Source of the DNA: Candidatus Rokuibacteriota bacterium
GTDB lineage: Bacteria; Methylomirabilota; Methylomirabilia; Rokubacteriales; CSP1-6
DNA length: 46,628 bases
Assembly: GCA_003220335.1 (NCBI GenBank)
Contig: QHSB01000061.1
Span: 1-46,628, forward strand
Reading direction: 5' to 3'
The position numbers and the translations under genes were made by a program. Each line of letters opens with the position of its first letter. Position 1 is the stretch's first letter. Positions 1-46,628 of this stretch are shown here, one piece after another. The notes beneath the pieces are model-generated. The model had not been told where the DNA came from and made no database searches. It worked only from the letters and a program-made list of their open reading frames with translations.

Positions 1-19
1 GTCCTGAGCTAGAGAGTCG

Positions 20-385
20 ATGACACGGCTCAACTCCCTTTTTGGTCACGGCGGCGAACCGGCGTTCGACGAGATCCGTCCACGACGAGCCGGTCGGCGC
101 GAAGTGCAAGTGGACCCGTGAATGGCGTGCCAGCCAGCGATGGATCGCAGGTGTCTCGTGCGTACGGGAATCACGGCACGCGGGCGTGGATCGTGTCGAG
201 CAACTTACCGAACTGTCGCGCCCGCTCCGCCGGTGAAACTCGCTGGTCACCTTGCCGCTCTTCGAATTGAGGCCGGCAACGAGCGTGGTCGTGCCGTCCC
301 GCGGGTCGTCGTGCGAGCACCGCTCGACTTGGCCCGGCTGCATCGGCAACACGGGCTCGTTCCAATCGAACGTCTGGAGCGTCTC
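20..385 (-). mobile_element. IS630-family transposase remnant (pseudogene)
   Basis: Minus-strand pieces in different frames read LQTFDWNEPVLPMQPGQVERCSHDDPRDGTTTLVAGLNSKSGKV / RARQFGKLLDTIHARVP* / THETPAIHRWLARHSRVHLHFAPTGSSWTDLVERRF. These match the IS630 DDE region (QALDRTQP.LP..PG..ER.THDY.RHGTT; HFTPT.SSWLN.VERWF). Frameshift, stop codon and loss of the LDN motif. Confidence 0.85.
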
Positions 386-571
386 GACAATCTCGATGCG
401 GATGCGGAGCGGGTGTTTGTTGCAACACTCGCAGAACCGGCGAAATGACCATCGTCGCACTCATGCATAGCGAGGCGTTGTATGCGATTGCGGCCCAGAC
501 TTTCATTGTCGATGCTGCGAGCGATCGAGTAGAGGAAGTTCCCGCGTGATCCCTGCGCCAGGTGACACTTT

Positions 572-1525
572 ATGAGACGGGTTGTGATCCTCGGCGCCAC
601 CGGAATGCTCGGGTCGACGCTCGTCGAGTATTTTTCGCGGACTAAAACATGCGAGTTGGTCGCGACCGGCCGAAACGCTGCAGAATTGAAATCGCTAGAG
701 CGTATCTATCCCAATATCCTCTGGAAATTCCTCGATGCGGAGATATCGACCGCCGCCGACGTGCGAGACGTTGCAGTGGGCGCCGCATGGGTCATCAATG
801 CGATCGGTTTGATCAAACAGCGAATCGTGGATACCGACGATGCCGGGGTTGAGAAGGCAATCCGCATCAACGGGTTATTCTCTCACGTCCTCGCGCACGC
901 AGCCGAATCGTCTGAATTTAAGATCATTCAGATCGCTACGGACTGCGTCTATTCGGGTGCCAGCGGCCGATACTCGGAGACGGCTGTGCATGATTGCCAT
1001 GATGTCTATGGCAAGTCGAAGAGCCTCGGCGAATTGCGCACCGAGCGAATGCGCATCCTGCGATGCTCGATCGTCGGACCGGAGCCGAAGTCGAATTTGT
1101 CCCTGCTAAATTGGTTCCTGAATCATGAGCAGAACAGCACCGTCAACGGCTACGTCAATCACGTTTGGAACGGGCTCACGGCATTGCACTTTGCGAGAAT
1201 CTGCGAAGCGGTCATCACGCATGACCTGGATACGCCGCATCTGCAGCACGTAGTTCCGGATGGGGAAATCACCAAGGAAGGATTGCTCCGGCTGTTCGCG
1301 CAAGCCTATGGTCGTTCCGACATTACGATTAACCGAATATCAGCTCAGGAAGCTATTAATCGAACATTGGCGACGGAGAATCCGGCGTCCAATCGCGCCC
1401 TTTGGGCGGCGGCAGGTTATCCGCGCGCGCCGACGATATCAGAGATGGTTATGGAGCTCGCCGAATATCAACGAAGTCGAGACGACCAGAAATCAAAACC
1501 CGCTGCTCTCCTAGTTAAGAGGTGA
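572..1525 (+). CDS. dTDP-4-dehydrorhamnose reductase-like SDR (RmlD family)
   Basis: GATGMLG Rossmann motif, INAIGLIK, IATDCVYSG, catalytic YGKSK; lies in the lower-GC cassette. Confidence 0.85.
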   Translation: MRRVVILGATGMLGSTLVEYFSRTKTCELVATGRNAAELKSLERIYPNILWKFLDAEISTAADVRDVAVGAAWVINAIGLIKQRIVDTDDAGVEKAIRINGLFSHVLAHAAESSEFKIIQIATDCVYSGASGRYSETAVHDCHDVYGKSKSLGELRTERMRILRCSIVGPEPKSNLSLLNWFLNHEQNSTVNGYVNHVWNGLTALHFARICEAVITHDLDTPHLQHVVPDGEITKEGLLRLFAQAYGRSDITINRISAQEAINRTLATENPASNRALWAAAGYPRAPTISEMVMELAEYQRSRDDQKSKPAALLVKR

Positions 1526-1526
1526 C

Positions 1527-2162
1527 ATGGGAAAGTTAGCCAATAAGATTTTCGCGCGTGCGGTATCGAAACTAAATCTGCCTTTCGTCGATCTTTCGAA
1601 CGGATATGCAAATAATTCCAAGTGGCACCAGGGCCTCATCATCCACCTCGCCAGCATCCTCCGGCCGCGCGTCTATCTGGAACTGGGAATTTTCAAATGT
1701 GGGTTGTTCAATCGCATGATCCCGTTCGCCGAGCAGCTGATCGGCGTGGACGCAAATCCAGAAGCGGGGAACCATATGGCCAGATCGTCCAAAGTACGTT
1801 TCGTCGCCACGACGACGTCGAACTTCGCGCAACGCTTGCGCAACGAGCCAATCAGCATCGATATGATGTTCATCGATGCCGATCATTCGCGCGAGGCGGT
1901 TGAGGAAGATTTTGCAAACTTCTTTCCCTTCGTGAAGCCGCATGGACTGATCCTGCTGCATGATACGCATCCGATGGATAACGCCGCGACATCGCAAGAG
2001 CGCTGTGGTGATGGGTATCAGGCGATCGAAAGCCTTTCGAGGAAATCCGAGCAATTCGAGATGATGACACTGCCCTGGCATCCCGGGCTAACTTTGTGTC
2101 GCAAGCGGACAGCTCAATTGGCGTGGCAAGAGAATTCAAGCGTGGTGCACACGTCAAAGTGA
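1527..2162 (+). CDS. Class I SAM-dependent methyltransferase (Methyltransf_24-like)
   Basis: YLELGIFKC motif I, IGVD, MFIDADHS, GLILLHDT. Confidence 0.85.
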   Translation: MGKLANKIFARAVSKLNLPFVDLSNGYANNSKWHQGLIIHLASILRPRVYLELGIFKCGLFNRMIPFAEQLIGVDANPEAGNHMARSSKVRFVATTTSNFAQRLRNEPISIDMMFIDADHSREAVEEDFANFFPFVKPHGLILLHDTHPMDNAATSQERCGDGYQAIESLSRKSEQFEMMTLPWHPGLTLCRKRTAQLAWQENSSVVHTSK

Positions 2163-3079
2163 ACCTCAACGTCCACGTCACTGTCTCGCGCAATTCGCTG
2201 CGATATTTCGTCTATATGCGGGCGAACTATGATGCGCTTACAAGCACTGAGAATTCGGTTCGCTTTCATGTCTATTGCCTGGATCGGCAAAGCGCGCTCA
2301 TTCTCAGACGGGACAATTCCGCTTTTGCAATAACTGAATTGCCCTATGGCCGCGGGTCCTGGGGGCATGCGCAAGCCATCGAGCGGGCGATACAGAGCAT
2401 CGTGCCGGCTGAAATCAATATTATTGCGGATTCTGACGTCGTGCTGCTGATGAAGAATTGGGACAAGCCTCTTGTCGAAGCAATGATCGAGAAAAAATCG
2501 TATGGGATCGTGGGCACACGCCTTGAAGATATCGGCGGGTTCAGCTCGGGCGATGGCAAATATCAGCAGTACAAGAAAAAGCCGACCACGACCTGGATGG
2601 CGTTATCGCCGTTCCATGATTTTAGCGCTCTTCAAGTCAGCCCAGACAAAAAGAACTTCATCGAAGTCACGGACGAAGACTTGGCGAAACTCTATAACCT
2701 TCCGACCGGATTCTTCGTGGTAAAGGATACCGGCTGGCAGATTCCCTCGTATCTCGATGATCGCAAGATTCCGTATTTTGCACTCGATATCGTCAAGCCA
2801 ACATCGACGGAAGCAAAAGCGCTCAAAGGCACAAATCCCTATCACGATGAGATTCAATGGAACGGGGCCCCCTATCTTGCGCATCAGCGTGGATCCATGA
2901 CGCACCGTTTTCGCATCGATCCTCTTTCAGTCGATTTCTACGATGCGTGCGATTCATTTCTCGGGAACCCGGGGTGGTCGGTGCAAGCGACATCAAGCGA
3001 TCGGATTCATGCGCGCCTGCAAGACGTCGTTCGATTTTGCAGAAAGTCAGCGTCGATGGCGCTCAAACCCTTCCGGTAA
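2159..3079 (+). CDS. Uncharacterised glycosyltransferase-like protein (GT-A-type DxD)
   Basis: GTG start overlaps the upstream TGA (GTGA), in frame with ORF 2096..3079. GSWGHAQAI and IIADSDVV (DxD) motifs. Homologous remnants at 17852-18312 and ~19330-19598. Confidence 0.6.
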   Translation: MNLNVHVTVSRNSLRYFVYMRANYDALTSTENSVRFHVYCLDRQSALILRRDNSAFAITELPYGRGSWGHAQAIERAIQSIVPAEINIIADSDVVLLMKNWDKPLVEAMIEKKSYGIVGTRLEDIGGFSSGDGKYQQYKKKPTTTWMALSPFHDFSALQVSPDKKNFIEVTDEDLAKLYNLPTGFFVVKDTGWQIPSYLDDRKIPYFALDIVKPTSTEAKALKGTNPYHDEIQWNGAPYLAHQRGSMTHRFRIDPLSVDFYDACDSFLGNPGWSVQATSSDRIHARLQDVVRFCRKSASMALKPFR

Positions 3080-3258
3080 GACGCGGTGCTGAATTCCGTC
3101 TCCGAGAAGCGGACCGAGCTGACGCCGCAGAGCCCGCCAGGTGGGGCCGAGGAGCAGGACGCCACCCTTGCCAAGACGTGGTGTTCTCGGGGGCCGTGCG
3201 ACGAGATGGTGCGTCGCAAGGAACCTTGGGCCCGCTGATTAAGAGCATCAGTCCGTGC

Positions 3259-3906
3259 TCACACGGGCCATCGCACCGCCTCGAAGTGTGGCACCGCGCG
3301 CTCCGCGCCTGCCCCCACCAGCTCGTCGGCGGTGTGGGCGGTGGTGACGCCGATGACGCGCATGCCGGCCGCGCGCGCCGCCTGCACGCCGACGATCGCA
3401 TCCTCGAAGACGAGACACGCGCGCGGCTCGACACCGAGGCCCTCGGCCGCCTTCAGGTAGACCTCGGGATGCGGCTTGCCCCGGCGCACGTCGTCGGCGG
3501 TGATGGCGAGCTCGATGAGGCGGCGCAGGCCGAGGGCGTCGAGCACGCGCTCGAGGTCGCGGCGCGTCGCGGAGGTGGCGACGGCGCGCGGCACCCCCGC
3601 GCGCGCGAGCGCCTCGACGAACGCGCCCGCGCCGGCCACGGCGACGGCGCCGCGGCGCGCGAGCCGCGTGTAGTGCTCGCGCTTGAGATCGGCGAGGCGG
3701 CGCGCCTCTCCGCGATCGATGCCGTCGACGAGCAGGGCCACCGCCTCCTCGGCGGGCCGGCCGATGGTGAGGCGCCAGAACTCCGGCGGCGGCGTCAGGC
3801 CGCAGTCACGGCACATGGCCACCCACGCCTCGCGGTGGTGCGCGCCGGAGTCGACGAGCACGCCGTCCATGTCGAACACGACGGCGTGTGGCGCCGCCGC
3901 GCTCAC
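3259..3906 (-). CDS. HAD-family phosphatase (beta-phosphoglucomutase/CbbY-like)
   Basis: FDMDGVLVDS motif I, AVATS, GKPHPEVY, FEDAIVG. Confidence 0.9.
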   Translation of the reverse strand: MSAAAPHAVVFDMDGVLVDSGAHHREAWVAMCRDCGLTPPPEFWRLTIGRPAEEAVALLVDGIDRGEARRLADLKREHYTRLARRGAVAVAGAGAFVEALARAGVPRAVATSATRRDLERVLDALGLRRLIELAITADDVRRGKPHPEVYLKAAEGLGVEPRACLVFEDAIVGVQAARAAGMRVIGVTTAHTADELVGAGAERAVPHFEAVRWPV

Positions 3907-4532
3907 TTCAAGCGATAGAGGGGAGCGAGCGCGCGAAAGGTCTCGAGAGCCGTGTCACGGTACTGCGCCTCCGTCCAGCGGGCCGCCTGCTCCGCCGGCA
4001 CGACGCGCCCGAGCACGAGCTGGCCATCGCGTGTGCGCGTCAGCTCGTCGGCCAGCTCGGCGAGGCGCTCGGGACTGAGATCGGCGAGCGGCGCGGCCGC
4101 CTCCTCGTCGTGCTCGTTCTTGAACCAGGCCAGACCCTTCACGCGGCGGAGGACGGGGGCGAGTCTCGGCGCGTTCCGCTTCCAGGCGGCCGCCCAGCGC
4201 TTCTTGTCGGCGTGCTCCGGCCCCACCTCGAAGAGGAAGCGGACGGCGCGGCGCGAGACGGCCACCTTAAAGTGGCAGTGCTTCTTGTAGCCGCGCGCAT
4301 CGGGGCCGAAGGCCACCCAGGTGTCCTCGGGCGGGTTGACGGTGCGGCGCGCGTGCTTGGCGACGTGCGCGTACGCGTCGCCGCCGGTGGCGCGGCTCAC
4401 CGCCGGCGTCAGGCTGTGGCCGACCGCCTCGAGCTTGGGACGGATGCGCGCGCGGATGGCGCCCATGCGGGCGCGGAAGCCCTGCTCGTCGAAGACCTTG
4501 AAGTCGGTGGCGTAGAAGGCAGGAGACGGCAT
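3903..4532 (-). CDS. DUF1054 / YktB-family protein
   Basis: C-terminal part of ORF 3903..5213 from ATG 4532: DFKVF...IRPKL...HVAKHARRTVNPPEDTWVAF...RGYKKHCHF, typical of YktB/DUF1054. Confidence 0.8.
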   Translation of the reverse strand: MPSPAFYATDFKVFDEQGFRARMGAIRARIRPKLEAVGHSLTPAVSRATGGDAYAHVAKHARRTVNPPEDTWVAFGPDARGYKKHCHFKVAVSRRAVRFLFEVGPEHADKKRWAAAWKRNAPRLAPVLRRVKGLAWFKNEHDEEAAAPLADLSPERLAELADELTRTRDGQLVLGRVVPAEQAARWTEAQYRDTALETFRALAPLYRLK

Positions 4533-4652
4533 GGCGACTCTCCTCGAAAGCGGCGACGCGGCCGTGACGAGCGATGGAACAGCGGGGCATAGTGTAATGG
4601 CTCGGATGGCGCGAGGCAACGCGAATCGCCTCGCCGAGAAAGGAGCGAGGGA

Positions 4653-5030
4653 ATGACGGACGTCTCGTGCTTCCATCATCTGAAGACGGGCGGCATCGAA
4701 CGGCAGCTCGCGCCCGGCGTGAGCGCACGCGTGTTCCCCGGTGTGCACGCGATGCTCTCCGTGGTCACGCTGGAGCCCGGCGCGGTCTCGCCGGTGCACG
4801 CGCACCCCAACGAGCAGTGGGGCGTGTGCCTCGAGGGCGAATGGATCCGCGTCCAGGACGGCGTCGAGCATCACGTGAAGGCCGGCGACTTCTGGCAGAC
4901 GCCGCCGAACGTGCCGCACGGCGGCCGCGCGCTCGGCGTGCGCTGCGTCGTGCTCGACATCTTCGCGCCGCCGCGCGAGGAGTACCGGCGGGCGGGCGCG
5001 GGGCTGGGCGCGGCGACCCTCGCACACTGA
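4653..5030 (+). CDS. Cupin domain protein
   Basis: HAHPNEQ and PPNVPHG cupin motifs; LDIFAPPREEY; purine-rich SD-like sequence upstream. Confidence 0.85.
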   Translation: MTDVSCFHHLKTGGIERQLAPGVSARVFPGVHAMLSVVTLEPGAVSPVHAHPNEQWGVCLEGEWIRVQDGVEHHVKAGDFWQTPPNVPHGGRALGVRCVVLDIFAPPREEYRRAGAGLGAATLAH

Positions 5031-5033
5031 CGC

Positions 5034-5109
5034 GGTCGCCCGCGCGGCGACCGGTGGCGCCGGGGCGGGACCTGACCGGTTCCACCGGCCACCCGCCCCG
5101 GCGCCACCG
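5034..5109. repeat. GC-rich double hairpin downstream of the cupin gene (terminator- or REP-like)
   Basis: Perfect 18-bp inverted repeat CGGTGGCGCCGGGGCGGG (5052-5069) / CCCGCCCCGGCGCCACCG (5092-5109) with inner stem CCGGT/ACCGG, preceded by GGTCGCC/GGCGACC; no U-tract. Confidence 0.6.
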
Positions 5110-5187
5110 TCGTCTGCGCGCCGTCCGCCCCTCAGCATCCGTGGTCGACGACTCGCTCCGCGCCTGGCCTGTCCCTTCGAGGGCAGG

Positions 5188-5196
5188 TGATACAAT
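5188..5196 (+). promoter_or_regulatory. Extended -10 element (TGa-TACAAT), 6 nt before the GTG start; putative leaderless promoter
   Basis: TGATACAAT-ccgcgc-GTG(5203); no SD in between. Confidence 0.55.
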
Positions 5197-5202
5197 CCGC
5201 GC

Positions 5203-6038
5203 GTGGCGGACATCTATGTGGTGACGGGGGGCGCGGGGTTCATCGGGAGCCATGTCGTGGAGCGGCTGCTCGCCGATCATCCGACGGCGCGCGTGCGCGT
5301 CTTCGACGACTTCTCGTCGGGCTCGATGACCAACCTGCCCTTCGCGGCCGCCGCCGGCGAGCGGCTCGAGGTGGTGCGCGGCGACGTGCGCGACCTCGCG
5401 GCGATGGAGCGCGTGGCGCGCAACGCGTCGGTGATCTTCCACCAGGCGGCCATGCGCTCGGTGCCGCGCTCCGTGAACGATCCGCTCGGCGCCAACGACC
5501 ACAACGTCAACGGCACCCTGCACGTGCTCGAGGCCGCGCGGCGGGCCGCCGTCAGGCGCGTGGTCTACGCGTCGTCGTCCTCGGTCTACGGCGACAACCC
5601 GGCGCTGCCCAAGCGCGAAGACCAGACGATGGCGCCGATCTCGCCGTACGCGGTGTCGAAGGCCGCCAACGAGATGTACGCGACGGTGTGGACGCGGCTC
5701 TACGGCGTCGAGACGGTCGGGTTGCGCTACTTCAACGTCTTCGGGCCGCGGCAGGACCCCGCCTCCGAGTACGCGGCGGTCATCCCGCGCTTCATCCTGT
5801 GGGGCCTGCGGGGCGAGCCGCTGGAGGTGCACGGCGACGGCCAGCAGTCGCGCGACTTCACCTACATCGACAACGTGGTGGAGGGCGCGCGCTGCCGCGC
5901 CGCCACACGCCGAGCCGCGCGGGCGACGTGCCGCACACGCTGGCCGACATCGGCAAGGCCAAGCGCTTGATGGACTACACGCCGCTCGTGGACTTCGACG
6001 AAGGGCTGCGCCGCACCGTGGACTTCTTCAAGCAATAG
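5203..6038 (+). pseudogene. NAD-dependent UDP-sugar 4-epimerase (WbpP/TviC-like) with internal deletion and frameshift near 5883
   Basis: GGAGFIG, ASSSSVYG, YAVSK, YFNVFGPRQDP and SRDFTYIDNVVE in one frame; the C-terminus RAGDVPHTLADIGKAKRLMDYTPLVDFDEGLRRTVDFF is in another frame; the usual ANLLA...GEVFNIA segment is missing. Confidence 0.85.
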
Positions 6039-6054
6039 CCGGAGGGTTCGCCTC

Positions 6055-7548
6055 ATGCGCCGAACCGTCGCCCCCGTCGTCCTCGTCGCGCTGCTCGCGC
6101 TCGCCGCCTCCTGGGGTCCCGTGGCTGCGCAGGCACCGCGCGCGCTCGTCGTGCAGGCCGCCACCGAGCCGCCCGGCCTCGACCTCACGGCCACCCCGGC
6201 CTCCGCGACGGCGGGCGTCGTCCTCTACAACGTCCAGGAGTGCCTGGTGAAGGTGGACTCGCACGGCAAGCTCGTGCCGTGGCTGGCCGAGCGCTGGCAC
6301 ACCGCCGACGACCGCAATTACACCTTCTTTCTGAAGAAGGGCGTGCGCTTCCACAACGGCCGCGAGCTGAAGGCCGCCGACGTGAAGTTCGTCATCGAGC
6401 GCGCGATGAACCCCGAGACGAAGCACCCGTATCCGCAGTACTACGCGGCCATCGGCGACATCATCGTGAAGGACGACTACACGATCACGTTCTCGCTCAA
6501 GACGCCGTCCGCGAACTTCCTGCTGAACCTGGCGCGGCAGGGCTCCGTCATCTACCCGCGCGAGGCGGTGGACACGCTGAAGTCGGCCCCGGTCGGCACC
6601 GGGCCGTTCACGCTGGCCGACTGGGTTCGCGGCGACAAGATCGTGCTCAAGCGCAACCCCGAGTACCACGTGAAGGGCCTGCCGAGACTCGACCAGGTGA
6701 CCTTCCGCTTCATCGCCGATCCCAACGCGGCGCTGGCCGCGCTGAAGGCCGGCGACATCGACGCCTCCCTGTTCGGCCTCGGCCCCGAGCACGTGGCCGA
6801 GCTGCGCAAGGATCCGCGCTTCGAGGTCACCGTCGGCGAGACGACCAACGACGTCATCATGGCCATGAACAACGGCAAGAAGCCGTTCAGCGACGTCCGC
6901 GTGCGCCGCGCCATCACGTACGGTATCAATCGGCCCGAGGTCGTGAAGCTCGCCATGTTCGGGCTGGGCCGCGTGATCGGCTCCAACGTGGATCCGCTCA
7001 ACCCGTACTTCGTGGACCTCGCCAGCGCGATGCCGTATGACCCCGCGCGGGCCAAGAAGCTCCTCGCCGAGGCCGGCTACGCGAACGGCTTCGAGGCCGT
7101 GCTCAAGGTCGCGCCGCAGTACTACTACACGGTGCGCTCGGGCGAGGTGATCGTCGAGCAGCTGGCGAAGATCGGCGTGCGCGTGAAGATCGAGCAGATC
7201 GAGTGGGGCCAGTGGCTGTCGCGCGTGTGGAAGGAAGCCGACTACGACCTGACCATCATCGGGCACGCCGAGGCGTGGGACATCGCCAACTACGCCAACC
7301 CGAAGTACTACTTCCGTTACGACAGCGCGAGCTTCCAGGATCTCTTCAAGAAGTCCGAGGTCACCCTCGACGACAAGGCGCGCCGCGACCTCTACGTCCA
7401 GATGCAGAAGATGCTCGTCGAGGACGCGCCGGCGGTCTTCCTCTTCATCCACCCGCGCCTGGTGGCGGCCAAGAAGGGCGTGACCGGGATCTGGAAGGAC
7501 CTGCCGATCCCGTCGGCGGACCTCTCGGAGGTCGGCTGGTCCAAGTAA
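6055..7548 (+). CDS. ABC transporter substrate-binding protein, family 5 (DppA/OppA-like)
   Basis: Signal peptide, PWLAERW, GVRFHNG, PVGTGPF, DVRVRRAI, YDPARAKKLLAEAG; GGAGG SD. Confidence 0.92.
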   Translation: MRRTVAPVVLVALLALAASWGPVAAQAPRALVVQAATEPPGLDLTATPASATAGVVLYNVQECLVKVDSHGKLVPWLAERWHTADDRNYTFFLKKGVRFHNGRELKAADVKFVIERAMNPETKHPYPQYYAAIGDIIVKDDYTITFSLKTPSANFLLNLARQGSVIYPREAVDTLKSAPVGTGPFTLADWVRGDKIVLKRNPEYHVKGLPRLDQVTFRFIADPNAALAALKAGDIDASLFGLGPEHVAELRKDPRFEVTVGETTNDVIMAMNNGKKPFSDVRVRRAITYGINRPEVVKLAMFGLGRVIGSNVDPLNPYFVDLASAMPYDPARAKKLLAEAGYANGFEAVLKVAPQYYYTVRSGEVIVEQLAKIGVRVKIEQIEWGQWLSRVWKEADYDLTIIGHAEAWDIANYANPKYYFRYDSASFQDLFKKSEVTLDDKARRDLYVQMQKMLVEDAPAVFLFIHPRLVAAKKGVTGIWKDLPIPSADLSEVGWSK

Positions 7549-7552
7549 CCGC

Positions 7553-8497
7553 GTGAGGCGCTATGTGGCCCGGCGGGTCGCCGCCTTCGTGGCGACCCTC
7601 GTGTTCCTCTCCGCGCTGGTCTTCGTCGTCGTCCGCGTCCTGCCAGGCGATCCCGCCGCGCTCATCCTCGGCGTCGAGAGCAATCCCGAGACGGTCGCGC
7701 GCCTGCGCCAGGCGCTGGGGCTCGACCGGCCGCTGGCCGTGCAGTACGTCGACTGGCTCGCGCGCGCGGCGCGCGGCGACCTCGGCACCTCCATCCAGTA
7801 CGATGTCCCCGTCGGCCGCCTCATCCTCTCGCGGCTGCCGGTGACGCTGCCGCTGGCCCTCATGGCGGCCGCCATCATGATCGCCGTCGCGCTGCCGCTC
7901 GGCGTCTACGCGGCCACGCGGCACCGGCGGGCGGGCGACTACGCGGCGATGCTCGTCTCGCAGCTCGGCATCGCGGTGCCCGCCTTCTGGTCGGGGCTGC
8001 TCCTCATCCTCCTGTTCTCCGTGCGGCTGGGCTGGTTCCGCTCCGGCGGCTTCGACGGCTGGAGCGCGGGCGTGGTGGCGGGCGTCAAGGCGCTGCTGCT
8101 CCCCGCGATCGCGCTGGGCGCCTTCCAGGCGGCCGTGCTCGTGCGCGCCACGCGCTCGGCCGTCCTCGACGTGCTGCGCGAGGACTACGTGCGCACCGCG
8201 CGCGCCAAGGGGGTGGCCGAGGGCCGCGTCGTCGCGCGCCACGCGCTCCGCAACGCGATGATCCCGATCGTCACCGTGATGGGCATCCAGCTCGGCCAGC
8301 TCATCGCCGGCGCCATCGTGCTGGAGTCGGTGTTCGCGCTGCCCGGGCTGGGGCGGCTCGCCCTCGTCGCCATCGGCGCGCGCGACCTGCCGGTGGTGCA
8401 GGGGGTGACGCTCTTCGTGGCGGCCTCGATCGTCTTCATCAACTTCGCGGTGGACCTGGCCTACGCCGCGCTCGACCCGCGCATCCGGTATGAGTAG
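7553..8497 (+). CDS. ABC transporter permease (DppB/OppB-like)
   Basis: LPGDPA, GDLGTS, EDYVRTARAKG (EAA loop), HALRNA, ESVFALPGLG, DPRIRY. Confidence 0.92.
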   Translation: MRRYVARRVAAFVATLVFLSALVFVVVRVLPGDPAALILGVESNPETVARLRQALGLDRPLAVQYVDWLARAARGDLGTSIQYDVPVGRLILSRLPVTLPLALMAAAIMIAVALPLGVYAATRHRRAGDYAAMLVSQLGIAVPAFWSGLLLILLFSVRLGWFRSGGFDGWSAGVVAGVKALLLPAIALGAFQAAVLVRATRSAVLDVLREDYVRTARAKGVAEGRVVARHALRNAMIPIVTVMGIQLGQLIAGAIVLESVFALPGLGRLALVAIGARDLPVVQGVTLFVAASIVFINFAVDLAYAALDPRIRYE

Positions 8498-9302
8498 GCG
8501 TCGCCACCTGACGTTCGTGCTCGGCGCCGTCATCAGCCTCGCGCTCGCCGCCACCGCCGCCCTCAGCCTCGTCTACACGCCGCGCGATCCGCTGGCCATG
8601 GCGGGCGCCGCGCGCCTGCAGGGGCCGTCGCGCGCGTACCCGTTCGGCACCGATCAGTACGGCCGCGACGTGCTCTCGCGGGTGATGGCGGGCGCGCCGA
8701 CCTCGATCGCCGTCGGCGTCATCGCCGTCGGCATCGGCGCCCTCGTGGGCATCGTGCTCGGGCTGGCCAGCGGCTGGGTCGGCGGCTGGCTCGACGAGGG
8801 GGCGATGCGGCTCGTGGACGCGGTGCAGGGCTTCCCGGCCATTCTTTCCGCGCTGCTCTTCACCGCGGTGTTCGCGCCCGGCATCGGCATCAGCATGGTC
8901 GCCATCGGCATCGCCTTCGTGCCCGTCTTCGCGCGGCTCACGCGCGGCGCCGTGCTGGAGCTCCGCGACCGCGAGTTCGTCGTCGCCGCCCGCGCGCTGG
9001 GCGCGCGCGACCTCCGGCTGGTGCTGCGCCACATCCTGCCGAACACGATGGCGCCCCTGATCGTCCAGGCGACCACGAGCTTCCCCGTCGCCATCCTGGC
9101 CGAGGCGGCGCTGGCCTACCTGGGGCTCGGCACCCAGCCGCCGCACCCGTCGTGGGGTCTCATGCTCAAGGAGGCGCAGAACTTTCTCGGCATGAACCCA
9201 TGGTTCGCGGTGTTCCCGGGGGGCGCCATCGCGGTGGCTGTCCTCGGGCTCAACCTGTTAGGCGACGGCCTCCGGGACCTCCTGGATCCCAAAGCGGCGT
9301 AG
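8490..9302 (+). CDS. ABC transporter permease (DppC/OppC-like)
   Basis: FGTDQYGRDVLSR, EFVVAARALGA, RHILPN, YLGLG..PP.PSWG, GDGLRDLLDP. Confidence 0.92.
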   Translation: MSRRRHLTFVLGAVISLALAATAALSLVYTPRDPLAMAGAARLQGPSRAYPFGTDQYGRDVLSRVMAGAPTSIAVGVIAVGIGALVGIVLGLASGWVGGWLDEGAMRLVDAVQGFPAILSALLFTAVFAPGIGISMVAIGIAFVPVFARLTRGAVLELRDREFVVAARALGARDLRLVLRHILPNTMAPLIVQATTSFPVAILAEAALAYLGLGTQPPHPSWGLMLKEAQNFLGMNPWFAVFPGGAIAVAVLGLNLLGDGLRDLLDPKAA

Positions 9303-9303
9303 G

Positions 9304-9333
9304 TTGACATACCCGTGACCCTGCCCGTATCGT
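9304..9333 (+). promoter_or_regulatory. Sigma70-type promoter for yjbQ
   Basis: TTGACA (9304-9309), 18-bp spacer, TATCGT (9328-9333). Confidence 0.6.
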
Positions 9334-9409
9334 AGCGGGTGGTCTTGGCGCGGCCCCGCTGGCGCTTCCGCTAGCGAAAACAAGCTGATCCCCCGGGGAG
9401 AGAGAGCGG

Positions 9410-9838
9410 ATGAAGGTCTTCAACACCTCGTTTACGTTGAGCAGCGAGGAAGGCACCGAGGTCACCGACATCACGAAGCTCGTCCGGGAGGCCATCCAGC
9501 AGTTCCCCGTGTCCGCCGGGATCGCCCTCATCAACACGCTCCACACGACCTGCGCGGTCTTCATCAACGAGTTCCAGAGCGCGCTCATCGACGACCTGAA
9601 GGGGCTGGTCGAGAGGCTGGTCCCGGAGCGCCACGGCTATCGCCACGACGACGCCCGATTCTCGGACTGCGAGCGGGGCAACGCCCACTCGCACCTGCGC
9701 TCCGCGCTGCTCGGCCGCTCCGTCGCCATCGGCCTCAACAACGGCGAGCTGACGCTGGGCCGCTTCCAGTCGATCATCTTCGCGGAGTTCGACGGTCCGC
9801 GGAAGCGCGAGATCAGCGTCCAGGTGATCGGGGCGTAG
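9410..9838 (+). CDS. yjbQ: YjbQ (UPF0047, secondary thiamine-phosphate synthase) family protein
   Basis: DIT, HTTCAVFINE, YRHD, NAHSHL, LGRFQSIIFAEFDGPRKR. Confidence 0.9.
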   Translation: MKVFNTSFTLSSEEGTEVTDITKLVREAIQQFPVSAGIALINTLHTTCAVFINEFQSALIDDLKGLVERLVPERHGYRHDDARFSDCERGNAHSHLRSALLGRSVAIGLNNGELTLGRFQSIIFAEFDGPRKREISVQVIGA

Positions 9839-10823
9839 CGCGATCATCCTCGAGCGTTGCCTGGCACGTGCGGCCGGCCACGGCAGGGCGCTTCTGCAGC
9901 ACGAGATTGAAGTAGGGCAGCGCCAGTGACGGCGAGCGTCCGGCCGCCCGGAGGGCGCCGCAGATCACGGCGAACATCGGAAGGGCCGCCCGGCGCAGTC
10001 GTGAGCGCGCCGTGGTGCTGAAGAAGGTCCACCCGTAGCCGGCCTCCTCCGTCACGTCGATGAGTTCGTCCGCGCCGCGCGACGGCAGGCACTCAGCGAG
10101 GGAGGCATTACGCCACGCCCCGTGCCGATCGAAGTCGACGAAGGTCGCGCCGCGGAATCGCGGACGGAACAGGCGCGCGTATCCGAACGCCAGCCCGGCC
10201 GGCAGCCACTGGATAGCGGGCAAGCCGACGGAGTGAGTCTCGAGCGGGAAGGCGCGGTTCGGCGTGTCGAGGATGGCGATGTGACCACCGGGCGCGAGCA
10301 CGCGGTAGTACTCGTCGACGTGGCGGTGGCGTCCGCGCGGCGGCAGATGCTCGATCACGCCCACGGCGAGGACGACGTCGAACGCACCGCCGCCGAACGG
10401 CAGACGCGTCGTCGCCTCGTCCGTGAGCGCCAGCGCTTGGCGCACCTTGCGGAGACCGAGCTCGTCCACCTTCGCGCGGGTCATCGCGACGAAGTCGGGG
10501 TCGACGTCGAAGGCGTGGATCTCGGCCACGAGCGGTTGCTCTTCCAAGTACTCGGTGTTGTGACCGAAGGAGCAGCCGACCTCGAGAACGCGAAGGCTGC
10601 GCGCGCCTCGGCCCGATAGGTATCGGAAGAGCGGGCCGAGGAAGTGATGGCCGCGCGTTGTCTTGAAGGGCAGGTAGAGCGGCGCGCGATCGAGACCCTT
10701 TCGCTCGATCAGCATCTCCAGGAGTCGCGCACTGTAGTACGTCCGGTACTCGCGGTCGTCGACCCTCAGCACGCGCTCCGCGCCGTGGTCCTCGATGGAG
10801 TAATCGCGCTCGGCCCTTGCCAC
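9813..10823 (-). CDS. Class I SAM-dependent methyltransferase
   Basis: VLEVGCSFG, AFDVD, LPFGGGAFDVV, VIEHL, RVLAPGG, TPNR.FP.ETH. Start placed at GTG 10823 because TATAAT lies 6 nt upstream. Confidence 0.85.
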   Translation of the reverse strand: MARAERDYSIEDHGAERVLRVDDREYRTYYSARLLEMLIERKGLDRAPLYLPFKTTRGHHFLGPLFRYLSGRGARSLRVLEVGCSFGHNTEYLEEQPLVAEIHAFDVDPDFVAMTRAKVDELGLRKVRQALALTDEATTRLPFGGGAFDVVLAVGVIEHLPPRGRHRHVDEYYRVLAPGGHIAILDTPNRAFPLETHSVGLPAIQWLPAGLAFGYARLFRPRFRGATFVDFDRHGAWRNASLAECLPSRGADELIDVTEEAGYGWTFFSTTARSRLRRAALPMFAVICGALRAAGRSPSLALPYFNLVLQKRPAVAGRTCQATLEDDRATPRSPGR

Positions 10824-10829
10824 AGCCGG

Positions 10830-10835
10830 ATTATA
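10830..10835 (-). promoter_or_regulatory. Consensus -10 (TATAAT) 6 nt before GTG; putative leaderless promoter
   Basis: Minus strand reads TATAAT-ccggct-GTG(10823). Confidence 0.55.
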
Positions 10836-10982
10836 GTATCGTGATGGGTCGGGACTCAGATGCCTCCGTTTCCCTTGTGCTTGTGCCGGATGACTTGGTA
10901 GCCTACACTTCGTGGGGCGCACCGACCGATCGCGCGCACGCGCGCGCCGTCGTCCTCGCATGACGCGGGCTCCGAGCCTGGC

Positions 10983-12053
10983 ATGAGCACCGTGCAGGCC
11001 CACCAAGTGTTGTTGCCACTGACCGATGAACGCATCCTGATCTTCGGGGGTACTGGCTCACTGGGCCGGGCCCTGGTTCGCCGTCTGTCCGCGCACAATT
11101 CGCTGATGCTGTACTCGCGCGATGAGGCCAAGCACTGGACCATCCGGAACCAGGTCGGCTCGACCAACATGACCTACGCGGTTGGCGACATCCGCGACGG
11201 TGCCCGCGTCGAGGAGGCGCTGCTTCGCTTCCAGCCCACGATCGTGGTCATCGCGGCCGCTCTCAAGCAGGTCGACGTCTGCGAGATGACGCCGTTCGAG
11301 AGCGTGCAGACCAACATCCTCGGCATCAAGAACGTCGTCGATGCGGTCAGCCGCCAGGTCGACCGGCTACCCGCATTGGAGACGGTCCTCATGGTCTCGA
11401 CCGACAAGGCGTGCGCGCCCACCAACGTCTATGGAATGTGCAAGGCGGTGGCCGAGCGGCTGGTGACGAGCCAGTGTCTGGCCTTCGAGCGGCCACGGTT
11501 CGTCGGAGTGCGATACGGCAACGTGCTCGATTCGCGCGGGTCGATCATTCCCCTGTTCCGCTGGCAGGCCGAGCACAAACGAAGTTTCACGGTCACCCAT
11601 CCGGACATGACGCGCTTCCTCATGACGCTCGACGAGAGCATCGACCTCATCACGGCCACCGCCAAGGGGGCGGCGTCCGGCGAGATTTGGGTGCCGCGCC
11701 TGCGCTCGATGAGGATCCTCGATCTCGCGCAGATCTTCGCGGCGCGCTTCGCTCGGCCGATCGACTTCATCGGCATGCGCCCGGGCGAGAAACTGCACGA
11801 GGCGTTGATCAGCGAGCCGGAATCAGTCCGGGTGTCGGCCGACGGCGACATTTTCCGGATGGCGCCCGCCCACGTGACGATCGCGTCCAATGCGACAATC
11901 TTCGGCTATGAGTCGATCGACGGTCTGCTCACCAAGGACGATCTGGCGATCTACCTCGAAGGCCTCGGGATATTCGCCCGCAGCCTCGACGACTTCGTCG
12001 GCCGCCAGATCGAGGAGATCGCAACACCCGCATCCGGGAGACCGAGCACATGA
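10983..12053 (+). CDS. UDP-GlcNAc 4,6-dehydratase-like protein (PseB/FlaA1/CapD family)
   Basis: GGTGSLG, SRDEAK, AAALKQV, STDKAC.P.N.YGMCK, VRYGNVLDSRGSIIPLF, MTRF, RPGEKLHE. Confidence 0.9.
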   Translation: MSTVQAHQVLLPLTDERILIFGGTGSLGRALVRRLSAHNSLMLYSRDEAKHWTIRNQVGSTNMTYAVGDIRDGARVEEALLRFQPTIVVIAAALKQVDVCEMTPFESVQTNILGIKNVVDAVSRQVDRLPALETVLMVSTDKACAPTNVYGMCKAVAERLVTSQCLAFERPRFVGVRYGNVLDSRGSIIPLFRWQAEHKRSFTVTHPDMTRFLMTLDESIDLITATAKGAASGEIWVPRLRSMRILDLAQIFAARFARPIDFIGMRPGEKLHEALISEPESVRVSADGDIFRMAPAHVTIASNATIFGYESIDGLLTKDDLAIYLEGLGIFARSLDDFVGRQIEEIATPASGRPST

Positions 12054-13198
12054 CTGAGTACCCCATGTTTAAGGTCCACATGGACGTCGAGGCCGCCCTG
12101 GCCGAACTGCGGACAGTGCTCGAGTCGGGCTTCGTCAACGAGGGCGTGCAGGTGTCGGCCCTCCAGAGGGCAGTGGCGGAATTCCTCGGCGTCAAGCAAC
12201 TCGTGCTGACGAATTCGTGTACGAGCGCCCTGACGCTGGCCCTCAAGCTCTGCGGAGTCGCTCCGGGCAGCGAGGTGGTCACCACGCCCATGACCTGCGT
12301 GGCGACGAACACACCGATCGACAACCTGGGCGGCACGGTGGTGTGGGCCGACATCGATCCCGAAACGGCGTCGATCGATGCCGGCGACGTCGAGCGCAGG
12401 CTCACCCCGGCCACACGAGCCATCATGTGTGTGGCCTGGGCGGGCACGCCGTGCGACCTCGATGCCCTCGATACGCTGGCCCGCCGCCGCGGCGTCCCCC
12501 TGATCCACGATGCCGCCCACGCGTTCGGCGCCACCTGGCGAGGCCGTCCGCTGTCGGACTTCGCGGACTTCACCTGCTACTCCTTTCAGGCCATCAAGCA
12601 TCTCTCCTGTGGCGACGGCGGAGCCCTGATCTGCCGGGACCCCGAGGCTTTCGTCCTCGCGCGCAAGCTGAAGTGGTTCGGCTACGATCGAGACGCGCAC
12701 AAGGACGAGCGGGGTGAGTGGAAGGGACAGCGCTGGAGCGCCGACATCGAGGCCGGCGAGATCGGCTTCAAATACAACATGAACAACATCACGGCGGCCA
12801 TCGGGCTGGCCCAGATGCCGCATCTTAAACGGATTCTCGATCAGCATCGGCGCAACGGCGCCGCGTACACCGAGGCCTTCCGGAGCTCAACGATCATCCG
12901 GCCGCTGCGGGTGCCCGAGCCAGCCGTGTCGAGCTACTGGGTCTACTCGGCGCTGGTTGTGGACGAGACCGTGGACCGCGATCGGCTGCTCGAGGCTCTC
13001 AACGCCGAGGGGATCGCCGCCGGGCTGGTGCACGTTCCCAACGACGTATACACCGCGTTCGGGAAGTACGGCGCCGACTTGCCGGGCGTCCGACGCTTCG
13101 CCGACCGTCAGATCTCCCTGCCGTGCGGGTGGTGGCTCTCGGAGGAGGATTGCGTCAAGATCGCCGCTCGTGTGCACACGCTCGCCCGGGTGGCGTGA
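12050..13198 (+). CDS. DegT/DnrJ/EryC1/StrS PLP-dependent sugar aminotransferase (PseC-like role)
   Basis: NSCTSALTLA, HDAAHAFG, YSFQAIKHLSCGDGG (PLP lysine), GFKYNM, ISLP. Confidence 0.92.
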   Translation: MTEYPMFKVHMDVEAALAELRTVLESGFVNEGVQVSALQRAVAEFLGVKQLVLTNSCTSALTLALKLCGVAPGSEVVTTPMTCVATNTPIDNLGGTVVWADIDPETASIDAGDVERRLTPATRAIMCVAWAGTPCDLDALDTLARRRGVPLIHDAAHAFGATWRGRPLSDFADFTCYSFQAIKHLSCGDGGALICRDPEAFVLARKLKWFGYDRDAHKDERGEWKGQRWSADIEAGEIGFKYNMNNITAAIGLAQMPHLKRILDQHRRNGAAYTEAFRSSTIIRPLRVPEPAVSSYWVYSALVVDETVDRDRLLEALNAEGIAAGLVHVPNDVYTAFGKYGADLPGVRRFADRQISLPCGWWLSEEDCVKIAARVHTLARVA

Positions 13199-13983
13199 TC
13201 GGTCCTGTGCCCTGGCCGCGCGTCTTCGTCGGCACCCTGGCCTGCGGCGAAGCGGAGCGCGTGGAGTGTTCGGCGGCGGTCGCCGCCCAGACGGGGGTCT
13301 CGGTCACGCACGCGGTGATCGAGGACCTGCCGGAGCTGGAGGCCCACAATGCTCTGTGGGACGCTTGGGAGGCCGCAAAGGCCGGCCACGACCTGTTCGT
13401 GAAGATTGATGCCGATACCGTCCTCGCACGACCGACGGCCCTCGAAGAGATTGCGGCGCTGTTTACCGACGAGGCGGTGACGGGCGCCCAGATCCTGCTC
13501 CATGACTTTTTCACCGACCAGCTGATTGCCGGCCTCAATGCCTTCTCCCGCGCGGTCACCTTCCGGCGTGCCACCGATCGGTTGTGGACGGATCGCGTCG
13601 ATGGCGGCCACCGGGTGGTGCTCAAGGGCGAGCCTGTGCGCCACCTGGCGCCCATCGGGTGGCATTGCCGCGCGCCCCACCCCTGTCAGGCCTTCCACTT
13701 TGGCCTCCACCGCGCGCTCAAGGAGCAGGAGGCGATGATCGCGCGCTGTGCTGCGGTGTGGCTCGTGGAGCGCGACGACGCGCGGGCGTGGGCACTGGCG
13801 GGCGCCATGTCAGCGGGGGCGCTGCGACACCATGTCGACTACGGCGACGCCGGATTCCAGGCGGCGTTCTCGGCGCTCGCCGACGAGGTCGAGCGGGGCG
13901 ACCGCGTGGAGCGCTTTGCCCGGCAAATGGTGGAAGGGATGGGGGCAGGGGAGACGCGTGGTGCTGCCAGACAGCGGCACTGA
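13195..13983 (+). CDS. Hypothetical protein, possible GT-A glycosyltransferase
   Basis: GTG overlaps upstream stop; FVKIDADTVL DxD motif; QAFHFG.HR; operon context. Confidence 0.55.
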   Translation: MIGPVPWPRVFVGTLACGEAERVECSAAVAAQTGVSVTHAVIEDLPELEAHNALWDAWEAAKAGHDLFVKIDADTVLARPTALEEIAALFTDEAVTGAQILLHDFFTDQLIAGLNAFSRAVTFRRATDRLWTDRVDGGHRVVLKGEPVRHLAPIGWHCRAPHPCQAFHFGLHRALKEQEAMIARCAAVWLVERDDARAWALAGAMSAGALRHHVDYGDAGFQAAFSALADEVERGDRVERFARQMVEGMGAGETRGAARQRH

Positions 13984-14500
13984 ACGCCTCGTGATCCGCC
14001 TCCTCGAGCGGCGCGATCTCGAACAGGTCCGGCACCTGCACAATCACGACGAGACCTTGCTACGTCTTACCGACGTCTGGCCGGTGTCGGAGACACAACA
14101 GGAGGCGTGGTTCGAATCAGTTTCGAGCTCACGCACCGCGCGGCGCTACGTAGGCCGGCGCCGCGCCGACGACGCTCTCGTCGGGGTGTTTCGTCTGGAC
14201 CGGCTCGACCCCTGGAACCGAAACGCCTACGTCGGCGCCGACGTGGTGCCGGCCATGCGCCGCCAGGGCTATGCCGAAGAAATGTTCGCGTACTTCCTTG
14301 GCCACCTGTTCGACCACTGCGGCCTGCACCGGCTGGCGCTCGTCACGCTGACCTCGAACACGGCGGCGCTGGCCCTCTATCGGAAGCTGGGGTTCGTGGA
14401 GGAGGGGCGAGAGCGACAGGCAATCTTCCGGGACGGCGGATTCCAGGACCTCGTCCTGATGGGGCTGCTCGCCGAGGAGTGGCGTGGAAGGGCCGGGTAA
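13961..14500 (+). CDS. GNAT N-acetyltransferase (PseH/RimL-like)
   Basis: GGGGAG SD; RRQGYA acetyl-CoA motif, N..A..LY.KLGF.EEG..R, FRDG.F.D...MGLL..EW. Confidence 0.88.
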   Translation: MLPDSGTERLVIRLLERRDLEQVRHLHNHDETLLRLTDVWPVSETQQEAWFESVSSSRTARRYVGRRRADDALVGVFRLDRLDPWNRNAYVGADVVPAMRRQGYAEEMFAYFLGHLFDHCGLHRLALVTLTSNTAALALYRKLGFVEEGRERQAIFRDGGFQDLVLMGLLAEEWRGRAG

Positions 14501-15365
14501 CCGATGCGCGGCGGGGCCGCGGTCGACCCTGCTCCTGCTGGTGACGTGCTCCCGCGACGAGACCCGGAGAGATTTGGCGATCAGGGTCACCAGAAACCTC
14601 GCGGAGCTCGCGCCGTTCGCGGGCCTCGCGGACCGCTTCGTCGTCTTCGACAACGCGTCCACGCTTGACGATCATCTCGGCCTGGTGCCGCGCGGCACGG
14701 TGGTCTGCCGCTCGGAGCGAAATCTCGGCTACTGGTCCGCCATCCACTGGGTACTCGCCCAGCGCGGCCGCCTGTTCGGTCGGCCGTTCGACTACCTCTA
14801 CATCGTGGAGTCCGACCTCGTACACTGGGACCTCGTGCCGCTCGGCGTTTGCGAGCGCTTCCTCGAGTCGGAGCCGCGGGCCTCCTGCGTGCGGACGCAG
14901 GAGTTCTCCGTCCGCTGGCGCTGGCGGTTCGACAAGCGATGGCAGCGCCTGCCATTTCATGTGCTCCGCTCGCAGATCATGCTCAGAAACGCCGTCACCG
15001 ACGAGAAGGCGTGGTTCCGGCGCGCGGCCGGCGTGGAAGGGGTGTACGTGTCCAACCTGCACCCGAAGCTACCGGCCCTTAACCGCCTCGACACACTCGA
15101 TCGGGTGTTCGGCCAGCTCGGCGAGATGGCGTCGTTCACCGAGAAGGACTTCTTCCGCTTGATGATGACGCACCATCCCTATAGCGGCGTGTACGATGGC
15201 GGCCTGTTCTGTTCGGCCGTTTCGTGGGCCGACCGGAACCGATTCGTCATGGCCAGCTACACGGACGAAGGGCGGCTCGCGCGGCTCGGCTACCAACCGA
15301 CCCGGGCGGCGCATATCGAGCGCGCTCCGGCGGGGATCTCGGTGGCGCGCGCCGGGGTGGCATGA
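14484..15365 (+). CDS. Hypothetical protein, GT2-like N-terminus
   Basis: LLVTCSR, VVFDNAS, SERNLGY, YLYIVESD resemble GT2 N-terminal motifs; overlapping operon arrangement. Confidence 0.55.
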   Translation: MEGPGNRCAAGPRSTLLLLVTCSRDETRRDLAIRVTRNLAELAPFAGLADRFVVFDNASTLDDHLGLVPRGTVVCRSERNLGYWSAIHWVLAQRGRLFGRPFDYLYIVESDLVHWDLVPLGVCERFLESEPRASCVRTQEFSVRWRWRFDKRWQRLPFHVLRSQIMLRNAVTDEKAWFRRAAGVEGVYVSNLHPKLPALNRLDTLDRVFGQLGEMASFTEKDFFRLMMTHHPYSGVYDGGLFCSAVSWADRNRFVMASYTDEGRLARLGYQPTRAAHIERAPAGISVARAGVA

Positions 15366-16276
15366 GACGCCTTCTGCTGCTGGTTGACGACCGCCGCTAC
15401 ATCCGCTCGAACTGCTACCAGCACCAACTCTTCACGACGCTGGCGCGGTGCTACCGGGTGCGCATGATGTCGGCCCGGGAGGTCCGGTTCGCGCCCCTCG
15501 TGCGCGTGGCCGCCTACGACCGGGTGCTGAGTGTGCTCCGCCTGCGAACCCTGGTGCGCCTGGCCGGATCGGTGGCACGCCTCCTCGGCGACCGGCCGCT
15601 CTACGTGTACGAGCAGGACGTCTGGCAGGCCTTCATGGACGACTCCCCCTACAAGGGAGCCTATGGACAGCTCGCGGCGCAACTCAACATCGCGGCATTC
15701 CTGGTCACCTCACGCTGGTGGCACGACTTCGTGGTGGCGCGTGGCCTCCGTGCGAAGTTCGTGCGGATGGGGATGCTGCCGGAGTACTGCGACGCCGGTC
15801 CGGCTTGGGAGGATCGTCCGATCCGCTTAGGTTTCCAGGGCACCCTGCACCCTCACCGGCGCGCCTTCTACGCGCAGCTCGCACAGATGGGGCTGGAGGT
15901 GGAGACGTTGCCGCCGGTGCCGTACGAGGCGTACCTCGAGAATCTGCACAGGATGCGGATCTACGTCCACACGGAAGATGCGCCGTGGTGCGTCGATGGC
16001 CGAATGCTCCGACGGAATGCCCTGTGGATCAAAGAGACAGAGGTCGCCGCCCGCGGGACGTTCGTCGTCCGCGATGCCGAGGAGGAGGGTGCGGCCTACG
16101 GCATCGCCGAGTTACCCACGGTGGTGCCATTCTCGTCGCGCGAGGCGGTGGGGGACATCGTGGCCTGGATCGAGGCCATGGATCCCCAGGAACGGCGGGA
16201 TCGGATGGTGGCGTCCGCCGAGACCATGCGGCGGCGCGACGACTGGATGACCGTCGTCCGGGCGATCGAAGCATGA
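15362..16276 (+). CDS. Hypothetical protein, possible GT-B glycosyltransferase
   Basis: ATGA overlap with upstream gene; GFQGTLHPHRR and EVAARGTFVV resemble GT-B (CgeB/Glyco_trans_1_2-like) C-domain motifs. Confidence 0.55.
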   Translation: MRRLLLLVDDRRYIRSNCYQHQLFTTLARCYRVRMMSAREVRFAPLVRVAAYDRVLSVLRLRTLVRLAGSVARLLGDRPLYVYEQDVWQAFMDDSPYKGAYGQLAAQLNIAAFLVTSRWWHDFVVARGLRAKFVRMGMLPEYCDAGPAWEDRPIRLGFQGTLHPHRRAFYAQLAQMGLEVETLPPVPYEAYLENLHRMRIYVHTEDAPWCVDGRMLRRNALWIKETEVAARGTFVVRDAEEEGAAYGIAELPTVVPFSSREAVGDIVAWIEAMDPQERRDRMVASAETMRRRDDWMTVVRAIEA

Positions 16277-17855
16277 CACGCCCGTCAGTCAGGTGGCTGA
16301 CGTCTCCGCGTCACCTGCGGCAGATGTTGGAGTTCGTTGGACGCCAGACGCTCGTGTGGGGTGCGGTGAGCGTGGTGCTGGGACTCGTGATCTTTGCGTT
16401 GGATCTGGCGTTTGCCTTCGCGCTCGAGCGATTCCTCGTGGCCATCGGGCTGACGGTGGCCCCGCTCAAGGTCGCTGTGGTAGGGAGCGTCGCCGTGGAA
16501 GCCACGATCTTCCTGGTGATCGGCGTGCTGCGCGTCGTCGCGCTGTGGGCCGGGACCCTGACCGCGGGCCTGTGCCAAGTCGGTTTCGAGGTCGACCGGC
16601 GGCGCGACATCGCTCGGTGGGCACTGCACTCGGATCGAGCGGGGCTCGGCGATGTCATGACGCTCTTCAGCGACGTGGTGGTCGGCGCCGCCGGCGCCGT
16701 GAGCGGAGTCTTCTTCCTCGCGGGTCGCGTGTTGCTGCTCGTGGCGACGCTCGCCGCGCTCGCGTACCAGTCGATCACGGTCACGACCACGCTGGTCCTC
16801 ATTCTGATGATGGTCGTGCCCCTACACCGGCGGATCGACCGGCGTCTGAACGGCGTGTCGTCGGTGATCCAGGGTTCCCTCGCGCAGGCGGTGGCGCGTC
16901 TGCTGTCAGGAGTAAAGAACGCAGCCTTCGTGCACATCCATGGCCTCGTGGGCCAGGAGATCAGGCAGGTCGACGGAGAGGTCGAGTCATATAGCCGGGG
17001 TTTCCAGCGCTACTACCGGATGGCCGCGACCCGCGCGGCCGTCCCGCAGCTGATCGGGCTGCTCGTCGTCGGCGGCATCGCCATCGGCGGCAGCGTGCTG
17101 TTCGGCGACGAGAAGAGTCGGCTGGTGGCCTTCCTGTTCCTCGCCCTGCGCCTGTTTCAGAACCTCTCCGAGGTCGCGGGCATCACCGCGAAGACGCGGG
17201 TCAATGGGGCACGCCTCATCGCCCTCTTCGCGTGGTGGCGCGACAGTTTCGTTGCCTCCAGGGCGGCGATCGATCGGGACCTCGCCGAGCGGTCGGCAAT
17301 AGAGCGCTTCACGGCGCCGGTGGGGTGGCGCCTCGAGAATCTATCGTTCGCGTGGACGCCCACGGTGCCGCTGGTGTGCGGGCTCGACCTCGAAATCCCG
17401 CCCGGCTCGGCCACCGTGATTCTGGGGCCGTCGGGGATTGGCAAGACGACGCTCCTGCTTCTTCTCACGGGGCTGGTCGCTCCCACGGGCGGGACGATCC
17501 GACTGCTCCTGCCCGAAGGTGGGGTGCCGCTCGAGGCGAGCCGCGAACGATTGCTCGCGAGCACGGCCTATGTCGGCCCCGACGCGTTCGTCGTGCCAGG
17601 AACGCTGCGTGACTTCCTCGCCGTCGGAGTCGACACCCCGCCATCGGAGCGGGACCTGGCCGAGGCGCTGCGTCGCTCGCGGTGTGACTTTATCAGCGCG
17701 CTGCCGCTGGGGCTCGATCATCAACTGACGGAGCAGGGCGGCGGGCTGTCGGCAGGCCAGAAGCAGCGACTGGCGCTCGCGCGGTTGCGGATCAATTGGT
17801 GGTGCTCGACGCGGCGGCCGTCGAGGCGGCAGCGCCGGCCTCAGCCACCCCATGA
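16273..17855 (+). pseudogene. ABC exporter (fused TM and ATPase domains, MsbA/PglK-like) with a degenerate C-terminus
   Basis: Multiple TM helices, Walker A GPSGIGKT and signature LSAGQKQRLALAR. A frameshift at ~17785 follows; Walker B QLVVLD is in another frame, lacks the catalytic Glu, D-loop and H-loop, and stops at TGA 17855, which overlaps the next ATG. Confidence 0.8.
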
Positions 17856-18312
17856 GCGCGCACGCCTTCCGGATTCACGCCGTCGTCTGCAGCAACGCTT
17901 TGCTGTATTTCCAGTATCTCGGCCAGAATGTCCGAGAACTCGCCTCGAGGGACGCCGAGATCATGGTGGTGGCGCACTGCACGGATGCAGAGGCGCCGAG
18001 GGGCTCGAGCCAGCATGCGGCGGGCCTGACCTTGGCATTCCGCATGTGCTCTCCGAGGTGGGCATCGTCGGTGCCGCCTATGAGGAGACCTCCTACCTCG
18101 CCGCGCGTGACATCCCAGCGTTGGCCATGGTACATGTGAAGCCGTCGTCGGCCGAGGCGAGGCTGCTGCGTGACACCAACGACTATCACGAGGAATTCCA
18201 TCTCCGTAGCATGCCGCTGTCGGCACCGTTCAACGCCGCCACCGAGTCGTATCTGGGGAGCCTCGGCGCACTGGCTTCCGAGGGATGCGAGCGGGATGAG
18301 GACAGCGCCTGA
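17852..18312 (+). pseudogene. Deleted remnant of a paralogue of the GT-like gene at 2159-3079
   Basis: FRIHAVVCSNALLYFQYL ~ LNVHVTVSRNSLRYFVYM; RGSSQHA ~ RGSWGHA; GIVGAAYEE ~ GIVGTRLED; SYLAARDIPALAMVHVKPSSAEARLLRDTNDYHEEF ~ SYLDDRKIPYFALDIVKPTSTEAKALKGTNPYHDEI; RSMPLSAPF ~ RIDPLSVDF. Confidence 0.85.
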
Positions 18313-18446
18313 GATGGTGGACCTCTCCACGGGACACGCCGTCCGCGTGGCGTTCCGGTCCGACGCGCGCTCCGCAGTCGGGCGGGATCACTTCCGCCGC
18401 TGCCTCGCCTTGGCGCACGCCCTGCGGGCCTCTGGGACCGAGAGCC
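18203..18446 (+). repeat. Diverged direct repeat, copy 1 (GT-like 3' end plus pseG 5' end)
   Basis: Aligns by eye with 19501-19746 (e.g. ATGCCGCTGTCGGC, CGAGTCGTATCTG, GGATGAGGACAG, GGACCTCTCCA, CGCTGCCTCGCC). Confidence 0.85.
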
Positions 18447-18535
18447 TTGTGCTCCTCGCCGGGCCGAGTGGGCCTCCAGGCGACGCGGGCCGCGGGCGTG
18501 CTCGCGTACGCCGACGTCCGAAAGCGGCCGGATGA
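18314..18535 (+). pseudogene. N-terminal fragment of a PseG/SpsG-like hydrolase
   Basis: MVDLSTGHAVRVAFRSDARSAVGRDHFRRCLALAHALRASG is near-colinear with the N-terminus of 19614..20660, and similarity then ends. Confidence 0.8.
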
Positions 18536-19281
18536 TGGCGCCTCTCCGCGGCGAGCTCAAAGCCCTGGCCAAGCGGTTCCTGCGACGGCGGGAGCCGCCT
18601 GACTATCGCGAGATGCTCTTCGAGGACCTCCGCCGGTATGTGGGCGACACTCGCATGGCGCGCATCCTCGAGATCGGCCCGAAAGATGGCCGGGACACGC
18701 GCCGGTTGCTCGAGCTCGAGCCCGACGAACTGGTTCTCGTGGACCTCCCGCGCATGAAGGAGACCAACGAGCGATGGCTTCGCGAGCTCGACTCGTCCCG
18801 TATCCGCTACCTCTCGGCGAACTTCATGTACAGTGACGCGGCGGACACGTGGGCGCCGTTCGATTGCATTTGGTGCACCGGCGTGCTCTACCACAACCCC
18901 GAGCAGTTGCGGATGATGAAGCGGCTCTTCGACCAGCTGCGCGGCGGCGGTGTGCTCGTGCTGGAGTCGGCGACGATCCGGCGGCGGTGGCTGCGGCACG
19001 CGAACTGCGTGGAGATCATCTACCCACCGTCGGACGAGACCGAGCGAAAGTATCACCTCAGCCCGAACATCACGCATCTGCCGTCCGCACGTGCCGTCGA
19101 ATCCTGGCTGGCGATGGTCGGCTTCGAGCGGATCAGTCGCTCGGACTGTCACCGTAAAAGCTCGGCGGCGCTGGCGCGTCACCGCGTCGCGTATCTCGCG
19201 ACGAAGCCCGTGGCGCCGCGCGCGGGAACGTACTACTCCTTCGACGGCGATGAAGGTTTCGTCATCGGCGCGGCGCGGTAG
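18532..19281 (+). CDS. Class I SAM-dependent methyltransferase (CmoB/DUF1698-like)
   Basis: ILEIGPKDG, LVLVD, FDCIWCTGVLYH, GGVLVLES. Confidence 0.82.
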   Translation: MMAPLRGELKALAKRFLRRREPPDYREMLFEDLRRYVGDTRMARILEIGPKDGRDTRRLLELEPDELVLVDLPRMKETNERWLRELDSSRIRYLSANFMYSDAADTWAPFDCIWCTGVLYHNPEQLRMMKRLFDQLRGGGVLVLESATIRRRWLRHANCVEIIYPPSDETERKYHLSPNITHLPSARAVESWLAMVGFERISRSDCHRKSSAALARHRVAYLATKPVAPRAGTYYSFDGDEGFVIGAAR

Positions 19282-19329
19282 CGGGTGGTCGCGCGCGTCG
19301 CCATCGTGAGGCTCGCGCGGCACCTGGGT

Positions 19330-19598
19330 CGCTGGCGGCTGCGCCTGCCCAACGTCACCTGGGTGGCCCTCTCGCCTGCCCACGATTTCCGGACGCTCGA
19401 CGCGAGCCATGGGCTGGAGCGGACGATACGGATCCGGACGCTGGAGCAGGCGGCTCTGTACAATCCACGGTCCACCCGCGAGGCTCCCACAAGCATCCAT
19501 TCCGTACCATGCCGCTGTCGGCTCCGTTCTATGCCGCCGTCGAGTCGTATCTGCGGGGCCTGGGCGCACTGGCCTCCGCGGATGTCGGAGGCGGATGA
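19330..19598 (+). pseudogene. Second remnant of the GT-like family of 2159-3079
   Basis: LPNVTWVALSPAHDFRTLDAS...EQAALYNP ~ KPTTTWMALSPFHDFSALQVS...DLAKLYNLP; then, frameshifted, RGSHKHPFRTMPLSAPFYAAVESYL ~ RGSMTHRFRIDPLSVDFYDACDSFL. Confidence 0.85.
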
Positions 19599-19746
19599 GG
19601 ACAGGGCTCTGAGGTGGCGGACCTCTCCATGGGCGATGCGGTCGGTATAGCGTTCAGGACCGGCGCGGGATCCGCGCTCGGCCTGGGTCACCTCTCCCGC
19701 TGCCTCGCCCTCGCGCATGCGCTGCGCACCCTCGGCGCCGAGAGTC
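19501..19746 (+). repeat. Diverged direct repeat, copy 2
   Basis: Counterpart of 18203-18446. Confidence 0.85.
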
Positions 19747-20660
19747 GTATGCTCATCGACGGTGACCACCGGACGCTCGAGCTCGCGATGGCCGCGGGCT
19801 TCGAAGCGTCGGCGGTGGCGCGTGCGGATGATCCCGAAGCCACTCTCGAGTGGTGCGGGCGGCTCGGTGCGTCCGCCCTCGTCGTGGATTCCTACGGCTT
19901 CACGACCGACGACCTGGCGGTCTTCGTCGCGGCCGGGCGGCCGGTGGCCGTCTTCGACGACACCGCGAACCGCGAGCTGCCCGTCGACCTCGTCATCAAC
20001 GGTGGCGCTGGAGCGCGCGCGCTGCCGTACCGCGGCGGTCCTCGGACGCGCTATCTGCTCGGTCCGAGCTACCTCGCGTTGCGGCCCGAGTTCGCCGAGG
20101 CCGCGCCGCGAACGATTCACGATAATGTCCAGCGAGCTCTCGTGACCATCGGCGGCGCCGATCCCGGCCGACTCGTCGCTCCCCTCATGCGCTGGGCGAT
20201 CGCGGGGCTTGGCGCCATCACCCTCGACGTGGTGGCGGGGCCGCTCGTCGACGACGTCGCCTCCGTCCGCGCCGCCGTGGGCGCCGTCGCGGGCCAAGTG
20301 GTGCTGCACGAAAGCCCCAAGCATCTCCGCGATTTGATGCTGGCGGTAGACCTGGCCATTACCGGAGGCGGGCAGACCGTGTACGAGTTGGCGGCCACCG
20401 GCACCCCTATGGTGGCCATCGGTCTGGCGGCGAACCAGACGCCGAACGTCGACGCGATGCGGGCGGCAGGCGCGCTCGCCTACGCCGGCGACGTCCACGA
20501 CGCCGCGCTGGGCCCGGGCCTCGTGGCTACGCTGGCGGCGCTCGCCGCCGATCCCTGGCGGCGCGCCGACATGAGCCGAAGAGGTCGGGCCCTCGTGGAC
20601 GGTCGGGGGGCACCGCGGGTGGCCCGGGCACTGCTGGACCTGATCGGGCGGCGCCGATGA
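19614..20660 (+). CDS. pseG: UDP-2,4-diacetamido-2,4,6-trideoxy-altropyranose hydrolase-like protein (PseG/SpsG family)
   Basis: IAFRT.AG..LGLGHLSRCLALA, VVDSY, LLGPSY..LRPEF, VTIGGADP, AITGGGQTVYELAA.G.P, A.NQ, LVDGRGA.RV. Confidence 0.8.
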   Translation: MADLSMGDAVGIAFRTGAGSALGLGHLSRCLALAHALRTLGAESRMLIDGDHRTLELAMAAGFEASAVARADDPEATLEWCGRLGASALVVDSYGFTTDDLAVFVAAGRPVAVFDDTANRELPVDLVINGGAGARALPYRGGPRTRYLLGPSYLALRPEFAEAAPRTIHDNVQRALVTIGGADPGRLVAPLMRWAIAGLGAITLDVVAGPLVDDVASVRAAVGAVAGQVVLHESPKHLRDLMLAVDLAITGGGQTVYELAATGTPMVAIGLAANQTPNVDAMRAAGALAYAGDVHDAALGPGLVATLAALAADPWRRADMSRRGRALVDGRGAPRVARALLDLIGRRR

Positions 20661-21718
20661 GGCTCGGGCCGGCGGGCTCGTGGCTTCGGCGTGTCCTCGG
20701 CGCCGGGTCGCTGGAGCACGGCGCTGCCGCGAGCCCTGACGCGCCGGTTGCGCGCGTGGCCTTCAACATGAGGCCGACGTCGTCGCCGTGGGGTGGTGGC
20801 AACCAATGGCTCGTGCAGATGGTCCGCTCCCTCTCCGCGCGCGGCTGGGCGGTGTCGGACAACCTCGACGGTGTGCTGGACGCCATCGTCATCGTGGATC
20901 CTCGCGTGGGCGGCCTCGTGACGTTCGGCCCGGAGGACATCCGAGACTACCGCCGGCGCAGTCCGCGGGTGGTCTGCCTCCATCGGATCAACGAGTGCGA
21001 CGCTCGCAAGGCCACGACGATGATGGACGGGCTCCTGGCCGAGGCGAACGTGGTGACCGACTTCACGGTTTTCGTCTCGGACTGGCTGCGCGACTATCAC
21101 GTGAGCCGGTGGTTCGACGGCTCTCGGCTCCACGCCGTCATCCGCAACGGTGCCGATCCCGCCATCTTCCACCCGCTCGGCGCCGATCTGTTCCGGGTCG
21201 GCACGCCCTTCCGGCTCGTCACGCACCACTGGTCCGACAACTGGAACAAGGGCTTCGACGTGTATCGTGAGGTCGACGGCTTGATCGCCGCGGGCCGATT
21301 GCCGGACACGGAATTGTGGGTGATCGGCCGTTGGCCGAGCGAGATTCGTTGGAAGGCGGCCCGCACGCACGCTCCGGCCACCGGCACCGCGCTGGCATCG
21401 CTCCTTCGGCGCTGCCACGCCTATCTCACTGCCTCGCGCTCGGAGCCGGGCCCGATGCATCCGGTGGAGGGCGCCCAGTGCGGACTTCCCATCGTCTACC
21501 ACGAGGACGGCGGCGGACTGGTCGAGGTGAGTCGGCGTTACGGCGTCGGATTCCGCGACGACGTCCGGACCGCCATTCTCGAGACGAGGGAGCGCTGGGC
21601 GGAGCTACGTGCGCAAGTGCTGGAGCATGCGCCATCGGGCGACGCGATGTGCGTGGCGTATGCGCGACAACTCCAGTGGCTCTGCGCGACCCGGGCCCTG
21701 GCGCAGCGACCGTCGTGA
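20657..21718 (+). CDS. GT-B / GT4-like glycosyltransferase
   Basis: PWGGGNQ, HRINECD, TVFVSDW, IRNGAD..IF, VTHHWS.NWNKG, ASRSEP...H.VEGAQCGLP. Confidence 0.8.
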   Translation: MRLGPAGSWLRRVLGAGSLEHGAAASPDAPVARVAFNMRPTSSPWGGGNQWLVQMVRSLSARGWAVSDNLDGVLDAIVIVDPRVGGLVTFGPEDIRDYRRRSPRVVCLHRINECDARKATTMMDGLLAEANVVTDFTVFVSDWLRDYHVSRWFDGSRLHAVIRNGADPAIFHPLGADLFRVGTPFRLVTHHWSDNWNKGFDVYREVDGLIAAGRLPDTELWVIGRWPSEIRWKAARTHAPATGTALASLLRRCHAYLTASRSEPGPMHPVEGAQCGLPIVYHEDGGGLVEVSRRYGVGFRDDVRTAILETRERWAELRAQVLEHAPSGDAMCVAYARQLQWLCATRALAQRPS

Positions 21719-22860
21719 TGCGCATCTGCACGCCCCACTGCGGCCTCGATCCGGAAACACGCCTCGGTGGCGAGATGTACGAGGTCGAGGTGCTGCGCGA
21801 GATGACCAAGCGCGGCCTCGTGTTCGACATCCTGCTCGCTCGCCACAAGACGTATCCCGACGGCGTGCCCAACTGGACGGTGCACCGCCTGCCGATCGGA
21901 CGCGGGCTGCGCTGGCCGATCGCCGCGTTCGTGCTGCCGCCGGCCATCAGGCGCGTGTACAAGGCGACGCGCTTCGACCTGCTCCGCGCGCACTCGCTGC
22001 GCTACATCGGTCCCGCCGCGCTGGCGGCGCGCGCCTGGTACGGCGTCGACGTGCCGATCGTCGCGCACCACCATCACCTCGATCCCAGCTGGCTGAACCC
22101 CTTGATCGAAGGACGCGTGATGCGGGCGGTCGAGTGCGTGATCGTCGGGAGCGAGTTCGCCCGCCGGCAGGCCTCCGAGGAGCTAGGCGTCCCCACGGAA
22201 CAATTCGCCGTCGTTCCGTACGGTGTGGACCGCGCGCTCGCGCCGGGCCCGAGACCGGAAGCGCTCGCGCGCCGCCTCGGGGTGGCCGGCGCGCCGATCG
22301 TCCTGTTCCTGGGGTCACTCGAGCCGCGCAAGAACCTCGCCTTCCTGCTCGACGTATGGCACGAGGTCACGCGTATGCGCGGCGAGGCCAAGCTGATCGT
22401 GGCCGGCGGCGGACCGCGACTGGGCGAGCTGCGCAGGCGGGCGCGGGCGCTCGGCATCGAGGCCTCGGTCGTCTTCACCGGCCACGTTCCCGCCGCCGAG
22501 AAGCTCGACTACTATCGGCTGGCCGACATGCTCGTGTTCCCGTCCACGCTGGAAGGCTTCGGCCTCGTGGTGGCGGAGGCGATGTCGTGCGGGCTCCCGG
22601 TGCTCATCTCGGATCGCGGCTCGCTGCCGGAGCTGATCGTTCCCGCCGCCGGCGGCCTCGTCGCCGACCCGACAGACCGCGACGCCTTCGTGCGCGGGAT
22701 CCTCACCCTGCTCGGCGACGCCACGATCCGGCGCCGCTTCGGCACCGCCAACCGCGAGCGCGTGGAGCGGCTGTACCGCTGGGACGTCTGCGCGGCGGCG
22801 ACGGCGCGCGTTTACGAGGAGGTCCTGGAAGCATGGCGGGCGCGACGGAGGCCGCGGTGA
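21718..22860 (+). CDS. Glycosyltransferase family 4
   Basis: ATG 21718 overlaps upstream stop; VPYGVD, FLGSLEPRKNL, FPSTLEGFGLVVAEAMSCGLPV (EX7E). Confidence 0.9.
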   Translation: MRICTPHCGLDPETRLGGEMYEVEVLREMTKRGLVFDILLARHKTYPDGVPNWTVHRLPIGRGLRWPIAAFVLPPAIRRVYKATRFDLLRAHSLRYIGPAALAARAWYGVDVPIVAHHHHLDPSWLNPLIEGRVMRAVECVIVGSEFARRQASEELGVPTEQFAVVPYGVDRALAPGPRPEALARRLGVAGAPIVLFLGSLEPRKNLAFLLDVWHEVTRMRGEAKLIVAGGGPRLGELRRRARALGIEASVVFTGHVPAAEKLDYYRLADMLVFPSTLEGFGLVVAEAMSCGLPVLISDRGSLPELIVPAAGGLVADPTDRDAFVRGILTLLGDATIRRRFGTANRERVERLYRWDVCAAATARVYEEVLEAWRARRRPR

Positions 22861-23660
22861 GCGCCTGGTGGCCGCGGCCGCTGGTGGCCGCCGTCGACTC
22901 GCTCAACCGCCGGGGCGGTGCGGTCGCCGTGCGGCTCGTGAGGTACACGGGCAAGAGCCGCGAGGCGATTCATCCCAAGCATCTCGTCGACGCACCGTGG
23001 CACCACTGGTACGTCGACTATCTCCAGGCCGGCGACGTCGTGCTCGACGTCGGGTGCGCGAACGGCGCGCACACGCTGGCGGCGGCCGGCCGCGCGCGGC
23101 GCGTGTTCGGAATGGATGCGGACGTCACGCAGCTCGGCATCGCGGTGGCGGCCGCGCGCCGGCGCGGGATGGACAACGTGCGGCTGCTGGCGTGGGACGT
23201 GACGCAGCCGTTTCCGTTCCCGCCGGGCACGTTCGACGCCGTCCTGTTCCTCGACGTCATCGAGCACCTCGAGCCGCGGGTGGCCGTGCTGCGCGAGATC
23301 CGTCGCGTGCTGAAGCCGCGCGGACGGCTGCTCCTCTCGGCGCCGCATCGCGATACCTCGTGGCGGCGTCGCCTGCGCGCCGCCGGCCTCTTCGCGTTCT
23401 CGGACGCCGACCACAAGGTCGAGTACTCCCGGGACAGCCTGCTGGCCGAGCTGGCCGGCGGCGGCTTCACGCCGACGGAGCCCGTGATGCCCGTCGTGTA
23501 CGACACGCCGCTCGCCGGCCTGATCGACGTCGTCGGTGGCCTCGCGCTCGCGCCGTACGCGCGCCTCGTCCGCTGGAAGCGCGCGGCCGCCCTTCGCCAT
23601 CCCGAGGAATCGATCGGGTTCCGCATCGTCGCGCGCTCGCGGCCTGGAGCGGGGTCGTGA
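22857..23660 (+). CDS. Class I SAM-dependent methyltransferase (Methyltransf_11)
   Basis: GTGA overlap; VLDVGCANG, FPFPPGTFDAV, DVIEHL, RRVLKPRG. Confidence 0.88.
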   Translation: MSAWWPRPLVAAVDSLNRRGGAVAVRLVRYTGKSREAIHPKHLVDAPWHHWYVDYLQAGDVVLDVGCANGAHTLAAAGRARRVFGMDADVTQLGIAVAAARRRGMDNVRLLAWDVTQPFPFPPGTFDAVLFLDVIEHLEPRVAVLREIRRVLKPRGRLLLSAPHRDTSWRRRLRAAGLFAFSDADHKVEYSRDSLLAELAGGGFTPTEPVMPVVYDTPLAGLIDVVGGLALAPYARLVRWKRAAALRHPEESIGFRIVARSRPGAGS

Positions 23661-24775
23661 TTCTCGGCCTGCTCCCGGAGATTCGCGGGGGCCTCGGCGC
23701 CCTCGCCCAGACCGGGCAGCACACGCGCTTCATCGACGGCTACCTGCGGCCGTACGCGCGCGCGTTCGACGAGGTTCGCTACTTCAGCTACCGGCGGGAG
23801 ACGCTCGCCGACTTCACGACCGACGCGGAGCTGGCGGGGCGGGTTCGTGTCGTCGCGGGGGCCGCCTGGCATCCGTGGGTCTACGCCGGGCTCATGGGGC
23901 TCCGCCACGGACGCGCGCTGGCCGGATGCTCCGTCCTCCGCGTGTTCCACCTCACCGGGGTGATCCCGGCGCTCGTGGCGCGGCGCCGGTTCGGCGTGCC
24001 GTTCGCCACGACGTACGGCTTTCACTACGACCGGCTCGCGCGCACACCGGCGCGCGCGTGGATGCATCGACGGCTCGAGCGGCTGGCGCTGGCCGAGGCC
24101 GACGCGGTGATCGTGACCACGCCCGAGCTGGCGGCGTACGTCGCGGACCGCGCCCGCTCGCGGGAGGCGGTGCATCTGCTGCCGAACGCCGTCGACGCGG
24201 GCGCGTTCCGTCCGATGCCGCGGCCACCGGCCTCCATCCCGACCGTGCTGTACGTCGGCCGCCTCTCGCCCGAGAAGAACCTCGGCGCGCTGATCGCCGC
24301 CGCCGCGAAGCTGCGCGGTCGTCTCGACGTGACGCTGCGTTTCGTCGGCGACGGTGCGCTCCGCGACGCGCTCGCCGGCGAGGCGGCGCGCGCCGGGGTG
24401 CGCCTCGAGCTCTCGCCGGTGGTCGACCACGCCCGGCTGCCGTCCATCTATGCCGCCGCCGACGTCTTCGTTCTGCCCTCGTTCACCGAAGGCCACGCCA
24501 AGGTGCTGCTGGAGGCGATGAGCTGCGGCGTGCCGTGCGTGGCGTCGAACGTCGGCGGCAACCGGGCGGCCATCGTGGACGGTCGCACCGGGCTGCTGGT
24601 CGATCCCGCCGACGCCGGTGCGCTCGCCGACGCCGTCGAGCGTCTGATCACGGACCGCGAGCTCGCGCGGCGCCTGGGCGATGCCGCCCGGCGCGAGATC
24701 GTCGAGCGCTACGATCTGACGACGGCCCTCACACGCGAGATCGAGCTGCTGCGCATGCTCGGGCATCGCCGCTGA
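23657..24775 (+). CDS. Glycosyltransferase family 4
   Basis: GTGA overlap; LPNAVD, YVGRLSPEKNL, FVLPSFTEG...VLLEAMSCGVP. Confidence 0.9.
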   Translation: MILGLLPEIRGGLGALAQTGQHTRFIDGYLRPYARAFDEVRYFSYRRETLADFTTDAELAGRVRVVAGAAWHPWVYAGLMGLRHGRALAGCSVLRVFHLTGVIPALVARRRFGVPFATTYGFHYDRLARTPARAWMHRRLERLALAEADAVIVTTPELAAYVADRARSREAVHLLPNAVDAGAFRPMPRPPASIPTVLYVGRLSPEKNLGALIAAAAKLRGRLDVTLRFVGDGALRDALAGEAARAGVRLELSPVVDHARLPSIYAAADVFVLPSFTEGHAKVLLEAMSCGVPCVASNVGGNRAAIVDGRTGLLVDPADAGALADAVERLITDRELARRLGDAARREIVERYDLTTALTREIELLRMLGHRR

Positions 24776-25464
24776 CCGACCTCATCCTCCGCCATCTGCC
24801 ACCGGCGCCCGCGCCGATCCTCGAGGCGGGATGCGGTCTCGGCCAGTACGTGGTGCTGCTGCGCGGGCGTGGTTACCACGCCGTCGGCGCCGACTGGGCG
24901 GTCGACCCGCTCCGCGTCTGCCGCGCGTGGGCCAAGGACACGCCGCTGGTGGCCATGGACCTGGGACAGCTGGCGTTCGGCGCCGGCGCGTTCGGAGCGT
25001 ACGTCTCGCTCGGAGTCGTCGAGCACGACGCCGGCGGCCCCGATCGCATCCTCGCCGAGGCGCATCGCGTGCTGGCGCCCGGCGGCACGCTGCTCGTCTC
25101 GGTGCCCTACGTGAACGTCGTCCGTCGTCTCGGCGCGCGGCGGATCAGGCGCGCGAACGAGCGCGTCCGCGCCGCCGGCGGAACGTTCTATCAGTTCGCG
25201 TTCTCGCGGCGCGAGGCGACGGCGGCGGTGGAGCGCGCCGGCTTCCGCGTCGTGCAGGCGACGCCGTACGATCCCGCGCGCGTGTTGCGCAGCGCGTGGC
25301 GCCGCTGGCGGCCGGCCCGCGGCGGGGGGCCGGGCGCCGCGGACGTCGGCGGGGCGACGCCGGCGCGCGGCGGGGTGCGGGGCCTGGCGCGACGGCTGCT
25401 GTACACGAGGCCGGCCCTGCACGCGCTCGGCCACATGATCCTGCTGGTGGCGCTGAAGCGATGA
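24772..25464 (+). CDS. Class I SAM-dependent methyltransferase; start uncertain (CTG, or 5'-truncated)
   Basis: ILEAGCGLG, VGADW, SLGVVEH, RVLAPGG.LLVSVP; no ATG/GTG/TTG close upstream of motif I. Confidence 0.75.
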   Translation: MTDLILRHLPPAPAPILEAGCGLGQYVVLLRGRGYHAVGADWAVDPLRVCRAWAKDTPLVAMDLGQLAFGAGAFGAYVSLGVVEHDAGGPDRILAEAHRVLAPGGTLLVSVPYVNVVRRLGARRIRRANERVRAAGGTFYQFAFSRREATAAVERAGFRVVQATPYDPARVLRSAWRRWRPARGGGPGAADVGGATPARGGVRGLARRLLYTRPALHALGHMILLVALKR

Positions 25465-26273
25465 GCGCGCCGGCCGTCTCCGTCGTGATGGCCGTCTACA
25501 ACGGCGAGCCGTGGCTGGGCGAGGCGCTGGCCAGCATCTTGGGACAGTCGCTGATCGACCTCGAGTTCATCGTGGTGGACGACGGCTCGACCGACGGGAC
25601 GCCGAAGCGCCTCGCTGCGATCGGCGACACGAGGGTGTCCGTGCTTCGACAGTCGCGCGGCGGGCAGACGGCGGCGCTGAATCGCGGTCTCCGGGCCGCG
25701 CGCGCGCCGCTGATCGCGCGCATCGACGCCGACGACGTCGCGCTCCCCGAGCGCCTCGCCCGGCAGGCCGCGTTCCTGGCCGACCATCCCGACGTCGGAC
25801 TGCTCGGTACCGCCGCGCGCGAGATCGCGCCGTCAGGGGGGGTGGTCCAGACGCTCGTGCCGCCCGCCGACGACCGTGCGCTTCGGCGCGCGCTCATCCG
25901 CGCGAACCCGTTCATCCACTCCGCCGTGATGTTCCGGCGCGCCGTGATCGATCTGGTAGGCGGATACGACGAGTCGTTCGCCGTTGCCCAGGACTACGAC
26001 CTGTGGCTCCGGATGAGCCGCGTCACGCAGCTTGCCAACCTCACGGAGCCGATGGTCCTGCGCCGGCTCGCGCCGGGCCGGCTGTCGAGCGCCCGCGACT
26101 CGACCCGGCTCCGCGACGAGATCATCGCCAAGGTTCGCGCGCTGCGGAGTGGGGCATCTCCGGTGTGGTCGGCCGTGTTTGTGGCCAGGCCGCTCGGGGC
26201 GCTACTGCTTCCGACGCTGCTGCGGCGTGCCGCACGCGCGGTTATTGCGCGGACGCCGCGCGAAGTGCGGTAG
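25461..26273 (+). CDS. Glycosyltransferase family 2
   Basis: VSVVMAVYN, VVDDGSTD, ALNRG, IARIDADD, AQDYDLWLR. Confidence 0.92.
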   Translation: MSAPAVSVVMAVYNGEPWLGEALASILGQSLIDLEFIVVDDGSTDGTPKRLAAIGDTRVSVLRQSRGGQTAALNRGLRAARAPLIARIDADDVALPERLARQAAFLADHPDVGLLGTAAREIAPSGGVVQTLVPPADDRALRRALIRANPFIHSAVMFRRAVIDLVGGYDESFAVAQDYDLWLRMSRVTQLANLTEPMVLRRLAPGRLSSARDSTRLRDEIIAKVRALRSGASPVWSAVFVARPLGALLLPTLLRRAARAVIARTPREVR

Positions 26274-26308
26274 GCGGCGGTGAGACGTCGGCGGTCCTCC
26301 TGAGCGCG

Positions 26309-27418
26309 ATGACCCCGTCGCCAGGACCGATCCTGCAGCTCCTCGTGTCGACCCGGCCGGGCGGTGGCCCCCAGCACGTCGCGCTGCTGGGGCGCGGGCT
26401 CCAGGCGCGAGGCTGGCAGCCGATCGTGGCCGGGCCCGCCGACGGCGTGCTCTTCGACGGCCTCGCGAAGGCGGGGATCGAGACCGTGAAGCTGGCCACG
26501 AATCGCCTGCGTCCGTCCACGCTCGCGCGCGTCGTCGGGCTCGTGCGCGAGCGCCGCATCAGCCTCGTGCACTCCCACGGCAAGGGCGCCGGCCTCTATG
26601 GTCGGCTGGCGGCCCGGATCACCGGCGTCCCCGCCATCCACACGTTCCACGGCATCCACTTCGAACGGTATGCGGCGCCCGCGCGCGCGGCCTACCTCGC
26701 GCTCGAGCGGCGGCTGTCGGCCTGGACGGCGATCGTTGTCAACGTCTCGCGCACGCAAGAGCGCGAGGGGCTGGCGCTGCGGCTGTTCACCGAGCGGCAG
26801 AGTCGGGTGGTCCAGAACGGCGTGGACGTGGCGCGGCTGACCGCGACGGCGCTCGATCGCCGGGAGGCGCGGCGCGAGCTCGGCCTGCCCGGGGACGCGA
26901 TGGTCGTGGGCACCGTCGCACGCTTCGATGCGGTCAAGCACCTCGATGTCCTGCTCCGCGCGGTGGCGCGCGTGCCGGACGTCATCCTCGTGCTGGTCGG
27001 GGACGGCGAGGAGTCGGCGCGCTTGCGCGGACTCGCCGGCTCGCTCAGCCTGGGCCCGCGCGCCGTCTTCGCGGGCGAGCGCGTGGACGCGGCGAGGCTG
27101 CTGCCGGCCTTCGACGTCTACGCGACGACGTCGCACAAGGAGGGCATGCCGCTCGCCGTGCTCGAGGCGATGGCGCTCGGCCTGCCGGTACTGGCGAGCG
27201 ACATCCCGGCGCACCGCGAGGTGCTGCCGCCCGCGTCGCCCGGGCTCTTTGCCGGGGACGTCGACGCGATGGCGGCGGCCCTCGCCCGGCTCGCGGGCGA
27301 TGCGGCCGCGCGCGCGGCGCTGGGCGCCGAGAATCGCATGCGCGCGCGCAGCGAGTTCGACGCGCGCGAGATGGTCGGCGCGCTGCACGCGCTCTACGGA
27401 GAGGTGCTGGGAGTGTAG
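26309..27418 (+). CDS. Glycosyltransferase family 4
   Basis: GGGPQHV, VHSHG, HTFHG, VQNGVD, EGMPLAVLEAMALGLPV. Confidence 0.9.
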   Translation: MTPSPGPILQLLVSTRPGGGPQHVALLGRGLQARGWQPIVAGPADGVLFDGLAKAGIETVKLATNRLRPSTLARVVGLVRERRISLVHSHGKGAGLYGRLAARITGVPAIHTFHGIHFERYAAPARAAYLALERRLSAWTAIVVNVSRTQEREGLALRLFTERQSRVVQNGVDVARLTATALDRREARRELGLPGDAMVVGTVARFDAVKHLDVLLRAVARVPDVILVLVGDGEESARLRGLAGSLSLGPRAVFAGERVDAARLLPAFDVYATTSHKEGMPLAVLEAMALGLPVLASDIPAHREVLPPASPGLFAGDVDAMAAALARLAGDAAARAALGAENRMRARSEFDAREMVGALHALYGEVLGV

Positions 27419-27431
27419 TAATATCGGGCGG

Positions 27432-29444
27432 ATGCGGATCCTCGTCACCGGGGTCACCGGGTTCGTCGGCAGCCATCTCGCCGAGTGGGCCCTCGCCCAG
27501 GGCGCCGCCGTCGTGGGCTCGGTCCGCTGGCGCAGCACGACCGAGCACATCGACCATCTCCGCGACCGCCTCACGCTCATCGGCGCGGACCTGCGTGACC
27601 TGTCGTCCGTCCGCTTGCTGCTGGAGCAGGCCCGCCCGGACTACATCGTCCACCTCGCGGCGCAGAGCTTCGTGGGCGCCTCCTGGGAGGCGCCGAGCGA
27701 GACGCTGCTCACCAACGCGATCAGCCAGATGAACCTGTTCGAGGCGATCCGCCAGCTCGGCGCGACGGCGACGCGCTTTCTCGTGATCGGCTCGAGCGAG
27801 GAGTACGGCCTCGTCTACCCCGACGAGCTGCCCATCCGCGAGACGAACCCGCTCCGCCCGCTGTCGCCGTACGCCGTGAGCAAGGTCACGCAGGATCTGA
27901 TGGGCTATCAATACTTCAAGAGCTATGGCCTCGACATCGTGCGCGCGCGCGCGTTCAATCACAGTGTCGGCCGTCACACGCCGGTGCTGTTGCGCGACGA
28001 CCGCACTGGACTGATCGATATCCGATATATCGGGGAGCTTCGCCGATATAAGCCGGCGGGGTATTTGAGCGGTCAACGCTTGGACGACGGAACGACGGTC
28101 TGGGACATGCGGCGCCACCCGCTGTCGGTATGGGCCGACGGCACGTGGTCCAAGATTGCGCATCTGTCTTGCCATTCGCTCCACTCGGACGATCGTGTGA
28201 TTCGACTTGTGGCGAGCGGCGGAATCGTCGAAGTCACGGGCGAGCATTCCGTCATGGCACCGGCTCAGGCTGGTCGCGTCGCGATCTCGGCGAGTCGCCT
28301 TGCGCTCGGGGATCGCGTGGCCATGGTCGCGATGCCGAGTAGCTCGGGAATGTGGGTGCACGAGGATGTCGCCTGGTTACTCGGTTTTTTTGTCGCGGAA
28401 GGATGTATCACCAATGGCAAGGTCAGAATCGACAATAAGGACCGAAAGGCGTTGGAACGGTGTGCTGAGATTTTCCTTCAGCATTTCGGCCTCGACACGT
28501 ATTTCGTCGAAGGTGCGGCTGACGTATGGCGCCTCACCATAAGGAAGCCTGAAGTATTCGCAGAGTGGTTGCGCCCTCAGGTCTATGCGAGCGACCGTAA
28601 CAAGCGCGTTCCGCGAAGTATCCTCAACGCGCAGACGGATGCAAAGCTCGCCTTCCTCCGCGGCTACAACGAGGGCGACGGATTGAAAGCCGGCCATGGT
28701 ATCGACGAGTTCAAAAGCTTCAAGACGAAGTCGCCGATTCTCGTCCTTGGTCTTTGCTACCTCGTGGCCAACACGACGCGGCAGCGTATGTGTCTGAATA
28801 CGGAAGTTCGCAGCGCCGGCACGTACTACCAGATGAATCTGAACTCGCCGATTGCGGGACACGAGGCCTGGGGGCGTCACCTGCAAGTTCCCGACGACGT
28901 CATCAAGAAGATCGAAGCAGTTCCATATGAAGGCGAAGTATGGGACTTCGAAACCGAGGACCACGTATTTCACGCGGGCCTCGGGGGAAACCTCGTGCAC
29001 AACACGGGACCCCCTCGGGGCGACGCCTTCGCCACGTCGTCGTTCGCGAAGCAGATCGCGGAGGCGGAGGCGGGGATTCGTGAGCCGTTCGTGAGCGTGG
29101 GCGATCTCAAGCCCACGCGGGACTTCTCCGACGTGCGCGACATCGTGCAGGGCTACTGGACGCTGCTCGAGCGGGGGACGGCGGGCGAGGTCTACAACCT
29201 CTGCTCCGGCGTCGACTGGTCGATCGAGCGCATGCTGAACTTTTTGATGTCGCAGTCCACGCTCGACCGCATCGAGATCCGGCCCGACCCCGCACGCCTC
29301 CGGCCGTCGGACGTCCCGGTGCTGCGCGGCAGCGCCGAGAAGATCCACCAGGCGGTCGGCTGGCGCCCCCGCATTCCGCTCGAGCAGACCTTGAGCGACC
29401 TCCTCGAATATTGGCGAGCGCAGATACGACGCCGGCCGCGGTAG
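27432..29444 (+). CDS. rmd: GDP-4-keto-6-deoxy-D-mannose reductase / GDP-mannose dehydratase-family SDR (Rmd-like), intein-containing precursor (670 aa; 323 aa after splicing)
   Basis: GVTGFVG, HLAAQSFV, IGSSEEYG, SPYAVSK, RAFNH|intein|TGPPRG, SSFAKQIAE, GDLKPTRDFSDVRD, GEVYNLCSG, RLRPSD. Confidence 0.85.
   Translation: MRILVTGVTGFVGSHLAEWALAQGAAVVGSVRWRSTTEHIDHLRDRLTLIGADLRDLSSVRLLLEQARPDYIVHLAAQSFVGASWEAPSETLLTNAISQMNLFEAIRQLGATATRFLVIGSSEEYGLVYPDELPIRETNPLRPLSPYAVSKVTQDLMGYQYFKSYGLDIVRARAFNHSVGRHTPVLLRDDRTGLIDIRYIGELRRYKPAGYLSGQRLDDGTTVWDMRRHPLSVWADGTWSKIAHLSCHSLHSDDRVIRLVASGGIVEVTGEHSVMAPAQAGRVAISASRLALGDRVAMVAMPSSSGMWVHEDVAWLLGFFVAEGCITNGKVRIDNKDRKALERCAEIFLQHFGLDTYFVEGAADVWRLTIRKPEVFAEWLRPQVYASDRNKRVPRSILNAQTDAKLAFLRGYNEGDGLKAGHGIDEFKSFKTKSPILVLGLCYLVANTTRQRMCLNTEVRSAGTYYQMNLNSPIAGHEAWGRHLQVPDDVIKKIEAVPYEGEVWDFETEDHVFHAGLGGNLVHNTGPPRGDAFATSSFAKQIAEAEAGIREPFVSVGDLKPTRDFSDVRDIVQGYWTLLERGTAGEVYNLCSGVDWSIERMLNFLMSQSTLDRIEIRPDPARLRPSDVPVLRGSAEKIHQAVGWRPRIPLEQTLSDLLEYWRAQIRRRPR
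27963..29003 (+). mobile_element. Intein with LAGLIDADG homing endonuclease (347 aa)
   Basis: Block A starts SVGRHTPVL (Ser1); block B VEVTGEHSV (TxxH); LAGLIDADG blocks AWLLGFFVAEG and LAFLRGYNEGDG; block F VWDFETEDHVF; ends LVHN with Thr as +1. Removal restores FNH-TGP. Visibly lower GC than the exteins. Confidence 0.95.
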
Positions 29445-30604
29445 GCGCGCGCGCGCGGCCGGGCGGCGCGTCGGCGCCCCGGGTGGCCCTCGTGCACGAC
29501 TGGCTCACCGGCATGCGCGGCGGCGAACGCTGTCTCGAGGTCTTCTGCGAGCTGTTCCCGGAGGCGCCGCTGTTCACGCTGCTGCACGTGCCCGGGAGCG
29601 TCTCGCCGGTGATCGAGCGCCGCCGCGTGATCACCTCGTTCATCCAGCGGCTGCCCGGCGCCGTCTCGCGCTACCGCCAGTACCTGCCGCTGTTCCCGGC
29701 CGCCGTCCGTGGATTCGACCTGTCGGGCTTCGACCTCGTCATCTCGCTGAGTCACAGCGTGGCCAAGGCCGTGCAGCGGCCGGCCGACGCGCTGCACATC
29801 TGCTACTGCTTCAGCCCGATGCGCTACGTGTGGGACCTCTACGACGACTACTTCGGCCCGCGCGCGCCGCGGCTGACGCGGTGGACGATGCCGCCGGTCG
29901 CCGCCGCGCTGCGCGCGTGGGACCGTCGCACCGGGGGCGTGGACGTCTTCCTCGCGATCTCGCATCACATCGCCGAGCGGATTCGCCGCGTGTACGGCCG
30001 CGGCGCCGACGTCATCCACCCGCCGGTGGACGTCGCGCGGTTCCGGCCGGCCGCGCGCGTGGACGACTTCTATCTCGTCGTCTCCGCGCTGGTGCCCTAC
30101 AAGCGCGTGGACCTCGCGGTCGCCGCCGCGGGCCGGCTCGGCCGGCGCCTCGTCGTCGTCGGGACGGGGCCGGAGGAGCGGCGGCTGCGTGCCTCGGCGG
30201 GCGCGGCGGTGCAGTTCCTCGGCTGGCGCTCCGACGCGGAAGTCGCCGATCTCTACGCGCGCTGCCGCGCGGTGCTCTTCCCCGCGGTGGAGGATTTCGG
30301 CATCGTGCCGCTGGAGGCGGCGGCGGCGGGGCGGCCGACCATCGCCCTCGGCCGCGGCGGCGCGCTCGAGACGATGGTGGACGTCCACGCCTCGGATGCG
30401 CCGCCGACCGCCGTGTTCTTCACCGAGCAGACGGAGGCCGCGCTCGCCGACGCCATCCTGACCTTCGAGCGCGCCGCGCACCGGTTCGAGCCCGCCGCGC
30501 TGCGCGCGCGCGCCGAAGAGTTCGACCTGCCGGTCTTCCGCCGGCGCATCGCGGACTACGTGGACCTGCGCTGGGGGGAATTCCTCGCGAGGCGCGCGTG
30601 CTGA
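29411..30604 (+). CDS. Glycosyltransferase family 4
   Basis: RVALVHDWLTGMRGGE, YCFSPMRYVWD, IHPPVD, LVPYKRVD, EDFGIVPLEA; exact start uncertain. Confidence 0.9.
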   Translation: MASADTTPAAVGARARPGGASAPRVALVHDWLTGMRGGERCLEVFCELFPEAPLFTLLHVPGSVSPVIERRRVITSFIQRLPGAVSRYRQYLPLFPAAVRGFDLSGFDLVISLSHSVAKAVQRPADALHICYCFSPMRYVWDLYDDYFGPRAPRLTRWTMPPVAAALRAWDRRTGGVDVFLAISHHIAERIRRVYGRGADVIHPPVDVARFRPAARVDDFYLVVSALVPYKRVDLAVAAAGRLGRRLVVVGTGPEERRLRASAGAAVQFLGWRSDAEVADLYARCRAVLFPAVEDFGIVPLEAAAAGRPTIALGRGGALETMVDVHASDAPPTAVFFTEQTEAALADAILTFERAAHRFEPAALRARAEEFDLPVFRRRIADYVDLRWGEFLARRAC

Positions 30605-31980
30605 AGGCTCACTCGCGGGTCTTCGAGCACCTGATGCTCGCCCTCGACCTCGTGATCGTCGCCGGCTGCTGGCTGTTCGCGTACGGCCTGCGGTTCCACG
30701 TCTTCGGCCACGGCAACATTCCCCCGTTCCGCGACTATCTGCTGCAGCTCGTGCCCATCCTGGCGGTGTGGGGGGTCGCGTTCAAGACGTTCAATCTCTA
30801 CCGCCCGTACCGCTTCGGCTCACGGCTGTCCGAGTGGAAGGACATCGGCAAGGCCTCCACGGTCGGCGCGCTGGTCCTCGTCGCCATCATGAGCTTCGTC
30901 TTCCGCGGTTACGACTATTCGCGCGCCGTCATCCTCATCTTCTGGATCGTGTCGATCGCGGCCGCCTATCTGGGGCGGCAGGCCTTCCGCGAGGCGCTGC
31001 GGGTCGCGCGCCGGCGCGGGTACAACCAGCGCTACGCGGTGGTCGTGGGCGGCGGCGAGCCGGCGGCGGAGATCATGCGGGTGCTGCAGAAACGGCGCGA
31101 CGTCGGCATCCGCGTGCTCGGGATCCTCGGCGACAAGCTCGACGGCACGGCCGGGGCGCCGTGGCTGGGTGCGCCGGAGGACATCCGCGCCGTCCTCGAC
31201 ACGCGTCCGGTGGACATCGTCATCATCGCGCTCCCGCACGCCGAGTATGCGCGGCTGGCCGGGATCCTGAACGAGATCGGCGACGACCCGGTGACGATCC
31301 ACCTCGTGCCCGACGTGTTCAGCGTCGCGCTGCGCGGCGGCGTCGAGGAATTCGAGACGGTGCCGATCATCCACCTGCGCGAGTCGCCCCTCGACGGGTG
31401 GAACCGCATCCTGAAGCGCGTGTGCGACGTGGCGCTGGGCACCGTCGCCCTCGGGCTGATGCTGCCCGTGATGCTGGTCATCGCGCTCGCCATCAGACTG
31501 GGCTCGCCCGGCGCGATCCTCTACCGCCAGGAGCGGATGGGAATCGACGGCCGCCGCTTCGGGATGCTGAAGTTCCGCACCATGGGCGTGGACGCGGAGG
31601 CGGACACCGGCCCGCGCTGGGCGATCCGCGACGATCCGCGTCGAACCCGAGTCGGCGTCTTCCTGCGTCGCACGAGCCTCGACGAGCTGCCCCAGCTCCT
31701 CAACGTCTTGCGTGGCGACATGAGCCTCGTCGGGCCCCGGCCCGAACGGCCGAGCTTCGTCGAGGAGTTCCGCCGGCGCGTGCCGCGCTACATGCTGCGC
31801 CACAAGGTGAAGGCGGGGATCACCGGCTGGGCTCAGATCAACGGCTGGCGCGGCAACACGTCGATCGAGGAGCGCATCAAGTGCGACCTCTATTACATCG
31901 AGAACTGGTCGATGTCGCTGGACCTCAAGATCCTGCTCCAGACACTCTGGCTCGGCTTCCGCAATCGGAACGCATATTGA
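30598..31980 (+). CDS. wcaJ: Undecaprenyl-phosphate glucose phosphotransferase (WcaJ family priming transferase)
   Basis: N-terminal TM helices; LKRVCD, YRQERMG, KFRTM, DDPRRTRVG, SLDELPQL.NVLRGDMSLVGPRPERP, KAGITGWAQING.RG, DLYYIENWS. Confidence 0.92.
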   Translation: MLKAHSRVFEHLMLALDLVIVAGCWLFAYGLRFHVFGHGNIPPFRDYLLQLVPILAVWGVAFKTFNLYRPYRFGSRLSEWKDIGKASTVGALVLVAIMSFVFRGYDYSRAVILIFWIVSIAAAYLGRQAFREALRVARRRGYNQRYAVVVGGGEPAAEIMRVLQKRRDVGIRVLGILGDKLDGTAGAPWLGAPEDIRAVLDTRPVDIVIIALPHAEYARLAGILNEIGDDPVTIHLVPDVFSVALRGGVEEFETVPIIHLRESPLDGWNRILKRVCDVALGTVALGLMLPVMLVIALAIRLGSPGAILYRQERMGIDGRRFGMLKFRTMGVDAEADTGPRWAIRDDPRRTRVGVFLRRTSLDELPQLLNVLRGDMSLVGPRPERPSFVEEFRRRVPRYMLRHKVKAGITGWAQINGWRGNTSIEERIKCDLYYIENWSMSLDLKILLQTLWLGFRNRNAY

Positions 31981-33197
31981 GCCGGCGCCGCGCCCTCGTG
32001 CTGCGCGACGCGCTCGTCGCCGCGCTCGTTGTCGGGCTGGCCGTGTCGATCACCCTGTCGGAGACATCGCTGGTTGTCCTCGCCGTCTGGCTGGTGTGGA
32101 CACGCCACGCGCGCACCATGTCCCGGACGTCGTGGCCGCTGCTGGCCCCGGTGCTTGCGTTCAGCGCGTGGTCGATCCTCACGGCCGCGCTGTCCTCGAC
32201 ACCCCTGGAGAGCCTGCGGGCGACGAAGACGCTGCTGCCGCTCGCGACGTTGTGGATCGTGTTCGGCGTGCTCGACGACGCGAGCGCGGCGCGGCGCTTC
32301 GCGTCCCGGCTGCTGTGGGCCCTGGCGGGCGTCGCCGTCGTCTCGATCCTGCAGGTCACGACGTGCGCGCCCTCGCGGCTCGACGCCTTCGATTCGTCGT
32401 GGCCGCCCGTCGTCCGGAGCGTGTTCGGCAAGTGTCGGCGCGCGCACGGCTTCTACAGCATCTACATGACGCTCGGCGGTGTGCTGGCGGTGGCGCTCGC
32501 CGCCACGTTGCCGACGCTCGCCGTCGCCGGCCGTCGCAGAGCCGCCAGCACCGTCGCCTGGCTCACGAGCGCGGTCGCCCTCGCATTGACGCTCGTGCGT
32601 GGCGCGTGGCTCGGCTTCGGCGCCGGTGTCCTTCTCGCGCTCACCGGCGTGCGCCGGTGGTCAATCGCGGTCGCGGTCGTGGCGGCGGCCGTCTTGCTGC
32701 TTCTCGCGGTGCCACGCGTGCGCCAGCGGGCCGAGACGATCGCCGACCCTGCCGATCCGACGGCGCGGGAGCGCTTCGCGATGTTCGACGGCGGGCTGAC
32801 GATGCTGCGCAGCCATCCCTTCATCGGTGTCGGCCTTGGCGGCGTCAAGCGCCTCTATCCGACCTATGCCCCGCCCGAAGCCGTCCGGCGGCACACGAGC
32901 CACCTGCACAATACCCCGCTGCAGATCGCCGTCGAGCGCGGCCTCGTCGGTCTCGCGCTCTGGCTCTGGATCTTCGCCGCCTTCTTCGCGCGCGCGTGGG
33001 GCTTGCTCCGCCGCGTGCCCGGGGACGCCGTGGCCGAGCGCGCGCTCGTCGTCGGCGCGCTGGCCGCGGTGACGGCCTTCCTGGTGGCCGGCCTCTTCGA
33101 ATACAACTTCGGCGACACGGAGGTGCTGCTGGTGACCCTGAGCGTGATGGCGCTGCCATTCGTCGTCGAGCGCGACCTCGCGGGGCGCCCGGCGTGA
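31977..33197 (+). CDS. O-antigen ligase / Wzy_C family membrane protein
   Basis: Many TM helices; RAHGFYS, LTLVRGAWLG, HPFIGVG.G, HLHNTPLQIAVERGLVG. Confidence 0.88.
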   Translation: MSRRRALVLRDALVAALVVGLAVSITLSETSLVVLAVWLVWTRHARTMSRTSWPLLAPVLAFSAWSILTAALSSTPLESLRATKTLLPLATLWIVFGVLDDASAARRFASRLLWALAGVAVVSILQVTTCAPSRLDAFDSSWPPVVRSVFGKCRRAHGFYSIYMTLGGVLAVALAATLPTLAVAGRRRAASTVAWLTSAVALALTLVRGAWLGFGAGVLLALTGVRRWSIAVAVVAAAVLLLLAVPRVRQRAETIADPADPTARERFAMFDGGLTMLRSHPFIGVGLGGVKRLYPTYAPPEAVRRHTSHLHNTPLQIAVERGLVGLALWLWIFAAFFARAWGLLRRVPGDAVAERALVVGALAAVTAFLVAGLFEYNFGDTEVLLVTLSVMALPFVVERDLAGRPA

Positions 33198-33769
33198 AGC
33201 GTCCGCCCGCCGGGCCGCGACTGGCCGCCGTGCGTCTGGTGGCGATGGACGTGGACGGCGTGCTCACCGACGGCGGCATCTGGTACACCGACCGCGGCGA
33301 GGAGCTCAAGCGCTTCGACGTGCGGGACGGCCAGGGCCTCGTGCTGCTCCGCGAGGCCGGCGTGATCACGGCCGTGATCACGCGCCGCCACTCGGAGATC
33401 GTCGAGCGCCGCGCGCGCGAGCTGGGCGTCGTCGAGGTCCACCAGGACGCGACCGACAAGAGCGCCGTGGTGCAGGGGATCCTGGCGCGGCACGGCGTGC
33501 GCGCGGCCGACGCGTGCTACGTGGGCGACGACGTCGGCGACCTCCCGGCGATGGCCCTCGTCGGCTTCCCCGTCGCCGTCGCCGACGCCCTCCCGGCCGT
33601 ACGAAAGTCGGCCGTCTACGTCACCCACGCCCGCGCCGGCTCCGGCGCCATCCGCGAACTCTGCGACCTGATTCTCTCCGCCCGCCTGAAGAATCCCCGC
33701 CATGTGCGCTCCGCCCGATCCGACAATCGCCAAGTGAAGGGGTGGGTGGGGGGCGGTGTGCCCCTCTGA
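33194..33769 (+). CDS. kdsC: 3-deoxy-D-manno-octulosonate 8-phosphate phosphatase (KdsC/YrbI HAD family)
   Basis: MDVDGVLTDG, KRFDVRDG.G, YVGDDVGD, GAIRELCDLIL. Confidence 0.88.
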   Translation: MKRPPAGPRLAAVRLVAMDVDGVLTDGGIWYTDRGEELKRFDVRDGQGLVLLREAGVITAVITRRHSEIVERRARELGVVEVHQDATDKSAVVQGILARHGVRAADACYVGDDVGDLPAMALVGFPVAVADALPAVRKSAVYVTHARAGSGAIRELCDLILSARLKNPRHVRSARSDNRQVKGWVGGGVPL

Positions 33770-33887
33770 GACCCGTGTCTTCTGGGTATCGCGTCGGACC
33801 CGGCTCGGAATCATGGCTCGATGACAGGCGTAACGTAACGTCGATTTGCGTGGTCGAAGAGGGGCACGCCGCTCCCCGCCCATCCCG

Positions 33888-34589
33888 TTAATAGGCGATC
33901 GTCGGCTCCGTCGCCACGCGCACGCGCACGAAGTAGTCTTTGAACCGCTCGAGGTCATCCTGCGAGACCATGTCCGAGACGAGGAAGCACGCGACGTCGC
34001 CCTGCTTCCAGATCCACGTCACGAACCCGCTGTCGCGCGCGAGCATCGGACGGAAGCGATCGATCGCCACGCGGTCGCGCTCGACCATCGTGAAGCTGCG
34101 CTCGGCGGGCAGCACGATGTAGCTGACGAGGTGACCATCGACGTCGCGGTAGTGCACGGCGAGGCCGCGCTGGCGCGTGAGGTACACGGGCTCGGCGCTC
34201 ACCAGGCTCAGGCGGTCGTCGCCGGCGAAGGCCTGCCGGAGATCGATGCCCGTCTCCTGCGTCAGCCACGGCAGGCCGGCCGGCAGGATCTGCGGCTGGC
34301 GCGCGCCCCACATGAGCGCCCGCGAGTGCTCGTTGACGACGGCGCGTACGACCTGCTGCACGGGATCGGCGGGCACGATGCGCGGCAGGACGGGCAGCAT
34401 GAAGAGCACGAGGGCGAGCGCGGTGGCGGCGGCGGCCACGAGCGGGCCGAGCCACATCGGCCGTCGCGGACGGTCCGTCGCCTCCACGAGGCTGACGCGC
34501 AAGCGCGCCGGCGCCGTGTAGCGCGGTAGCTCGGACGCCAGGCGGCGTCCGAGCGCATCGTCGTCGGGACCCCTCAGCTCGTCGCTCAT
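33888..34589 (-). CDS. Putative transmembrane anti-sigma factor
   Basis: Overlaps the ECF sigma stop (ATGA); AP.RLR motif, one TM helix, then an extracytoplasmic domain ending W.QGD...LVSD. Confidence 0.75.
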   Translation of the reverse strand: MSDELRGPDDDALGRRLASELPRYTAPARLRVSLVEATDRPRRPMWLGPLVAAAATALALVLFMLPVLPRIVPADPVQQVVRAVVNEHSRALMWGARQPQILPAGLPWLTQETGIDLRQAFAGDDRLSLVSAEPVYLTRQRGLAVHYRDVDGHLVSYIVLPAERSFTMVERDRVAIDRFRPMLARDSGFVTWIWKQGDVACFLVSDMVSQDDLERFKDYFVRVRVATEPTIAY

Positions 34590-35098
34590 TTCTTCTCGTA
34601 GTCCTTCAGCAAACCGCGCAGCCGCTCCTTGGCGCGGAAGATCCGCGACTTCACGGTGCCGACCGGGCAGGCCATCACCCGGGCGACTTCCTCGAGCGGC
34701 ATTCCCTGGACTTCCGCGAGCAGCAGCACGGTGCGGAATTCCTCGGGCAGGTGTCGCATGGCACGTTCGAGGTCGGTGTGCGCCTCGAGGGCGCCTCCCT
34801 CATCCGTCGATGTGTCGTGGAACATCGGTACGTCCCAATCCGGGACACCGTCCTCGGCGATCGCCGTCTCACGCTCGCGTAGCCGGTAAAACGTGAGAAA
34901 CGTGTTCCTCAAGATTTGAAACATCCACGCTCGGAGGTGGGTTCCCGGCTGGAAGCGGTGCGAGAAGCGGAAGGCCCTCAGGTACGTTTCTTGAACAAGG
35001 TCGTCCGCTTCCGGCGGGTTGCGGGTCAGATACACGGCGAAGTTGTAGAGCGCGTCGAGGTGTTGGAGCGCCTGCCGCTGGAAGTCGGCGTCGGCCAC
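34586..35098 (-). CDS. ECF RNA polymerase sigma-70 factor
   Basis: Region 2 ADDLVQETYLRA...LRAWMFQILRN; region 4 LPEEFR...EEVA.VM.CPVGTVKSRIFRA. Confidence 0.93.
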   Translation of the reverse strand: MADADFQRQALQHLDALYNFAVYLTRNPPEADDLVQETYLRAFRFSHRFQPGTHLRAWMFQILRNTFLTFYRLRERETAIAEDGVPDWDVPMFHDTSTDEGGALEAHTDLERAMRHLPEEFRTVLLLAEVQGMPLEEVARVMACPVGTVKSRIFRAKERLRGLLKDYEKK

Positions 35099-35101
35099 GC
35101 C

Positions 35102-35650
35102 TCAGTCCTCGAACCAGCGCGCCGGATAACCGCCGGCACGGACGGTGTGCTCGTCGGCGAGATCGGCGAGCAGCTCGCGCACGGTCGCGTAGAGCGTCGG
35201 ATGCTCGAGGTCGGGCGCGACGTCGGCCAGCGGCCGCAGCACGAACGCGCGCTCGGACAGCATCAGGTGCGGCACGTGCAGGTCGTCGGGTCCGCTGATC
35301 ACCTCGTCGCCGTAGAAGAGGATGTCGATGTCCAGCGTGCGCGCGGCGAAGCGTCGCGCCTCCGGCGTGCCCGGCGGCCGCACGCGGCCGAGGGCGTCCT
35401 CGATCGCCTGCAGCCGCCCGAGCAGCGCGCGCGGCGGCAGCGCGGTCTCGATCGCCACCACGCAGTTGAGATACCAGCGCCGCTCGCGTTCCGTGCGACC
35501 GGGCTCCTCCTCCCACGGCTCCGACTCGTAGAGCGGCGAGGCCTCGACCACGGCGATCTCCCCGCTCTCGCGCAGGCGGCGCACGGCCGAGCGCAGCAGG
35601 TCGAGCCGGTCGCCCAGGTTGCTGCCGAGGCCGAGATAGACGCGCGCCAT
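35102..35650 (-). CDS. folK: 2-amino-4-hydroxy-6-hydroxymethyldihydropteridine diphosphokinase
   Basis: YLGLGSNLGD, SPLYESEP, YLNCVV, RTLDIDIL, VPH....RAFVLRPL; ATG 35650. Confidence 0.93.
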   Translation of the reverse strand: MARVYLGLGSNLGDRLDLLRSAVRRLRESGEIAVVEASPLYESEPWEEEPGRTERERRWYLNCVVAIETALPPRALLGRLQAIEDALGRVRPPGTPEARRFAARTLDIDILFYGDEVISGPDDLHVPHLMLSERAFVLRPLADVAPDLEHPTLYATVRELLADLADEHTVRAGGYPARWFED

Positions 35651-36012
35651 CAGCGTCGCCGCGTCAGCTCGACCGACGGCGTGCCGACGAGCCCCTGCAG
35701 CGGCGGCGTCAGCTTGCGCACGCGCACCCGGACTTCCTCGGCGGGGAACTCCCGCAGCAGCGCCTGCGCGATCTGGCCGGCCAGCCGCTCGATGAGGTTC
35801 ACGCGGCCCTGCGTGCCGATCTCCACGATGCGGCGCGCGACCTGGCCGTAGTCGACGGCGCACGCGAGATCGTCCGAGACGGCGGCGCTCGTGAGATCCA
35901 GCGTGAGCTCTGCGTCCACCGAGAACCACACGCCCACCGTCTGCTCCGCGGTGGACACGCCGTGGTGGCCGTAGAAGCGGACGTCCTCGAGGCGCAGGCG
36001 ATCGGCCGTCAC
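35650..36012 (-). CDS. folB: Dihydroneopterin aldolase
   Basis: FYGHHGV..AEQ, SDDL..AVDY, NLIERLA, VRVRK..PP. Confidence 0.92.
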   Translation of the reverse strand: MTADRLRLEDVRFYGHHGVSTAEQTVGVWFSVDAELTLDLTSAAVSDDLACAVDYGQVARRIVEIGTQGRVNLIERLAGQIAQALLREFPAEEVRVRVRKLTPPLQGLVGTPSVELTRRR

Positions 36013-36767
36013 AGCTTCACGACCGGATTCTTGAGCGAGCCGACGCCTTCGACGCGGACCTCGACGCGGTCACCGGGCTGAAGCCGGCCCGCGCCGGCGG
36101 GCGTGCCGGTGGCGATCACGTCGCCGGGCACGAGCGTCATCACCTCGGACACGCGGGCCACGAGGTCCTCGACGGGGAAGATGAGGTCCTTGGTCGAGCC
36201 CGACTGCCGCACGACGCCGTTGACGAGGCCCTCGACGCTGAGCGCGCTCGGATCGAGGTCGGTGGCGATGCACGGCCCGAGCGGACAGAACGAGTCGAAG
36301 CCCTTGGCGCGCTCGGTCCGGCCCTCGCGCACGCGCACGTCCCGGGCCGTGACGTCGTTCAGCGCAGTGTAGCCCAGCACGTATTCGCGGGCGCGCGCCG
36401 CCGGCACGTTGTGGCAGCGCCGCTTGATCACGATGGCCAGCTCGGCCTCGTGCTCGACGAACGTGCTCTGCGGCGGCAGCACGATCGGGTCGTCGGGGCC
36501 GATGACGGCGCTCGGCGGCTTGAGGGCGAGCACGGGCAGCTCGGGCAGCGGCTCGGCCAGCTCGGCGGCGCGCGCGCGGTAGTTGAGCCCGACCGCGATG
36601 ATCTTGGAGGGCGACACCGGCGCCAGCAGCACGACCTGGTGCAGCGAGTGGCGCTTGCGTCCGCGCCGGAACGCGCTCCACGGCGTGCCGGAATACTCCA
36701 GCACCGCCGGGCCCTCGAGCACGCCGTAGCGCGTGGCGTCGCCGGCGCGGAAGCGCACGATCAGCAT
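36009..36767 (-). CDS. Fumarylacetoacetate hydrolase family protein
   Basis: KIIAVGLNY, EHEAELAIVI, GYTALNDVTARD, AKGFDSFCPLGP, GDVIATGTPAG. Confidence 0.92.
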   Translation of the reverse strand: MLIVRFRAGDATRYGVLEGPAVLEYSGTPWSAFRRGRKRHSLHQVVLLAPVSPSKIIAVGLNYRARAAELAEPLPELPVLALKPPSAVIGPDDPIVLPPQSTFVEHEAELAIVIKRRCHNVPAARAREYVLGYTALNDVTARDVRVREGRTERAKGFDSFCPLGPCIATDLDPSALSVEGLVNGVVRQSGSTKDLIFPVEDLVARVSEVMTLVPGDVIATGTPAGAGRLQPGDRVEVRVEGVGSLKNPVVKL

Positions 36768-37301
36768 CAGGCGATCCCGAGCACGTCGTGCATGGAGTAG
36801 AGACCGGGCCCGCGGCCGGCAACCCAGCGTACCGCGCGCAGCGCCCCGCGCGCGAACATGTCGCGACTGTGGGCCTTGTGCGTCAGCTCCAGGCGCTCGC
36901 CGAGCGTGCCGAAGGACACCGTGTGCTCGCCGACCACGTCGCCCGAGCGGAGTGACATCACGCCGATCTCCTTGCCCGGGCGCTCGCCGGGCAGACCCTG
37001 CCGGCCGTACACGCCGACCTGCTTGAGATCGCGGCCGAGGGCCCGGGCGACGATCTCGGCCATGTGCAGGGCGGTGCCGCTCGGCGCGTCCTTCTTGTAG
37101 CGGTGGTGCGTCTCGGTGATCTCGACGTCGTAGTCGTCGCCGAGGACCTTCGCCATCGTCGCGAGGAGGGAAAAGGCCAGGGTGACGGCCACCGACATGC
37201 TGGGCGCCACGAGGATGGCGGCCTGGCGTGCGAGCGCGGCCATCTCCTCGCGCTGCGCGCCGGAGAAGCCGGTGGTGCCGATGACGGCGCGCCCGCCCGC
37301 G
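36767..37301 (-). pseudogene. dapB: 4-hydroxy-tetrahydrodipicolinate reductase, C-terminal part
   Basis: VIGTTGF, EITETHHRYKKDAPSGTA, RSGDVVGEHTV, FARGA; cut at 37301 by inverted-repeat arm 2. Confidence 0.9.
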
Positions 37302-37674
37302 CGTGCTGGGCTACACTGCGCTGAACGACGTCACGGCCCGGGACGTGCGCGTGCGCGAGGGCCGGACCGAGCGCGCCAAGGGCTTCGACTCGTTCTGTCC
37401 GCTCGGGCCGTGCATCGCCACCGACCTCGATCCGAGCGCGCTCAGCGTCGAGGGCCTCGTCAACGGCGTCGTGCGGCAGTCGGGCTCGACCAAGGACCTC
37501 ATCTTCCCCGTCGAGGACCTCGTGGCCCGCGTGTCCGAGGTGATGACGCTCGTGCCCGGCGACGTGATCGCCACCGGCACGCCCGCCGGCGCGGGCCGGC
37601 TTCAGCCCGGTGACCGCGTCGAGGTCCGCGTCGAAGGCGTCGGCTCGCTCAAGAATCCGGTCGTGAAGCTGTGA
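37302..37674 (+). pseudogene. 5'-truncated duplicate of the FAH-family gene
   Basis: Same protein sequence as the C-terminal 123 aa of 36009..36767. Confidence 0.9.
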
Positions 37675-38033
37675 CGGCCGATCGCCTGCGCCTCGAGGAC
37701 GTCCGCTTCTACGGCCACCACGGCGTGTCCACCGCGGAGCAGACGGTGGGCGTGTGGTTCTCGGTGGACGCAGAGCTCACGCTGGATCTCACGAGCGCCG
37801 CCGTCTCGGACGATCTCGCGTGCGCCGTCGACTACGGCCAGGTCGCGCGCCGCATCGTGGAGATCGGCACGCAGGGCCGCGTGAACCTCATCGAGCGGCT
37901 GGCCGGCCAGATCGCGCAGGCGCTGCTGCGGGAGTTCCCCGCCGAGGAAGTCCGGGTGCGCGTGCGCAAGCTGACGCCGCCGCTGCAGGGGCTCGTCGGC
38001 ACGCCGTCGGTCGAGCTGACGCGGCGACGCTGA
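37671..38033 (+). CDS. folB: Dihydroneopterin aldolase (duplicate copy)
   Basis: Same protein as 35650..36012. Confidence 0.85.
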   Translation: MTADRLRLEDVRFYGHHGVSTAEQTVGVWFSVDAELTLDLTSAAVSDDLACAVDYGQVARRIVEIGTQGRVNLIERLAGQIAQALLREFPAEEVRVRVRKLTPPLQGLVGTPSVELTRRR

Positions 38034-38581
38034 TGGCGCGCGTCTATCTCGGCCTCGGCAGCAACCTGGGCGACCGGCTCGACCTGCTGCGCTCGGCCGT
38101 GCGCCGCCTGCGCGAGAGCGGGGAGATCGCCGTGGTCGAGGCCTCGCCGCTCTACGAGTCGGAGCCGTGGGAGGAGGAGCCCGGTCGCACGGAACGCGAG
38201 CGGCGCTGGTATCTCAACTGCGTGGTGGCGATCGAGACCGCGCTGCCGCCGCGCGCGCTGCTCGGGCGGCTGCAGGCGATCGAGGACGCCCTCGGCCGCG
38301 TGCGGCCGCCGGGCACGCCGGAGGCGCGACGCTTCGCCGCGCGCACGCTGGACATCGACATCCTCTTCTACGGCGACGAGGTGATCAGCGGACCCGACGA
38401 CCTGCACGTGCCGCACCTGATGCTGGCCGAGCGCGCGTTCGTGCTGCGGCCGCTGGCCGACGTCGCGCCCGACCTCGAGCATCCGACGCTCTACGCGACC
38501 GTGCGCGAGCTGCTCGCCGATCTCGCCGACGAGCACACCGTCCGTGCCGGCGGTTATCCGGCGCGCTGGTTCGAGGACTGA
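38033..38581 (+). CDS. folK: FolK (duplicate copy)
   Basis: Same as 35102..35650 except LMLAER vs LMLSER. Confidence 0.85.
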   Translation: MARVYLGLGSNLGDRLDLLRSAVRRLRESGEIAVVEASPLYESEPWEEEPGRTERERRWYLNCVVAIETALPPRALLGRLQAIEDALGRVRPPGTPEARRFAARTLDIDILFYGDEVISGPDDLHVPHLMLAERAFVLRPLADVAPDLEHPTLYATVRELLADLADEHTVRAGGYPARWFED

Positions 38582-38584
38582 GGC

Positions 38585-39097
38585 GTGGCCGACGCCGACT
38601 TCCAGCGGCAGGCGCTCCAACACCTCGACGCGCTCTACAACTTCGCCGTGTATCTGACCCGCAACCCGCCGGAAGCGGATGACCTTGTTCAAGAAACGTA
38701 CCTGAGGGCCTTCCGCTTCTCGCACCGCTTCCAGCCGGGAACCCACCTCCGAGCGTGGATGTTTCAAATCTTGAGGAACACGTTTCTCACGTTTTACCGG
38801 CTACGCGAGCGTGAGACGGCGATCGCCGAGGACGGTGTCCCGGATTGGGACGTACCGATGTTCCACGACACATCGACGGATGAGGGAGGCGCCCTCGAGG
38901 CGCACACCGACCTCGAACGTGCCATGCGACACCTGCCCGAGGAATTCCGCACCGTGCTGCTGCTCGCGGAAGTCCAGGGAATGCCGCTCGAGGAAGTCGC
39001 CCGGGTGATGGCCTGCCCGGTCGGCACCGTGAAGTCGCGGATCTTCCGCGCCAAGGAGCGGCTGCGCGGTTTGCTGAAGGACTACGAGAAGAAATGA
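38585..39097 (+). CDS. ECF sigma factor (duplicate copy)
   Basis: Same protein as 34586..35098; one synonymous change noticed. Confidence 0.85.
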   Translation: MADADFQRQALQHLDALYNFAVYLTRNPPEADDLVQETYLRAFRFSHRFQPGTHLRAWMFQILRNTFLTFYRLRERETAIAEDGVPDWDVPMFHDTSTDEGGALEAHTDLERAMRHLPEEFRTVLLLAEVQGMPLEEVARVMACPVGTVKSRIFRAKERLRGLLKDYEKK

Positions 39098-39530
39098 GCG
39101 ACGAGCTGAGGGGTCCCGACGACGATGCGCTCGGACGCCGCCTGGCGTCCGAGCTACCGCGCTACACGGCGCCGGCGCGCTTGCGCGTCAGCCTCGTGGA
39201 GGCGACGGACCGTCCGCGACGGCCGATGTGGCTCGGCCCGCTCGTGGCCGCCGCCGCCACCGCGCTCGCCCTCGTGCTCTTCATGCTGCCCGTCCTGCCG
39301 CGCATCGTGCCCGCCGATCCCGTGCAGCAGGTCGTACGCGCCGTCGTCAACGAGCACTCGCGGGCGCTCATGTGGGGCGCGCGCCAGCCGCAGATCCTGC
39401 CGGCCGGCCTGCCGTGGCTGACGCAGGAGACGGGCATCGATCTCCGGCAGGCCTTCGCCGGCGACGACCGCCTGAGCCTGGTGAGCGCCGAGCCCGTGTA
39501 CCTCACGCGCCAGCGCGGCCTCGCCGTGCA
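39094..39530 (+). pseudogene. 3'-truncated duplicate of the anti-sigma gene
   Basis: Identical to 33888..34589 up to RQRGLAV, then reads into antisense dapB sequence (stop 39648). Confidence 0.88.
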
Positions 39531-39642
39531 GCGCGACGATGCGCGAGCCCATGCGCCCGGCCGCGCCGCCGATCACTATATTTACCGCCGGGGCGCCTTC
39601 GCGGGACTCCGGCGCCGCGGCGGTCGGGCGAATGTCGGTCAT
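39529..39642 (-). pseudogene. dapB: DapB N-terminal fragment
   Basis: MTDI-RPTAAAPESREGAPAVNI-VIGGAAGRMGSRIVAL, containing the Rossmann GAAGRMG motif of DapB; directly downstream of dapA. Confidence 0.85.
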
Positions 39643-39716
39643 CGGTGAATTATCGTTACCGCCGGGGCGCCTTCGCGGGGCTCCGGCGCCGCGGCGGTTG
39701 GGCGAAAATTGGTCAT
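39584..39716. repeat. Two tandem copies (74-bp period) of a palindromic GC-rich element
   Basis: ACCGCCGGGGCGCCTTCGCGGGRCTCCGGCGCCGCGGCGGT at 39584-39624 and 39658-39698; 14-bp stem with one mismatch and a 13-nt loop. Confidence 0.9.
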
Positions 39717-39738
39717 CGTGGCGCGAGGAACGCCGCGG

Positions 39739-40475
39739 CTACTTCACGAGCCCGTACGGCTTGAGCACGCCGCGCAGCGTCTCGCGATTGGCGTCGCTCA
39801 TGCGGCACATCGGCAGCCGGAACTCCGGCTCGAGCATGCCCGCCATCGCCATCGCTTCCTTGATGGGGATGGGGTTGGTCTCGAGGAACGCCACCCGCGC
39901 CAGCGGGAAGAGCCGGTGATGCAGCTCGCGCGCGCGCTTCCAGTCGTTGTCGAGCGCGGCGTGCACCATGTCCGCGGTGTCCTTTTCACGCCGCGCACGT
40001 TGTGGCAGTCGCGGGCCAGCCGGGCCATGGTCACCGTCTCGACGTTGATCGCCGTGCGGCTCTGGATGTTGTAGACGACGATCGGGATGGCCACCGACTC
40101 CGCCACCGCGCGGAAGTGCCGGTAGAGGCCCTCCTGCGTCGGCTTGTTGTAGTACGGGTTCACGACGAGCGCGCCGTCGGCGCCCGCGCGCTCGGCGTGC
40201 CGGGTCAGGTCGAGCGCCTCCGCGGTGGCGTTCGAGCCGGTGCCCGCCAGGACCTTGATGCGCTTGCGCGCGGCCTGGACCACGACCTCGATGACGCGCT
40301 TGTGCTCGTCGTGCGAGAGCGTCGGCGACTCGCCGGTGGTGCCGCAGGGGACGAGCCCGTCGGTACCGTTGGCCACGTGCAGCTCGACCAGCTCGCGCAG
40401 CTTCGCCTCGTCCACCTTGCCGTTCCGGAACGGCGTTACCAGCGCGACGAACGAACCGGTGAAGATCGGGTTCAT
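39739..40475 (-). pseudogene. dapA: 4-hydroxy-tetrahydrodipicolinate synthase with internal deletion and frameshift at ~39984
   Basis: ALVTPF, CGTTGES, AGTGSN, PYYNKPTQEGLY, YNI, up to catalytic NVRGVK; then jumps frame to KDTADMVHAA...ETNPIPIK...RLPM. The EASG...SGDD...GVISV segment is absent. Confidence 0.9.
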
Positions 40476-41752
40476 ACGGTCGTCTCCCCGGCCACCAGGT
40501 CTTCGAAGGTCTCCCGGCGGCGCACGATGGTGTAGCGATCGCCGTCCACGAGCACCTCGACGGGCCGCGGCCGCGTGTTGTAGTTGGACGCCATCGCGAA
40601 GCCGTAGGCGCCGGCGCTCAGGATGGCGAGCAGGTCGCCCTCCTCCGGCCGCGGCAGCGCGCGGTCCTTGGCGAAGAAGTCACCGGACTCGCAGATCGGT
40701 CCCACCACGTCCGCCGTCTCCACGGGGGCTCCGGCGGGTGCCTCGGCCACGGGCACGATGGCGTGATAGGAGTCGTAGAACGCCGGGCGCACGAGGTCGT
40801 TCATGGCCGCGTCGACGACCACGAACGTCTTCGCGTCCGTCGGCTTGTGGTAGAGCACGCGCGTGAGCAGCGCGCCCGCGTTGCCCACGATCGAGCGGCC
40901 CGGCTCGAGCAGCACGGTCACGCCGAGCTCCTTGAGGGCGGGCAGCAGCACGGTCGCGTACTCGGCGTGGGTCGGCGGCGTCTCGTCGTGGTACCGGATG
41001 CCGAGGCCGCCGCCGACGTCGATGGTGGTGATCTCGATGCGCCGCTCGCGCAGCTGCTTGACCAGCGCCGCCACGCGCGCCACCGCGTCGCCGAGCGGCG
41101 ACGTCTTGGTGAGCTGCGAGCCGATGTGCATGTCGGCGCCGACCACGTGGATGCCCGGCAGGCGCCCGGCCTCCTCGAACGCGGCCAGCGCCTGAGTGTA
41201 CGGGATGCCGAACTTCGCGCTCCGCAGCCCGGTGGCGATGTACGTGTGCGTCTGCGGGTCCACGTCGGGGTTCACGCGCAGCGCCACCGGCGCCCGCGTG
41301 CCCATCTCGCGCGCCACCTCGTCGAGCGCGCGGAGCTCGCCGACCGACTCCACGTTGAACAGGAGGATCTCGGCCTTGAGGGCGTCGCGCATCTCGTCGC
41401 GCGTCTTGCCGACGCCCGAGAAGATGATCTTCTTCGGCGCCACGCCCGCGCGCAGCGCGCGGTGCAGCTCGCCGCCCGAGACGATATCGGCGCCGGCGCC
41501 GACCTTGGCCAGCGTGGAAATCACCCCGAGATTCGAGTTCGCCTTGATCGAATAGCAAATGAGATGCGGGACGTCCTTGAACGCGTGGTCGTAGGCGGCG
41601 TAGCTCGCGAGCAGGGCGGCCTTCGAGTAGACGTAGGCGGGCGTGCCGACGGCGTCGGCGAGCTTCGTCAGCGGCAGCATCTCGCAGCAGAGCTGGCCGT
41701 GGCGATACGGGAAGTAGGTGGTGGGGGTCATGTGCAGGAAATCGTTGCGCAC
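40472..41752 (-). CDS. lysA: Diaminopimelate decarboxylase
   Basis: GTPAYVY, YSIKANSN (PLP lysine), DIVSGGE, RVNPDVD, KFG, HIGSQ, DVGGGLG, EPGRSIV, GPICESGD, GAYG..MASNYN; alternative ATG at 41731. Confidence 0.96.
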   Translation of the reverse strand: MRNDFLHMTPTTYFPYRHGQLCCEMLPLTKLADAVGTPAYVYSKAALLASYAAYDHAFKDVPHLICYSIKANSNLGVISTLAKVGAGADIVSGGELHRALRAGVAPKKIIFSGVGKTRDEMRDALKAEILLFNVESVGELRALDEVAREMGTRAPVALRVNPDVDPQTHTYIATGLRSAKFGIPYTQALAAFEEAGRLPGIHVVGADMHIGSQLTKTSPLGDAVARVAALVKQLRERRIEITTIDVGGGLGIRYHDETPPTHAEYATVLLPALKELGVTVLLEPGRSIVGNAGALLTRVLYHKPTDAKTFVVVDAAMNDLVRPAFYDSYHAIVPVAEAPAGAPVETADVVGPICESGDFFAKDRALPRPEEGDLLAILSAGAYGFAMASNYNTRPRPVEVLVDGDRYTIVRRRETFEDLVAGETTV

Positions 41753-41765
41753 CGAGGGCGGGAAG

Positions 41766-42851
41766 TCAAGGCACGGTGACGGTCACCTCGTTCGACGGAC
41801 GGCTCTCGTTGGCGCGCGCGCTGGCGTCCTGCGCGGTGACCAGGTAGCGGTAGGTGCCCGGCGGCACGCCGCGGTCCACGAACGTCGTCGTCGGCGGCCG
41901 CACGGAGCCGATGCGGGCCAGGGGCGCGCCCCGCGCGCCGCGGTAGACGACGTACGCGGCCACGTCGGGCTCCGGGCTCGGCCGCCATGACAGGCGCACC
42001 TCGCCGCGCGACGGCAGCGCGGCGAGATCGGTCACCGGCGCGGGCGGCGTCGTCTTCGTGGGCGTCACCGCGACACGCTCGCTGGCCTCGCCGGCGGCCG
42101 TGACCGTGCCCGCCGCGCGGATGGCGCGTACGGCGTAGTAATACGTCCGATCGTTCTCGACGCCGGGGTCCTCGAACGACGTGGTGCCGCGCGGCGTACG
42201 GCCGACCGGAGAGGGCTCGGCGCCGAGATCGCCGGCGCGCAGCACCTCGTACGCGAGCGGATCCGTCACGGGCGTGCCGTCGACGAGCCGCGTCGGCGGC
42301 TGCCAGGACAGGCGCGCGGTGTGGTCGCCGGGCTCTGCGCGCAGGGCCTGCGGCGCCTCCGGCGGCGCGACGTAGGTGATCGACACGCGGGCCGACGGCG
42401 GGCTCGTGCGGCCCTGCGCGTCGGTGGTGGTCGCCACGTAGGTATAGCGACGCCCGTAGGCGAGATCCCGGCGGTCGAGGTAGACGATGCGGTTGCCGCG
42501 AAGATAGGACGACGGCGGCTCTTGCAGGCGGAACGTCGCGATTTCCGTATAGCCGGCCACGCGATCGTGGCTCAGCAGCGCCGCCCGCGGATCGCCCTTG
42601 CCGGCGTCGTCCACGCGATAGAGCCGCGCGACGCCCGGCTCCAGGATCCGCTTGTGGCTGACGCGGCGGCCCGGCACCGTCCAGGCAACTTCGATGCCCG
42701 CCTCGCGCTCCGCGGCGGTCAGATCGCTGACGGCCTGCGGGACGGTGATCTCCGGCGGCAGGATCGCGCCGCGGCGCCCGCAGGCACCGAGCGCGAGCAC
42801 GACGAGCGCGGAGGAGGCGAGGGCGGCGGCGCGGCGGCGGCCGCCGGTCAC
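41766..42851 (-). CDS. Lipoprotein with fibronectin type III-like domains
   Basis: Lipobox LGAC followed by GRRGAILPP; repeated FN3 patterns (LSW..P, YEVLR, F.D, TYYYAVRA; LSW.PSPE, YVVYR, YRYLVTA.D, ES.PS). Confidence 0.82.
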   Translation of the reverse strand: MTGGRRRAAALASSALVVLALGACGRRGAILPPEITVPQAVSDLTAAEREAGIEVAWTVPGRRVSHKRILEPGVARLYRVDDAGKGDPRAALLSHDRVAGYTEIATFRLQEPPSSYLRGNRIVYLDRRDLAYGRRYTYVATTTDAQGRTSPPSARVSITYVAPPEAPQALRAEPGDHTARLSWQPPTRLVDGTPVTDPLAYEVLRAGDLGAEPSPVGRTPRGTTSFEDPGVENDRTYYYAVRAIRAAGTVTAAGEASERVAVTPTKTTPPAPVTDLAALPSRGEVRLSWRPSPEPDVAAYVVYRGARGAPLARIGSVRPPTTTFVDRGVPPGTYRYLVTAQDASARANESRPSNEVTVTVP

Positions 42852-44236
42852 GAGCCCACGAGCGCGCGCGCCTCGGCGAGCGCCTTCTGCACGGCCGCCG
42901 GCGCGGTGCCGCCCGTGACCGCGCGCGCCCGCAGCGAGGCCTCGACCGTCAGCGCCTCACGGACGTCGGCCTCGATGAGCGGCGAGAACCCGCGCAGCGC
43001 CTCCAGCGGCAGCGCCTCCAGCCCGACGCCGCGCTCCAGCGCATGGCGCACGGCCTTGCCGACCACCTCGTGCGCCTGGCGGAAGGGCAGGCCCTTGCGG
43101 ACGAGATAGTCGGCGAGGTCGGTGGCGGTGGCGTAGTGCTCGCCGGCGGCGGCGCGCATGCGATCGGTACGGAAGGTCAGCGAGCCGAGCAGCGGCGGCA
43201 GCACGCCGAGCACGGCGTGCAGGGTGTCCACGGAGTCGAAGAACGGCTCCTTGTCCTCCTGCATGTCGGAGTTGTAGGCGAGCGGCAACCCCTTCATCGT
43301 CGTGAGCACGGCCACGAGGTTGCCGTAGAGGCGCCCGCTCTTGCCGCGGATCAGCTCGGCCACGTCGGGGTTTTTCTTCTGCGGCATGATCGACGAGCCG
43401 GTGGCGAAGGCGTCGGCGAACTCGACGAAGCCGAACTCCGCCGTCGCCCACAGCGTGAGGTCGGCGGCCAGGCGTGAGAGGTGCATGCCGGTGATGGCCG
43501 CGGCCGCCAGGTACTCCAGGATGTAGTCGCGATCGCTCACCGCATCGAGGCTGTTCGACGTCACGCCCGCAAATCCCAGGTCGCGCGCGAGCGCCTCGCG
43601 GTCGATCGGGAACGCGGTGCCGGCCAGCGCTCCCGCGCCGAGCGGCAGCCGGTCGGCGCGGGTGGCGCAACCCGCCAGCCGCTCCCGATCGCGCTCGAAC
43701 ATGAAGACGTAGGCCAGCAGGTGGTGCGCGAGCAGGATCGGCTGCGCACGCTGCAGGTGCGTATAGCCGGGCATCGGCGCGTCCGTAGTCTCACCCGCGC
43801 GCGCGACCAGGGCGGCCTGCACGGCGCGCAGCCCCTCGCGCGCGCGCACGATCGCGTCCTTGAGATACATCCGCTCGTCCAGCGCGATCTGGTCGTTGCG
43901 CGAGCGGCCCGTGTGCAGCTTGCCGCCGACCTCGCCGACCAGCTCGACGAGTCGCCGCTCGACGTTCGTGTGGATGTCCTCGAGCTCGGGCCGGAACGGG
44001 AACGTGCCGGCCTCCAGCTCGGCGCGCACGGCCTCGAGGCCCTTCACGATCGCGTCGCGCTCGGCGTCGCTGAGCAGCCGCGCCCGCGCCAGCGCGCGCG
44101 CCCAGGCGATGCTGCCCGCGATGTCCTGCGGCCAGAGCCGCTGGTCGAACGCGAGCGAGCCGGTGAAGCGCTCGGCCGCCGGATCGGCCCCCTGCGAGAA
44201 CCGGCCGCCCCACGTCTTCTTCACGGCCGCCGCCAC
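42848..44236 (-). CDS. argH: Argininosuccinate lyase
   Basis: WGGRF, EDIH, GGKLHTGRSRNDQ, MPGYTHLQRAQP, TGSSIMPQKKNPD, YNSDMQEDKE, PFRQAH. Confidence 0.97.
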   Translation of the reverse strand: MAAAVKKTWGGRFSQGADPAAERFTGSLAFDQRLWPQDIAGSIAWARALARARLLSDAERDAIVKGLEAVRAELEAGTFPFRPELEDIHTNVERRLVELVGEVGGKLHTGRSRNDQIALDERMYLKDAIVRAREGLRAVQAALVARAGETTDAPMPGYTHLQRAQPILLAHHLLAYVFMFERDRERLAGCATRADRLPLGAGALAGTAFPIDREALARDLGFAGVTSNSLDAVSDRDYILEYLAAAAITGMHLSRLAADLTLWATAEFGFVEFADAFATGSSIMPQKKNPDVAELIRGKSGRLYGNLVAVLTTMKGLPLAYNSDMQEDKEPFFDSVDTLHAVLGVLPPLLGSLTFRTDRMRAAAGEHYATATDLADYLVRKGLPFRQAHEVVGKAVRHALERGVGLEALPLEALRGFSPLIEADVREALTVEASLRARAVTGGTAPAAVQKALAEARALVGS

Positions 44237-44240
44237 GCCG

Positions 44241-44909
44241 TCACGGCAGCAGCGCCGCGATGTCGGCCATGATGCACTCGGTCACGTCGCGCCGTGTCTC
44301 GCGCGCGGAGCCGCCGTTCGGCGAGAAGCGCCTCGGCGGGCCGAAGCGCACGCGCAGCGGTGTCGCCCGCGGCACGTAGAAGCGCCGTCCGCGCAGGGCC
44401 TCCCACGTGCCGCGGATGCCGGCCGGCACCACCGGCACCCCCGAGTGCAGCGCCAGCAGGGCCACGCCCGGCAGCCCGCGCTCGAGCCGGCCGCGCACGC
44501 TGAACGGCCCCTCGGGGAAGATGCCGACGACGCGCCCGCGCTCGAGCGCGGTGAGCGCCCGGCGCAGCGCCCCGACGTCGGCGCGATCGAGGTGGAGCGG
44601 GATCGAGCCGATGTGCCGGTGGAACGCCGGGTGCAAGGGCGTCGCGCGCCACACGCGCGGCATGACGAGGAACGCGATGGGGACCGGCACGCTGACGCCG
44701 AGGACCACCCCGTCGAGATAGTTGTGGTGGTTGGCCGCCACGAGGTACGGGCCGCGGCCGGGCAGATGCTCGGCGCCCTCCACGCTGAGCTGGAACCAGC
44801 GCTCGAGCGCGCCGCGCACGGGCGCCCGCAGCGCGCGGTACAGGAGGGGGAACACGGGCCACGCGCGACCGACATCGGGACTCGCAGGCAGCGCGGTCGA
44901 GCGCGACAT
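44241..44909 (-). CDS. 1-acyl-sn-glycerol-3-phosphate acyltransferase (PlsC family)
   Basis: NHHNYLD (HX4D), GIFPEG, GVALLAL..GVPVVP. Confidence 0.88.
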   Translation of the reverse strand: MSRSTALPASPDVGRAWPVFPLLYRALRAPVRGALERWFQLSVEGAEHLPGRGPYLVAANHHNYLDGVVLGVSVPVPIAFLVMPRVWRATPLHPAFHRHIGSIPLHLDRADVGALRRALTALERGRVVGIFPEGPFSVRGRLERGLPGVALLALHSGVPVVPAGIRGTWEALRGRRFYVPRATPLRVRFGPPRRFSPNGGSARETRRDVTECIMADIAALLP

Positions 44910-44952
44910 TCCGGGATTTATAGCATGCTCCCCGGGGACGTTCTACCGCCGG

Positions 44953-45936
44953 CTAGCGGCGCGACAGGCGGTAGCGCGTGACGGCGGCGTTGTGCTCCGC
45001 CACGGTCATGGAGAAGTGGTGGCGGCGGTCGTCGCGCGCGACGAAATAGAGGTACTTCACGGGTGCCGGATCGAGGGCGGCCTGGATCGCCTCCAGCCCC
45101 GGACTGGCGATCGGCCCCGGCGGCAGCCCGGAGTGCGCGTAGGTGTTGAACGGGTGGTCGATGGCGAGGTCCGCGCGGCTCAGCGCGCGGCGCTCCTTGG
45201 CGACGGCGTACTGCACGGTGGGATCCGCCTGCAGCGGCATTCCGATCTTCAGCCGGTTCCAGAACACGGCCGAGATGAGGCGCTGTTCGTCCTTGACCAC
45301 CGCCTCGCGCTCGATGATCGAGGCGAGCGTCAGCAGCTGGTGCGTGCTCAGCCCGCGGTCGCGCGCGCGGCCGTGGATCTCCGGCGTGAGCTTCGCGCGC
45401 ATGCGCTGGACCATCTTGCCGAGCATCTCTTCCGGCGTCATGCCACGCACGAACTGATAGGTGTCGGGAAAGAGGTAGCCCTCGACGCTCGGGCCCTCGA
45501 TGCCGCTGGCGTCGAGGAACTTGCGGTCGGCCGCCGCGCGGGCCACCGCCTCCACGCCGGCCAGCCGCTCGGCCTCGAGCGCGCGCGCCAGCTCCGCCAC
45601 CGTCGCGCCCTCGGGATGCAGGATCGCGTGCTGGCGGACGCGGCCGCTCTCGAGCAGCCTGACGATGTCCCACGTGGTGGCATCGGGCACCACCTCGTAC
45701 TCGCCGGCCTTCAGGCTGCGGGGCACGCCGCGCACGACGACCGCCGCCACGAAGGCGAGGCGGCTGCGGATCACCTGCGCCTCGGCCAGGCGGCCGGCGA
45801 TGCCCAGCAGTCCCTCGTGCGGCGGGATGGTGACCACGAGTGGCCCCTGGCGCACCGCGGGCGCAGGGCTGAGGACGAGCCAGGTCAAGCCCGCCACAGA
45901 GAGCAGGAGCACCAGGACGAGCCAGCGCAAGCGCAT
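44953..45936 (-). CDS. mltG: Endolytic transglycosylase MltG (YceG)
   Basis: N-terminal TM, LKAGEY, EGYLFPDTY, LASIIEREA, VFWNRL..GMPLQADPTVQY, GLPPGPIASPG, YLYFVA. Confidence 0.95.
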   Translation of the reverse strand: MRLRWLVLVLLLSVAGLTWLVLSPAPAVRQGPLVVTIPPHEGLLGIAGRLAEAQVIRSRLAFVAAVVVRGVPRSLKAGEYEVVPDATTWDIVRLLESGRVRQHAILHPEGATVAELARALEAERLAGVEAVARAAADRKFLDASGIEGPSVEGYLFPDTYQFVRGMTPEEMLGKMVQRMRAKLTPEIHGRARDRGLSTHQLLTLASIIEREAVVKDEQRLISAVFWNRLKIGMPLQADPTVQYAVAKERRALSRADLAIDHPFNTYAHSGLPPGPIASPGLEAIQAALDPAPVKYLYFVARDDRRHHFSMTVAEHNAAVTRYRLSRR

Positions 45937-45997
45937 GATTCTTCGAGTCTACCGCGAGCGGCGCGTCCGGGACGACATCGCTGGTCCGAGGCGCGTT

Positions 45998-46006
45998 TGG
46001 TATACT
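45998..46006 (+). promoter_or_regulatory. Extended -10 promoter (TGg-TATACT) upstream of the rpoA-like gene
   Basis: TGGTATACT at 45998-46006; GGAGG SD at 46042-46046. Confidence 0.55.
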
Positions 46007-46051
46007 GTCAGGCCTTGGGGTAACGCCCCGCATTCTTCCACGGAGGTTCGC

Positions 46052-46628
46052 ATGCAGGAGCTGCTACTGCCGACACGTCACGACTGGAGCGCGGCCGAGA
46101 ACGCCTACGGCAAGATCGCCATCGACTCGTTCGAGCCGGGGTTCGCGCTCACCGTCGGCATCGCCTATCGTCGCGCGCTGCTGTCGGCCATCCACGGCGC
46201 GGCGCCCACCTGGGTCAAGATCGAGAACGTGCTGCACGAGTTCTCGCACCTGCCCGGCGTGCAGGAAGACACGCTCGATATCATGATGAACCTGCGGAAG
46301 GTTGTCTTCGCGCTCCAGGTGAACCGTCCGAAGATCCTGCGCCTGAAGGCCCAGGGCACGCGCGTGGTCAAGGCGGGCGACTTCGAGCCCGACGCCGACG
46401 TGCAGATCCTGACCCCCGACGTCGTGCTGGCGACGCTCGACAAGGACGGTGTGCTCGAGATGGAGGTCTGCGTCGAGCGCGGGCGCGGGTATCAGTCCGC
46501 CGAGAAGCGCGAGCCCGAGGCGCTGCCGATCAACGCCATCCTGCTCGACGCGGACTTCTCGCCCATCAAGCGCGTCAACTTCCACGTCGATCCCGTGCCG
46601 GGCGCGCAGACGCCGGACGGCGAGCCCC
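46052..46628 (+). CDS. rpoA: RNA polymerase alpha subunit-like protein (divergent paralogue; runs off the window end, so absent from the ORF track)
   Basis: Manual translation: MQELLLP...YGKIAIDSFEPGFALTVGIAYRRALLSAIHGAAPTWVKIENVLHEFSHLPGVQEDTLDIMMNLRK...VVKAGDF...ATLD...GRGY..AE...I.LDADFSPIKRVNFHV, which is the RpoA N-terminal domain. Confidence 0.9.
   Translation, partial: MQELLLPTRHDWSAAENAYGKIAIDSFEPGFALTVGIAYRRALLSAIHGAAPTWVKIENVLHEFSHLPGVQEDTLDIMMNLRKVVFALQVNRPKILRLKAQGTRVVKAGDFEPDADVQILTPDVVLATLDKDGVLEMEVCVERGRGYQSAEKREPEALPINAILLDADFSPIKRVNFHVDPVPGAQTPDGEP

Follow-up and report, generated by a model that had tools for sequence, protein, structure and literature searches.

The window (the whole 46,628-nt stretch of DNA analysed) contains a glycan-synthesis locus in which Pfam identified a PseB-like dehydratase, a DegT aminotransferase, a GNAT protein, methyltransferases, a GT2 and several GT4 glycosyltransferases, a Bac_transf protein, and a Wzy_C protein. 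One GT4 gene ends at position 27418 and another starts at 29411, followed by a Bac_transf gene that extends to 31980 and a Wzy_C gene at 31980–33197. Within this locus, a single stop-free open reading frame (ORF) on the forward strand (27432–29444, 2013 nt) translates to 670 amino acids. An insert of 1041 nt (347 aa, SVGRHTP...NLVHN) divides the coding sequence between the flanks RAFNH and TGPPRGD (Table 1).

Table 1. Features of the intein-bearing gene and its surroundings, in window positions.
Feature	Position	Strand	Description
Glycan-synthesis locus around the intein gene	10902..33197	+	Pfam; gene starts approximate
N-extein	27432..27962	+	177 aa; Rossmann part of RMD-like SDR, ends RAFNH; Pfam, 2pk3
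Intein	27963..29003	+	347 aa, class 1, LAGLIDADG homing endonuclease; 1041 nt in all 9 carrier genomes
N-terminal splicing (HINT) part	27963..28337	+	Residues ~1–125; all-beta in model; limit approximate
Ser1; block B T92-G-E-H95	27963–27965; 28236–28247	+	Inside N-terminal HINT part
LAGLIDADG endonuclease domain	28338..28892	+	Residues ~126–310; Pfam, model helices, Foldseek
Motif 1 LLGFFVAEG (E146)	28377–28403	+	Endonuclease domain
Motif 2 FLRGYNEGDG (D239)	28653–28682	+	Endonuclease domain
C-terminal splicing part	28893..29003	+	Residues ~311–347; block F VWDFETEDHVFHAG, block G NLVHN (H346, N347)
C-extein	29004..29444	+	146 aa + stop; Thr+1 = 29004–29006; SDR substrate-binding part; 2pk3
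Junction-flanking differences from intein-free contig L038	27956, 27962, 29004, 29014, 29023	+	Presumed endonuclease target/co-conversion zone

The host gene matches the Pfam family GDP_Man_Dehyd (3.7e-73) in two stretches that flank the insert, and Epimerase also matches. Its closest PDB match is RMD (2pk3, 2.7e-73), followed by 7us5 (5.6e-50) and the reductase 6x3b. Query residues 1–177 align with residues 13–182 of the 2pk3 chain and query residues 526–662 with residues 184–319, such that the two exteins meet at adjacent residues. Extended-SDR features are present, including the Rossmann GxxGxxG (GVTGFVG), GSSEEYG, Y147xxxK151, and a two-domain plan. The sequence-only reading had described the host as an Rmd/Gmd-like SDR within a surface-glycan locus, and the Pfam and 2pk3 matches support a predicted Rmd/Gmd-clade SDR in this setting. 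The host scores 134 bits against the NCBIfam equivalog TIGR01472 (GMD), below the cut-off of 415, and the source name "GDP-mannose 4,6-dehydratase" is therefore probably too specific. One source labels intein-less relatives as GDP-4-dehydro-6-deoxy-D-mannose reductase. A gmd gene above the same cut-off (441 vs 415 bits) lies on contig C530 of the same metagenome-assembled genome (MAG) and would supply the substrate. The spliced 323-aa enzyme probably acts as the GDP-4-keto-6-deoxy-D-mannose reductase in GDP-D-rhamnose synthesis. The 2pk3 protein, the RMD of Aneurinibacillus thermoaerophilus (GDP-6-deoxy-D-lyxo-4-hexulose reductase), aligns with both exteins end to end and has GSSEEYG and YxxxK in common with the host. 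It lacks an intein, and its loop reads NHIGPGQS, whereas the window's family has NH[T/S/D/E]GPRRG, a loop resembling those of GMD and the GDP-heptose dehydratase 7us5. Because the loop is unlike that of 2pk3 and closer to GMD and 7us5, the host substrate is not certain.

Nine uninterrupted orthologs read FNH[D/T/E/S]GPRRG at the insertion point, and this contiguous motif makes the insert boundaries exact and in frame. L038, a metagenome contig without the intein, follows the window colinearly on either side of the insertion site. An active-site motif had initially been proposed as the target. The split motif is the conserved FNH/GPRRG segment, a predicted substrate-binding element, and not the catalytic triad, with Y147xxxK151 located 26 residues upstream of the insertion. 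The role given to the Asn of FNH follows one sentence of a review (PMC9415975) and alignment by eye. Thr+1 is found in the window and in all full-length intein-bearing members of its cluster that were read (13/13), and the +1 residue is Ser in the intein-less members read (6/6).

The motifs that the sequence-only reading had listed for a full-length LAGLIDADG intein are all present. Residues S1, T92, H95, E146, D239, D328, H346, and N347 are invariant in nine of nine orthologous inteins, and H95, D239, and N347 are invariant in all 42 alignment rows. The HMM comparison that had been suggested gave a divided answer: Pfam LAGLIDADG_3 scores 35.5–37.8 bits (cut-off 22.5), while Intein_splicing (PF14890) scores 23–26 bits against a gathering score of 35.8. 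The latter was weighed lightly because the endonuclease insert splits that model and its threshold is also missed by many confirmed relatives. The AlphaFold model of the intein has a pLDDT of 93.5 and a pTM of 0.92. When this model was searched with Foldseek, the top 13 matches were all inteins, led by TliVMA 7qsu (E 5.6e-23) and followed by 7qss, 7qst, 2cw7, 1dq3, and 1vde. The mini-intein 5o9i was matched as well, consistent with a HINT fold, and I-DmoI and I-Tsp061I were matched by the inserted domain. A sequence profile search of the PDB recovered the same set of inteins. Together, sequence and predicted structure confirm that the insert is a class-1 intein bearing a two-motif LAGLIDADG homing endonuclease.

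The best matches are the Thermococcales VMA inteins (TliVMA 7qsu/7qss and PhoVMA 7qst; TMq 0.69 by Foldseek, profile E 1.2e-10), which share the HINT fold with an inserted two-motif LAGLIDADG domain and are of similar size. They differ in having only ~20% identity and an archaeal ATPase subunit as host. The crystallised VMA inteins are C1A mutants, hence Cys1, whereas the intein described here has Ser1 with Thr+1. The characterised inteins PI-PkoII (2cw7), PI-PfuI (1dq3), and PI-SceI (1vde and others) have the same two-domain plan (E 1e-17 to 4e-12) but are larger (425–537 aa), carry extra DNA-recognition regions, and are 12%–15% identical. PI-PkoII is hosted by a DNA polymerase, PI-PfuI by a ribonucleotide reductase, and PI-SceI by the vacuolar ATPase.

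The nearest relatives outside the intein's own family are inteins in true GMDs, which are paralogous enzymes; they occupy the corresponding conserved loop, at FNHE|SPRRG. These sit one codon downstream, after Glu and before Ser+1, and those read begin with Cys or Thr instead of Ser. By sequence, the GMD-site inteins are a different insertion allele. Intein identity is 27%–37% for hosts outside the window's RMD-like family and reaches 46% for P0123, which belongs to that family. Intein surveys emphasise hosts in replication, repair, and nucleotide metabolism. In the main text of a 2016 survey, UDP-glucose dehydrogenase is the only sugar-nucleotide enzyme host, represented by an intein in archaeal UDP-GlcDH (UDP-glucose/GDP-mannose dehydrogenase, COG1004) with 10 occurrences in Euryarchaeota (PMC4760082). 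Judged by its description, the archaeal intein comes from another domain of life than the present one and differs from it in insertion site and in the fold of the host enzyme. In the literature searched, which for the 2016 survey means its main text, we found no published account of an intein in any extended SDR, RMD and GMD included. The earlier suggestion of a rarely described host thus holds for the literature searched but not for sequence data, where the same intein and site are common and related GMD inteins adjoin.

The same architecture was identified in 115 of the best 120 database clusters listed, drawn from several sources, and the exteins are conserved throughout those 120. The LAGLIDADG_3 annotation is missing in 5 of the 120 listed same-length relatives, and the second motif is degraded where it was read; in a homing cycle, relatives with a degraded second motif represent the stage of decay. 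Among the genomes of Methylomirabilota/Rokubacteria, a full intein is present in 9 of 251, all from one family and each from a different genus. Eleven congeners were compared, of which eight have an uninterrupted gene, two gave no ortholog, and in the remaining one (G011) the gene is split between two contigs, with the break 8 residues into the intein. Outside its own cluster, the nearest inteins are 86% (a fragment) and 82% identical. The hosts of the nearest intein relatives are RMD-like and GMD enzymes, GT2 and GT4 glycosyltransferases, sugar cytidylyltransferases, and subtilases. GDP_Man_Dehyd hosts account for 33 of 60 intein hits scanned, a biased count because from about P0177 on, hits of 670–740 aa with a match starting near residue 180–205 were picked and short fragments were excluded throughout.

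Intein-less as well as occupied alleles, both of which the sequence-only reading had proposed to look for, were found among close relatives of the window's gene. Cluster P0272 has seven members, six of which are 323 aa long and without the intein. Their N-exteins are identical to that of the window at 177 of 177 residues in five cases and have a single difference in the sixth, and their C-exteins have 3–6 differences. Contig L038 carries the intein-free locus at the nucleotide level, with exteins that differ from those of the window at 10 of 972 nt; over the longer flanks, the N side has 50 differences in 1883 nt and the C side 9 in 644 nt. Of the 10 extein differences, five lie no more than 27 nt from the junction (scan-statistic P ~4e-4). 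The difference at 29014 is specific to the window and is not a difference between intein-plus and intein-minus alleles.

Base composition sets the intein apart from its host. The GC content is 0.54–0.59 inside the insert vs ~0.72–0.75 outside, and GC3 is 0.70 for the intein, the lowest among the nine genomes, vs 0.93 for the exteins. In 20-codon bins, extein GC3 is 0.85–0.90 beside the junction and 0.95–1.00 farther off; this dip is too small to be called co-conversion. Over 36 pairs, the whole intein and its endonuclease part have the same median dN/dS, 0.11, with dS saturated at ~1.4, which supports the view that the endonuclease has been under purifying selection. Patchiness, an intein-less allele with an identical N-extein, low intein GC3, and purifying selection on the endonuclease support a recent event in the window's population. 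This event may have been a gain or a loss, with the direction either way, so that of the recent homing first proposed it is the recency that stands.

We consider it likely, from the sequence comparisons and the structural model, that the insert is a selfish mobile class-1 LAGLIDADG intein in an RMD-like SDR and takes part in an ongoing homing cycle. The gene would be expressed as a single 670-aa precursor. As the conserved residues suggest, Ser1 would undergo an N-O acyl shift, the N-extein would then be transferred onto Thr+1, and His346 would assist the cyclisation of Asn347 to release the intein. An O-N shift would restore a normal peptide bond, and the product would be the 323-aa enzyme. 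Either the free intein or the precursor could cleave the reconstituted site of intein-less alleles, and repair off the intein-bearing copy would introduce the intein together with short flanks. In this lineage, alleles that bear the intein, that are empty, and possibly that hold a different intein coexist with almost identical exteins.

Alternatively, the intein could be an old and vertically inherited passenger for which homing has ended, with presence and absence arising through recombination between strains and occasional precise loss. Such a history would fit the agreement of the intein and extein trees at clade level and the covariation of intein and N-extein identities (r = 0.74, 109 relatives), which leave room for a history made up largely of vertical inheritance and losses instead of repeated invasion. 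Saturated dS between inteins indicates that the intein family is old, LAGLIDADG motifs are degraded in some relatives, and a near-identical donor intein on another extein background was not found among the relatives compared. In favor of mobility, the intein label needs four changes on the extein tree (18 rows), a count from unevenly sampled rows (intein-less rows are best ortholog hits and intein-bearing rows come from the nine-genome phylum survey), and the sister of the window's gene is an intein-less gene (support 100/98). Several observations make the passenger history unlikely. The endonuclease retains a dN/dS of 0.11 with E146 and D239 invariant, the plus and minus alleles differ by substitutions concentrated around the insertion point, and the GC3 contrast suggests DNA that has so far not adjusted to this genome. 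In addition, P0093 combines an N-extein that is 98% identical with a different intein variant that is only 77% identical, though P0093 is a lone truncated ORF from a metagenome and may have been assembled as a chimera.

The sequence-only reading had also raised the possibility of a post-translational switch, in which conditional splicing (redox, metals, or temperature) would gate the GDP-6-deoxysugar and surface glycan. The intein lies inside the substrate-binding motif, and the precursor should therefore be inactive until spliced. A second close RMD paralog was not found in the 94.9%-complete MAG (P0002 as query, E <= 1e-20), where the only other match in that search is gmd, with 43% identity. 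The intein is strongly conserved, including four non-catalytic cysteines (C70, C167, C265, and C277) that are invariant in nine of nine orthologous inteins. In other inteins, disulfide or oxidation traps on catalytic cysteines give redox control. Here Ser1 and Thr+1 are both hydroxyl residues, so cysteine-based redox control has no catalytic Cys to target. Near-identical intein-free alleles indicate that the host can do without the intein, as do 8 of 11 congeners and 242 of 251 genomes in the phylum, and conservation of the endonuclease active site answers to a need of a mobile element and not of a switch. Nothing found in this analysis points to regulation, and we regard a switch as very unlikely.

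It is more improbable still that the insert does not splice and that the SDR is a pseudogene or non-functional here. In favor of a dead gene, C-extein position +4 is Pro (TGPPRG) in the window alone vs Arg in 19 of 19 other full-length cluster members read, contigs from X1 and X2 likewise have G at 29014, and Intein_splicing falls under the Pfam cut-off. Against it, the 2013-nt ORF is intact in a genome with 69% GC, all splice residues are conserved, extein GC3 is the same as in intein-less orthologs, and the exteins are conserved over the best 120 clusters listed. RNA-library contigs also match within the intein (27980–28198, 0 differences), a match that establishes presence in RNA libraries, where DNA carry-over is possible, and has no bearing on transcription, strand, or level.

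Public soil data contain the gene independently of this assembly. In each of 15 soil runs from 14 studies, a fraction of 0.78 or more of the words sampled from the gene is present, and X1 contigs span both junctions (27855–28175 and 28194–29518). We give almost no credence to the idea that an assembler or binning step joined the insert into the gene, even though the MAG consists of 743 contigs with 7.1% contamination and the contig that holds the gene also has a perfect 2244-nt inverted repeat, since the reading frame is kept and the insert boundaries are exact, both junctions are bridged by contigs from independent soil runs, the architecture recurs in 115 of the best 120 clusters listed, and the gene's own 90% cluster holds 70 distinct sequences. 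No joints skipping 27963–29003 were among those listed for the DNA runs X1 and X2; as these are assembled contigs, with 86 loose ends beyond the listing, the result is not evidence of absence. One joint (27322 to 27978, 21 other letters) was set aside because it resembles a foreign contig or a chance joining.

The intein is probably a selfish element of a common type that is still mobile, and its host gene is unusual. The features of a textbook mobile intein are found here in a bacterial GDP-sugar SDR, at a site where many uncultured soil bacteria also have an intein, and the adjoining site in true GMDs is occupied too. Most useful is the natural polymorphism, in which intein-bearing, empty, and possibly second-variant alleles have exteins that are ~99% identical, and the few differences of the empty allele are concentrated at the target site. 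This provides a natural system in an uncultured phylum for the homing cycle (invasion, fixation, decay, loss, and target-site resistance) that can be studied with metagenomes and cloned genes only. A broader idea, which we think improbable, is that these sequences belong to a large undescribed guild of soil and subsurface inteins specialised on surface-glycan genes, altering the cell-surface glycan within populations. Were such a guild to exist, presence/absence polymorphism or condition-dependent splicing would change the glycan, with effects on phage or predator recognition, for example, and the intein would be more than a neutral passenger. For annotation, the 670-aa "GDP-mannose 4,6-dehydratases" of Methylomirabilota are intein-bearing RMD-like enzymes, and inteins of this sort can break assemblies, as in G011.

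The 46.6-kb contig (C303) belongs to a MAG of 5.5 Mb in 743 contigs, with 94.9% completeness and 7.1% contamination. A single open frame on this contig matches the Pfam families GDP_Man_Dehyd (3.7e-73) and Epimerase, and each host match is interrupted by an insert and falls into two stretches. Among solved structures, the host's closest relative is the RMD of Aneurinibacillus thermoaerophilus, 2pk3 (2.7e-73). Query residues 1-177 align to chain residues 13-182 and residues 526-662 to 184-319; the two parts thus align to adjoining stretches of the chain, and the host sequence continues without a gap on the far side of the insert. At the insertion point, nine uninterrupted orthologs of related genomes have FNH[D/T/E/S]GPRRG; the set includes a genome flagged as unpublished (G020), and no result rests on it alone. 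The coordinates and motifs assigned in the sequence-only reading were thus right. The split lies 26 residues downstream of the catalytic Y147xxxK151, within the conserved FNH/GPRRG loop. A passage of one review (PMC9415975) has the Asn of this loop contacting GDP in GMDs, and the window's Asn is putatively equivalent.

Coordinates of features in the window
Feature	Position	Strand	Description
Host gene with insert	27432-29444	+	670 aa
Insert	27963-29003	+	347 aa, SVGRHTP...NLVHN; RAFNH on N side, TGPPRGD on C side
LSCH motif	~28164-28175		intein residues 68-71
Further cysteines	~28461, 28755, 28791		intein residues 167, 265, 277
Differences near the junction, L038/window	27956, 27962, 29004, 29014, 29023		from alignment
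Codon of C-extein +4	29013-29015		CCT (Pro), giving TGPPRG
Inverted repeat arms	34153-36396 and 37287-39530		2244 nt, 100% complementary, 890 nt between arms

The insert is an ordinary class-1 intein whose LAGLIDADG endonuclease has two motifs, and mobile elements of this kind are textbook. LAGLIDADG_3 (Pfam) scored above its cut-off and Intein_splicing below (23-26 bits vs 35.8). An AlphaFold2 model built from a 42-row alignment had a pLDDT of 93.5 and a pTM of 0.92. Foldseek searches of the PDB with this model placed the TliVMA intein first (7qsu, E 5.6e-23, TMq 0.69; also 7qss), followed by PhoVMA (7qst), PI-PkoII (2cw7), PI-PfuI (1dq3), and PI-SceI; the inserted domain matched I-DmoI-type endonucleases, and the same PDB structures were recovered by sequence profile. 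Residues S1, T92, H95, E146 (in LGFFVAEG), D239 (in FLRGYNEGDG), D328, H346, and N347 are invariant among nine aligned orthologous inteins from species-representative genomes, and H95, D239, and N347 are still invariant in the 42-row alignment, which includes distant relatives. The predicted splice nucleophiles are Ser1 and Thr at +1, the first C-extein residue, and the intein therefore has no catalytic cysteine. The LSCH motif and three further cysteines, invariant in all nine inteins and not splice residues, may have a structural or metal-binding role.

Some source names call the host enzyme a GMD, but it scores 134 bits on the GMD equivalog (cut-off 415) and is not one. One source names intein-less relatives GDP-4-dehydro-6-deoxy-D-mannose reductase. 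GSSEEYG is common to the host and 2pk3, and this motif type also fits the pattern [ST]SE...Yx3K that a section of PMC8987622 gives for GMD; the GPRRG loop resembles those of GMD and the GDP-heptose dehydratase 7us5. A reductase is therefore our best guess. The MAG has a true gmd on a different contig (441 bits, exceeding the cut-off); apart from the host gene, it is the sole match to query P0002 in the MAG at E <= 1e-20. The surroundings form a glycan locus coding for a PseB-like dehydratase, a DegT aminotransferase, a GNAT protein, methyltransferases, a GT2, several GT4s, a Bac_transf initiating transferase, and Wzy_C. Elsewhere on the contig, a perfect inverted repeat mirrors the sigma-70, HPPK, and FolB genes and part of an FAA-hydrolase gene; it looks like a hairpin-type assembly artefact, the alternative being a real palindromic duplication.

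A whole-precursor search yielded 828 proteins at E <= 1e-10. Among the best 120 listed, identity to the window's precursor runs from 99% to 46%, source names include Rokubacteria, Methylomirabilota, Binatia, Limnocylindria, Acidimicrobiia, and Fervidibacter, and 115 are annotated with LAGLIDADG_3, most full-length ones having 659-673 aa. The annotation is absent from five proteins of the same length; by eye, P0094, P0096, P0101, and P0103 have a clearly decayed second motif, and that of P0118 looks intact. When the N-extein alone was the query, the best 120 listed longer proteins comprised 8 with the intein and 112 of ~320 aa. Genomes sharing the intein are named as Candidatus Rokuibacteriota/Methylomirabilota, and the full 347-aa element is present in 9 of 251 species-representative genomes of the phylum, all from one family and nine separate genera, with 73-78% identity to the window's copy. 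Eight of 11 other genomes in the window's genus carry an uninterrupted gene (N-extein identity 60-89%). In another congener (G011), the gene is spread over two contigs (G011:C450, with locus L010, and G011:C432), one ending with the first 8 intein residues and the other beginning 2 residues before the intein end; mixed alleles or uneven coverage probably caused this break. The ortholog was not found in the remaining two, which are 79% and 81% complete.

Seven lines of evidence on mobility (GC3, dN/dS, the extein tree, P0272, L038, an X16 contig, and P0093) agree in direction. GC3 is 0.70 in the window's intein and 0.93 in its exteins; this intein has the lowest value of nine, the others having 0.76-0.91 (exteins 0.84-0.95). 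Median NG86 dN/dS over 36 pairs is 0.11, both for the intein and for residues 121-300, the endonuclease part, and dS between inteins is saturated (~1.4). Purifying selection evidently acts on the endonuclease, and the intein family is evidently old. The extein tree, an uneven sample of 18 rows, requires four changes of the intein label, at least two of them forced by well-supported branches, and places an intein-less gene (G001) as sister to the window's (support 100/98).

Database cluster P0272 has seven members from three sources, six of them 323-aa proteins without the intein. Their N-exteins are identical to the window's at 177/177 residues in five and have a single difference in the sixth; C-exteins have 3-6 differences, and +1 is always Ser. 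In the intein-bearing cluster (70 members), +1 is Thr in all 13 full-length members examined. Metagenome contig L038 carries an empty allele in the same gene neighborhood and aligns without gaps, differing from the window at 50/1883 nt on the N side (including the upstream GT4 gene), 9/644 nt on the C side, and 10/972 nt in the exteins. Five of these ten lie within 27 nt of the junction, and 73 of 200,000 random placements had any 27-nt window holding at least five of ten. One of the five, 29014, sets the window apart and does not separate plus from minus alleles: +4 is Arg in all 19 other full-length cluster members examined (13 with the intein, 6 without), and contigs of soil sequencing runs X1 and X2 have G at full depth. 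Pro at +4 is either a rare variant in the conserved GPRRG loop or a MAG consensus error. The clustering fits both short co-conversion tracts and target-site changes protecting a surviving empty allele. An RNA-library contig from run X16 matches 27761-27961 with two differences and continues with TTCGGGACCCCGTCGG, the intein-less reading His-Ser-Gly-Pro-Arg-Arg of P0272. Protein P0093 (689 aa, a truncated ORF) has an N-extein 98% and an intein just 77% identical to the window's; it may represent another variant of the intein in the same gene context, or else a chimeric assembly.

Across 109 relatives, intein identity and extein identity rise and fall together (r = 0.74), and the two trees agree at clade level, so long-term descent with the host gene or extein co-conversion is part of the history. 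No near-identical donor intein was found outside the intein's own cluster, the best being 86% (a fragment) and 82% identical. We therefore take the data to reflect a homing cycle that is still under way, which would cover recent gain in the window's lineage or loss in its neighbors. The earlier claim of recent homing survives as such a cycle, given the low GC3 and near-identical empty alleles, with gain not favored over loss. The proposal that the intein serves as a post-translational switch acting through splicing is very improbable: no observation supports it, and against it stand the missing catalytic cysteine, the near-identical intein-free alleles, the many relatives without an intein (most of them), and conserved features that are those required by a mobile element.

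A literature search that covered the main text of a 2016 survey (PMC4760082) turned up no paper on inteins of RMD, GMD, or any further extended SDR; that main text lists UDP-glucose dehydrogenase as the sugar-nucleotide host, and the survey's supplements may list more. The sequence-only reading of a rarely described host class is borne out in part: no paper was found, and relatives with this intein are common in databases. This analysis adds the RMD-like host, a site one codon upstream of the GMD site, and allele-level polymorphism.

An intein-only HMMER search of a 50%-identity representative library gave 1149 matches at E <= 0.001. Pfam was run on 60 of the best 150, a biased selection in which short fragments were dropped and late picks had 670-740 aa; 33 of these 60 had GDP_Man_Dehyd hosts, and further hosts include Peptidase_S8, GT2, GT4, CTP_transf_3, PAPS reductase, and family-B DNA polymerase. 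Inteins of true GMDs have the N-junction FNHE|C... or FNHE|T... where it is readable and, in nearly all GMD hosts, end N|SPRRG; the window's FNH|S...HN|TGPRRG lies one codon upstream of this site. The position at which a hydroxyl residue can serve as +1 differs between the host families. Nine near relatives (P0128, P0130, P0147, P0148, P0153, P0160, P0161, P0169, and P0184; 30-39% intein identity) have hosts seldom mentioned for inteins, namely subtilases, GT2/GT4 glycosyltransferases, sugar cytidylyltransferases, and one PAPS reductase. Database protein P0110 (1128 aa, 58% identical to the window's gene) has two inteins, one at the window's site and one with helix-turn-helix domains within the catalytic GS|SEEYG motif. 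The window's MAG carries a second LAGLIDADG intein (L001, G000:C489:1-2094), ending VVVHN|SN within an SMC_N (RecF/RecN/SMC) ATPase on a contig cut at both ends.
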